Shown: positions 1-64,000, numbered from the stretch's first letter. The stretch is 64,000 nt of DNA from Octopus sinensis (GCF_006345805.1 NC_043011.1:67530464-67594463), one strand, 5' to 3'. Notes: generated by a model not told the origin, from the letters alone. Numbers and translations: made by a program.

Positions 1-68
1 CATACATATATACACCCATACACACATACCGATACACCCACCCACACACACACACGAACACACACACA

Positions 69-188
69 CAGGTGCAGGTGTGGCTGTGTGGTAACAAACT
101 TGGTTCCAAAACACTTAGTCCTCAATTCAGTCCCACTGTGTGGTAACTTGGCATGTGTCTTCTGCTATAGCCTCAGACCAACCAGAGC
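69..188 (+). mobile_element. SINE family A, degenerate head
   Basis: GGCTGTGTGGTAA...TTCAGTCCCACTG...GGCATGTGTCTTCTGCTATAGCC matches full copies elsewhere in the window. Confidence 0.75.
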
Positions 189-744
189 TCGCTCTGGGCG
201 ACTGTACACAGCTACCAGCCCACAGTCGACTCTATGGGGGTTGGGTTGAGAGGAAAGAATTTCCATTATATATTGAGAACTATAACGCGAAGGCAGCATA
301 AAAACAACAACTCTTCCTCAATTGTTGGCAGATTTACCTACTCCGCATTGCGAGCAGTGCAACAAGAAGCGTCTTTGTCAAAGCAAATTAAATAAAATTT
401 GAGATACGTGGAACGTCAAAGCTGCTAACAAAAACAGGACAGTGAAAGCATTCGGTAAGAGCTGTTTAACCCTAACGAGGTGAAGTGGTGAACGCTGGAG
501 AAAAAAAGCTTTGTCAAGAGACCGACAAGAATGCGTCTTATAGTTATAAACTGAACGAGAAGAAAAAGAATTACATTCAGAAATAGAGATCTATAATTAT
601 TGAGGACAGAATTTGAGTTAGAAATAGAGAACTGGCCAAAACCTTTCTAAGTTATTATATATATATATGGGAGTGAACGTGTCAATAAGAATTTCCACAA
701 TTGTTAAGCATAATCTTAAAGATGCCATGGAAGCAAGATAAGTC

Positions 745-885
745 AAGTAACCCTTTTTACTATAGACAGAAGGCCTGAAATATTAGTGGAGGGAGCAAGA
801 CAATTATATCGACCCAAGTGCTCAACTGGTACTTATTTTATCGACCCCAAAACGATGAAAGGTAAAGTCAACCTCGACGGAAGAA
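745..885 (-). mobile_element. SINE family B (Meta-domain-like) fragment
   Basis: Reverse complement of CCTTTCATCG..GGGGTCGATAAAATAAGTACCAGTTGAGCAC, a motif repeated many times in the window. Confidence 0.75.
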
Positions 886-1872
886 ACGTCAAATAATAAC
901 AAAATGCCATTATGGATTTCAAAACAGAAATAAAGACCATTGGCGTAGAGAAAATCATAAAATATTGGTGATGCATATAAATTGTAAATAAATAAATCGC
1001 TATACTTCTCAGTAACACAATATGAAAAATAAATATAAAAATAAACAAAAATTGAAACGTTTTGTTGTGAGGAAACTTGTTTAAGGGATATCAGTATACG
1101 CACCAACATCCTTTTAATAAGAGTAAAAATGCACCTGAAAGAAAAATGTCTTAAGAAATTCGGTCGCAATCAATCGGTAGTCTACGCAGAGGAATGAAAA
1201 GAGAGTAAATAAATTTCTTGAGAAAATTATGGAGAATGACCTTAACTCTGATGTGATATGTCTAAAAGAATTCCAAAGTAAGTAATGACATTGAATTACC
1301 TCAAAGGTATTCTGTCACTGCCAATAACTTGATAATGGTGGTATCCTTGAGACTATGATAATTCCAAAGGTGGTAATTTGGAGTAAGATAATAATCTACT
1401 ATAGAAATAGTTAACGAATTGAATTAACAGAATATCTGCCCAAGGAAAGGTTGGGAATCACTGGAGAAGTGAATATCCTCAACCACAGCAGTTTACTGCT
1501 GCTTTAATTTACACGCGTCGAAAGCTAGAAAGGCATAACTGATGTCAGCGGGAATTGAACTCAGAACCTAAAGGATATGGAATAAACATTGATTAATAAA
1601 CGACTCCAGTATTTGAATGCTACAATATATATATCGGGTGCAGAGAAATTGCGAGTGGTGGGGTGGATAGCTGCGCTGAGAGTTGAACTTAGAACGTAAG
1701 GGAGCATGCAGAACATCGTATCGCAGAGCAATAAAAAGCGAAAAAGCAGCAAACAATAAACAAACTCCGGCGCCAGGTTTTGCTGTTGCTTCCAATGATA
1801 TTACAGAATACAAGAGATACGGGACAAAATGTGTGTGTGTGTGTGTGTAATGACACACACACAAACACAAAT

Positions 1873-1905
<33 letters not shown>

Positions 1906-2031
1906 ATAAATTTTATGTGCTGAATTTTATTTTATTTGAGAACATAATCTTTGTGGAAATGGCGATTTGACGTCTATATCTAGCATGTTGACTGTCCACT
2001 TTTCGTGTTCAGTCCTTAATTGGTATATATA

Positions 2032-2101
<70 letters not shown>

Positions 2102-2460
2102 AGAAATATTGAATTTCTAAATCTCTCGTAGAGACATGTACGGTGGTGGGGCGATAGAATGGTTTCATACTGTCAATCTAATAAGAACGTGACAGTAGGG
2201 GGTACACCACCGCTGTATAGCCCTAGGAAGCATCGAACGCCTCATGATGGCTTTGACACATTTTTCCCTCTGACCTTATATACATATACGAAGGGGAGAC
2301 AAACACCCCCGGCTGCCGGAACTGCATCTAGGGACACCGTGTTTCAGGATCGTTGTCCTTCATCGGCCTAGAGTAGCAGACACCGGTCAGCCGGTGATAT
2401 TTGCCTCTACTTCGTAATTGTATATATCTATATTCAGTGAAGTCTATTCACTGATTATCA

Positions 2461-2513
<53 letters not shown>

Positions 2514-2517
2514 TATT

Positions 2518-2892
2518 ACCAACCGCATGGTTCCGAGTTCAGTCCCACTGCGTGGCACCTTGGGCAAGTGTCTTCTACTATAGCCTCGGGCCGACCAAAA
2601 TCCTTGTGAGTGGATTTGGTAGACGGAAACTGAAAGAAGCCCGTCGTATATATGTATAAATATACATGTGTATGTGCATGTGTGTGTGTTTGTGTCCGTG
2701 TTTGTCCCCCTAGCATTGCTTGACAACCGATGCTGGCGTGTTTACGTCCCTGGAACCTAGCGGTTCGGCAAAAGAGAACGATAGAATAAGTATTGGGCTT
2801 ACAAAGAATAAGTCCCGGGGTCGAGTTGCTCGATTAAAGGCGGTGCTCCAGCATGGCCGCAGTCAAATGACTGAAACAAGCAAAAGAGTATA
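2518..2892 (+). mobile_element. SINE family A (tRNA-derived, CORE-like central domain), near full length
   Basis: CACCTTGGGCAAGTGTCTTCTACTATAGCC core, internal TA/TG microsatellite and GCTCCAGCATGGCCGCAGTCAAATGACTGAAAC tail. Confidence 0.85.
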
Positions 2893-3170
2893 TATATATG
2901 TATATATAATTTTATATTTCATTGCAGAATTTCCTTTTGTATACACACATGCACACACACACATACATACACACACAAAAGTATGTATATATGCGAGTGT
3001 TCCTATATGTATATCTACATTCATGTACGCATATATGTACGTGTGTGTGTACGTGAGTATATTTATATGAATACTACCTATAATATACATTTTGCATATA
3101 CACGTATATATAAATATACAAACATATATATGTATATATATGTGGGGGTGTATGTATAAATATATATATA

Positions 3171-3205
<35 letters not shown>

Positions 3206-3721
3206 ATGTATATATGTATGTATAATGTATATTTATATATACGTATTTATACGTAAGTATGTATGTATGTCTATGCAATTTTAAAATTTATTGTCGAAAA
3301 TTAGATTGCATTATTCCATATAATATGTTACGATATTTTTCTTCATCTCTTCAAACAAATAAAATCTCTAACTTCACTCACAAAGAAATAACTTAAACAG
3401 AGAAAGGGAATATTTTAATTCGAATACCTCAATATGAACAAAAAGATAAAGAAAGACATGTTATAAATACACAGATATGGTTTTTCGATTCTAATGAAAA
3501 TTGGTTAAACTAGACATGTTTAATATCATTATTACAAGTGGTAAATATATAAGATAAACATATTGCAATATTTGAGCGCCGTGTATTCGTACCGACTATA
3601 ATAACATATTCCGACATATATATATATATATAATATTGTCTACGTAAATATTTACAGACATGACTACATACATACACACATATTTGCATATACAGATATA
3701 TATATATACATATATATATAA

Positions 3722-3828
<107 letters not shown>

Positions 3829-3836
3829 TATAGATG

Positions 3837-3908
<72 letters not shown>

Positions 3909-4035
3909 TACATATGCATATACACATATATATATGCACACACACATATACACACACGCACGCACAAACATATTGTCTACGTAAATATTTACATACATGA
4001 GTACACGCATCACACACATATATATGCAGATACAA

Positions 4036-4410
4036 GCGCGCCTGTGTGGTAAGTAGCTTGCTTCCATACAACACAGTTCAGGGTTCAGTCCCACTGCGCA
4101 ACAACTTGGACAAGTGCTTTCTACTATAGCCTCGGGCCGACCAACGCCTTGTGAGTGGATTTGGTAGATTGAAGCTGAAAGAGGCTTGTCGTATATGTGT
4201 GTGTGTGTGTGTGTATCACCAATGCTACACCACCTGTGCTGTTGCATTTACGTCTACGTAACAGCAGTTCATCATAGAAGCTCGATAGAGTACGTGCTGT
4301 GCTTAAAATATAATAAGATCTGGTGTCGATTTGTTCAGCTAAAACCCTTCAAGGCGAGGCCTCAGCATGGCCACAGGCAACTGACTAAAACAAGTAAAAG
4401 ATCAAAGTTG
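4036..4410 (+). mobile_element. SINE family A copy
   Basis: Same head, core and tail as 2518-2892. Confidence 0.75.
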
Positions 4411-4449
4411 ATAGTGCGCGCGCGTGTGTGTGTGTGTATGTTGGATCAA

Positions 4450-5470
4450 AATACCTGCGAGTTAACATGGGATCTCTTGACGATGAAGTAACATTCATTT
4501 GAAGTAATTACTACTTCCCACGTTGTGGCGAGTGCAACAGGGGAAACGGAAGAAGTTGTACTTCTACTCACGTACCTTGGAAGTAAGGCTTCTAAGGTGG
4601 GGCTAGAAAGAATTCCACCCGATATAGAAGTGACTTGTGTTGCGGCAGCTGTCCTCGTTGGAATTGAGGAGGAGATGGCCGACCTCCAAGCCACAGAAGC
4701 GGAGGACGGAGGATGGAGAGGAAAAACACTGGACCTCATTACACAGGCAGAGGAGAGGCATTTGGAGAGTTTGGCGGAGATGGTGACGTTGGGAGAGATT
4801 GTGTTAAGAGTGCGGGTGGAGGGCAGAGTCCCACGATGTTTTAAATGTGGCCAAAAGGTCCACATTAGAACGCACTGCCCTCTGTAGAGGAAAATAACAG
4901 AAGAAGCGGAATTGGAGACGGAGGAGAAAAGAGAAGAACAGACAGACGGAGGGAATAAGGAGGAAGAGTGGATAGTGACAGAGAGTAAAAGGAAGAACAG
5001 TGAGTATGATGTGGTACCCCCAAACCAACTGCATCCCATCCAAGACCACTCAGACCCACCCTCCCCATACAGACACCAAATCCATCCACACCCTTTCCCC
5101 ACAGGAAAAAAAAGAAGAAAGAACAGACATCACAAAATTTACAAGACCCTTCCCCCGTTGGAAAAGGTTATGTGTATATGGAGGAGCGATGGGGAAAAAG
5201 GAAAGACTAGATTAAAGACTAAAGAAGACTCAGGACTCAGAGGGGGCGAGTGGCGTTACTCAGTGTCAGGTGAGTAACACACTTTCCCTATTCTCATTTA
5301 TCAGTTATCATTCATGTATCCTCATTTCAATATTTTGATTTTAATGTTTTTCATGTTCATTTACATGTGTCACTCATAGCATCATATTTTTATTTTAATT
5401 GTAATATGTCCCCACATGTGTTCTAGTGCCCCCCCCCCATGTAATGCCTTTATGGCAATTTAAAAGAAAT
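4450..5470 (+). mobile_element. LINE ORF1/gag-like fragment with CCHC zinc knuckle and apparent 3'UTR, no RT
   Basis: ORF 4525-4887 ends in CFKCGQKVHIRTHC (CX2CX4HX4C), followed by a low-complexity charged region and a pyrimidine-rich tail ending ...ATTTAAAAGAAAT. Confidence 0.65.
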
Positions 5471-5665
5471 TAAGTAGCTTGCTTACCAACCACATGGTTC
5501 CACATGATGTCTCTATAGTCCCTTAATTTAGAGGTTCGCAAAAAAGAGACCGATAGAATAAGTACTAAGCTTTAAAAATATGTACTGGGGTCGATTCGTT
5601 CGAATTAAATTCTTTGAGGTTGTACAGTCTAAAGACAGAAACGAATGGAAGAAACATGAAGCATA

Positions 5666-5723
<58 letters not shown>

Positions 5724-5929
5724 CAGTAATCCCTTGACTATTGCGGGTGTTACGTTCCAAAACCCCCGTGATGGGTGAAATTCCGCGAAGTAGAAACAGT
5801 AGTGTACCGTATATTTTTTTATAATTTATATATATTTACTATAAATGCAAAACAACACCACGGATTAATCAACGTAAGCTGAAATAATAAACCGCGATAG
5901 GCGAACCGCGATATGGTGAAGGATTACTG
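5724..5929. mobile_element. pogo/Tigger-like MITE
   Basis: TA-flanked imperfect TIRs CAGTAATCCCTTGACTATTGCGG / CCGCGATATGGTGAAGGATTACTG, 206 bp. Confidence 0.8.
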
Positions 5930-5970
5930 TATATATGTGTGTGTGTGTATGTGCGTGTATATGTATGTAT

Positions 5971-6114
<144 letters not shown>

Positions 6115-6118
6115 TAGA

Positions 6119-6162
<44 letters not shown>

Positions 6163-6202
6163 TAGGTAGATAGATAGATAGATATAGATAGATAGATAGA
6201 TG

Positions 6203-6264
<62 letters not shown>

Positions 6265-6288
6265 AGATAGATAGATAGATAGAGATAT

Positions 6289-6319
<31 letters not shown>

Positions 6320-6342
6320 CATATCGGTTCGCGGAACAACTC

Positions 6343-7310
6343 CGAGACATCCGACTCAGCAATGACACCCCGGTCTCGCGCCATTTCCGCTCTACCGGTC
6401 ACTCTTTGCAACACTTGTACATGTTCGGATCGTCCTTGCACTGGGGCCATCCGGACTCCCGTTTGCGTTGTGAACAGGGATTAATCTTCTCTCTTCGCTC
6501 CTTTGCGCCACATGGGCTCAACTCTCCTCCCCTCTTCATCTAACCTGCTCCCGTCACCTCTCTCCCCCTCACACCTACTTCCCCCTACCCACCTCTCCTC
6601 TCTTGCTCCGACTCCTACTTCTCTTCACTCTTACTCTCCTTCGCTCTTCTCTTCACTCCTACCCAGCTTCTCCTCCCCCCTTCATCGTCACCTCTCCCTC
6701 GTTAGACCACCCCACCCCTACACATTCCAACCCCACCTTCCTTATCATTCTCATTCCACCCCACCCCCATCCCTCACACACCACACCCACATACTGCACA
6801 TCTACCCCACCTTCTGCCTACCTACATACCCCACCCTCAGCCTAACCCACAATCCAGGCTTGCTTTCCCAACTCACACCTCCCCACCTCCCAATACCCTT
6901 ATACTACACCACACACCACACAACACATCATATCACAACACACCAGCACGACCACTTTCCAGCCCCACATTTTCACACCTACACATACACACACGCATAC
7001 GTCAAGATCACCAGCCCTCTTCCACACGCACATACATACTCTCTTATACACACGAACGCGCACCTTCGTTTTAGGATCACCACTACTTTATAATCTCCCC
7101 TTCATCCTAGCTCTCCTGTGTGACCCTTCCGTTCGGCATTCGCCATGATAGATCGCTAACCACTACACATTCTTTATTTTCTCTCCTTGTTTCTTTCAGT
7201 GTTCCTTTCTGTGGAAGAGCGTAGGCTCGAAAAGTTGAAGACTTCCCGAGCATTATACCAATACATCTGTTTCTTATCTTCGTCTTTTATTTTTTGTGAA
7301 TTCTCTACAT
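6343..7310 (+). mobile_element. Penelope-like element 3' fragment (GIY-YIG C-terminus, pyrimidine-rich UTR, pLTR)
   Basis: 6343-6543 translates [20 protein letters not shown]...[18 protein letters not shown] degenerate hammerhead-like motif lies at 7205-7240. Confidence 0.75.
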
Positions 7311-7321
7311 AATATATATAT

Positions 7322-7354
<33 letters not shown>

Positions 7355-7749
7355 GGACCAGAAGAACACCAAACTAGCAATAAACTAAAGTGTATAAACA
7401 GTCAATTTATAATTTGTGAATTAAAAATACAAATTTCTCAACTTTAAAACACAGTAGCATTTTAATTATCGATTCAATATAACTTCCACAGAAGGCATTC
7501 AAATAAAAAAAAGTTATTCGTTTATCAAAGGTTTTCCAGTTGAAAGAACCTTTCCTCTCATCTATTATGAGCCTCATTAAGAATGCAATAAAACTCTGAC
7601 TATCATATTTCAAATTCTATCCTTATTTGTATTCATTCTGGAGTTTTGTCTCAAGTTCTGACAATTTTTTAATGCGATTAATTACTACATACTGTTTTCT
7701 TTCAATTTTCATTAATTGTTCATGTATGCAATATATACCTTTGTATGTA

Positions 7750-7845
<96 letters not shown>

Positions 7846-8056
7846 GAAATAGAAAGATGAACTAATCTTGTTGCAGATTAATCAAAAGTTTAAACCGATA
7901 CCTTTGAAGCAAAAATCACAGCAGAAGACAGCACGGTTGAGGTACAACCATATGGTGTTGCAACCGTGCGTTGGTGTGGATAATTGAATTTTAATATTAT
8001 TAGTGAATTGAAGAAATGGAGTTGAACGAAGATTGAACAGAATCGTTTTTATTGCA

Positions 8057-8134
8057 TTCTACACGTGTTTCGAAAGGCACAATTACCAAATTCCGATTGA
8101 ATAGGAGACCATATTGTGTCTTTCTCTTCAGAAG
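8057..8134 (-). ncRNA. Mirror-copy hammerhead ribozyme motif
   Basis: Same core, stem II, stem III and GUA on the minus strand. Stem I is weaker because one C is missing. Confidence 0.75.
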
Positions 8135-8260
8135 AAATAGGAATCCGTTGGAAAAAACAAAACAGAACAGAGGCGGAGCAAAACAATCGAACGAGGCTCC
8201 TAAGAGCCCATGGCCAAACTGCCATGGGCTCTTTGTTTTTTCCAACGGATTTCCTATTTC

Positions 8261-8338
8261 TTCCTGAAGAGAAAGACACAATATGGTCTCCTTATTCATC
8301 GGAATTTGGTAATTGTGCCTTTCGAAACACGTGTAGAA
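8261..8338 (+). ncRNA. Minimal type I hammerhead ribozyme motif
   Basis: Stem I TTC/GAA; core CTGAAGA (8264-8270); stem II 11/12 bp closed by G-C; GAAA (8324-8327); palindromic stem III ACACGTGT; GUA triplet ending at 8335. Confidence 0.85.
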
Positions 8339-8395
8339 TGCAATAAAACGATTTCTGTTCAATCTTCGTTCAACTCCATTTCTTCAATTCACTAA

Positions 8396-8441
<46 letters not shown>

Positions 8442-8593
8442 ATATATATATACATACATATTCATATATATTTTTGTGTATATATATATATATATATGTA
8501 TATGTATATAATATATATATGTATATATATATATACATATATACACATATATATATATGCATATATATTTGTATATAATATATTTATATATAC

Positions 8594-8640
<47 letters not shown>

Positions 8641-9097
8641 CTAATATATATTATATATATACATATACATATATACATAAATATATACACACACGCACAC
8701 ACACATATATTATATGATTGTGCGTGTGTGTGCATCTGAATGTGTATATAATTACGCAAATCTGATGTATGTGTGCGTATATGTATGTGGATATATCTTG
8801 TTTGTTGCTTTGTTTTTATTAACTATTTGATTTTTCTTCGACTCTAAGTAACGATCTGGTTGCTAACAAAGTAAACAAAGCCTCATCGTTGGATTTTGCA
8901 TAACAAAAGCGATGCGGGTTAGACAGGTCTTACGTAATTTTACTGATCACCACACAGATTGTATTTGTAAAGTGCTTGAAAACCCAATTTTTTTTTATTC
9001 TGCCGCTGAGATATCTACTAATAATAAAAAACATATCTGCCAATTAATTATAATTATAAATGTGAATTTAAAACTGAGTATTGAAGCTGTTAAGGTG

Positions 9098-9410
9098 AAT
9101 GGCTCGGTGGCTAAAGTGTCGGGCTCGCAATCATGAGGTAGTGAGTTCGAATCCCGCACCGGGCTGCATGTTGTATTCGTTAACAAGACACCTTATTTCA
9201 TGTTGCTCCAGTTCACTCAGCTGTAGAAATGGGTTGCGACGTCACTGGTGCCAAGCTGTATTGGTATTTGATTTCCCTTGGATAACACTGGTGGCGTGGA
9301 GAGGAGGAGGCTGGTATGCATGGACGATTGCTGGCCTCCCATAAACAATCTGGCCCGATCTTTTGCCACGGAGGGTAACTTTCTAGGTGCAATCCCCTGG
9401 TTATTAATGA
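9098..9410 (+). mobile_element. SINE family C (tRNA head, V-domain-like)
   Basis: A box GGCTCGGTGGCTAAAG, B box GAGTTCGAATCC, then CAAGACACCTTATTTCATGTTGCTCCAGTTCACTCAGCTG. Confidence 0.8.
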
Positions 9411-9604
9411 CAAAAGGGTGGGAGTCTTTACCCTTTACCCTATTGCAGCTGTAAGTTTCTAAGTTGTTTGTAATACTGCCCTTCATGATTTTTAAAGGGT
9501 TCTTAAAGTACATTCCTATGAAGAAGTGGAAATAGGTAATCTCATCGACTATATTATACTCACAAAATAATAAGGTCTATATTTAGGTAGTTGATAGTAT
9601 TACT

Positions 9605-9950
9605 CTTTTACTCTCTTAGCTGTTTCAGTCATTTGACTGCGGCCATGCTCGAGCACCGCCTTTAGTCGAGCAAATCAACCCCAGGAGTTATTCTTTGTAA
9701 GCCTAGTACTTATTCTATCGTTCTCTTTTGCCGAACCGCTAAATTACGGGGACGTAAACACACCAGCGTCGGTTGTCAAGCGATGTTGAGGGGGAGGACA
9801 AACACAGACACGCAAACATATATACGACGGGTTTCTTTCAGTTTCCGTCTACCAAATCCATTTGTCCAAGGTGCCATGCAGTGGGACTGAACCCAGAACC
9901 ATGTGGCTGGTAAGCAAGCTACTTACCATACAGCCACTCCTGTGCCTATT
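9605..9950 (-). mobile_element. SINE family A copy
   Basis: Reverse complement of the family A tail, core and head. Confidence 0.85.
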
Positions 9951-10534
9951 AATAAAAATTCATTGTATTGATACAGAAGCACAATTTTTGAGTTGCACAG
10001 AACGGTTTAATTCGAGAGATAACTGATATTCAACTTAACTTCAAATATTGTAAATACCTTTTGAACTGTTAATACAAAGAAACGTAAACGTTATAATAAA
10101 ATAAATTCCATTCGACATTCTGCAATTCTGCTACGCCACCGCAAAATAGCACTGTACACTTCTATACAGAAATAATCTTGATAATTTCTAAGAAAAATCT
10201 TCCTCCAGCACAAATTGTGAAGGACACATCTGTCACATGAAACTCGTTGCAAGATTACTTCTAACAGTCTACCTAACATACATGCTTGACTGAATCCAAA
10301 CAGTATCAAAATTCCTGTATCAAACCGCCTCCATTATTCTTTCCTCTCCACCCACGACCACAAGCATAAATTTCTCCTGTCTTTCTATATCCATTTCTTA
10401 CACGATCACCTCTTTCTGACTATAAACCCACTTGTACGACGACTAAGAAACACTCAGCCATAAACATTATATATTAATCAAACTTTTGAGGTGTTGAGAG
10501 ATCGTTAATTAAAACTACAATTTTATATATATGC

Positions 10535-10941
<407 letters not shown>

Positions 10942-10964
10942 CATGCATGTATGTGTGCATGTAT

Positions 10965-11085
10965 GCCATTGTTCAGTTTTATTTCAAGATTTCTTGCTAA
11001 TGGAGAAAGAGCCGGTTTCTTACCTTGGTCCAAGGTCTCTTCATTGGAATTTCAAAATCAACAACAGGGTATTCTTGTTTGTATG
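10965..11085. repeat. Dispersed ~115-bp repeat embedded in (TATG)n; other copies at 28090-28180 and 32120-32230
   Basis: Shared GATTTCTTGC.AAT.GAGAAAGAGC.GGTTTC...CAAGG...TTCA.TGGA.ATTCAACATCAAC. Confidence 0.8.
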
Positions 11086-11384
11086 TATGTTTGTATGTAT
11101 GTATGTATGTCTAACAATAATTGACTACTCAAAAATAAATGCTAAATCTTTCTCAAATCGTATCTCACAGACTCTACCATTAAAACCAAGTAAAGGACAC
11201 AAACGCAATGTAGGCATCGGTGTAGCATTTCTGAGCGGTGTGATGACAATAACAGTTCTGACTACAGATGTCTGTGAAAGACACTGTCCGGACATATTTG
11301 CATTTAACATCATTGCTTAGCTATAAGTAAAAATAATAACACGAGCACAAACCTCTACCAATGCAACACCAACGTCCTCCTAAC

Positions 11385-11695
11385 GATTAGCCAGAGATGA
11401 TTTTTAAAATGAGAATATCTTAAATAAACTCGACTGCTCTCACATACGAGGATACTAAACATGAACCCAACCGCTCACAAAAATTTAGAGAATAAAACGG
11501 AAAAATAATCCAGAACCCTTGTCCGGTACCAAATCGATTCCAAATTCTAATCAATTCGTACCAGTCGCAAGGCCAAACGCCCCTAAAAACTTTATCTGAA
11601 TCCATCCAGCGGTTCTTGAGATATCTTGTCCACGGACAAACAAACGCGACTGAAAATAATACATCCGCTTTAGCGAAGGCAGAGGTAATAAAAGA
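11385..11695 (-). mobile_element. Non-autonomous DNA element, Helitron/Helentron-like
   Basis: Starts TTATTACCTCTGCC with a short hairpin (CGCTAAAGCG), then (GTTT)n-like and GATATCTCAAGAACCGCTGGATGGATT motifs typical of such elements. Confidence 0.45.
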
Positions 11696-12204
11696 TTAGA
11701 ACTAAAACAGAGCTGCCTTTGAACATTCGTTTATCTATCAACTGAAAACCAGCACAATCATGGAACCATTGAATATACACAGTGACGACTTAAATGACAG
11801 AAAATTCAACTTTGAACGTATTACTTTAGCATGGACTTGACTATGAAAGCTAAAACAAAATAAAAAATAAAAAAGAAGTTTGTAAAAGATCTGCTAAGAT
11901 ATCTGTGTCTCGGTTCACCATAGGGGTTGCCTGAAACTTGAAAATATAAGTCAGGATGATCCTGGAACTGATCTGGAGCTAAAAAGAAGCCACATTTTAA
12001 AAAGTATATGAAAAAAATTCGAAGTGTAATTATTGTGGTGTCAGCTAATTAACATTTGTGATAATTAACATTTCGAGTTAAGTAACATTCGTTAATTAAA
12101 GTTTGCAACCAGAAAGAATCATTAATGGATAATCAGATTAATAAATTAGGAAAAAATTGTGACGTCAAAAAACATTTTATTTTAAATTTTTTTTCAAATT
12201 TTTC

Positions 12205-12410
12205 CAGTGCCAGCAGTTTTTGAGGGGAGGGGACGGCGATTACATCAACACCAGTCCTTGACTGGCAGTTATTTCATCGAACCCCGAGGGATAAAATGTA
12301 AAATCGACCCCAGTTTGAGATCAGAACATAAAGACGGACGAAATGCCGCAACGCATTATGTCCGGAATGCTAGCAGTTTAGCCAGTTCGCTGCATTAGAT
12401 TTACCTAAAA
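12205..12410 (-). mobile_element. SINE family B copy
   Basis: ATCAACACCAGT..CTGGCAGTTATTTCATCGAACCCCGAGGGATAAAATG matches family B. Confidence 0.7.
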
Positions 12411-12548
12411 AACATTAAAAGTAAGGGAACAGCTAAACTTGAGTCAATAGAGTGTTAGACAGAACACTTCACTGTATTTGTTTAGGAACTCTACTATCTG
12501 AGTTCAAATCCCATCACGGTTAAATCTGTCTTTCGTCTTTTCAGGGTC

Positions 12549-12648
12549 NNNNNNNNNNNNNNNNNNNNNNNNNNNNNNNNNNNNNNNNNNNNNNNNNNNN
12601 NNNNNNNNNNNNNNNNNNNNNNNNNNNNNNNNNNNNNNNNNNNNNNNN
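12549..12648. other. Assembly gap (100 N)
   Basis: Run of N. Confidence 1.
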
Positions 12649-13015
12649 TTTTAACACTTTATACTGAAATTGTGGAGAAGATATGATATTGCTATGGACT
12701 CGCTCTAGGCAAGAAGTTGAACATTTTTTGGCTTCATGAACTCTACATGGACCCCTAATTAAGGCAGTTGTAAAATTTTGAATGGAATTGGTTGTCAAGT
12801 TCTCCAGTTTTAGGGAATCGTAGTAGAGAAGATATATATTGCTGTGGGCTCGCCCAAGGCAAAAAGTTAAAATCTTTTGCCGATGACACTCCCCCCCGGA
12901 CCCTAAGGTAGGCAAAGTTGTAAAATTTGATGGAATTGGTTGTGTAGTTCTCATGTTTTAGGGAAACACACAGACCAGACAGACAGACACACATTCTCAG
13001 TTGTATATATAAAGA
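12649..13015 (-). mobile_element. Non-autonomous Helitron, 5' part (cut by the gap)
   Basis: 5' TC terminus followed by (TCTG)n; same sequence as the 5' half of 13892-14752. Confidence 0.75.
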
Positions 13016-13224
13016 TATATATGGTATGTCCTATTTTCCGTTTGTTGTCTTTTTATTTATCCTGAAAATATTATTTATGTAACGCACCCACTCATTAATT
13101 TTATACAATTATTTTATATATAAAGTTAATCCAAACATGAAAACACAAAGAGAAAACACAACACGCGAAGACGTGGAACAAATATAGTTATTATTGGACA
13201 CTCTGGAAGGAAGGGAAGAAGGAA

Positions 13225-13259
13225 GTTTAACGTTTCGAGCGGAGCTCTTCGTCGGAAAC
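13225..13259 (-). ncRNA. Minimal hammerhead motif in a PLE pLTR; duplicate at 14967-15001
   Basis: GTTT-CCGACGA-A-GAGC-TCC-GCTC-GAAA-C-GT-T-AAAC: U4C core variant, one-nt insertion before stem II, palindromic ACGT stem III, GUU triplet. Confidence 0.6.
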
Positions 13260-13401
13260 ATAGGGAAGGTACGATCCAGAGAAGGAAACAGGAAAAAAAA
13301 AAAATATATATATATATATTATATATATATTTCAGCGGTGGTGCCGCCAGCATGGCCGCTGCCTTCGGCTAAAATATTTTTAAGGATTTAAATTTAAGGA
13401 T

Positions 13402-13462
<61 letters not shown>

Positions 13463-13891
13463 GTATATATATATTATACAAATATATAATATTATAAGTT
13501 CAGCAAAATTTAGATTCAAATGAATATGGTACTTAAGTTAGATGCACCTGAATTTTGTATGGTGTTATCCATATAAATCCATGGGGTGATTATAATCAAA
13601 ATAAGCAACAAGAATAACTTCGGTAATTTGGTACGATCGTTTTCACGCTACATCATTTTATAAATATTGTAGATTACAACATTTTAAAATCTTGAGTAAT
13701 CATCGGCCATTTATAGAGGTTTCCATTAATACATAATTTTTCATATCAATTGATAACATTATAGAGAAGGTGATATATAGACAAAATATCGATTTAAATT
13801 TTAAGAACATTAAGGTAGTAGAGTTTATCTCTGACTGAAGATATTTCATTAAGTTATTTTGAACTGCTTGAAGGTTGGGAAGTAATATATA

Positions 13892-14752
13892 CTAGCATTA
13901 AAGACCCGTCGTTGTCGGTCATAGTGCTTGTGCATGTATATATGTGTATATATGTGTACATATTACATGTACAATCTATATTAACATCTACACATAAAAT
14001 GCAAAATACAAAGTTTATCTTGATATCGCTAGTGATAACAATATTCAAAATAGATAAACACAGACTGGAATGTTAGCTCTTCTTTTTCTCTACATGTTAC
14101 TTTATAGACAATAGTATTTTCTTTAATTTAAGTTTTTATTATCCATCTGACTATTCCATTTCTGCAGCTCTATTATATTTTTAATTATTCCCATTCATGT
14201 GAAACCACTTTTCAAGTTCAAATCATTGATGCAATTTTATACCAATTGCTATTTTTACTTTTGTAGTTACGATTATATTATACTTTAGTTTGATTTTAAT
14301 TATTACTTACTACATCTATTCAATTGTTATTATTATTTTTATTGTTAAAGGAAAGCATCTGACATAAATAGAGAAACGTTTTTGTTTCACTTTTAACACG
14401 TTATACTGAAATAGTGGAGAAGATATGATATTGCTATGGGCTCGCTCTAGGCAAGAAGTTGAACATTTTTTGGCTCATGAATCTACATGGACCCTAAGTA
14501 AGGCATGTGTAAAATTTGAATGGAATTGGTTGTCAAGTTCTCCAGTTTTAGGGAATCGTAGTAGAGAAGATATGATATTGCTGTGGGCTCGCCCAAGGCA
14601 AAAAGTTAAAATCTTTTGCCGATGACACTCCCCGGACCCTAAGTAAGGCATGTGTAAAATTTGATGGAATTGGTTGTGTAGTTCTCATGTTTTAGGGAAA
14701 CACACAGACAGACAGACAGACAGACACACATTCTCAGTTGTATATATAAAGA
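13892..14752 (-). mobile_element. Non-autonomous Helitron, complete
   Basis: 5' TCTTTATATATAC, 3' hairpin GACC(C)G...CGGGTC about 10 nt before CTAG, inserted at A|T. Confidence 0.82.
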
Positions 14753-15037
14753 TATATATAGGTAGGTCATATTTTCCGTTTGTTGTCTTTTTATTTAATC
14801 CTGAAAATATTATTTATGTAACGCACCCACTCATTAATTTTATACAATTATATTTATATATAAAGTTAATCCAAACATGAAAACACAAAGAGAAAACACA
14901 ACAACGCGAAGACGTGGAACAAATATAGTTATTATTGGACACTCTGGAAGGAAGGGAAGAAGGAAGGTTTAACGTTTCGAGCGGAGCTCTTCGTCGGAAA
15001 CATAGGAGAAGGTAAGATCCAGAGAAGGAAAGACAGG

Positions 15038-15080
<43 letters not shown>

Positions 15081-15147
15081 TTCAGCGGTGGTTGCCCCAG
15101 CATGGCCGCTGCCTTCGGGCTAAAATATTTTTAAGGATTTAATTTAA

Positions 15148-15195
<48 letters not shown>

Positions 15196-15628
15196 ATATA
15201 TATATATTATATATATATATATATATAAGTTCAGCAAAATTTAGATTCAAATGAATATGGTACTTAAGTTAGATGCACCTGAATTTTGTATGGTGTTATC
15301 CATATAAATCCATGGGGTGATTATAATCAAAATAAGCAACAAGAATAACTTCGGTAATTTGGTACGATCGTTTCACGCTACATCATTTTATTAAATATTG
15401 TAAGTATTACAACAGTTTTAAAATCTTGAGTAATCATCGGCCATTTATAGAGGTTTCCATTAATACATAATTTTCATATCAATTGATAACATTATAGAGA
15501 AGGTAGATATATAGACAAAGATATCGATTTAAATTTTAAGAACATTAAGGTAGTAGAGTTTATCTTCTGACTGAAGAATATTCATTAAGTTATTTTGAAC
15601 TGCTTGAAGGTTGGGAAGTATATATATA

Positions 15629-16504
15629 CTAGCATTAAAGACCCGTCGTTGTCGGGTCATAGTGCTTGTGCATGTATATATGTGTATATATGTGTACATA
15701 TTACATGTACATCTATATATATACATCTACACATAAAATGCAAAATACAAAGTTATATCTTGATATCGCTAGTGATAACAATATTCAAAATATATAACAG
15801 ACTGGAATTGTTAGCTCTTCTTTTTTCTCTACATTGTATACTTTATAGACAATAGTATTTTCTTTAATTTAAGTTTTTATTATCCATCTGGACTATTCCA
15901 TTTCTGCACGCTAATTATATTTTTAATTTATTCCCATTCATGTGAAACCACTTATTCAAGTTCAAATCATTGATGCAATTTTATACCAATTGCTATTTTT
16001 ACTTTTGTATGTTACGATTATATTATACTTTAGTTTGATTTTAATTATTACTTACTACATATAATTCAATTGTTATTATTATTTTTATTGTTAAAGTGAA
16101 AGCATCTGACATAAAATAGAGAAACGTTTTTGTTTCACTTTTAACACGTTATACTGAAATAGTGGAGAAGATATGATATTGCTATGGGCTCGCTCTAGGC
16201 AAGAAGTTGAATATTTTTTGGCTCATGAAACTACATGGGCCCTAAGTAAGGCATGTGTAAAATTTGAATGAAATTGGTTGTGTAGTTCTCCAGTTTTAGG
16301 GAATCGTAGTAGAGAAGATATGATATTGCTGTGGGCTCGCCCAAGGCAAAAAGTTAAAATTTTTTGCCGATGACACTCCCCGGACCCTAAGTAAGGCATG
16401 TGTAAAATTTGATGGAATTGGTTGTGTAGTTCTCATGTTTTAGGGAAACACACAGACAGACAGACAGACAGACACACATTCTCAGTTGTATATATATATA
16501 AAGA
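15629..16504 (-). mobile_element. Non-autonomous Helitron, complete (third copy of the tandem array)
   Basis: 5' TC, 3' GACCCG/CGGGTC hairpin plus CTAG; near-identical to 13892-14752. Confidence 0.85.
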
Positions 16505-16744
16505 TAGGCGAGCGTGGGAGTGGCAGTGTGGTAAGTAGCTATCACATGGTTCCGTGTTCAGTCTCACTGCGTGACACCTTGGGCATGTGTCTTCTACTAT
16601 AGCCTCGTATAGCCTACGTATGTATGTATTTAAATGTCGAATAATAGTGAAGGCGAATAAGGCAATATTAGCCATACTAATAATGCATCCACGTTAATTA
16701 GGATATGTTGCCATTCGTTATTAATATTACTTCCCTAGTTAAAG

Positions 16745-16832
16745 TAATGGCCCAGTGGTTAGGGCAGCGGACTCGCGGTCGGAGGATCGCGGTGTCGATT
16801 CCCAGACCGGGCGTTGTGTGTGTTTATTGAGC
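16745..16832 (+). mobile_element. SINE family C head
   Basis: GGCCCAGTGGTTAGGGCAGCGGACTCGCGGTCGGAGGATCGCGGTGTCGATTCCCAGACCGG, tRNA-like A/B boxes. Confidence 0.75.
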
Positions 16833-17803
16833 GTCGTTTTCCATTCAAACTGCTTCAGTCTTTGGAATGTCATCCTCTCTGTATGTGGCCTAGCATTATG
16901 CTGATGGAAGAACACCTTTCGTCTTGAAACCAGAGAAGGTCGTTTTTTCTTCTAGCGCTGACTTAAGCCGCTGAAGCTGCTCGCAGTCTATCTCCTTTGT
17001 TATCGTTTGGTTTGGGCTTAAAAGTTCAAAGTGAACTAAACCTTTCATATCCCACCAAACAAATAACAATACCTTACGTGGGTGAAGATCTTCGTTAACT
17101 AAGGGTGCCGATGTTTCTCCTTTCCCAACCCACTGTCTTCGGTGCTTAGCATTTTTATAGAGAACCCATTTCTCGTAACCATTTGGTCCAAAAATCGTTC
17201 ATTTGTGAGATGTGACAGCAAAGAAGAGCGCACATTCACTCTCTGCGCGCAGTTAGACTCGGAAAGCTTATGAGGAACTCAATGAACCAATTTGCTGGCT
17301 TTTCCGATGGCACGCAGGTGTCGATGAATTGTTGAACGACCAAATCCAAGTTTTTCTGCTAGTTCCTCAACAGTTACGATAGGATTTTGCTCCACCGCGG
17401 TTTGCAGGACATCCTCGTCAAGCTCTACAGATCTTCCAGGATGAGAGTCGTCTGGTAGGCTGTAGTTTCAGGCTCGGAATTTCTAGATCCACTTTTGACA
17501 CAGGCTTATGCTTATTGTCCGAACTCCATACACTGCATTAATATTCCTCGCACTTTCCGTTACCTCGTTGCCATTATTGAACTTATAAAGCAAAATATGC
17601 CGAATATGCTCCTTTGTCACTTCCATTATAGCTTTGAAAAAATAACTGTTAAAATCGCACTCTTCAAAACTTGCTCTAAGAATAAGCCCATGGAAAAACT
17701 ACTACCTCCTTTTATAGCGAGTTGATGCAGGTAATTTATCCCGTCCACCTCCGGCTTTTAGTTCATGCAAATAAAAAACCGCTAATTTATGGTATGACCC
17801 AAT
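16833..17803 (-). mobile_element. Degraded mariner transposon, 3'-truncated
   Basis: TIR-like ATTGGGTCATACCATAAATTAGCGG at the right end. Fragments translate FLDQMVT and RPSLVSRRKVFFHQHNARPH; the second catalytic D is replaced by H; many stops. Confidence 0.75.
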
Positions 17804-18159
17804 GTGTGTGTATGTGTGTATTTGTGCACGCACGCGCCGGTGTGTGTGTGGCATAAATATATGTATGTTATGATTAGATAGATAGATAGATAGATAGATA
17901 CGGTGTTTCAACAGGTTTGTCTCGTCAGGCTCTGAGTCTAAGCCAAGATACTAGCTTTGATTAAATTTTCGACGAGCGAATTCTTTGCTGATCGATGCTT
18001 ATATCTGCCAAAAATAGGTCTGAAAAAATGTGTTCTTTCCACCATGTGCAGTGAGCTGAGAAACGGATTTTATGTATTTGTTTTTAAGACGTCTTGGCAA
18101 ATTTTTTTTATATTTGCGTCTATATTATCAAATTTTAATATTTTTATGCAAGAATCGTT

Positions 18160-18715
18160 AGCAGAATCGTTAGCACGCCGGGTGAAATGCTTGGCGGTAT
18201 TTCGTCTGCGGTTACGTTCTGAGTTCAAATTCCGCCGAGGTCAACTTTGCCTTTCATCTTTTCATCGATTAAATAAGTACCAGTTACGCACTGGGGACAA
18301 TGTAATCGACTTAATCTGTCTGTCTGTTCTTGTTTGTCCTCTCTGTGTTTAGCCCCTTGTGGGCAGTGAAGAAATAGGTATTTCGTCTGTCTTTACGTTG
18401 TGAGTTCAAATTCTGCCGAGGTCGACATTACCTTCCGTCCTTTCGGGGTTGATTAAATAAGTACCATTATGCACTGGGGTCAATATAATCGACTCAATCC
18501 GTTTGTCTGTCCTTGTTTGTCCCCTTGTGAGCAATAAAGAAATGAGAAACGTTAGCACGCCGGGCGACATGCTTAGCAGTATTTCGTCTGTCTATTTGTC
18601 CTGAGTTCAAATTCCGCTGAGGTCGACAAATTAAGTACCAGTTGCGTACTGGGGTCGATCTTATCGACTAGCCTCCTCCCCGGAAATCTTGGGCTTTGTG
18701 CCTTGAGTTGAAAAG
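18160..18715 (+). mobile_element. Three head-to-tail family B SINEs
   Basis: Repeated GAGTTCAAATTC.GC.GAGGTC.AC heads at about 18220, 18400 and 18600, each followed by AAGTACCA...CTGGGG. Confidence 0.8.
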
Positions 18716-20094
18716 AATATTTTTACACAAGTTAAGATGTTGACCTGGTATATCCGTTTACACACCAGGCAACTGCTTAGCGGCATTTGGTAAGTCTTTA
18801 CTTTCTGAGTTCAAATTCCGATTTTGCTTTTCATCCTTTTGGGGGTCGATAAAAGAGTACGAGTTAACCACTGGAGGTCGATGCAATTGACTCACCCCTT
18901 CCCTCGAAATTGCAGGCCTTGTTCCAAAATTTGAAACCAATATTTTTACACAAGTTCTAATCATTCGTGCATTTTTGCTTTTCATCTGATTTCTTTTACA
19001 TGAAAAGTAAAACTGGGTTCGATTCCTCAGGGTCATGGGGCCGTATACCCAGTTTCCATGGCAACATATAAGTACTTGAGATCACAACACTATCCCCTGA
19101 ACAAAATGCCAATTCGTTGTTGGACTATTCATTTACCGAATAGACATCAGTAAAAGAAAATTAAGTATTTTTCTCAAGGACACAACGCCCGCTCCGTGAA
19201 TCGAAACTACAATCTGGTGATCGTGAGTGCAACGCCTTAACCACTGAGCCACGCGCTCTCCAGCTTTCATATAGCGGTAATATCGGATCAGAATTTTGGC
19301 TCGTGAGGATGGTGAATTAAGTTGATTACATCGACCCTACTGTTTTACTGGTACTGATCTGGTAGTTACATGTTCTCGAAATTGGTAGATTAGAAATCGT
19401 CGGCCTAATATTCATATTATCGATATTTAAATAGAAATTCAAAGTCACACTTAATATGATTTAAACTCGTAAGCTAAAGCTTTGCAAATAAATTCCTTAA
19501 CGATCATTAAACAAAATCCGACTCAGCCAATCCATAAAAAAATCGTACAACAGACATATCGACTTTTTGAATAGGCACAACGCTTCATTTACCGCGCATG
19601 GATTCGATCTCAGAACGTACGGAGTCCTAACAGTGAAACTTATTTTGCTGGTCACATTATCACTTCAACCAATCCGCTATCAGCAATTTTTTATGACTGT
19701 CCTATCAGCTGTGTAGGGTTGGGTCACAAGAAGTTAAAACAGTTTTATAACGCATTATATTCCATATAGACGCAGATTACAATCTGGTTGCTTTCCTAAT
19801 TGCTTAAAATCGGAAACACTTCTCATCTAGAATATCGTGTTGCAATTCTATTTACGGTAAACTCTTCCACAACTACTTTGGTCGCTACTTATTTAATTTT
19901 TTCTTTTTTTTTTTCGTTTTTATCTTTCCTTTGCAATGGTGATACTGAACTGCTTTAACCCTTCGCCGGCCAGTGGAACTGGAATTACACAAAAGGCTAT
20001 TGAGGTTCCCTTTTTTTCTTCTTTTTGCGCATTTTCGTACTATCCATAAAGTAATATTTGTTTAATCCTGTATATATGTTATTTCATTATTGTC

Positions 20095-20615
20095 CACGAG
20101 AGGCTAAACATAGAGGGGACAAACAAGGACAGACAAAGGTATTAAGTCGATTACATCGACCCCAGTGCGTAACTGGTACTTAATTTATCGACCCCGAAAG
20201 AATGAAAGGCAAAGTGGGCCTCGGCGGAATTTGAACTCACAACGTAAAGACAGACGAAGCTTGCTTGTCAATCACACGGTTCCGGTTTCAGTCCCATTGC
20301 GTGGCAGCTTGGGCAAGTGTCTTCTACTATAACCTCGAGCTGACCAAAGCCTTATGAGTGAATTTGGTAGACGGAAAGTAAAAAAAAACCCGTCGTATAT
20401 ATATATGTGTGTGTGTGTGTATACATTTATGTGCGTGTGTCTGTATTTGTGCTCCCACCATCGCTAGACAACCGATGCTGGTGTGTTTACGTCCCCACAA
20501 CTGAGCAGTACGGCAAAAGAAACCGATAAAATAAGTCCTAGGCCCACAATAACATAAGTCCTGGAGTTGATCTGTTCGACTAAAAAAGCCTTAAAGGTGG
20601 TGCCCCAGCATGACC
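20095..20615. mobile_element. Family B SINE (minus) abutting a family A SINE (plus)
   Basis: Family B to about 20255, then family A core and tail. Confidence 0.8.
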
Positions 20616-20658
20616 ATATACATACATACATATATATATGTATGTATGTATGTATATA

Positions 20659-20702
<44 letters not shown>

Positions 20703-20716
20703 TATATATATATAAT

Positions 20717-20760
<44 letters not shown>

Positions 20761-20789
20761 CCAAAGTGGTAAGTTACGCCGCTATATTT

Positions 20790-21690
20790 TATATGTGAAA
20801 AATACAAAAATGGAACAAGAACGCAAAATATCCAGACGGTTAGGTGATTCAAATAAAGGGACAACAAAACATCCAGTTAGACGATGCAAAGAAAGCAAGT
20901 ATACACACACACACACATATATATATATATCGGAGTTTCTATCCTCAGTCAAGTTCCAGATTATCTTTGCAGTTTCGGCTGGTTATAACATTAGATTCAT
21001 TGGAAGAAAGCAGCGAATATATACGAAAACAAGGACGAAAAAATGGAGACATGTTACTCAAATACAAATGCAAAACAACCATTGCCTTTCGACTAAGGAC
21101 GAATTAAATTAAGTTGGCGTGAGTGGAAGTAAAGCCTTACGGCAGGGATATAAGATTCAACAGGCAGGGAAGAACATAGATGTTGCACGGAAAGTAGTCG
21201 AACCAGGGAAGAAAGGTCAGGCCTGGCCGAACATCGGTCACGTGAGAAGAGAAGAGAGAGAGGTAGAAGCAAAGGGATAGAAGAATTAAGGAGGGGCGAG
21301 AAAAAATTAAAGCGCCTGCGCCTGTTAAACCTAAGATCTCTGCCGTAAGGCTTTACTTCCACACACGCCAGCTCAATTTAATTCGTCCTTAGTCGAAAGA
21401 CACCTGTTGTTATGTCCTGTTAATTGCATTTGTATTTATGTAACACTTATCTGGAGAGAGGTACCGTCCTTGTTTTCGTATACATTCGCTCCTTCCTTCC
21501 AAGGACTATAATGCTCCTAACTTAGTTGGGGCTGGCCAGATTGGAGCAATCTGGAGTATAACCAGCCGAAATTGCAAAGATAATCTGGAACTCGACTGAG
21601 GGTAGAAAACTCCAAATGACCTGTCCTTGTTTTCTTTGTATCATCCATCTGGAGGTTTTGCGTTCTTGTCCCATTCTTGTATTTTATATA
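20790..21690. repeat. Inverted pair of PLE pLTR-like sequences
   Basis: 20930-20990 is the reverse complement of 21556-21615, 21030-21145 of 21340-21482, and 20807-20840 of 21645-21682. Confidence 0.8.
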
Positions 21691-21752
21691 TATATGTATA
21701 TATATATACACATATATATATATAATATATATAATATATATATATATGCATA

Positions 21753-21788
<36 letters not shown>

Positions 21789-21824
21789 TGTATGTATGTG
21801 TGTATGTATGCATGTATGCATGTA

Positions 21825-21862
<38 letters not shown>

Positions 21863-21959
21863 TATATATATATATATATTATATATATATGTATATATAT
21901 ATATGTATATATATGTATGTATCTATATATGTATATATATATATTCTTTTATTCTTTCT

Positions 21960-22318
21960 GGCTGTGGCCATGCTGGAGCACCACCTTTAGTCGAGCAACT
22001 CGACCCCAGGACTTATTCTTTGTGAGCCTAGTACTTACTCTATCGGTCTGTTTTGCCGAACGGCTAAGTTACGGGGACGTAAACACACCCCCGTCGGTTG
22101 TCATGCGAGGTTGGCGGGGACAAACATACACACATACATATATATATATACATATATACGACGGGTTTCCTTCAGATTCCATCAATCAAATCCACTCACA
22201 AGGCCTTGGTTGGCCCGAAAATATAGTGGAAGACACTTGCCCAAGATGCCACGCAGTAGGACTGAACCGAGAAACATGTGGCTGGTAAGCAAGCTACTTA
22301 CTATACAGCCACTCCTAC
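21960..22318 (-). mobile_element. SINE family A copy
   Basis: Family A tail, core and head on the minus strand. Confidence 0.85.
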
Positions 22319-22344
22319 ACCAATAAATAAATATATATATATAT

Positions 22345-22428
<84 letters not shown>

Positions 22429-22740
22429 AATTATAATTTAGGGTATCTAAGAAATACCATCACGTTGGAAATAGCCGCCAAAACTTGACTCTAAAACCAC
22501 ATTCAATGTTCATACACCACCAGGAGAGAAGACAAAAAGACAAAATAAAGTAGCAAAAAAAAATTACTGGATAATTCCAGATCCCGGATTTCTGGTTCAG
22601 CATAAGAAATGCCCTGCCTTCATCAGGGGAATATACTCAGATAGCACATAAATACAAATATTAATATAATCAACATGCGATATACTTACATATTTATGCC
22701 CTTATGCACACGACCAGTTTATATTATATGTTAAATTATG

Positions 22741-22786
<46 letters not shown>

Positions 22787-22809
22787 TTGCATATTTGCCA
22801 TTTGAATAT

Positions 22810-23225
22810 GGCTAACCCATAAGGGTGGATGCTACTGTAGTTTGTAGCCCCAGGAAGATATCTCCTCCAGCTGGCTATAGACACACTATCTGTGTCCTGT
22901 CAGTATTTGTGAAGGGGAGTCATCCATATTCAAATGGCAAATATGCAACACGATGTGTTACCGCTACTGTTTATAACTCGCTCTGAGATTTATCATTGTT
23001 TGATTTCACTTTTCCAATATCAGTGTCAACCGACACTGGAAAAAGTATATGTATTTGTGAAGGGAGCTGACTTCTCATCGACAACCATGATTGTCACACG
23101 CTGATGAAAGGTAAACACCTTGAAACTCGGGTAAATGTGTATCATGTGTTGAAGACGGGGAGGATGACTCCCCTTCACAAATACTGACTCCCCTTCACAA
23201 ATACTGACTCCCCTTCACAAATACC
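22810..23225. mobile_element. PLE pLTR-like segment with a hammerhead motif and 3 x 20-bp tandem repeat
   Basis: CTGATGA-AAGGT-AAAC-ACCTT-GAAAC-TCGG-GTA at 23101-23133. (GACTCCCCTTCACAAATACT)x3 at 23166-23225 is the inverse of 22901-22925. Confidence 0.65.
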
Positions 23226-24480
23226 AATCGTTAGACCACTTCCAAATTTGGTGGAGGCATCGACGAAGATCCTCTATATTACCGCGAGGAGCGACCAGTT
23301 TGAAATCGTCGGCAAATAGAAGGGTGTGTTGCGTGAGGTCGTCGGGCAAGTCATTTATGAAGACTAAGAACAACAAGGGCCCAAGCACTGAACCTTGAGG
23401 CACGCCACTGCTCGCACTGGAGACGTCGGACCGCGAACCATTAACTTGGACTTGGAAGGAGCGATCTGAGAGGAAGGCACCAACCCATCGTATAATATCC
23501 GGATGGAAACTATATGCTTGAAGCTTGACAAGTAATAGGCGGTGGTTTACCGAGTCAAAAGCTTTGGCAAAGTCCAATAAAACGATGTCAACAGCATCAC
23601 TATCATCGAGGATGCGCGTCACCAATTCTTCCATTACTAGTAAGTTGGTCAGGCATGATCTCTTCGGCACGAAGCCGTGTGGGAATCAGAGATAGAGGCT
23701 GTGTTTAGGAGGTGGAGCATCATACTTTTCTTAAGGATGGTTTCGAACATCTTGCTGATTATTGATGTAAGGAAAACCGGTCGGTAGTTAAGCGGGTCTT
23801 CGCGGCTCCCTTTCTTGAAAATTGGGCAGATTATCGCTGTTCTCCAGTCTGCAGGTATAACACCCGTCGCCAATGACATATTGAATAGTCGTGTTAAGGG
23901 CTCGCAGATGACCGGAGCCAACGCTTTGATAACCCGTGGGTGTATGCCGTCAGGGCCGTGACCCTTGTTGACATCGAGGCCTTGAATAACACGTTTGACT
24001 TCGTCCCTCGTGATGACCAATCGAAGCATTGGAGGTACCGATATATCAAATGGAGGGGGTTCACGACCATCATCTTGTTTGAAAATAGTTGAAAAAGCCT
24101 CGGCAAATAATTGACTCTCTTGATAAGGGTCCTCAATCGATACGCCTGTTGAGTCTACCAACGTTGCAATCTGGTTGTTCAAGCGGGAATTCCGCTGGAC
24201 ATGGGCAAATAAAGGTTTTTGGATTGCTACTGGCATTTGCCGCGATTTTGTATTCATAACTGAAGCGTTCTTTCTTTTCAATTTTCACGACTCGGTCTCG
24301 TTGAGTTTGTACACCTCAAAAGCTGCAGTCGAATCCAGACTTTTGAATTCAGCCCAAGCAATATCTCTGAGTCGACGTTCTCGTTTAACCTTCTTCGTCA
24401 CCCAGGCTTGTGTGTGTTTCTTCTTCTTGGGAAGCCCAACGGGAACTGCCTGGTCAGTCAAACAGATACATATGCTTTGA
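23223..24480 (-). mobile_element. CR1-like LINE reverse-transcriptase fragment, frameshifted and truncated at both ends
   Basis: GPDGIHPRV, NYRPVFLTS, LDFAKAFDSV, GVPQGSVLGPLLF and LFADD motifs across ORFs 23215-24281. Confidence 0.92.
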
Positions 24481-24552
24481 GGGATGACATATAATATATA
24501 TGTGTGTGTGTGTGTGCGTGTGTGTGTATGTATGTATATATATATATGTATG

Positions 24553-24608
<56 letters not shown>

Positions 24609-25087
24609 GTGTATATATATAATATGTATATATAGAGAGTGATATGTATGCATATATATATACATACATATATGTATGTATGTCTGCATGCATGTATGTA
24701 TGAATATATATATGTATATATATGTGTGTGCATATATATATATATATACAAATATATGTATATATATATATATATGTGTGTGTGTGTATATATATATATA
24801 TATGTGTGTGTGTGTATGTATATATATTTTTTTTTAATATATTTATTGATCATATAAGATTTTTAGAATATATTTAATAATTAGTGGTTTTTAATCATTT
24901 AAATTAATTTATTTTGTATTAAGTATTATTTATCATAGTTATTTTATTAATAAATATAATAGTATAGTTTGTACACCTCGTTGTTTATGTAATGATAATA
25001 GAGTTTATTATAAGTAAAATTATTATATTATTTATATCTTAAAAATATTGTTTAAATATTTCTGATTATTTTTTAGATATTTCAATT

Positions 25088-25180
25088 AACCTGAAGATTG
25101 ACTGTAGCCATAACTCGAATTATTAATTGAATTTAAATTATTGTTATTCGAATTGTACAGCCATGAAACGATCGTAGTGT
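25088..25180 (+). ncRNA. Degenerate hammerhead motif in an AT-rich PLE fragment
   Basis: CTGAAGA...GAAAC-GATC-GTA with palindromic stem III; stem II (TTGACTGTA/TACAGCCAT) has a mismatched first pair. Confidence 0.5.
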
Positions 25181-25616
25181 TTTACTCTTTATCTTTTATT
25201 AAACTTTTAATACTTTTGATATATATTTAAAATAATATAAATTAAATTAATTTTAGGTATTGGCTTATGATTTTCATTGTTTGATTTGCCTAATAGTGGT
25301 TTTATCTCTAATTTAATATAATATAATATAATATATTTATACTATAAAATTGAATTTAATTCTAAATCTGATTTTTCCCTCTAAGTTTGGATTTATTCCC
25401 TAATATTTTATATTATATATATATATATTATATATATATATATATATTATATATATATATATATATATATGGAGGCCGTAAAAGAAGTAAATATAGATTG
25501 GATAAATAGGGCGTCTGGCATCAGGATAGAAAAAGGTATTACGTTTCAGACCAGGATGCAGAAAAGCTTGAAGGTGGAATGTTTAAAAGTGGAGAATAAG
25601 CAGTATTGGTGGGAAG

Positions 25617-25717
25617 AAGAAGAAGAAGAAGAAGAAGAAGAAGAAGAAGAAGAAGAAGAAGAAGAAGAAGAAGAAGAAGAAGAAGAAGAAGAAGAAGAAG
25701 AAGAAGAAGAAGAAGAA
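25617..25717. repeat. (GAA)n microsatellite; another at about 26397-26472
   Basis: Read directly from the sequence; both lie in PLE-like UTR sequence. Confidence 0.97.
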
Positions 25718-25932
25718 GGCTCGGTGGAGTTCTGAAAGTGTCGTGGCAGGGAAGAGCGAGAGGAGATGAGAGAGACATTTCAGGAAGAGGGAGTGGGGTT
25801 ACTTAATCTCCACGAATTTGGACCCTCGTAAGGATTCGGAGTTTAAGTTCGAATCATTTGGGCGATAGTAAGTATTTTCATATTGAGAATCTCTAGATTT
25901 CATGTCGACTACATACGTGTACTTACATATAT

Positions 25933-25974
<42 letters not shown>

Positions 25975-26106
25975 ATATATATGACTATATATGTTTCTAT
26001 ACACACACACACATAAGAGTGGCTGCGTGCTAAGTAGCTTGCTTCCCAACTACATGTTTCTGATTTGTGGGTGGATTTGGTAGACGAAAACCGAAAGAAA
26101 CCCGTC

Positions 26107-26156
<50 letters not shown>

Positions 26157-26160
<4 letters not shown>

Positions 26161-27486
26161 AATCAAGTCAGGATAGAAAATGCTAAAATAATTTTATAAA
26201 AACATTTCAGTACCGGTTTCAGTCATTGAGACTTTTTCAACTGTAACAATTAAATAATTAAATTAAAGTGGTCAGTGGCGGCTAGCTGTTGCTGTTCAAT
26301 TCATGAGAATATTTCTATTGAAAGGTTTGTTTATAGAATTTGCGTAAGTATTATACTAAAAAGCATTAGTGATAAAGTTAGGAAGTAGAAGGGGAGAAGA
26401 AGAAGAAGAAGAAGAAGAAGAAGAAGAAGAAGAAGAAGAAGAAGAAGAAGAAGAAGAAGAAGGAGAAGAAGAAGGGGGAATATGAATGAGTAGAAGTAGT
26501 AAGGTGTTGTATGACTTAAAGTTGGCACGTTATGGGTTATAGCTGTGATTGGGGCTGATTTTTAATGGATTCTTAGGAATGTAATATTTGCGCGTGTATT
26601 TGTGTTATTCTAAAGCCAAGGTGGATATATCGTTTGTCGTAGACCGGTTCAGAAGGGGCCTGTATTTTGTAATAAAGAGAGTTTCTTTACTTATTCGTTG
26701 GCTCGGGGTTGTATCGTCCCTGAATTGGTAGAGGGGGAAAATCCTGAAGCTTGGAGTTTTGTTGTTGGCGCAAATATCTATGTGTTGGCTGAATCCTATT
26801 TTTCTGTTTTGGGGAATTTTTATCTGGATCTGTGCAGGGCCATTCTTTTACGTAAACTATTTTTTGTTTGGCCTATGTATTGCTCTTGACACCCAGAGCA
26901 GGTAGTGTGTATATCAGGTTCTCCGAAGCACATGCGAAGTTGCTTTTCACTGTGAACTGTTGTCCCTGTTTGAAGGAGAACTCTGATCTCTCAATTAGAT
27001 AATCGCATATCCTGCAATTGGGTCTTCCACATTTTTTTACTGTCGGCTTCTGTGTTGATGAGCGTATGCTTTTTAGTATAACACCTACGCAAATTCTATA
27101 AACAAACCTTTCAATAGAAATATTCTCATGAATTGAACAGCAACAGCTAGCCGCCACTGACCACTCAAAATACGACAATCAAGGCACTCCGAAATTCTTT
27201 CCGCCCCACCTTCTCCTCATCTTTCTTCTTTTTCTTCCCTACCAAGAATTCACAACGACCTCAAACCCACAAGTGTAAAAAGAGAAACAGGGAAAGGCAG
27301 AAACAAGGAAAATGCCACTTATATTTGAACACTATACAAATATTCTTTTAAAAGACCTTTTCTTTTAATTTTTCTAAACTTAATTATTTAATTGTTGCAG
27401 TTGAAAAGGTTTCAAATGACCGAAACCGGTACTAAAATGTTCTTTATAAAATTATTTTAGCATTTTCTATCTTGACTTCTTTTTTC
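26157..27486 (-). mobile_element. Penelope-like element fragment with GIY-YIG endonuclease flanked by inverted pLTRs
   Basis: Frameshifted CGRPNCRICDYL...NLIY/TTCSGCQEQYIGQTKNSLRKRMALHR. 26157-26348 is the inverted match of 27388-27486 plus 27083-27172. Confidence 0.88.
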
Positions 27487-27784
27487 ATATATATCAACTC
27501 GTGTGTTCCTTTTCATCCTTATACATATATATATCGAAACGCTGAGTAGATGAAACCATGGCGACTGAAGAAGGGGAATTTTCCTTGTGTTATTTGTATT
27601 GTACACTACTTTTTCGTTGTTTAAGAAAAATGTCCAGTTCCTTGGTTTTGTGTTTATGTTTTCGTTTCTCATTGTGTTCGACGTTATTTTTGGTGTCCTG
27701 TACCCATATATGCATGTATATATACATGTAGAGGTAGGTACGTACATATATGTATGTATATATGCATATCTTTTATATATTAAT

Positions 27785-27841
<57 letters not shown>

Positions 27842-28479
27842 TAAATTCAGAATACCAAGGATTCCGAATCAAACTGGTTTAATCTATACATGTAACTTCC
27901 AAAAAATCCTTTGAGCGCCCTTCTTTTGTTTGTCTGCTCACTTGTATGTGTGTTTGTGTATGTGTATATGTGTGTGTGTTTGTGTGCATATATGTGTGTG
28001 TATGTATGTATGTATGTGTGTATGTATGTATGTATGTATGTATGTATGTATGTATGTATGTATGTATGTATGTATGTATGTATATAGTCAATATTATTTC
28101 GAGATTTCTTGCCAATAGAGAAAGAGCCAGTTTCTAAACTAGATCCAAGGCTCCTTCACTGGAAATTCAACATCAACGGGTTATGCATGTATGTATGTAT
28201 GTATGTATGTATGGATGGATGGATGGATGGATGGATGGATGGATGGATGGATGGATGGATGGATGGATGGATGGATGGATGGATGTGTATATGGATGTGT
28301 ATGTGTTTTGTTTAAAGTATGTATTTTCATGCATATAGTTGCATATTTAGATAGGCACATATATACCAAAATTATATACTTCAAGAATGTTCTACAGATC
28401 ATTATAGTTCCACTGATGGCTTGGATCTGTTATCTTCCATTCAGCTTTCTCGTTTCTGGTTTTGAGAAGCCTAATTTCT

Positions 28480-29900
28480 CAAGACTGATATTTTGGCAAT
28501 TTGTTACATATCACAGGGCCCCAATAATTACAGGTATAAACCTGAACTTATAATCTGGATTCGTAACAGCAGATTTCTCAAGTGTAGGTATTTTCTTTTT
28601 CACTGAACTGGGCAGCTGAATTCTACAACTTTACACAGTTGCTCTTTTCTATCCCAAATCTCTATGTCAGGTCTATTATGTTTTCATTTTATTAAGGTTT
28701 GCCCGGCGACATTCCACCATTATTATGAGTGGCTATGGCTTCTACCATACCGTGGGTTCTTATTTCTTTGTCCCCCCAGGTTATTCTTCCGAAGTTTCTC
28801 GTTTTACAGTGCCCTGGCTACATCATATCTCATCGATAGATAATACTGTGATTACATTTTGGGGCAGCTACCTATGATATTGGTGATATATTTGGTGTTA
28901 ACTTCACAAAGTCTGCATAACTTCTGCATCTTTGTCTCTTGCATCAGGTATTTGGTTAATATTTCCTGTTCCTGGATTGCAAGCGTATACCCTTCAAAGC
29001 GGGAGTTAGTAATCCAGCTGTTGTTCCATGATAGACTGCTTTGAATATTAATCTTTGAATATCCTCTTGGAGCTTTCTGCTAATATATCCGTGCATAGTC
29101 ATCTGCCCACATACGCTCGTCCTTTCATCTGATGATACGTTGCAGCAGAGTCGTGGAATTTCTTTGGGCGTGCATTTAAGGTTATCAAGACAAAGAATGC
29201 TGCTTTCTAAGTCTTATGATGTTAATCAGCCTCAAGTATGCCCACCTGGCCAAGGGATGCGCTTCGACACTTGTTGGTTAAAAGATGATGCCGAAGGGAT
29301 ATGATACGACATTCAAAGGCAGTCTGGATCGATGTTAAGCCTCTTCTGTTTTGTTATCGTTTTAGGTAGAGGCGGTCTACGTCACTGCTAATGTGGGAAT
29401 TGTGTGCTGATTAAATTCGGGTTTTCACATCAGTGGCTTGGATCTCATCAAGCGTCCAATCAAGCAGCCCAAATATTGGTATGAGTACTGGCACTACTAG
29501 CGCATTGTGGGCCATTGTTTTATTCAATGTGGAAAGTTCCGAGACCCATATTTTCTCCATTCGACTGCAATATTCTTTGGTGACATGCATTTTGTTACTG
29601 GTGCCATTGTAAGATGTGTTTTCAATTACCCTTAGATGCATGTAACATTCCTGATCAGATACAGGGGAGACTGTTAAGCCATTGATGCGGATGTTGCTAG
29701 TGCTATTTAGTTTCCTTTCGTTTCATCACCATATAAAAACATTTATCCTGACCAAACTTGAACCCTACATCCTTTGAGAATGTTGTAACCGGGTCAAGGA
29801 TCTTTTTCATCTCATGCATATTCTCAGCATATAGTCTCAAGTCATCCACAAAGAAACAGTTTGTAATTTTGGTATTTCTGTTTCCTTGTGAACCAGTGAG
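28480..29900 (-). mobile_element. Degraded R4/Dong-like non-LTR retrotransposon (RT end plus REL endonuclease)
   Basis: Fragments TNCFFVDDLRLY, SRFEGYTLAIQEQEILTKYL and HNRPDIEIWDRKEQLCKVVEFSC. Confidence 0.8.
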
Positions 29901-30099
29901 ATATCCTTAAGACTTCCTTAATATGAATGATAAGGGGTTTGCAGAAGCCCTCCCTATATATATATAAATGTGTGTGTGTGTGTGTGTGTGTATGTGTTCT
30001 TGTTGCTGTTGGTGCTGATGCTGTAAATGTTATTGTTGCTGTTTTGGCAGGTGAAAGTTTTAGTCCTACTGCTGTGTCGTTGTGCCTCTATTGCTGCTG

Positions 30100-30790
30100 T
30101 TGCTCCTGTTGTTGTTGTAGTGGTGGTGGTGATGGTGTCTGCAGTAGTGTTGGTTTCCTTTGCTGTGGGAGTAGGAAAAGAAGAGAAAGAATAAGAAAAA
30201 TACAGCAGAGGTAGGAGAGTAGTAGGATGTTGGTGGAATCCTTTTAAAGGGTCAAGTAACTCCCATTATACCACTCCCGTATTCTTCTTCTTCTCCTCCT
30301 TCTTCTTCTCCTGCGTCTTCTTCTTCAATCTTTCTCTTTTTCTTCTTCTTCTTCTTCAATCTTCTTCTCCTTCTTCTTCTTCTCCTCCTCCTTCTTTTTC
30401 TCCTGCTTCTTCTTCTTCAATCTTCTTCTTTTTCTTCTTCTCCTTCATCTTCTCCTTCATCTTCTTATTCTATCTTCTTCTTCTTCTTCGCCTCCTTCCT
30501 CGGCTACTGCTGCTTGAACCAAGGGACTCATATCAAATATTCTTTTAGGATTGCCTACTACCAAGTATTCACAAGAGTAAAAAAAGAGACAAAGACAGAA
30601 AGAAAAAAGGAAAATGTCCCTTGTATTCGGAAACTATGGAAATATTTAAAAAAAAAAAAACATTTCATTTCATTTTTCCACAAATTAATTGTTTTTCATG
30701 CTTTACTCTGACTTGAAAAGTCTGAAACCGGAAGTAAAATGTTCTTCATGATAAAGTTATTTTAGCATTGTCTACCTTGTCTTATTATAT
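30100..30790. mobile_element. PLE-related UTR/pLTR fragment with (TTC)n, related to 55540-55950
   Basis: Shared AACCAAG..ACTCATATCAAATATTCTT.TAGGATT and GGAAAATGTCCCTTGTATT.GGAAACTATGGAAATAT. Confidence 0.6.
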
Positions 30791-31684
30791 TCCTTATATG
30801 TGTGTGGGTGTGTGGGTGTGTCTGTGTGCGCGTGTGTGTGTGTATGTGTATGTATATATATATATATATTTGTACATATATATGTATGTATATATGTATA
30901 TATATGTGTGTATATATATATGTATATAGATATGTAAATGTATATATATATATATATGTATGTATATATATGTATACACTCACTCAATCAATAACTTTGG
31001 TGTGGTTCCCGTATCGTTTTGCGGAGTGTTATGACTCATTTTCTAATATTCCTCGTTACCATCGTAACGACAATGGCCTATTATCTTACTATCTTGTCTA
31101 ACTGACCTCCTAAAGATACCTACCTTAGTATATTAAAACACAAACAATACATTGGGGTGAGTCTCTGTACGTTTTTTCTAAGTATTATGGCTAAAATATG
31201 GAATGCGATACACCGTTTCGTAGTACCGGTATATTCTACAAAATGAGAAAGACCCAGTCGTTGTTTCATCTTTCAGATACATAAATAGATAGATAGTTTT
31301 ACAGGTACAATGACTAGAAGAGGCCTTCACGGTCATTTTAAGACCAAAACCAGCTTCCTAACTTCATTCCTTCCCGAGATGTCGCATTCTGAATGTCGTG
31401 AAACTTTGACTGCGTTTTTCTCGGATTTTAAGTTGTGGCGCTTACGACGGTCTGTCACTAAACGCCTCAAATGTCCTCTGTTTTCAATACTTGCGATAAT
31501 ACATTCACATCCGCCGGATAGTTGATTCCTACAAAAGTGCACGGCTTCTGTTTTCTGTCCTTCACAAAAATATCAGGTCTGTTATGTTTCCACAAAATTA
31601 ATACATTTATTGGGGGGGATCCACAATCATGTATGTCTCTATGTATGGATGGATGGATGCATGAATGTATATATATATGTATCT

Positions 31685-31891
31685 TTTATCTGTTTCAGTC
31701 ATCAGACAGTGGCCATGCTGGAGCACCAACTCCAATTTTAGTCGAAAGAATCGACTCCACTACTTATTTTTTAAGTCTGGTACTTATTCTATCGATTTCT
31801 TTGGCCGAACCGCCATGTTACAGGGACGTAAACACACCAACACCAGTTGTCAAGTGGTGATGGAGGTAGAAACATACACACACACACACAC

Positions 31892-31952
<61 letters not shown>

Positions 31953-32100
31953 CGGGCTTCTTTCAGTTTCCGTCTACCAAATCAACTCACAAGTCTTTGG
32001 TCGGCTCGAGGCAATAGCAGAAGACACTTGCCCAAGGTACCACACAGTGGGACTGAACCCGGAACCATGTGATTGGAAAACAAGCTTCTTACCACACACC
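31685..32100 (-). mobile_element. SINE family A copy
   Basis: Family A motifs on the minus strand. Confidence 0.85.
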
Positions 32101-33721
32101 CTCTCCTCCACTTATTTATGTATGCCATTGTCCAGTTTTATTTCATGATTTCTTGCCAATGGAGAAAGAGCTGGTTTCGAACCCAGATCCGAAGCTCCTT
32201 CAATGGAGATTCAACATCAACTACAGGGTATGTTTTATATATGTATGTAATATTATGTGTGTATGTTCTGTATGTATGTATGTATGTATGTATGTATGTA
32301 TGTATGTATGTATGTATGTATGTATGTATGTATGTTCTGTATGTATGTATGTATGTATGTATGTTATGTATGCATGCAAGCATGCAGGTATGTTATATTG
32401 TCGTGTATGTCATGTTTGTATGTATTACGTATGTATGTATGATATGTTATGTATGTATACATGTATGCATTATGTAGTTATGTATGTATTATGTATGTAT
32501 GTGTGTTATGTATGTATGTATATGATGTTAAGTTATGCTTGTTGTGTATGTATGTCTAAACATATAGTTGAACTTGCAAAACCGTGCGCTCTGGAAGAAA
32601 TATCATTTTCCCCTACACTATTGTTCCGCCAAGTAGAAAAGCAATTTGCATTTCAAGAAAATTCGAAAATCTTCCCTTGAAACACGATATTTAATAACTT
32701 AACGACGTTCATTTCAAATTCATTTTTTGCGGTCTAAGGGAAGTAACTCTAACAAATTTATCCCCCTTGCCAAAGCAGTTACACAGCTCGGCTTAAATAG
32801 ACTTTATGCTTGTATTACAGCACTATTGTATACAACGTTGCAGGAGTTTATACACGCATACATATATGAAACGGATGGATGAGGAGATCTGCTGCGAATC
32901 GTCCGTTTATTACGTTCCTCTTTTGTGTTTGTTATGTAATCGTCAATTTTTTCTGCCTGTTGTTTTTGTCCTCCCTTTGATTTATTTCTGTGTGTGTGTG
33001 TGTATGTGTGTGTGTGTGTGTGTGTATGTGCGTGTGTGTGTGTATGTTTGTCTATGTGTGCGTGTTTATGTGTGTCTATGTATACATACATACATACATA
33101 TATATATACATACATATACATACATACGTATATATATATATAAATTTTCAGAATGGGATAAAAAAAACCAAGGCAGTGAGAGATTTTAGAACATTTAGAA
33201 ATAGAAATTCTTACAGCCGATTCGGGGATATTTATTATATCCCGTCACCGAAGACGGTGTGAAAAAATGGTTATGCAATAGTTAATTTAGATAAGATATG
33301 AAGTAGAGAGTGGAGTGGAGGAATGAAAATAGATGTGAGATATGCAGGGATATTGCATTTGTAGATCCATTCTTTAAGCAGAATGGTATACATGTAAGAT
33401 TCCAGTTCCATTGCTTTTCTTTTCGTTTTCTTTGTTCCTCTCTTAATGCTTAGATTTGACCTTACAAATACATTCCCAACCTTTATGTCACTTTAAATAT
33501 GACCCTCGATTCAATAACACCAGGTACAAACTCTATGCTTGGAATGACCAATTTTAAATACTATTTGAACTTATTCTCAAGGAACTAGAATCTTAGTCTA
33601 TCCATAGCACTTACTCAGCATTACCTGACACCTTTGCGTCTTACTGACACCATTACCTCTCATAACCTATACATATATATATATATATATATATACAGAG
33701 AGAGAGAGATAGATAGATAGG

Positions 33722-33761
<40 letters not shown>

Positions 33762-34242
33762 GAGAGTGAAAGATAGATATATATATATATACATGTAAGT
33801 ATTCACAGGAAGGTTCGGGGAAAAGTTCCTGGTCTTGAGTAAAACAATATACAGGAGAATCAGTTGATTATAATTTTATTTAACATTTTCCCCTCTAAGA
33901 TTCACACACTTATTGCAACGGTCTTACACTTTTCCTAAGCCCTGTAAAATAACTCAGATAGTTGGGCCTCCAGCCAGGTCTTTCGTGACACCCTTAAAAC
34001 CAAATAAAAATTAATTTTTTAAAAGTACAAAAGAAAGTAAAAGAAAAACTACATATGTTTCGATCCTGGCTACTTAGTAATGCATAATTCAAAGCATTTG
34101 GGTCAAATCCAATGTTAAGAATTGGTTATCCTTTAGAATTTATTTCTATTTAAATTTTGGCTTCAAGCAGTGACTCAAATGATTTACCTATACACCCTCC
34201 AGTCTCCATTTTCTTACCTTATTACAAATTTTGTCGGCTGTC

Positions 34243-34810
34243 TCATTTCTCAGATTTATTTCAGAATCAAGGGATCCATCTCTAGAGAGAGTGCTGCCAA
34301 GATAGATGAACGAGTCGACCACATCTAATCTTGTACCTTGGATGAAGATGTTAGGTTCCACATAGGGTTGGCCTGGTGGCTGAGAGAACATCATCTTTGT
34401 TTTCTTCAGACTGATGGCAATACAAATTGTAGAGAAGAGATCCAATACAGCCTGCATGTCCCCCGTGGTGTAACCAACGAGAACTACATCAAAAGCAATC
34501 TTAAGGCTCTTGATGTGAAAGTTGAAGACTGGGAGCAGATGACGCAAGATCGATTGGTTTGGAAACAAATGATCGACAATAGATGTAAAGCATTTGAAGC
34601 TCAAAGAACTGAAAAATCCATCTTGAGAGAAGCACTTCGTAGACAGGACTTATCTACAACCCCAGACACTTATCTGCTTTAAAATATTTCTAAGATCTGC
34701 AGTAGAGGTTGTTTATCAAGAGCAGGACTTGCTAGTCATAGAAGATCTCAGGACAGTATTTATTAATTGAAGCGATAGCCTTCTTCTGTAAAGAAGTGGC
34801 AATCATATAT
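34243..34810. mobile_element. RTE-clade LINE with an inverted 5' segment
   Basis: Minus 34243-34485: DMQAVLD...KKTKMM...YLGSTLSRDGSLDSEINLR. Plus 34475-34810: NYIKSNLK...WEQMTQDRLVW...zinc finger and RTE 3' end. Confidence 0.82.
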
Positions 34811-34827
34811 AGTTATATATATATATA

Positions 34828-36398
34828 AATAATAATAATAATAATAATAATTGTGTACAGTGCTCAGGTGCACTACAACTCATCTAAAGTGTATATATAA
34901 TCAGGTGTAGTTTCGACGGATTTCGGGAAGCATGAGGGCCTTAAAGGATGCAGTGTCATGGCAGTCAACAACTGATGCAGGCAGTTTATTCCACGCTTCA
35001 GCAACCCTGAGCGTGAAAAAATGTTTCCGAAAGTCATGGGAGCTGTGCTGTTTTCTGACTTTCTAGGCATGTCCACGTGTGTTAGACACATGGAGATCAA
35101 AAAGGTGTTCAGTGTTGTTGTTGGTGAGGTGGTTGATAACCTTGTGGGTGTTTACCAAGTCCGTCGCTAGACGCCGGAGCTTCAGTGAATCCATGCCCAG
35201 GGAAACAAGGCGCTCAGAATATGGTAGGTGTCTGATGGAGGGTATGCGTTTGGTTGCACGTCTCTGGACAGATTCCAGGAGGTCAATGTTCTGAGCAAGA
35301 TAGGGATTCCAAACTGATGATGCGAATTCCAAGTGTGGTCGTACCATAGCTGTATACAGTTTTAAATAGATGGCTGGAGAGCGGCTAACAAAAGTCTTGC
35401 TGAGTGATGCCAAGACACCCTCGGCCTTCTTGACAATTTTAGAGATATGCTTTGTCCAATGCAAATCACTGCTGACAGTGATGCCTAGGTCACGCTCGCA
35501 AGAGGATTTCTTGATATCAGTGTTGTGGAGGGAGTATGTGGACGCAGGGTTTTTTCTCCCAAAATGCATGGTGGTACACTTGTCCACAGCCAGTTTCAGT
35601 TGCCAGTCTGTGATCCATTGCTGCATTGTGTCTAGGTCTGATTGCAGGAAAGAGTTGTAGACATCAGGATCAGTCCTCTTGATTTCAAGGTACAGCTTGA
35701 TGTCGTCTGCATATTTCAATACTGTGGCATTCTTTAAATTGGCATCTATGTCATTAATGTATGCCACAAACAGGAGGGGACCAAGGACAGATCCCTGTGG
35801 TACACCCGATGACATCTCATATGGTGTAGAGTGCTGTCCTAGAACTGTGACTACCTCCTTTCGGCTGAGGATGAAGGATTTCAACCAGTTAAAAAGGTCA
35901 TCCCCCACACCCATTGCAGAGAGTTTCACCATAAGCCTTTTGTGTGGCACAGAGTTGAAAGCCTTAGCAAAGTCAAGGTAGACAACATCCACCCATGAGC
36001 CACTGTCAGTGATCTGAGTAATGTCCTCAAGGAACTCGACAAGCTGGTCACTGCAGCTGGAGTTAGGGACAAATCCATATTGTGAGGGTCGGATGAGACT
36101 GTGAGAGCTCCAGAAGTTCCAGAGTGTTTCTCTGACACACGATTCCATCAGTTTTGCAATACAGCTAGTGAGACTGACTGGGCGATAGTTGACAGGTGAT
36201 GTGCGGTCACCCTTTTTGAACAGAGGAATGACACTGGCAGTTTTCCACTGCTCCGGAGTAGCACCATTGTTGAGACAGTACTGGAAGAAAATAGAAAGCT
36301 GGTGTAAAAGGAAGTGCCTGCCACGTTTGAGAAGCAGGTATATAACTCCATCGAGACCATGAGAGGCATAGTTGCGCTTATTTTGAAGGTGACGTCGC
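34828..36398 (-). mobile_element. CR1-like LINE, 5'-truncated, with open RT and (ATT)n tail
   Basis: 455-aa ORF 35063-36430 with NYRPVSLTS, DFAKAFNSV, QGSVLGP, YADD and RPHLEFASSVWNPY; late frameshift. Confidence 0.95.
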
Positions 36399-36433
<35 letters not shown>

Positions 36434-36672
36434 TATATGTATACACTTCTATGTATGCGTGTGTGTGTATACATACATATATAAACATATATATAATTAG
36501 TTTATATATGTACATTTATGATAATAATATTAGGGAGTATAACTCCAAACGTACAGGGAAAAATTCAATTTAGTATTAAATCAAATTTCACAATATGAAT
36601 ATATATATATGAATTAGAGAAAAACCACTATTATGCAATTCAAACAATGATAGACATAAACCATACCATATA

Positions 36673-36826
36673 GAAAAAATAAAATATATGATAAAACATT
36701 TATCTAGATCACAAAAAGTACATAATAATAAATAAACAGTATATGATAAGTATTAAATACTGTTTATTTATTATTATGTACTTTTTGTGATCTAGCTAAA
36801 TGATTTATCATATATTTTATTTTTTC
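36673..36826. repeat. 70-bp-arm inverted repeat with a 14-nt loop
   Basis: 36673-36742 vs 36757-36826; the inner 39 bp are perfectly complementary. Confidence 0.92.
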
Positions 36827-37418
36827 TTTTCACCAGTTCTCAGTCAAATTGTCCAACCCATTCTAGCATGGAAAGTGGACTTTAAAAGATAATGATGATG
36901 ATGAGGAGGAGGAGGGGAGGATATGGTTTATGTCCATCATTGTTTGAATTACATAATAATGGTTTTTCTCTAATGTATATATATATGTATGTACATTTAT
37001 ACATATATACATGTGTACATTTCTGTGGGTGGGGGGAGGTGTATGTATGCTCGCACTCGTTTGTTTTTATATATATTCACCCATCCACCAACCAGTGTTG
37101 GTTTGTTTATGACTCCGTAAATTATCGAGGCAGCAAAAGGGATCCGATAGAATAAGTACCGAACTTTAAAAATCAAAGAACTACTCATGTCGATTTGTTC
37201 AACTGAGCCAGTCAAGGTGGTGCTCCAGCTAGGCCACAGTTCAATGAGTAAAAGACTGAAGATAAATATTCCCCCTTTTTAACTATCTCTCTCTCTGCCA
37301 TATTTCTATGTTTACATAAATTATATATGAAAGACAGAAGTAAACGCTTGATTAATATTAATTATCTTAATATTTGATACAAGTATCATTAAAAAATATC
37401 CAACTGTAATTAATTATA

Positions 37419-37984
37419 TTGGGTTGTCCAGAGAGTTTGTGCCGATTTTTAAAGGAAAGAAAAAGGTCAATAAATACTTGCCATTACATTTTTAATCACC
37501 CAAATATGAACCATTTTGTTGCACAATGCGTCTCCATCTTTCTTTTAACTTGAAAATACCCTCTTCCCAGAATTGAGGTGGTTTCATGGCAAAGAATTCA
37601 TCAAGGTATCTTTTTGCATCATCCAAGGAATTGAAATTTTTACCATTAGGACTATTCTGCAGAGACCTGAATAAGTGGAAATCCGAAGGAGCAATATCTG
37701 GTGAATATGGAGGGTGGGGTAACACGTCCCAGCCGAGCTGCAGCAATTTTTGTCTGGTTCCTAAAGCATCAAGTGTCGAAACTGAACTTTCTTACTTTCC
37801 ATTTTAAAGGGTTACGGAATTAATGCAGATTATAGGAACATAAACCTTCTTCCACGAAAAGATGGATTAAATTTTGTTCTAAATGGAGCTGTAGCCAAAT
37901 CCAATTTTATGGACTCAACTATATTCTAAAATAAGTCGAAATGTAAGCTACTATAAATCGGCACAAACTTTCCGGACAACCCAA
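37419..37984 (-). mobile_element. Internally deleted mariner element with both TIRs and TA TSD
   Basis: TTGGGTTGTCCAGAGAGTTTGTGCCGATTT / AAATCGGCACAAACTTTCCGGACAACCCAA; transposase C-terminus with HPPYSPDIAPSDFHLF. Confidence 0.93.
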
Positions 37985-38712
37985 TATTTTACTTTGAAGA
38001 AAAAACAGCTGAAAATATATTTCGTATGAAATTGTTATACTTTTATTAAAAATTATCTCTGATAAGGGAGTCAACACTAGACTTAGTTCATCAACAAAGC
38101 TTACACGCTATCATTTTGAGAAAATAATGAATCACAAATTATATTCGATATGTGAAAATGGGGAAATGTGAAAATTTTATAATATTGAAAGAAATTGAAT
38201 CACAAAGATCATCTGAGACGTCATCTGCATGAATGAAAAATCAATTGTTAGTATAGTGAGTATCAGAAATGTAATAAGAAAATAATTATGTGGTAGGGAA
38301 AAGACAGTGTCTCATTGGATAATACTATACTAATATGCTCGTTATGCATGAGAGACTATTCCAAGTATGTTTCAGTGTTATTCGCCCTCCTCAGTGAAGT
38401 ATAGATTACACTGTATAGGTCGTAGCAGTGATGAGATTATCTCTAATTAGATAATTAGATATAGAAATTTTCCCTCTCCACATAATCATTTCTAATTAAA
38501 ATTTTGATACTCATCATATTAAATACACGAATGCTAACTTAACTACGGTTAATCCAATGAGATGGTGTCCCTGTATAAAGTAACCTCACCAAATATTTTA
38601 AACGTTACTTTAAATGAATTAAGGACCCACTAATAGTTTTTATAGTGAAGGACCCCAGAGAAAAAGTCGGCTCTACACCCAGCACAAAAGTGGAAATGTT
38701 CTTTTCCTTTCT

Positions 38713-39108
38713 ATTGCCAGCCTCGCCTGGCCCCCATGCTGGTGGCACGTAAAAGCACCATCCGCTCGCGTCCATTGCCAGCCTCGCCTGGCCCCCGTGC
38801 CGGTGGCACATAAAAGCGCCATCCGTTCGTGTCCGTTGCCAGCCCCGCCTGGCCCCCGTGCCGGTGGCACGTAAAAGCACCATTCGTTCGTGGCCGTTTG
38901 CCAGCTCCGTCTGGCACCTGTGCGGGTGGCACGTAAAAAGCACCCACTACACTCACGGAGTGGTTGGCGTTAGGAAGGGCATCCAGCCGTAGAAACACTG
39001 CCAGATCTGACTGGGCCTGATGTGGCCTTCCGGCTTCACAGACCCCAGTTGAACCGTCCAACCCATGCTAGCATGGAAAACGGACGCTAAATGATGATGA
39101 TGATGATG
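38713..39108 (+). mobile_element. SINE family D with internal 61-bp tandem repeats and (ATG)n tail; minus copy at 59285-59525
   Basis: Units start at 38713, 38774, 38835 and 38896. The 3' end GCTAGCATGGAAAACGGACGCTAAATGATGATG looks like an RTE-type tail. Confidence 0.8.
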
Positions 39109-39119
39109 TTATTATCACT

Positions 39120-39320
39120 GCGGAGGTGCATTGTGGTTAGGGTGTTGGACACATGATTGTATGACTGTGGTTTCGATTCCTGGGCTGGGTGATGCATGGT
39201 ATTCTTGAGTTAGACACTTTATTTCACGTTGTTCCAGTCCACTTGGGCTGGCAAAAACGAGCAATTTCGACCAACCAGTGCAATATAACTGGTATAACGC
39301 TGGAAAATCTGCCTGTTACT
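39120..39320 (+). mobile_element. SINE family C copy
   Basis: Head plus GACACTTTATTTCACGTTGTTCCAGTCCACT. Confidence 0.7.
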
Positions 39321-39379
39321 ATGAACGATCAGGCTTATTGGACGTCCTTTGTCTGAGTTCCTTTGTAAGAAAAAGAACT

Positions 39380-39561
39380 TGTCACAACCATTTGAAGGAG
39401 GCAAATCCTTGTGGGTCGTAGTTATCATTGTTCTCAGCAATAGTCAGTGAGGGGCCATCTCCTTGGTTTTCTTCTCTAAAGTTGTCTTCATTCACTTTTT
39501 CAGTTAGGTTGTCTGCCTCATCAGTGGAGTTTGTAGTATTTACTTAATTTCTTTCTGGTTT
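39380..39561 (-). other. Candidate downstream exon with acidic coding-like sequence
   Basis: Very strong acceptor ttttcttttactctttcAG. Frame 0 reads KPERN*VNTTNSTDEADNLTEKVNEDNFREENQGDGPSLTIAENNDNYDPQGFASFKWL*, with one early stop. Confidence 0.35.
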
Positions 39562-40149
39562 CTGAAAGAGTAAAAGAAAATGTGGTATTTGTATGTAAAT
39601 TATATATTAAGCATGGCTATGTTAACCAGAAACTTAAGATCAAAGTTAATATCGATAGCAATCATAGGTTACTGAATATGTTGAAGGAAAAAGTAAAGTT
39701 ATTAAATATCAATGGTATTCCCATAAAGCTGCAGAGAAAAGGGAAATACTTAGAGCAAACTGGAGGCAGAGCCTATATCTGTTGTATTTGTATCCCCTTC
39801 CTGTGCAGAAGTATCAGTCACACATCTGAGACAATACTTCAAATGTATTTATTCAAATCCTGAACAGTAATTTATAAAAAGGCAGAAAATCCTATGATAG
39901 TCCTTCACTCGTTCTTAAACTACTTTTCAATTAATTATATAACATCTATTTCTCTCTCCCACATTCTGTATCTCTCTCTCTCTCTCTCTGTTTCTCCCTC
40001 ATTCTGTCTACTTATACCTCTCTATATATACTATATCTTCACTACAATAATAATCCTCATAGGCAGTTATCCTGCATTTATTTTCATAAACTACATTACC
40101 ATCAACCCTCTGTCAAATCTGTCCCTTTAGCTCCTAACTTCATTATAAT

Positions 40150-40365
40150 AATCCTTTCTACTAAAGGCTCAAGACCTGAAATTTCAGCGTGAGGGGACTA
40201 GTCAATTACATCAACCCTGGTGTTTCCCTAGTACCTAATTTATGGACCCCGAAAGGATAAAAGGCAAAGTCAGCCTCGGCAGAGTTTGAACTTAGAACGT
40301 AATAGCAGATGAAATACCATGAAGCCTTTTGCCCAGTATGCTAATGATTCTGCCATTTCGCCTCC
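40150..40365 (-). mobile_element. SINE family B copy
   Basis: Family B motifs on the minus strand. Confidence 0.75.
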
Positions 40366-42519
40366 TTTCACTTCACTACAACAATACACTTTATACACAA
40401 CCCTTCACTCACATGTATTCAATGTATTCATTTCACATGGCTCCAGCTGCCAAGGAGTAGCCCCATGGAGGAAACATGTGAGATTGGTCACTTGGATGCC
40501 ATGGAAATTGGGAAAACTGGGTGTTTTGGGGCTCGAAAAAAAATGTAGAGGAGAAAATAACATACAAAAAGACTACAAAAATATTCAGAAATAGTCTGTG
40601 GCTACAACAGGGAGTCTAAAGAAGTATGATGCAAATGAGTATACAAGAAATTGCTCTATAATCTGTAAATGGAATAGAAAAGATCAGATAATAATATTAA
40701 AAATGTAAAAGAAATGGCATATTATAATCTACAAGTGAAAATATTATGAAGTCTGCAACAATACTACAAAGGTTTAAGCAAAAAGGCCAAAAATAGTTTA
40801 GAAAAATGCAGAGGAAACTGTTAAAGAAAGACCAAAATAACATTATGGAATGGTCAAGAAATAGAGTAGAAATAGATCCCCAAGGGAATATCTCTAAAAA
40901 ATGGTCTTCAAAAAGAGACATTGGAACACAAGGATTCTTCAAACAAAATGGAAATAGTCCCCAAAATTATGTCAAAGGTGTCTAGAAAATAAATCTAAAT
41001 TTTACAAAAATATGGTGTAGCAAAAGATAATAAGAAAGGAAATCAAAACCTACCCAGGTACCATCTGGAGTGAAATGATCACGAATGTATCTAACAGCAT
41101 GCTGTTCAATTATACCATCACCACTGAATGCAGGGTACGCAGATGTATATCGTTTACAAAGTTCAAATACTGCACCAAGCTGGAAGGAGACAGAAAAAAG
41201 ATAACGATTGCACTAGAAGCAGATCAACAAAAAAAGGGACGCCATCCAGTGAGAGATGAATATCATTTAATATACACAAAAACAAAAGAACTGCTTGGAC
41301 ATTAAATTGGCAGACTTATATAATATGCCATGTATCTCAAAGTAATCTTTTGGATTCATTTCATAAGGTCAGATGCATCTACAAACCATGATGCTGGTAT
41401 ATGAGTAAAAACTACAACAAAAAATTCAAAGTAAGTTGATGCAAAAAGTGGAACAAGAAGAAAGGAAAAAAAAGAAAGAAAACTAAAATATGGAAAGCAA
41501 AATCTTCATCATCTTTGGCTGTAGAATGCACACTTAATGTAACTGTTGCAAAATAATATAACAGAAAGGGGGTCAAAGTCTGTGAGATAGCTTCTGAATC
41601 TGGAACGGGTGGCGTCCTCCTGTTCGGCAAAAGAAACTTGTCCATGTGTTTGCATTTACTATTATTTTGCTTATAAAATTGAATTTACAGCAATATTCCA
41701 AGACAACATAACTAAGAAGAAATATTATATAAGTATAGGTTTTATTTGTACGTATGAGTGCGCAGACATATATTTAAATATGTATATATGTGTGTGCGAA
41801 TGTTCCCTGATACAGTATATGAGAGTGTATTAATATTTATGAGTATATGCGGATGTGCGTGTGAGTGTGTGTGTTAGTGTATAGACACTGCTGCCTGTAC
41901 TGATTTGTCTATAAGCCATGCGATGAAAGACATGCACTCTGCAATCTAGTGAATGTGTAGGGATGTGTTGGTGTGTATTCATGTGTGTGTGCATGTGTGT
42001 GTGGGTTTTTATGTGGACGTGTGGGTTTAGGGTTGGATGTGGATGTGTATGTTTTTCTTGTGCGGTGTGGTGGAGGTCGGGCGGCTCTCAACAGACCAAC
42101 CATGAGGAAGACAATGATAATTTAAATTCAAATCCAATAATGTATTTATGTCATAAGGAAAATTACTAACTGGAACCCGGACATACATATGTGCCACTTC
42201 GGATCCTAATGTAAGCGTTATTAATAATATTATGAATGATAATAATGGTAGCATAAATGGTATTGATAACGATAATGATGCTAACTTTAATGACACTTTG
42301 GAAATTAGTAGGAAGTAATATAATGTACTATTGGCTATGTATATTTGCATCTAGGTACTAATATGTGTATGTTTATTATCACAATATTAAGTTGAAGAAC
42401 TGAAACGTTGAATGTGGAACATATGTTTACTAATTTATATTATTTATTTACATTATTATGTATATGTATATTTTTATATGTATAGGAGTGTGAGTATATG
42501 CACTCATATGTATATGTAT

Positions 42520-42596
42520 ATCTCCGAGGAGGCCTTATGATATTTTTGTAAATGTCTGAGACATACCTATCTACATGGCCGAAACAGCTGTAAGAT
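42520..42596 (+). ncRNA. Minimal hammerhead motif in a PLE pLTR (about 42100-42800)
   Basis: ATCT-CCGAGGA-GGCC...GGCC-GAAAC-AGCT-GTA-AGAT: 4-bp stems I and II, palindromic stem III, GUA triplet, U4C variant. Confidence 0.72.
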
Positions 42597-43039
42597 GTAA
42601 TCTATACTTATATTTGTATTTACTTATATGTATATTCTCTTTTTCATATATATTCTACTTATTATACAACATTACTCTTTTATGTACACTTTTTTATGTA
42701 CATTCCTTTATGTACACTGATTTGTTCTGCTTTTTATATCTAACCCTACAGTCTTTTATGTGGTGGTTCAATAAAGTATGTGATTGAGTATTATCTGGTA
42801 ATTGATATTTGATTTAGATATATTTCTCCATTTTCTTATCTTGTATTAGTAATTTGTGGTAAATCATTTTACCTTTGCCCATATAATACAGTAAATGAAT
42901 TGATTGCATCGCAATCCTTAACATTTATGTATTAACTTTGTTGGGTACTTCACTAGCAGTATATTGGATATATGTTATCCCATAGAGGGTTGCATTTACA
43001 ACCCCTATCTCAATTTGTATATATATCTATATGCATATA

Positions 43040-44400
43040 GATGGTTTTCTGTATTGCATTCAGAAACTGCAGATATGGTGTTTACATCCATTATCGAATC
43101 TCTGGCAGCATGTTTAATATCAGGTGCTTTGCTGCAAAAACAAAGGTATTTACCTCTATCATAAGAGACCTTTTGTATGCAGATGATTGTGAGCTAGTAG
43201 CACACACAGATTGATATGCAACACATTTTGAATGCATTCTCTGATGCTTGCACTGCTTTAGGACTGACAGTCAGTCTTATGAAAATTGTTGTCATGCCCC
43301 AGGTAAGAAGTATAGTGTACCAAATATCTATGTGTATGGTAAACGACTTGATGTAGTTGATCAGTTTGTCTACCTGGGAAGCACTGTTAAGAGATATAGC
43401 AATTTGGATGATGAAATTCCATACAGAATTAGGAAAGCAAGTGTTGCTTTCGGAAGGCTAGAAAGGCGCCTCTGGTGTCGGCGAGACATATGCAGAAAGA
43501 CAAAGATAAAGGTGTACAAGGCATGTGTGCTCCCTTCTCTTCTCTATGCCTGCGAGACGTGGGTCACATATCGATAGCACCTTAAACAACTGGAACGTTT
43601 CCATCAGATGTCCCTCAGACGGATCTATGGCATTGAGTGGGAGGACCATATCAGTGATCTTGAAATATTGGAAGGCTTTCAGTGTGAAAGTATAGAAGCT
43701 CTTGTGTTAAAGCAAAGGCTCAGATGAAGTGGTCATCTGATCAGGATGAAGGATTCGAGGATGCCAAAACAACTCTTTTATGGAGAGTTAGCTAAAGGAG
43801 AACGACCCCCACATAGACGAAAAGGACTTACTGAAGGCTTTCTTAAGAGATGCTTGCATCTCTCCTGACACATGGGAGGGCATAGCTATTGATCGTAGCA
43901 GGTGGAGAAGGATTGTGCACGAGGGGACGGCCACGTTTGAGAAATCTCGAGTTGCACATGAGAAAGTAAGGAGGGAATTCAGGAAGGGCATCGCTGTTAC
44001 ACTTCCAGATGGGAAGGGTCTTCTCATGATTCTGACATGCAATGTCTGTGCAAGACCCTGCCTCAGTAAAGCTGGACTCATGAGTCATCTTCGTAGTCAT
44101 AAAAAGAGATAGATGAGTGACAACCTGGCCACTGGTGGTGGTGTAACACACCATGCTAATCATATCTGTTGGGCATGTGGAAGAGAGTGTAATTCGGCAG
44201 GAGGACTTAAACGACATGCAAAGGTACATGAAGCCCAATTACAACTACAGCAGGCTATTTGCCAGTAACGGTTTTAGCTGCCAATTCTGTACAAGACATT
44301 GTAGATCTTTAGCTGGGCTAAAAAGTCACATTTGATCACAGCACCAGTAACAGCTAAGCTTCGTGCAATGGCCATACTCGTTAACGAGGGGGTAGCCATT
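43040..44400 (+). mobile_element. RTE/BovB-like LINE 3' fragment, degraded
   Basis: DLLYADDCELVAH, YLGSTVKRYSNLDDEIPYRIRKASVAFGRL, LLYACETW, C2H2-like CNVCARPCLSKAGLMSHLRSH and an RTE-type 3' end. Confidence 0.92.
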
Positions 44401-44414
44401 ATATATATGGATAT

Positions 44415-44520
<106 letters not shown>

Positions 44521-45288
44521 TGATAGATAGTTATAGATAGATAGATATATGTATATGTATATATCTATATATATTGAGGTGTTTGTATATACTTTAGCGT
44601 TTCAATATTACATTAGATAAAAATGTGGCATGTTATCCATCACCCCAACTTAGATTTCTTGGCAGCTCTCATCCCCTCCTTCTTCATCTGGCTGCAATTT
44701 GCTGTTTCATTGTGAAAGAAATCTCACATGTGAGACTGTGATCAATTCAGTCATTCATTTTGCTTGCTACCAAGAATGAAATATCAAACCTTTAGCTGGA
44801 TGTTACAGATTTTTCTCTCCTTCTCCTAAATATGTAATATACTTGTTTGCATGTTAAGGCACTTTCTCGGTGACTTAACTGTTCTCATCACTATCTTTTT
44901 CATCACTATGATTTTACACCACCAGCAGAAACTTAACAGATATCATGACATCTTTGACCATTTTCGTGAACACTATGACGGCAGAATTAAACCCTTGGCT
45001 AATATGAGAAATCATTCGCTTTCCATCTACAAGCTATTTAAGCAAATTTCCTGAATTATTTTAGCCTGGTAATTATGGTCGCTGATCACATCATATTGTC
45101 CACTGTCAGGTATAAATCTTAAAAGTTATTAATTTGAGTAAAGGCCTTTTTGAAGATTTGGATAATGGAATCTGCTGACAAGGTTTTCCATTATTAGCGA
45201 AATATAGTTAAGATGGCGGAATTAAGGAATTTATGAAACCACACACCTGTTTTATTTTCTCTCACTCTGTTTCTGGCTCTGTTACTAA

Positions 45289-45324
<36 letters not shown>

Positions 45325-45367
45325 ATATATATATACATATATATATATCTTACTCTCTTTCTCCCTT

Positions 45368-45442
<75 letters not shown>

Positions 45443-45946
45443 TCAATATCAGGGTAGCAAAAAATTCAAGAGAACTTTTTCGCCACCAGCGGTCCAGTGA
45501 GAAATATATTTCCTCATGGATATATATTTCCCTGGCCTCTTTGCTGACGAGACAGGCCAGTGGCAAATGGATTTAATTTAATTTAATTAAATCGGTTTGC
45601 CAATATGTATGTCGAAACTATGCATAGTCCAAAGATGATAAGGGTAAATGTTTTTATTTTCCTTTGGTTTCTGAATTACAACTATTTAGCGGTTTGAGTT
45701 TAGCTGCTCTTTCTAGTGGGTCGAATGGCTTATCAAGGCCATACCTTAATATTTTTGAATGTATAGTATATATATATTTAAATAATGAGGGTGATAAATT
45801 GAATATTAATTTAATTAATATCAATTTAAAACCAGTAGCCTAGCATATAAAAAATCTGAAAAATCAGAAAAAATTTCAATACATGTGTATAATTAGGGAT
45901 AACCATGATTAATTCTTGATTTTTATATAATTTTCATCTGTCTTAC

Positions 45947-46044
45947 CTGCTTATGTTCTGGTGTTTGCTGAATTTCTCCAGAGAACATTCTTTTCTTTGT
46001 AGTTAGATTGTATGTGATCTTCTTCTAGCATATTTGTTATCCAC
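45947..46044 (-). other. Candidate downstream exon of the BH3 gene (frame unresolved)
   Basis: Strong donor CAG|GTAAGA at 45946 and weak acceptor cctctAG. All three frames contain a stop from this acceptor. An internal acceptor (gctAG) gives an open phase 0-0 exon, KKITYNLTTKKRMFSGEIQQTPEHKQ. Confidence 0.4.
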
Positions 46045-46083
46045 CTAGAGGTTATCCCTAATTATACACGTATACATATATAT

Positions 46084-46115
<32 letters not shown>

Positions 46116-46607
46116 GTATATAGATAGACAGAGAGATAGATAGATAGATAGAGATGGATGGATGGACAATATATGTGTGTGTGTGTGTGGTAAGCATGTA
46201 TGTATAAAGAAAGCATCTAAATATGTGCGTGCTGTTCCAGCAAACTTCAGTGAGTGTGTGTGTGTGTGTGTGTGAGTGTGGGTGTGTGTGCATGCAGGCG
46301 CGTATGTTTGTGTACGAGTGAATAACTTAGTGTGTATAATTGTTATTTCGATTTAAATAGCATCAATTTAGATTGTATGTATATAAATTTAAGGATTAAA
46401 AAAGACAAGAAGAGATCCTACACAGTGTAACTGAAATACAGCATTTTATGTATCCATAGAACATCCTAAAATTCTAAAAGAACACACGGGCAACAAATAT
46501 GAAGTTTAAATTAAAATAAATTAATTTAGAATAGAACATAAATGAGGATGTTATCTTTTTTTGTGTTGTGAGACTAAAATTAAAAAAAGAGAAGGGATTA
46601 TTTTTAC

Positions 46608-46828
46608 CTGTAGAATTGGTGTTTGAATGTTTGATAACAAATTCTCAGCTGCTAAACGGAAGGTACCATATTGATTCAAATTAGAATCGTGTTGATGAAA
46701 AGCATTGTCGATCTCTGAACCATAACCTCTTTCTAATTCATCTGCAATTGTCCTTAAATTTTCTGCAACACCATCTATTATATCTCCTGTATCCCTTCCA
46801 CCTTGTAATTCCACTTGATGATATTTTA
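46608..46828 (-). CDS. Coding exon 3 of the Bcl-2-family gene, with BH3 motif DIIDGVAENLRTIADELERGY
   Basis: Acceptor cttttgctctAG, donor CAG|GTAAAA, 221 nt, phase 1 in and phase 0 out. L-x3-(A/G)-D-E BH3 pattern at 46731-46757. Confidence 0.85.
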
Positions 46829-46984
46829 CTAGAGCAAAAGATGCACAAAATTCATTCAAGTCAACAGAAATGTTTTGTAAAGAGGAAAGAAAATGCACAA
46901 TTTCCAGTGTTGCAATTTATTCCGAAACATTTTATTGCAATCAACTTACCTCTAATATTACTTCATGTTGAGTCTACTATTAGT

Positions 46985-47390
46985 CATACACGTGGCACAC
47001 TCGTGGCACATACTTGTGACACATGGTCGGTCACGAAAATGAGGGTTCCAGTTGATCTGATCAACAGAACAGCCGGCTTATGAAATTAACATATAAGTGG
47101 CCCTTAGTGTGCCCTTAATGTAGTTCTTGGGGAGATTCAGCGTGACACAGGGTGTGACAAGGCTGGCACTTTGCAACGCAGGTACAACAGAAACAGGAAG
47201 AAAGAGTGAGAGAAAGTTGTGGTGAAAGAGTGCAGGAGGGTTTGCCACCGCCCTCTGCCGGAAGCTCATGAAGCTATAGGTGTTTTCATTCAATAAACAC
47301 TTACAACGCCCGGTCTGGTAATCGAAACAGCAATCCTATGGCCACAAGTCCACTGCCCTAACCACTGGCCCATGGCACCTCCACAGTCAA
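46985..47390 (-). mobile_element. tRNA-headed SINE (family C-like head, different tail)
   Basis: Head GCCAGTGGTTAGGGCAGTGGAC...GTTTCGATTACCAGACCGGGCGTTG on the minus strand. Confidence 0.65.
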
Positions 47391-47919
47391 CATACTACAT
47401 CTTAACTGAAGGCTAACAGCTACACAGTACACTTGTACATGATATTGACTATTTTTCCTGAGAAATGAAACTGGTAATAGTGTACATTGGAACATACAGT
47501 AATGTGTTTTGAAACTATTTGATTGTAAGAAAATATTTTGGAATAATTTCAATAATTACAGTACAAAAGGAATTAATCTAGGATGACTTTGAAGTTGAGG
47601 CATCCTTCATCATTGAGTAAGAAGGTTGTCAATGTCCGCTTTTTCTCACCTACTGTTACCCCAAGACAACCATCAATGTAGCCAACTGTTGTGCCTCACT
47701 TATTAATCACACACCTGCTTTCAGCAACATAGCCTTGGTATGAGAAATTTATCCCTTCTCACAGTCCATCCACCACGTGACTACTCCAATACACGTCACT
47801 CAGCATCTTCCATTTCTCTATTCATGTTTGCTAATTCTCACATCATTTCTGAATACCTCTCTTCCATCAGATATGTCTGTACCCATGGCAACTTTCTGGT
47901 TTACAATTCTTTCACCTAT

Positions 47920-48140
47920 TTCTTTACTACTCACAAGGGGCTAAACACAGAGAGAACAAAGAAGGACAGACAAACAGATTAAGCTGATTATATCGACCCC
48001 AGTGCGTAACTGGTACTTATTTAATCAACCCCGAAAGGATGAAAAGCAAAGTCGACCTTGGCGGAATTTGAACTCAGAACATAGCGGCAGATGAAATACT
48101 GCTAAGCATTTCGCCCGGCGTGCTAACAACTCTGCCAGCT
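47920..48140 (-). mobile_element. SINE family B, near full length
   Basis: Head GTTAGCACGCCGGGCGAAATGCTTAGC, B box, central domain and tail. Confidence 0.85.
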
Positions 48141-48479
48141 AACCACCTTAAAATTCTTTCACCTGTTATCACACTGTTCCCGGGTATTTTACTTGTTCCT
48201 ACCACCATCAATACATTAATCTTCATATTCACTTAGAATGGGTCCAGACCAAAATTTCAATTCATAGATAACTCCATTTGTTTTCTCAAAACATAATGGC
48301 TTTCAGCATCTTTCTGTGAATTAGCATTTCTATGAAAAAACCGGTCAGCTAATATCCAATTACAGTCGGTGCCGGTACCATTACAAGGGAAAGACTTATC
48401 GCACGATAGTGTTGTAGATGGTCTGTAATTGTAAATGAAATGGAATGGCCAAATATAATGTCTTTGATCATATGGCCTT

Positions 48480-49925
48480 CAGATTTGGGATTACATAGAC
48501 AGTACTTTACGTAGGATATGGGCAGTTCCCATGAGCACTAGCTTTTGAATTTCTGTCATTCGGGGGTTTCCTAGTAGCTGAGCTAGGTAGCAATCAGCCC
48601 CTTTTGCTACCATTCCTAGGGCACCTATGACAACAGGTATTGTTTTAGTCTTGTGTTTCCACATTTTGCCAATTTCTGTTTCAAGATCTTTATACTTGCT
48701 TAGTTTTTGGTAGGGCTTAAAAAATACATTTATATCAACTGGGACAGTCATATCAATGAGGAGGCATGATTTTTGTCTGAAGTCTTTCAATATGATGTCT
48801 AACCTATTCACATCTGTCTTCCTGACAGTTGAACGGTGAAGTTCCTGTGGAGTGAGATGTAATCATTTTCAAGCACTGGAAGTGGTTTGTTTCCCACCAG
48901 TTTTTATCATGGGGCAGGTCCAAGTTTTTGCAAATTACCCAGTGAATTCACTGTGCTGCTCAATCATGCCCGTTGGGATATGCTGTAGGCGCAATAAGAC
49001 TGCACATGGAGACAACATGATCAATGGTTTCATTTTGTTGTTTACAGACACAACATGCTGGGCAACTGCTGTTCTTTAATATTTTGACCTGGTAGTTCCT
49101 TGATCTTGAATTGCTATGATAAATTATTATTATTATTATTCTATGTTTGACTTTTGCTTTATGTCTGTACAAGTTGGCTCCAAGTCTCACCCAGAGACCT
49201 CAAGAGACAACAGGTTGGAAGTTCTGTGCATTATATTAGGGGGGGGGGTGTTGTACTAGTGAATGTCTAATACATAAAAATAAAATTAAAAAAAAAAATT
49301 TTTTAAATAAAAAAAGTTTGTTTTAAACCTTGGGATTACATAGAGAGTATTTTGCGTAGGATATGAGCAGTTCCCATGAGCACTATCTTTTGAATTTCTG
49401 CCATTTTGGGGTTTCATGGTATCAGAGTTACATAGCAATCAGTCCCTTTCGTTATCATTCCCAGGGCACCTATGACAACAGGTATCGTTTTAGTCTTCAG
49501 CTTCCACATTTTGCTGATTTCTATTTCAAGATCTTTATATTTGCTCAATTTTTGGTAAGTCTTGACAGATACGTTTATATCGATTGGGACAGTCATATCA
49601 ATGAGGAGGCATGTTCTTTGTCTGAAGTCTTTCAATACGATGTCTGGCCTATTTGCATCTATCTTCCTGTCAGTTTGAATGGTGAAGTTCCAGAGGAGTG
49701 AGATGTGGTCATTTTCAAGCACTGCAGGTGGATTGTGTTCCCACCAGTTTTTTTCATGGGGCAAATCCAGGTTTTTGCAAATTACCCAGTGAATATATTG
49801 TGCAGCTCTATCATGCCTATTGAGGTACTCTGTAGGCGCTAGAAGACTGCATTTGGAGACAACATGATCAATGGTTTCATTTTGTTTTCGGCATACACAT
49901 GTTAGGCTACTGCCGTTCTTTAATA
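48480..49925 (-). mobile_element. Two head-to-tail R4/Dong-like REL-endonuclease fragments separated by (AAT)n
   Basis: Each copy has C..C...ETIDHVVS.C, RHD, NRPDIVLKD, LLIDMTVP and IPVVIGALG. Copies at 48480-49100 and 49141-49950. Confidence 0.88.
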
Positions 49926-49953
49926 TGTTGGCCTGGTAGTTTCTTGTTTCTTG

Positions 49954-50000
<47 letters not shown>

Positions 50001-51474
50001 TATTATTATTGAGTGAGAGAGCAGTGCATGCCATCAAAGTGACTCTGGGGTAAAATATACAAAGCCCAGTATACCCATCATGACTACCCGTCTGATAAGG
50101 GTGCACTAAGTACATGCATCACAACCATATGTGCGTAGCATGATGATCTCATATCAAGATAAACAGCACATAACTTTGCAGGTGGGGTCCAGTTAGAATT
50201 TCCCGCTCAAAATGTCCCTGAATAAGGGTTGTTTAAGGATGTTGAACGAAACACCCATGTTTCCAGAGGTGAATTATTCAAACCCCAAAGAATCCCTCTC
50301 AATACATGGCTATGATGCTCACCCACTACTTCTGCTCGTGATCAGAGATGCATATATCATCAGCCACTAATGGACATGCTCAACTGGTTACGGTCAAACT
50401 TCTTCTTCTTTTCTTCTTGGCATTCTATTCCAATCTCTTTCAGCCATTTGTCTATATAGCTTTGCTTACTGTTCTCGTACTTTCAGGGTCAATAAAATAA
50501 GTACCAGTTGAGCATCAATTGCATCAGAGAATTTCAGTAGCCTAGTTCCCTCCTCAATACAAGAACCAAATTTGTTGCCTCCATGCATGCCATAAAAGCC
50601 AGCTGGTTGCTGTCCAACATCCCCATTGAAGTCACAAGCCAGAAAGAGAAGGTCTCTGTCATTCGCTGATGAGATTTTTTTTCTATTCATCAGGCAGGAA
50701 ATCTTGGCTGAGGGGCCGAGATAATGTTAGCTCTTCCATGTTGCAACACTAGTCTAAGCTTGAGTATTCTATCACTCACTCTGACTACATCGATTACCTT
50801 ATCAACCCATTTCTCAGCTAGCGGAATGCCCACGCCCCCAAAACCATCACTGTTGCCTACCTAGAAGATTTTATACCTATGCTCTTACCCTGTGAGGAAC
50901 CTAGTAGAACCTTCTCTCCACCTTTGTTCTTGGATGCAATGCACATCTACATGCCTCCATTCAAGCATTTCAACAATCGCGCTAGACCTACCTTTCAATG
51001 TGCCCACATTGAGAGTGTGGAATGTGTAGGCTGGGGAGACACATGGATGGGAGTAGTACCTTAATCAATGTATACTGATTGAATAAATGATTCACAGTTT
51101 TAATTATCGTCCCTGAAATTGTGAGTTTGATTAATGCTGAAGTAGAATATTGGGAGACAGTGAAACAGATAGAAACAATAAATAAAATAATTGTGACTTA
51201 ATATATTGTGCATGCGTACACGTTCAGAGTTCAAATGTCGATTATATTAACTTTGCCTTTCATCCTTCTAGCATCGATAAAATTAAGAACCAGTCAACTA
51301 TCATGGTGAAAGGTATCGACTATGACCCCACCCCAAAAGAACTGTGCCTACATTAGAAAATATATATTTTGTAGCCTCTAGAAGAATTGCAGTTGTGCCT
51401 ACATTAAAGGTAACTAATATTAAAGATAATTAACAAAGGAAACCAACATTAAAAGGTAACTAAACACCACTTAC

Positions 51475-51584
51475 TAGACCCAGCACTTAGGGCGAGGGCT
51501 CTGGGGTAGGTTTTCTTAGGTACTTGTAAATATTTCTGCAAGAGTTCTTCAACATTATTAATAATATCAGCTGGTTGCAAGCCC
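51475..51584 (-). CDS. Coding exon 2 of the Bcl-2-family gene, GLQPADIINNVEELLQKYLQVPKKTYPRALALSAGS (BH4/alpha1-like helix)
   Basis: Acceptor atctatttcAG, donor A|GTAAGT, 110 nt, open frame. Phase 2 in and phase 1 out, matching both neighbouring exons. Unique sequence among repeats. Confidence 0.8.
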
Positions 51585-51633
51585 CTGAAATAGATATGTA
51601 TACAAGGAAAATTATAGAAACATAGATTGATAA

Positions 51634-51680
<47 letters not shown>

Positions 51681-54624
51681 TGTTTCTTTATTAGCCACAC
51701 AGGGCTGCACACAGATAGAACAAATTACAAGGTAGAGCTTTTCTTTTCAAGGTTTAAAAAAAAAAAAAAAAAGGAAGGGGGAGTTTCGATCAAAAGGGAT
51801 CGTAAAAGGAGAGAAAGAGGACAAAAAAAAGGGGGGTTAAAAAAAAGGCGGAGAGGAAAAAAAAAAAAAATTGATCAATAGGGATCGTTATCACAGAAAT
51901 GTCAATATGAAGTGTAAAGGGGAGGACAGATGAGGTTTACCCGTGGAAAGAAAAGCCTACGGAAAAGACCACGGTAACCTCGGTCAATGAAGTCACATTT
52001 TATATTTTTTTTTTTTTTTTTTTCAAATAAGCAACTCTCTGTTTTCGATTTCTGGGTTCATAGGACTATGCTCAAGGTGGCTTTGTCATTCATACGTGCC
52101 ATTCTTGCTACATTCACCCATCTTTTTTTAAAACATTCGCTAGACAAAACTTGCCTCTCTACTCTCACTTTCCTTTTCAAGTGGTACTTGAAGAAGTTGA
52201 TGAGAGATTGACCAGAGAGGAAAGTGTTTGTCTCCAATCCTTTCAGACGCGTCCACCAGATGAAAATAGCTCTTCCTTCCCGTTTGAAGGAAGGAGGCGT
52301 GACAATATTGACGATAGACTCAGCTGATAAACCGACTCGTCCCACACGTGACAGCAGTTGTTCGACATAAGCCCACAGGTCGGAAATTGTTGGACACTGA
52401 ACGAGTGCGTGCAGAACGGTTTCGTCGCTCTGACCGCATCTCGGGCAGGTCGGCCCCGTGTTTCTCGACCCGTGTCTGTAGAGCTTATCCCGAATGGGTA
52501 GCGCTTCTCGGTAGCACAGCCAGGCCAGGGAGCTCTGGAAGTTGTCCATGGGCCCTGGCCCGAAAGTCGTCCTGAACAGGCGGGTCAGGTACTCCTCGTC
52601 GACGTCCAGGTTCGCCCCGAGCTCGTCGTCGTACCTCTCCTCCACTAAAGCCCTATAGAATGCTTTGGTTGTGTTGAAGTCACTTAAGGTCGACCCAGGA
52701 CGGCAGAGTTGCTTGAGAGCAACGCGACACTCGCGGTGCCATTCGCCCTTCCTCGGCCTCTTTTTGATCCACGACTGCAGTTCGGTCATGGAGACGAGCT
52801 GCGGGAAAGCGTGCCTCACAAACGGCGACCACACATGTTCACCGTCGTCTACATAGACCAGAGATGTCGCAGTCTCAGCGCGTGTCTGCGCATCATCAAC
52901 CACGGCATGCCCAGCCCTCCTTTTAACGGGTGTTGACAGCAAATGGATCGCCTGACCATCGGGACGCATCCTTTCCACAAGAAGCGAAAGAGGATGCGTT
53001 GTAGTTTGGTGATGGTAGGGTCGGGACAAGGTACGACGGTCAGGCGGTAGTAGATGACGGACGCGATGTACGTGTTCGCCACCTCCGCTCGACCTTTTAG
53101 GGACAGTTTCCTCTCGGCCCATTGCCGGGCAAGTGTGACCACCCTACTCGTTATCTCGTTCCAGTTCTTCTCCACTTGGAGGTCCGGACCAAACCAGACC
53201 CCGAGCAACTCAACCGGGCCGTCGGTCCAGCGTCCCACGACGGAGGCGCTGGTGGACGGCATGGGCTTGCTTCTCCAGGTGCCTAGTCGCAAGCCCACTG
53301 ACTTTTCCCGGTTGATTTTCGCTCCTGTCACCGCTTCGTAGTTTTTCAGTGTCTCGCCGACCAGCTCGAAGTACTCGTGGCTAGACACTATGACGGTGAC
53401 GTCGTCCGCGTATGCAGACACGCTCATCCCGCATCCCAATTCTCGCGGGATGCCCCTCAGAGTCGCCAGCTTCCGCAGTAGTGGCTCAAGAGTCAATACG
53501 TATAGAAGCGCCGAGAGGGGTCATCCCTGACGGATCGAACGTGCAATGTCGAAAGGTCTCGATAGATGTCCATTTACGCGAATTACCGAACGGATGCCTC
53601 TGTACAAGGCAGCTATCCAGCCGCGGAAGACGGGACCGAAACCAGCCGCTCTCAGGACTGCCTCCAAGTATCGATGGTCTACCCTATCAAAGGCTTTCGA
53701 TTGATCCAAGTTGATCAGGGCCCCACCCATGCCAGGTTCGTTAACTACCCTGTCTATGATGTAGCGCATCAGATGGAGGTTGTCATGGATGGTCCGGCCT
53801 GGCACGGCGCATGTTTGCGCCTTGTCGACCAGTTTCTCGATGACAAGCGCCAACCTCTTGGCTAACACCTTGGCCAAAATTTTCAAGTCTGCATTAAGCA
53901 GAGTGATGGGCCTAAAGTTATCTATTACATTTCCCTTGTTTAGATCTTTCTTCAGCAGTGTTACGGCTCCTCGGCTCACAAAACCAGGAATGCTCCCGTT
54001 TTGCTGCCAGTTGCAGTACACCGCCGCCAAGAGATCTCCAAACAAGTCTGGCATACAATTGTAAAGCTCGTAGGGTAGACCATCCAAACCTGGTGATTTG
54101 TCCCTCAAGCATTCTGCCATCGCTTCCCGCACTTCCGCCGCCATGATGGCACCTTCGCAGCACCCTGCCTTTCTTGTCGAGAGTCGTGGTAGGCTATGTA
54201 GGTAGGCACTGAAGTCCACCTTACGTTCTTGCCCTCCACTCGTTCCGAACAGTCGGGCAAAATGCTGCTGAAAGGCCTCACACATTTTACTTGGCTCGAG
54301 CAATTCGCGCCCCTGTTCATCTACCAGTGACCGAATGGTGGCTTTGTTGCCCTGTTGCGCCTCTGCCACCCGGGCCTCTCTCGCGGCTCCAACACCTTCG
54401 TTCCTTAGAGCACGCATCCTAGCTCTGACAGCACATCCTTCGTGTTTGGCGTTGAAGTGTTGGTCGAGGGCCAACCTCGCCGCCAAAACGTCGGATGCGA
54501 TGCCGCTTCTAATTGCCTCTTCTAGCTTCTTAACTAGCTCACCCTCTACTCTATTTCTATCTATGGCTAGTGCTTTGCTGTACCTAATCGCTTCTGCTTT
54601 TACTGCTCTCTTGAGGGCAAACCA
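51681..54624 (-). mobile_element. Tx1/L1-clade LINE, 5'-truncated, inserted in (GATA)n
   Basis: KSPGLDGL, NFRPITLLNADLKIL, DQSKAFDRV, RQG*PLS (nonsense), YADD and CPRCGQSDETVLHALVQC; 3'UTR ending AATAAAGAAACA; (GATA)n on both sides. Confidence 0.95.
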
Positions 54625-54665
54625 GATAGATAGATAGAGAGATAAAGAGATAGATAAATAGATAT

Positions 54666-54742
<77 letters not shown>

Positions 54743-54993
54743 GAGATAGATAGAGAGATAGATAGATAGATAGATAGAGAGATAGATAGATAGATAGAGA
54801 GATAGATAGAGAGATAGATAGAGAGATAGATAGAGAGATAGATAGATAGATCATCATCATTCTTTAATGTCTGCTTGCTATTCTAGCATGGGTTAGATGG
54901 TTTCACTACAACTATTAAGCTGGAGAGCTACACTAGGTTACTATCCAATTTGACATGGTTTCTATAGTTGGATGCCCATATATATATATATAT

Positions 54994-55188
54994 AAAATTA
55001 TAATTTAGGGTATCTAAAAGATACCGCCATGCTGAAAATAGCAGCCAAAATCTGACTCTAAAACCACATTAAATGTTCATACAGCACATGTGCTGTATGA
55101 ACATTTAATGTGGTTTGGTTTTAGAGTCAGATTTTGGCTGCTATTTTCAGCATGGCGGTATCTTTTAGATACCCTAAATTATAATTTT
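54994..55188. repeat. Loop-less palindrome, 95-bp arms
   Basis: Centre CAGCACA|TGTGCTG at 55088/55089; perfect except an extra GGTTT in the right arm. The arm resembles the single-orientation sequence at 22425-22515. Confidence 0.95.
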
Positions 55189-56215
55189 AATAATAATTAT
55201 TACCTTTGAAGGTTTTTATTTCCCTGCTGGCCACTTGATAAGATCGATATTTAATCTAAATTTTTCTGTATTTAATTTAAATACAGAAAAGTAGCATCAA
55301 CATTTGCACCACTAATGAACAACCAAGCTTCAGAATTTTTCCCTCTATAAATTCAGAGACAATACAACTTGTAGTCAACACATTAGCAAAGATTTATATT
55401 TTATCACAAAATATAAACCCCTTTTGAATGCTTCCACCATAAATGACACTACTACAAGGGCCTTAGAATGATACCCACACAAATATTAAAAATGATATAT
55501 TCAGAACAGTCACTACCCATGAATTTATTCAGAACAATTCCAATCACTACTATTACAACCACAACAGCTCACTTTTCGGTCCCTTGACCATTTAAGAGGA
55601 TTCCACCAACATCCTCTATCATACACTCCTGTATTTTTAGTATTCTTTCTCTTCTTTTCCTACTCTCTCTTCTTCTTCTTCTTCATCTTCTTCATCTTTT
55701 TTCTCACCGCCTCCTAACTCAGTTACTACTGCTGCTTAAACAATCAAAACCAAGAACTCATATCAAATATTCTTCTAGGATTACTACTACCTACTACCTG
55801 CTACCAAGCCATCAAAAGACTAAAAAGATAAAGACAGACAGACAGAAAAAAGGAAAATGTCCCTTGTATTTGAAAACTATGGAAATATTTTAAAAAGCAT
55901 TTCATTTAATTTTTCCACAAGTTTATTGTTTTTCATGCTTTACTCTAAAGCTTATTTGATGACATAAAGTGGTCGTCTTGATTAAGACCAATCTTGTTGT
56001 TATTAAGCCCCAGGAGAACATCACCTGACAGTAAATCAAAACCATTTAATTCCAAGGTTTATGTTTAACAACTGAATGAATTTAATAAAAGCATCAAAAT
56101 ATGAAACATCATGAAAATTGTTCAAACTGAAGTCCTTCTTGAGTGACACATTTTCCCATTTGAGTCAATACAGAATTACAGAGAGTATTTATAGACTTTT
56201 GGCCAACCCTATATA

Positions 56216-56474
56216 TCTATATATATAAAATAAAGTGTCCATTTAAACACATAGGAATTCCTTACGCTAGAAAGAACAGCTAAAGTCCAAACTGCTAATT
56301 AGGGATAAATTCTTGAAGGGAATGAAAAATAAAAACATTTACCATTAGTGGTTTGGACTTTGGCTGTTCTTTCTAGCATAAGGGATTCCTATGATGGAAA
56401 TCTCTTAATGTATTTAAATGTACACTGTATTTTAGATGAATAATATATTTTCTATACGCTAGGCCACTGGTAGT
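56216..56474 (+). mobile_element. Short Helitron-like element with an internal 49-bp inverted repeat
   Basis: 5' TCTATATATATAAAA; IR 56251-56299 / 56344-56392; degenerate 3' end. Confidence 0.5.
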
Positions 56475-56529
56475 AAAAATTTCTAAAATCTTTATTACCC
56501 TCATATTAATTATATAAAATAAAGGATAT

Positions 56530-56692
56530 AGGCACAGGAGTGGCTGTGTGGTAAGTAGCTTGCTAACCAACCACATGGTTCCAGGTTCAGTCCCACTGTG
56601 TGGCATCTTGGGCAAGTGTCTTCTGCTACAGCCCCGGGCTGACCAATGCCTTGTGAGCGGATTTGGTAGACGGAAACTGAAAGAAGCCTGTC

Positions 56693-56748
<56 letters not shown>

Positions 56749-56985
56749 TGTGTGTGTGTGTGTGTATGTGTGTCTGTGTTTGTTCCCCTAGCATTGCTTG
56801 ACAACCGATGCTGGTGTCTTTACGTCCCCGTCACTTAGCGGTTCGACAAAAAGAGACCGATAGAATAAGTACTGGGCTTACAAAAAGAATAAGTCCCGGG
56901 GTCGAGTTGCTCGACTAAAAAGCGGTGCTCCAGCATGGCCACAGTCAAATGACTGAAACAAGTAAAAGAGAAAAGAGTAAAAGAG
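56530..56985 (+). mobile_element. SINE family A, full length
   Basis: Complete head, core, microsatellite and tail. Confidence 0.9.
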
Positions 56986-57754
56986 TATATGTGTCTCTCT
57001 GTGTTTGTCAAGTCATTAAAACTTGAGATCTACTCGACCGATTTTAATGAAATTTTATACATGTATTACACAGGGTCCATGGAGTATCATGGGCCAAAAC
57101 ATTTTTTAGCTTCTTGCCTAATGTGGGTGCAGGGGCATTATTTAACTGCATTATTTAAGCATTTCGCTGCATTAAGGCTGGTAACTTGAAGAGTATCCAG
57201 TTGCTTTCTGCCAAATTTGCAACAAACATTAATCAGGCTCCTCGAGCTGTTAACTAAAAACATTTCCAACGCTGACTCATGCACTGGGTTTTATCTTTGT
57301 TTCAGGCCATTTTCCCATGATGAAATATTGACACTACTTATGCATTATAAGAAGCTTATAATATTTCATGGAAAGCTTTCTGTCTAATTTAGCAGAAGAA
57401 ATGAGAAGATTAAAATTTTTGTCGGCGCCTTGTTGATGTTTCATGTTACCATCCCACGCATCACCGGGCCATGTGTGTGTGTGCAGCTGGGTAGAGGTGC
57501 AACAAACCCATTCATCCATTCTCCAGAAGTGCCCTGTTGATGTTTCACGTTTCCAATCCTTCGCAATGTAGCATGGCCCGGCAGTATGTCTGCTTTCTAT
57601 GTAATGCAAAATGTTCATATAAAAAAAAAATGCTGTTGTGACTCACAGCTATTTGAATCTGACCATGCGACCAATTCCGGAAGCTACGCTCGCCACCTGC
57701 AAACAGCCCCCACCTCCCTGTATTCCCTCCCCCGTTTAGTCGGACGAGTGAATA

Positions 57755-58090
57755 CAGGGTGTCTCAGAATTAATGATTATTTGAAAGAAATCGGATGCAT
57801 TTTTTAAAACTGACTTTTATTTATATTTATTATGTTTAATATGTATTAAAAGTGTATAAATTTTTTAATTTTGTTTATAATTTTATCTTCCTTCCAGTTG
57901 AACCCCTCCCGTTTGTCCATGACACCTTCTTTTTCAATTTGGCAGCAATCGTTTTCTTTACCTCCATTCCCCAAGATGGAGCGAACGTTTAGCAGTGCAG
58001 CAGCTAACTCCTGAAATGCTTCAAAGTGTGTTTCACTAAGGAGAGATTTGAAGTATGCAAAGACACAGACATGTTGAAAATTTTCAATAA
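57755..58090 (+). mobile_element. Tc1/mariner remnant
   Basis: TA|CAGGGTGTC terminus; C-terminal fragment AVQQLTPEMLQSVF...HVE. Confidence 0.5.
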
Positions 58091-58147
58091 ATGTTTAACG
58101 TAAGATTTATAAATCTTTTTTGTTTTGGTAATAAACACAAACTTCTG

Positions 58148-58536
58148 TCATATATATAAAGCTGAAGTTGTCTGTGTATGGCAGGTTTGGTAGCCTTCAA
58201 CTACCACTATCTCCTCCGAGACCCAGTGGCACAAGTTGACCAAAATTGAGAGTATGATAAAAGAAGGCTTGCTCTTCCTTCTGTCGAAGAAAAAATTCAA
58301 ATCGGACCATGTTAACGCCAAAAATTATTTACATCAAAAAGGTACTTTTTTTGTATGAAAATCCCTATTTTTTACAATTTTTTGACTGCTGTGTCGCCAT
58401 TTTTCGGTGTATTTCAACCAGAAAAATATTCACTTTAAGAAAATATCAAGCTACATAATGCAAAATTTTTACTTTTCAAAAATTCCAATTCTGAAGGGTC
58501 AAAACAAACCCGAGCAATGCCAGGCAATACTGCTAG
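58148..58536 (+). mobile_element. Non-autonomous Helitron (second family)
   Basis: 5' TCATATATATAAAGCTG; 3' CCCGAGCAATGCCAGG imperfect hairpin followed by CTAG|T. Confidence 0.75.
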
Positions 58537-58702
58537 TATATATATATATATATACACATATATATCTCTTCTCTTCTCACGTGAACTTTCACCTAATTAA
58601 ATACACTCTCCCTTACTTAAATTATTTTGTCAGCATTTTCTTCATTTCCTTTTTTTATATATCACAACTCGTGCTCCACATCTCCTTTTTTAAATATATA
58701 TA

Positions 58703-58749
<47 letters not shown>

Positions 58750-59087
58750 AAAGTGAGATAGGGGTTATGAGTGTAACCCACTATGAGATATCAGTTATCC
58801 AATATACTGCTAGTGAAGTACCCAAAAGGCTAATACATAAATGCTAATAATTGCCATGCAATTAGTTCATTTATTGTATTAGATGGGCGAAGGTAAGATA
58901 TTTTACCTCAAAATCATAATACAAATAAGAAAATGGAGGAACAGATTCCTTTCAATCATCGACTTACAGATATTACCAATTCATATTATTTATTAACTAC
59001 TTAAATAGGAACATCCAAATCCAACAGAATAAAACAATATACATCAATAATTAAGATAATACCATAAAAATAATACATATAAAATGG

Positions 59088-59215
59088 ATCTAACAGCTGT
59101 TTCAGCCTGTAGATAAAGGTATCTCATTGTGCCTATATTAGTCATATGTATTGAGGTAATATGCAGTTAAAAATGAGTTACTTATATATATATATCTCAA
59201 GGCCTCGTCAGAGAT
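59088..59215 (-). ncRNA. Minimal hammerhead motif, same family as 42520-42596, sense to the BH3 gene within intron 1
   Basis: ATCT-CTGACGA-GGCCT...AGGCT-GAAAC-AGCT-GTT-AGAT: canonical core, G.U-closed stem II, GUU triplet. Confidence 0.7.
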
Positions 59216-59569
59216 TATAAAGTACAATTATAAAAATATAAAATGTAAATATAAATATGAAACAAAATACACATACACAAGAATCATCATCATCATCGTT
59301 TAGCGTCCGCTTTCCCAGCTGGCATGGGTTGGACGGTGCAACTGGGGTCTGGGAAGCCAGAAGGCTGCACCAGGCCCAGTCTGATCTAGCAATGTTTCTA
59401 CGGCTTGAGCCCCTTTCTAACGCCAACCACTCCATGAGTGTAGTGGGTGCTTTTTACGTGCCCCCGGCACAGGTGCCAGACGCGGCTGGAAAACAGCCAC
59501 GATCGGATGGTGCTTTTTATGTGATGATTGAAAGAAATCTGTCTCCATTTTCTTATTTGTATTATATAT

Positions 59570-59613
<44 letters not shown>

Positions 59614-59707
59614 CATACATACATACATACATACATACATACATACACACGCACGTAAGTACGTACGTACGTATGTATGTATGTATGTAAGTAAGTAAGT
59701 AAGTAAG

Positions 59708-59738
<31 letters not shown>

Positions 59739-60022
59739 GTAAGTAAGTAAGTAAGTATGTATGTATGTATGTATGTATGTATGTATGTATGTATGTATGT
59801 ACGCATGCATGTATTGATTTATTGATTTGCATTTCTGAAACAAAGCATTATTTCGGTGCCTTTAATTTCTGAATTCCAACCTCACTGAATCCAACTTTGT
59901 TTATCTTGGATTCGATGTAAATGAAATAAAACTTTGGTTCAGCCTCGGATTAATGCTGTCGACTGACTCTAAAGGAAGTATTAAAACCGATAAAAGGAGA
60001 AGAAAAATAGTTATCTACTTAC

Positions 60023-60045
60023 TGATTAACCATGGCACTCGACAT
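60023..60045 (-). CDS. Coding exon 1 of a Bcl-2-family (BH3-containing) gene, MSSAMVN(Q); 5'UTR part of the exon 60046-60098
   Basis: ATG at 60045 with an in-frame TAA upstream. The exon has acceptor ttttctacAG (60100-60099) and a perfect donor CA|GTAAGT. Its phase 2 end matches the next exon. Confidence 0.72.
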
Positions 60046-60388
60046 GACAGCTTTGAAATTACCAAGACAGAATTAAATGGGAACGAATGTTTTCGAAGCT
60101 GTAGAAAACACAAGAGAATTATATAAAGAAAGCTGCCAAATTCATTTAGAATTTCGTAAACAGGAATATTGTGATGTTAATAAAATGTTCATTAATTAAT
60201 ATTCAGTTTTGTTAATGATTAGTGTTAAACTAAGGAAAGTGAAGCACACGGTAACCTGGATTTGGAGTTGAATTTCAAAATATAATTACAGTAAGTACCA
60301 GGGGTTATCTCCCTTGCATTACCAGAGACTAAATATTGCAACTTCGTTTCAATTTACACCCAACCGTCTGAAAACTGGTACACATTAA

Positions 60389-60419
<31 letters not shown>

Positions 60420-60700
60420 TACATGCACTCTTCCCCCCCTTTCTCTCACGTAAATGCATATATATCACTAAAATTAGAGAACTAGCCAACCGATTTCATT
60501 CAACTTTTACACATACCTTACTTAGGGTCTATACAGTGTCATGGGCCAAAAATATTTTCAACTTCTTATCTAATGCGAGCGCGGAGCAATCTCTTGTTTT
60601 ACGCCATTTCAGTATTACGTGTCAAAAGTGAAACAATCACATCTCTATTGTTAATGTGAGATACTTCTGGTTTATTACCTTCACTATCAATACTCAAAAT

Positions 60701-61475
60701 GGATCTTTTCACTTTGACCGGCAGATTTTTTAAATAATTTCTTTGTAACTAAACACTTTTAAACTTCGTATACTGGTAGAATGTGTTACATAAAACATCT
60801 TTTTCTCTTGGCTTTCTTGAAAAAAAATTGTAGTTTGTAAGATATTTCTTGTTTAATTTCTTGCATTTCAGCAATTTCAAACAATCAATGACGTCTATTG
60901 AGGTGAATACAATTTCTGCGGTTGCTTGTCAATACAGTGACTACCCATAATTATGACCCTAGTATCGATCTATAGCATTTCAATCTGTTTTATGGTTAGG
61001 GGTGGGGGAAAGGGTATATTTTTTCTTCAGAAATGTTAATAAACCCAATATGTTTCTTAAATGAATATATAATATGCAATAAGTGTATCTGTGCAACAGA
61101 GAGGTAAATTAAAACTGCATATGTTGTGAACTTAGAATATGTGTTTATTAATAAAAGTTTAATAATAATAATCTTTTATTCATACGAACATAACTGATAT
61201 GAAATATGTCATAAATAACAGTGACAAACTGAGTAGACACCGCATTGACAAACAACCGCAGAAATTGTATTCATCTCAATAGACGTCATTGATTGGTTGA
61301 AATTGCCGAAACGCAAGAAATTAAACAAGAAATAGCTTACAAACTACAGATTTTTCTCAAGAAAGCCAAGAGAAAAAATGTTTTATGTAACACATTCTAC
61401 CAGTATACGAAGTTTAAAAGTGTTTAGTTACAAAGAAATTATTTTAAAAATCTGCCGGTCAAAGTGAAAAGATCC
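60701..61475. mobile_element. Fold-back MITE with ~245-bp TIRs (superfamily unassigned, Kolobok-like termini)
   Basis: GGATCTTTTCACTTTGACCGGCAG... (60701-60945) vs ...CTGCCGGTCAAAGTGAAAAGATCC (61233-61475). Confidence 0.88.
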
Positions 61476-61522
61476 CTGAAAATATTACCTCACATATATA
61501 CATGCATACATTCACACACACG

Positions 61523-61562
<40 letters not shown>

Positions 61563-61573
61563 CACAATATGTT

Positions 61574-61607
<34 letters not shown>

Positions 61608-63140
61608 CTAGCATTATGACCCGTCGTTGCCGGGTCATATATTTGTGTACATATTACATGTACTTCTGTATATATACATCTACACATAAAATACAAAATA
61701 CAAAGTTATATCTTCATATCGCTAGTGATAACAATACTCAAAATATATAACAGACTGGAATTGTAGGCTCGTCTGTTGCAATTTCGATCAATTGTATCTT
61801 GTCCTCCTCTTGTATAGAAGTGTGGCTACAATCCAGCCTACCTCTACTTCAGTGGGGATATTTATAACTTTTATCCGGGACGTCCTACGTCCTACGTCCC
61901 AGATATAAAGGTAAAAATAAAGTATTTCCACTTTGCAAGGTTCGAGTCGAGTACTCCCTTGCACGCTCCGTTGACTCGAACCTTGCTTCTATTGTGGCGA
62001 ATTTACCGCCTCTAGTTAGGTATTTTTCATAGTCGCACCAAGACACTTTTCGATGGGGCTTTCCTCCAGGTGTTCAAATCTTTTTTTCTCTATATTGTAT
62101 ACTTTATAGACAATAGTCTTTTCTTTAATTTAATTTTTTATTTCTTTTGGTAGTGTTATCCTAGATTCACCGTCTTTGTCGGTGATCAATCTGTATTTCT
62201 TCCATTTTAATTTCAATGAGTTCGCGCCCGCTGACGGCTGCAGCGAAATTCATTTTTGACTTTCTTCTATCGAAGGCATTCCAACAAAAATGTTTCCGTG
62301 TAAACGGTGAAAATATTGTCAATTTCCCCAAACAGGGACACAATTCAATTTTTAAACAATAACCAAAGCTCCTTCTCCCAAAAGGGGAGGGTTACAGTTT
62401 ACAATTATTTAACAAATGCAACACAACAATGTTTCCTTTACGAGGAACCAAGAAACGTGATAACAATAGTTAAACAGTAATAATAATAACAACAAACCTT
62501 ACGATGAGTCAGAAAGCAGTTGAAGCTTTAGTCCTTTATGTATAAGAAATAAACCAACAGCAGTATTCTGTAGGAGCGACTGTTCGAGAAAACAGATATT
62601 ACATACAGCCAAACTTCATATACATACTTAATGCTAGCTAATTAGCAGATAATCTAACGTAAAAGCACAGCTCCATCAGGACTATTCCATTTCTGCACGC
62701 TAATTTTATTTTAAATTTATTCCCATTCATGTGAAGCCACTTATTCAAGTTCAAGTCATTGATGCAATTTTATACCAATTGCTATTTTTACTTTTGTTAT
62801 GTTACGATTATATTATACTTTAGTTTAATTTTAATTATTACTTACTACATATAATTCAATTGTTATTATTATTTTTATTGTTAAAGTGAAAGCATCTGAC
62901 ATAAAATAGAGAAATATTTTTGTTTCACTTTTAACACTGAAATAGTGGAGAAGATATGATATTGCTATGGGCTCGCTCTAGGCAAGAAGTTGAACATTTT
63001 GTTTTGCCCATAAAACTACAAGGACCCTAAGTAAGGCATGTGTAAAATTTGAATGAAATTGGTTGTGTAGTTCTCAAGTTTTAGGGAAACACACAGACAG
63101 ACAGACAGACACACATTCTCAGTTTTATATATATATATAT
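61608..63140 (-). mobile_element. Longer version of the 13.9/15.6-kb Helitron with two extra internal segments
   Basis: Same 3' hairpin plus CTAG and same 5' half; extra segments 61765-62078 and 62142-62671. Confidence 0.85.
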
Positions 63141-63840
63141 ATCATTAAGGAGAGGAGAAAACAAGGTGAAAAGCCGATCTATATATTCATTTTATCCATA
63201 TTAGCGATATTCTCTATAATATACAAAGTACAGATACAGATACATTCATTCATATGATATATAAACATTCCTAAGAATTTATAAATACATACATATACAC
63301 GAAAACTTATAAATATATAAGAATTCATACACATAAAAGATCTATAAACACATAAAAATTCATAAATGTATAAGTGTAAGCCCATAAAAGTACTTGCGAA
63401 GTCCGAATGAAGAGGGTGATAAAGTGTGTGCATTTTCTTTAATTTCTTGTATATATACACACACATATGTGTGTGTGTGTATGCGCGCGCGCGCGCGTGT
63501 GTGTGTATTAAAATGTAAGTAAAGCTGATATCTGTTGTTATCTGTTATCTGCCGGCTTTTTGTTTGTTTGTTTTTCTGGGTAAAGTTCGGCCAAATTTAA
63601 TAAAACCGACATTAATTTCTGAAAAGAGTCCAACCAGCTTGAGAGCCTGTATATAGACGCTCAACAAGCTAAAAGTAGTAGCCAAATCTCCTTCAAATGA
63701 TACAAATCCTGAAGTACAAGTTAGAGGATGACGTGCCTGTTGTGAGCTGCTTAGCAGGCAAAAGTAAAAAAGAGGCTGGATGATCACGAGTGGAAAGCGT
63801 TTACCCATAAATATATTCGTTTAGCTAAACAACAACAGTG

Positions 63841-64000
63841 GAGGCGCGTGGCTTAGTGGTTAGGGTGTCAGCATCATGATCGTAAGATTGTGGTTTCGAT
63901 TCCTGAACCGGGCGATGCGTTGTGTTCTTGAGCAAAAGACTTTATTTCACTTTGCACCATTTCACTCAGCTGGCAAAAATGAGTAACGCTGCGATGATGG
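63841..64000 (+). mobile_element. SINE family C copy (runs off the window)
   Basis: GGCGCGTGGCTTAGTGGTTAGG...GTTTCGATTCC...TTGAGCAAAAGACTTTATTTCAC. Confidence 0.85.

What the first reader, a model, noticed from the sequence alone, without database searches (positions are those of the whole stretch)
46608..60098. Hidden spliced Bcl-2-family gene with a Bid/Bcl-G/Bfk-like BH3 region
Seen: three short unique islands, each with good splice sites, join in matching phases (2 then 1) across introns of 8438 and 4646 bp. They encode MSSAMVNQGLQPADIINNVEELLQKYLQVPKKTYPRALALSAGSIKYHQVELQGGRDTGDIIDGVAENLRTIADELERGYGSEIDNAFHQHDSNLNQYGTFRLAAENLLSNIQTPILQ. Knowledge: LRTIADELE fits the BH3 consensus, and DIIDGVAENLRTIADELERGY parallels human BID [21 protein letters not shown]. 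Inference: a divergent, possibly Bid-like apoptosis regulator; such proteins are poorly characterised in molluscs. The ORF track shows only pieces of it.
Basis: partly seen in the sequence, partly recalled or inferred. Interest (0 to 1): 0.8.

Follow-up and report, generated by a model that had tools for sequence, protein, structure and literature searches.

The report
Tail-less BAK-derived octopus Bcl-2-family gene
The spliced gene is real: it is an annotated but unnamed octopus gene encoding a small, fast-evolving relative of the cell-death protein BAK that keeps the BH3 "death" helix but has lost its membrane anchor, so it is built like vertebrate Bid/Bfk without being their relative.

Summary
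The three exons exist exactly as described and join in frame on the minus strand. Exon 3 ends in a splice donor, and two more coding exons (41179..41054 and 39561..39544) complete a 165-aa protein. That protein is identical to RefSeq "uncharacterized protein LOC115219865" of Octopus sinensis, and Octopus vulgaris has a 96%-identical orthologue. A HMMER scan of 1.84 billion proteins found one real relative, the head-to-head neighbour LOC115219866. Neither protein reaches a Pfam threshold. The neighbour alone, and a profile of the pair, hit only BAK among all PDB sequences (E 1.6e-5 and 8e-5). Profile-profile comparison gives BAK 87% probability, against 2-6% for BID, BFK, BAX, BOK and Bcl-xL. 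The match covers helices alpha1-alpha4, including a consensus BH3 (VAENLRTIADEL). The C-terminal third has no detectable similarity: there is no NWGR motif and no membrane anchor. It does end in DGTW followed by a phase-0 intron, the Bcl-2-family hallmark. The gene is therefore BAK-derived by descent and Bfk/Bid-like only in architecture. Its function as a soluble BH3 donor is inferred, not shown. Seven nonsynonymous against one synonymous difference between the two octopus species show no purifying selection.

The parts
60023..60098 (-). First coding exon. The ATG is at 60045..60043 and the CDS runs 60045..60023 (MSSAMVNQ, phase-2 donor CA|GTAAGT). 60098..60046 is a putative 5' leader that follows an AG acceptor at 60100..60099.
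   Evidence: the acceptor is read from the sequence only
51475..51584 (-). Coding exon 2 (residues 8-45): helix alpha1 (ADIINNVEELLQKYL) and the start of the disordered loop.
   Evidence: aligned to BAK alpha1
46608..46828 (-). Coding exon 3 (residues 45-118): the rest of the loop, the BH3 helix, alpha3 and alpha4. It ends in the donor CAG|GTAAAA (phase 0).
46782..46793 (-). DTGD (residues 57-60), a DxxD motif at the boundary between loop and helix, immediately before the BH3. It is a candidate caspase site (inference only).
   Evidence: conserved in O. vulgaris, absent from the paralogue
46734..46769 (-). BH3 motif V65-L76, VAENLRTIADEL (h1 V65, h2 L69, h3 I72, A73-D74, h4 L76).
   Evidence: aligns with BAK VGRQLAIIGDDI
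41054..41179 (-). Coding exon 4 (residues 119-160): the predicted alpha5 and alpha6 helices and the BH2-like RYIRDHFTPDGTW. It ends exactly after the Trp codon (41056..41054) with a phase-0 donor TGG|GTAGGT.
39544..39561 (-). Last coding exon: KPERN plus stop, after the acceptor TTTCAG. The 3'UTR continues below 39544.
   Evidence: the same 18 nt are present in the paralogue
52061..54486 (-). Non-LTR retrotransposon fragment (RVT_1 and zf-RVT ORFs) inside intron 1. It is not part of the gene product.

Best explanation
The locus is a real five-coding-exon gene (window 60045..39544, minus strand; O. sinensis LOC115219865). It encodes a 165-aa, all-helical, highly diverged member of the Bcl-2 family that descends from a BAK-type pro-apoptotic gene. 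It has one paralogue, LOC115219866, lying head-to-head at least 26 kb away. No other relative was detectable.

Shown here: it keeps BAK's alpha1, a roughly 30-residue disordered loop, a consensus BH3 helix, and alpha3-alpha4. It lacks the BH1 NWGR motif and any C-terminal membrane anchor. It ends five residues after a Trp that is followed by the phase-0 intron typical of the family's BH2 (GGW).

Inferred: it is a soluble, cytosolic protein whose BH3 is held in a compact helical bundle. When the bundle opens, the BH3 docks into the groove of octopus Bcl-2-like or BAK/BAX-like proteins and tips mitochondria towards permeabilisation. Opening might follow cleavage in the loop, perhaps at DTGD60. 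This is a Bid/Bfk-style mechanism reached independently from a BAK duplicate. The protein is evolving fast: 7 nonsynonymous against 1 synonymous change versus O. vulgaris.

The confidence given is for the whole statement. For the shown part alone (a real gene, BAK-derived, Bcl-2 family, tail-less) I would put it at about 0.85. For the inferred pro-death BH3-donor mechanism I would put it at about 0.35.
For: Gene model: splice sites, phases and translation. Exact identity to XP_029646019-21, and the same model in O. vulgaris.

Family: an exhaustive HMMER scan gives the paralogue at E 1.4e-10. The paralogue alone hits BAK in the PDB at E 1.6e-5 over residues 8-100 against BAK 8-104. The two-sequence profile hits 22 BAK entries at E 8e-5 to 3e-3 and no other full-length protein family below E 0.5. 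hhalign against a BAK alignment gives Prob 86.6%, E 4.5e-6, residues 13-110 against BAK 25-120. The real score is 42.5, against 12.8 +/- 2.2 (maximum 20.7) for 300 column-shuffled BAK alignments.

BH3: the strict pattern is found once, at residues 65-76, and occurs in 0.35% of shuffles of the protein.

BH2 intron: exon 4 ends after W160 in phase 0. BAK1 likewise has a phase-0 intron after GGW. PMC8998228 calls this boundary highly conserved.

No anchor: the maximum 19-residue hydropathy is 1.15, against 2.44 for BAK. No TM-like exon lies downstream.

Fold: AF2 with 3 sequences gives pTM 0.60, six helices and a disordered loop at 30-59. Of the top 50 Foldseek PDB hits, 48 are Mcl-1, Bcl-2, Bcl-xL or Bak. 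The viral library gives only noise.

Long-term constraint: exon 3 still aligns between the paralogues (68%), while apart from one 135-bp match the only flanking intron matches are retroelement sequence.

Mechanistic analogy: Bfk and Bid lack BH1 and a TM, and release their BH3 after caspase cleavage in the loop before it (PMC8814693).
Against: Pfam PF00452 is far below threshold (12.3 bits against 31.4 on the 118-aa piece) and absent on the full protein. The query protein alone finds no BAK in the PDB, so the link to BAK runs through the paralogue. The C-terminal third has no detectable similarity to BAK, BOK or Bcl-xL (Prob <1%), so BH2 rests on position, a 39%-identical 18-column match to Bcl-xL, and the intron. 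Only 1 of 4 intron positions matches vertebrate BAK1. The AF2 model is low-confidence (pLDDT 62) and no Foldseek hit reaches E 0.1. No relative was found outside Octopus. pN 0.018 exceeds pS 0.009 and roughly matches or exceeds the intron divergence of about 1%, so recent purifying selection is not visible. The paralogue carries a frameshift in exon 4. No transcript-derived copy was seen in the protein collection. No expression, binding or killing data exist, so direction (pro- or anti-death) and any cleavage are pure inference.
Confidence: 0.55

Rival explanations
1. The pair are lineage-specific BAK duplicates in decay. They may be transcribed but are functionally dead or dying remnants that have lost BH1, BH2 and the TM. 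The ORF is intact only because too little time has passed.
For: 7 nonsynonymous against 1 synonymous difference to O. vulgaris. The CDS diverges by 1.6% against about 1.0% for introns. The paralogue has a 1-nt deletion that shifts the frame of its BH2-like end. There are no relatives outside Octopus, no Pfam hit, and no transcript-derived cluster members.
Against: ORF and all eight splice sites are intact in both species. The paralogues are old enough that introns 1-3 no longer align, yet exon 3 does, and both keep alpha1, the BH3 and an almost invariant alpha4-alpha5 segment (LNxY..F..AA..LLS.IQ.P.LQL.AVFE.C.RYTS). None of the 7 replacements falls in residues 95-135 or on a BH3 hydrophobic position.
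Confidence: 0.2
2. It is a soluble inhibitor rather than an activator. A tail-less BAK look-alike could cap activated BAK/BAX dimers or soak up BH3-only ligands, and so dampen apoptosis.
For: It retains the BAK core helices alpha2-alpha5 that mediate BH3-in-groove dimerisation. It lacks the anchor and the latch helices needed for pore formation. The paralogue's BH3 has Asn in place of the conserved Asp.
Against: Without NWGR and alpha8 the canonical groove is probably not formed. The known tail-less, BH1-less family members (Bid, Bfk) are pro-apoptotic (PMC8814693). No data exist in either direction.
Confidence: 0.15
3. It is a true orthologue, or a member, of the vertebrate Bid / Bfk (BCL2L15) / Bcl-G (BCL2L14) lineage.
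For: Size and layout match human BFK: 163 aa ending GGW+ENLES against 165 aa ending GTW+KPERN. It has a BH3, no BH1, no TM, and DxxD motifs in the loop before the BH3. BFK appears at ranks 14 and 24 in the Foldseek search of the weaker model.
Against: hhalign gives BFK 3.9% (BH3 only) and BID 2.3%, against BAK 84-87% under the same conditions. The profile search of the PDB lists neither BID nor BFK at E<=10. Bid is reported only from Chondrichthyes onwards (PMC8998228). Bcl-G was not tested.
Confidence: 0.07
4. It is a chance set of ORF fragments or a gene-prediction artefact with a fortuitous BH3-like motif.
For: BH3-like short motifs are common in proteomes (general knowledge). No RNA evidence was examined here.
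Against: Two independent annotations give the identical model. There is a paralogue with the same exon structure. Similarity to BAK is significant over about 95 residues, well beyond the motif.
Confidence: 0.02

Closest known systems
BAK (BAK1, Bcl-2 homologous antagonist/killer)
   Same: It is the only family with significant sequence similarity, covering alpha1, the loop, the BH3, alpha3 and alpha4 (octopus 13-110 against BAK 25-120). The BH3 is VAENLRTIADEL against VGRQLAIIGDDI. Both have four coding introns, including a phase-0 intron right after the BH2 Trp.
   Different: There is no NWGR/BH1. Alpha6-alpha8 are shortened or absent and there is no C-terminal transmembrane helix. Three of four intron positions and phases differ from vertebrate BAK1. 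The C-terminal third is unrecognisable by sequence. It therefore cannot be a membrane-anchored pore former of the BAK type.
Bfk / BCL2L15 (PDB 7ccl)
   Same: Architecture and probably mode of action. Both are about 165 aa, soluble, and have a BH3 plus a BH2-type Trp five residues from the C-terminus. Both lack BH1 and a TM and have a flexible loop before the BH3. Bfk is proposed to release its BH3 after caspase cleavage (PMC8814693).
   Different: There is no significant sequence similarity (hhalign 3.9%, BH3 only). The octopus BH2 is degenerate (DGTW, no WIxxxGGW). Descent appears to be from BAK, so the resemblance is convergent.
BID
   Same: Both are globular helical proteins with a buried BH3, no BH1, no TM, and an acidic DxxD-containing loop upstream of the BH3.
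   Different: There is no similarity beyond the motif (hhalign 2.3%; absent). BID has no BH2 and is known only in jawed vertebrates (PMC8998228).
N-Bak and other truncated BAK/BAX isoforms (from my own knowledge)
   Same: These are BAK-derived products that keep the BH3 but lose BH1, BH2 and the TM, and behave as BH3-only-like molecules.
   Different: They are splice variants of the canonical gene. Here the truncated form is fixed as separate, duplicated genes with a distinct C-terminal helical region.

Membership tests
Bcl-2 family (Bcl-2 fold, Pfam PF00452) | Significant sequence similarity to an accepted member that extends beyond the BH3 motif | tested here: met
   The paralogue hits BAK at E 1.6e-5 and the pair profile hits BAK at E 8e-5. 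hhalign gives Prob 86.6% with score 42.5, against a shuffled maximum of 20.7. The link between query and paralogue is E 1.4e-10 in 1.84e9 proteins.
Bcl-2 family (Bcl-2 fold, Pfam PF00452) | Pfam Bcl-2 model at or above the gathering score | tested here: not met
   12.3 bits against a cut-off of 31.4 on residues 1-118. There is no hit on the 165-aa protein or on the paralogue.
Bcl-2 family (Bcl-2 fold, Pfam PF00452) | BH3 motif: hydrophobic-x3-L-x2-hydrophobic-[GAS]-D-x-hydrophobic, on an amphipathic helix | tested here: met
   VAENLRTIADEL at residues 65-76. It occurs in 0.35% of shuffles, lies inside predicted helix 58-94, and aligns to the BAK BH3.
Bcl-2 family (Bcl-2 fold, Pfam PF00452) | BH1 motif (NWGR) at the start of alpha5 | tested here: not met
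   The colinear alignments to BOK and Bcl-xL place NIQTPILQL at that position. There is no Trp, Gly or Arg.
Bcl-2 family (Bcl-2 fold, Pfam PF00452) | BH2 motif (WIxxxGGW) with the exon ending at the conserved Trp (phase 0) | tested here: inconclusive
   The intron is met: exon 4 ends after W160 in phase 0, as in BAK1 and as described in PMC8998228. The motif is only partial: RYIRDHFTPDGTW, and KYIRDTFTSGGNW in the paralogue DNA. The C-terminal profile shows no significant similarity.
Bcl-2 family (Bcl-2 fold, Pfam PF00452) | Globular bundle of 7-8 helices around a central hydrophobic alpha5 | tested here: inconclusive
   AF2 gives pLDDT 61.7, pTM 0.60 and six helices. Foldseek's top hits are almost all Bcl-2-family, but with E 0.15-1 and TM 0.33-0.45.
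BAK subfamily (multi-domain pore former) | C-terminal transmembrane anchor, plus BH1 and the alpha6-alpha8 latch | tested here: not met
   Maximum 19-residue hydropathy is 1.15 against 2.44 in BAK. There is no TM-like downstream exon. The protein ends 5 aa after W160.
BAK subfamily (multi-domain pore former) | Groups with BAK rather than BAX, BOK or pro-survival members | tested here: met
   hhalign Prob: BAK 84-87%, against BOK 6.3%, BFK 3.9%, BAX 2.7%, BID 2.3% and Bcl-xL 1.8%. No phylogeny with cephalopod BAK was possible.
BID | Sequence similarity to BID outside the BH3, including the pseudo-BH4 ECIxNxLxxxFL | tested here: not met
   hhalign gives 2.3% and BID is not listed at E<=10. The alpha1 sequence ADIINNVEELLQ matches only I, N and two conservative positions of the pseudo-BH4 (by inspection).
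BID | Caspase cleavage in the loop before the BH3, which releases an active fragment | not testable with these tools
   DTGD60 and DIID63 are present at the end of the predicted disordered loop. Cleavage itself is untested.
Bfk/BCL2L15 and Bcl-G/BCL2L14 | BH3 + BH2 architecture without BH1 or a TM; a short soluble protein | tested here: met
   165 aa, BH3 at 65-76, a Trp 5 aa from the end, no NWGR, no TM. Human BFK, verified against 7ccl, is 163 aa ending GGWENLES.
Bfk/BCL2L15 and Bcl-G/BCL2L14 | Detectable sequence homology to BCL2L15 or BCL2L14 | tested here: not met
   BFK: hhalign 3.9% over 39 columns around the BH3 only, and absent. Bcl-G was not tested because no sequence was at hand.

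The most novel reading that the evidence does not exclude
Octopuses independently turned a BAK duplicate into a soluble, loop-cleavage-licensed 'Bid/Bfk-type' death ligand, and then duplicated it again. The pair is evolving under positive selection, for example in conflict with pathogens. This would be the first globular Bid-like BH3 protein outside vertebrates and a living example of how Bid-type proteins can arise from pore-forming ancestors.
Probability: 0.25. Interest if true: 0.7.

Novelty: new variant of a known kind. Interest (0 to 1): 0.5.

Why it matters
Globular, BH3-bearing, anchor-less Bcl-2-fold proteins (Bid, Bfk, Bcl-G) are regarded as vertebrate inventions. BH3-type triggers in molluscs are essentially uncharacterised. 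Surveys of lophotrochozoan Bcl-2 genes did not include cephalopods in their Bcl-2 trees (PMC11463336), and such surveys rely on recognisable BH1/BH2 domains, which this protein lacks. A BAK-derived protein with Bfk/Bid architecture offers a concrete, testable case of convergent origin of a 'death ligand' from a pore former. It would also add two members to the octopus apoptosis toolkit that domain-based annotation misses. If instead the pair are decaying duplicates, they still mark a recent birth-and-death episode in a gene family usually treated as stable.

Tried and rejected
- Pfam on the full 165-aa protein and on the paralogue gave no Bcl-2 hit, only sub-threshold noise: Rep_fac_C, FecR_C, and Bclx_interact at E 0.12.
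- phmmer of the query alone against the PDB returned only chance hits, an NTF2-like protein and SART3.
- The second hit of the exhaustive HMMER scan, P0003 (627 aa, E 4e-4), is a bacterial-type tandem-repeat protein matching through repeated 'YGTFSLAANG' units. I rejected it as spurious.
- The word-indexed search with the pair profile added no relatives.
- Single-sequence AF2 was poor (pLDDT 50). The 3-sequence run was better but still low.
- Foldseek against viral structures gave only noise.
- I looked for an alternative downstream exon encoding alpha8 plus a TM. There were three hydrophobic ORF candidates, and none was convincing.
- hhalign of the C-terminal third alone against BAK, BOK and Bcl-xL found nothing (Prob <1%). 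It also offered a competing, non-colinear match of DHFTPDGTW to BH1 (F..G.NWG). I rejected that because the N-terminal alignment already places BH1 near residue 115.
- The idea that all intron positions would match BAK1 failed: only the BH2 intron does.
- The supplement of PMC8998228 was searched for its Octopus BH3-only candidate and held nothing.
- A look-up of the paralogue's 154-aa isoform was not on record. The 237-aa isoform X1, oddly named 'zinc finger protein 318', was used instead.

Full report
**Observation.** The window is repeat-rich cephalopod DNA. It matches Octopus sinensis chromosome CM016873.1 at about 67,530,464-67,594,463, minus-strand gene.

They give 354 nt and exactly the 118-aa peptide quoted. 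That peptide is 100% identical over its whole length to residues 1-118 of RefSeq 'uncharacterized protein LOC115219865' (XP_029646019-21, 165 aa).

Position 46608 is followed by GTAAAA, a donor. Exon 4 lies at 41179..41054 and a tiny last exon (KPERN plus stop) lies at 39561..39544 behind a TTTCAG acceptor. The coding gene therefore spans 60045..39544, with introns of 8438, 4646, 5428 and 1492 bp. The introns are littered with non-LTR retrotransposon fragments.

An independent annotation of O. vulgaris (CAI9735861.1) has the same five coding exons. The flanks of all exons align without gaps at 98-100%.

**Relatives.** A filter-only HMMER scan of 1.84 billion representative proteins found one real relative, at E 1.4e-10 and 35% identity. 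The only other hit is a bacterial repeat protein that I regard as spurious.

The real relative is LOC115219866 of the same species. Its CDS begins about 26 kb beyond this gene's ATG, and the two genes lie head-to-head.

Neither protein has a precomputed Pfam domain.

**Family assignment.** The query alone finds nothing relevant among PDB sequences. The paralogue alone hits BAK at E 1.6e-5 (residues 8-100 against BAK 8-104). A profile of the pair lists 22 BAK entries at E 8e-5 to 3e-3, then BH3 peptides of Bak, Bim and Bik, and no BID, BFK, BAX or pro-survival protein at E<=10.

I retrieved real BAK, BOK and Bcl-xL sequences. I also verified typed human BID and BFK against 2bid and 7ccl. Profile-profile results were as follows.

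| Target | hhalign result |
|---|---|
| BAK family | Prob 86.6%, E 4.5e-6, octopus 13-110 against BAK 25-120 |
| Human BAK alone | Prob 83.8% |
| BOK | Prob 6.3% |
| BFK | Prob 3.9% (BH3 only) |
| BAX | Prob 2.7% |
| BID | Prob 2.3% |
| Bcl-xL | Prob 1.8% |

Against 300 column-shuffled BAK alignments the score distribution was 12.8 +/- 2.2 with a maximum of 20.7. The real score is 42.5.

The aligned block contains alpha1, the variable loop, the BH3 and alpha3-alpha4. The BH3 is VAENLRTIADEL against BAK VGRQLAIIGDDI. Alpha3-alpha4 share the Y after the BH3 and N.Y..F...A..L. The strict BH3 pattern occurs once in the protein, and in 0.35% of shuffles.

**C-terminal third.** Here the evidence thins. 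Taken alone, residues 101-165 show no detectable similarity to BAK, BOK or Bcl-xL (Prob <1%). This holds even with the paralogue read conceptually through its frameshift.

Where colinear alignments place BH1, the octopus protein has NIQTPILQL and no NWGR.

The end of exon 4, RYIRDHFTPDGTW, resembles Bcl-xL's YLNDHLEPWIQENGGW only weakly. The paralogue DNA reads KYIRDTFTSGGNW at this position. However, the exon stops exactly after the Trp in phase 0. That is the boundary described as highly conserved across the family from sponges to mammals (PMC8998228). I confirmed the same boundary in a primate BAK1 locus (after GGW177, phase 0). The other three introns differ from BAK1 in position or phase.

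After the Trp come only five residues. There is no hydrophobic tail: the maximum 19-residue hydropathy is 1.15, against 2.44 in BAK. I found no convincing alternative TM exon downstream.

**Structure.** AlphaFold2 with the three available sequences gives pLDDT 61.7 and pTM 0.60. It predicts helices at 12-26, 58-94, 100-109, 115-132, 134-137 and 141-153, and a disordered loop at 30-59.

Foldseek finds no significant PDB match. Even so, 48 of the top 50 hits are Mcl-1, Bcl-2, Bcl-xL or Bak (E 0.15-1, probability up to 0.84, TM 0.33-0.45). The single-sequence model behaved similarly and also listed human BFK. The viral library gave only noise. I treat the fold as compatible but not demonstrated.

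**Evolution.** Against O. vulgaris there are 7 nonsynonymous differences and 1 synonymous difference (pN 0.018, pS 0.009). Large intron blocks differ by about 1.0%. By my own calculation from those counts, purifying selection of omega about 0.2 is excluded at roughly p = 0.01, while neutrality is not rejected.

Three of the seven replacements lie in the disordered loop. None lies in residues 95-135 or on a BH3 hydrophobic position.

Between the paralogues, exon 3 still aligns at 68%. Apart from one 135-bp match, the only flanking intron matches are retroelement sequence, which argues for long-term constraint. Exon 4 plus its downstream intron is 75% identical. The last exon plus 3'UTR is 87-96% identical, suggesting 3' gene conversion.

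The paralogue has a 1-nt deletion in exon 4. As a result its annotated C-terminus is out of frame, and the identical 18-nt last exon is read as GNQKEIK* instead of KPERN*.

**Interpretation.**

- Shown: this is a real, annotated, domain-less gene. It is homologous to BAK over alpha1-alpha4 with a consensus BH3. It has lost NWGR and the membrane anchor, and it has the BH2-type exon boundary.
- Inferred: it is a soluble protein that uses its BH3 in the usual BH3-in-groove way.

Its layout is strikingly that of human Bfk: 163 aa, BH3 plus BH2, no BH1 or TM, ending GGW+5. [quoted passage not shown]

The octopus protein has DTGD60 and DIID63 at the end of its predicted loop, and both are conserved in O. 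vulgaris. I therefore favour a Bid/Bfk-like, activation-dependent pro-death role. I hold that only at about one chance in three. A dominant-negative role, or decay, remains open.

On membership the tests point to BAK descent and not to Bid or Bfk. Bid is reported only from jawed vertebrates. Lineage-specific duplications of pro-apoptotic members are already known in lophotrochozoans (PMC11463336).

**Verdict.** I found no paper describing these genes. Interest is moderate. It is a new architectural variant of a known family in an under-studied phylum, with uncertain function and signs of very fast evolution.

Noticed in passing
window 60059-60098 (minus strand); L003/L005 in O. vulgaris: The O. 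vulgaris annotation has a separate 172-aa gene model on the same strand. Its stop codon (TAA, window 60061..60059) lies 14 nt upstream of this gene's ATG, inside the same exon. The 5' leader may therefore carry a long upstream ORF (ending ...FENIRSHLILSW*), or the transcript was split into two models.
   Followed up: partly
L001 64296-64421 and 68172-68189 (paralogue LOC115219866): Exon 4 of the paralogue has a 6-nt in-frame deletion and a 1-nt deletion relative to this gene. Its annotated C-terminus (NTFVILSLQVVTGNQKEIK) is therefore a frame-shifted reading of DNA that would otherwise encode KYIRDTFTSGGNW+KPERN. It is unclear whether this is a real mutation or an assembly error.
   Followed up: partly
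window 39109-40070 vs L001 67698-68817; window 40563-41190 vs L001 64291-64925: The 3' ends of the two head-to-head paralogues are 87-96% identical over about 1 kb (last exon plus 3'UTR). Exon 4 plus its downstream intron is 75% identical, whereas exon 3 is only 68% identical. Possible explanations are gene conversion between inverted copies or a shared inserted element.
   Followed up: partly
window 52061-54486 (-), 35066-36430 (-), 23218-24281 (-): ORFs with reverse-transcriptase (RVT_1) and zf-RVT domains, representing non-LTR retrotransposon fragments. One sits in intron 1 of the gene and the others lie downstream of it.
   Followed up: yes
window 43915-44335 (+): Three short overlapping ORFs, in different reading frames, carry C2H2-like zinc-finger motifs (C..C...........H...H) inside intron 3. 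There is no Pfam hit at E<=0.001, and they are probably part of a degraded mobile element.
   Followed up: partly
window ~12541-12650: A run of N (an assembly gap) shows up as X in an ORF translation.
   Followed up: no
P0005 (XP_036365697.1): Isoform X1 of the paralogue is named 'zinc finger protein 318' in RefSeq. Its extra 83 N-terminal residues are low-complexity (poly-P, poly-L, poly-T) and contain no zinc finger, so the name looks like an annotation artefact.
   Followed up: no
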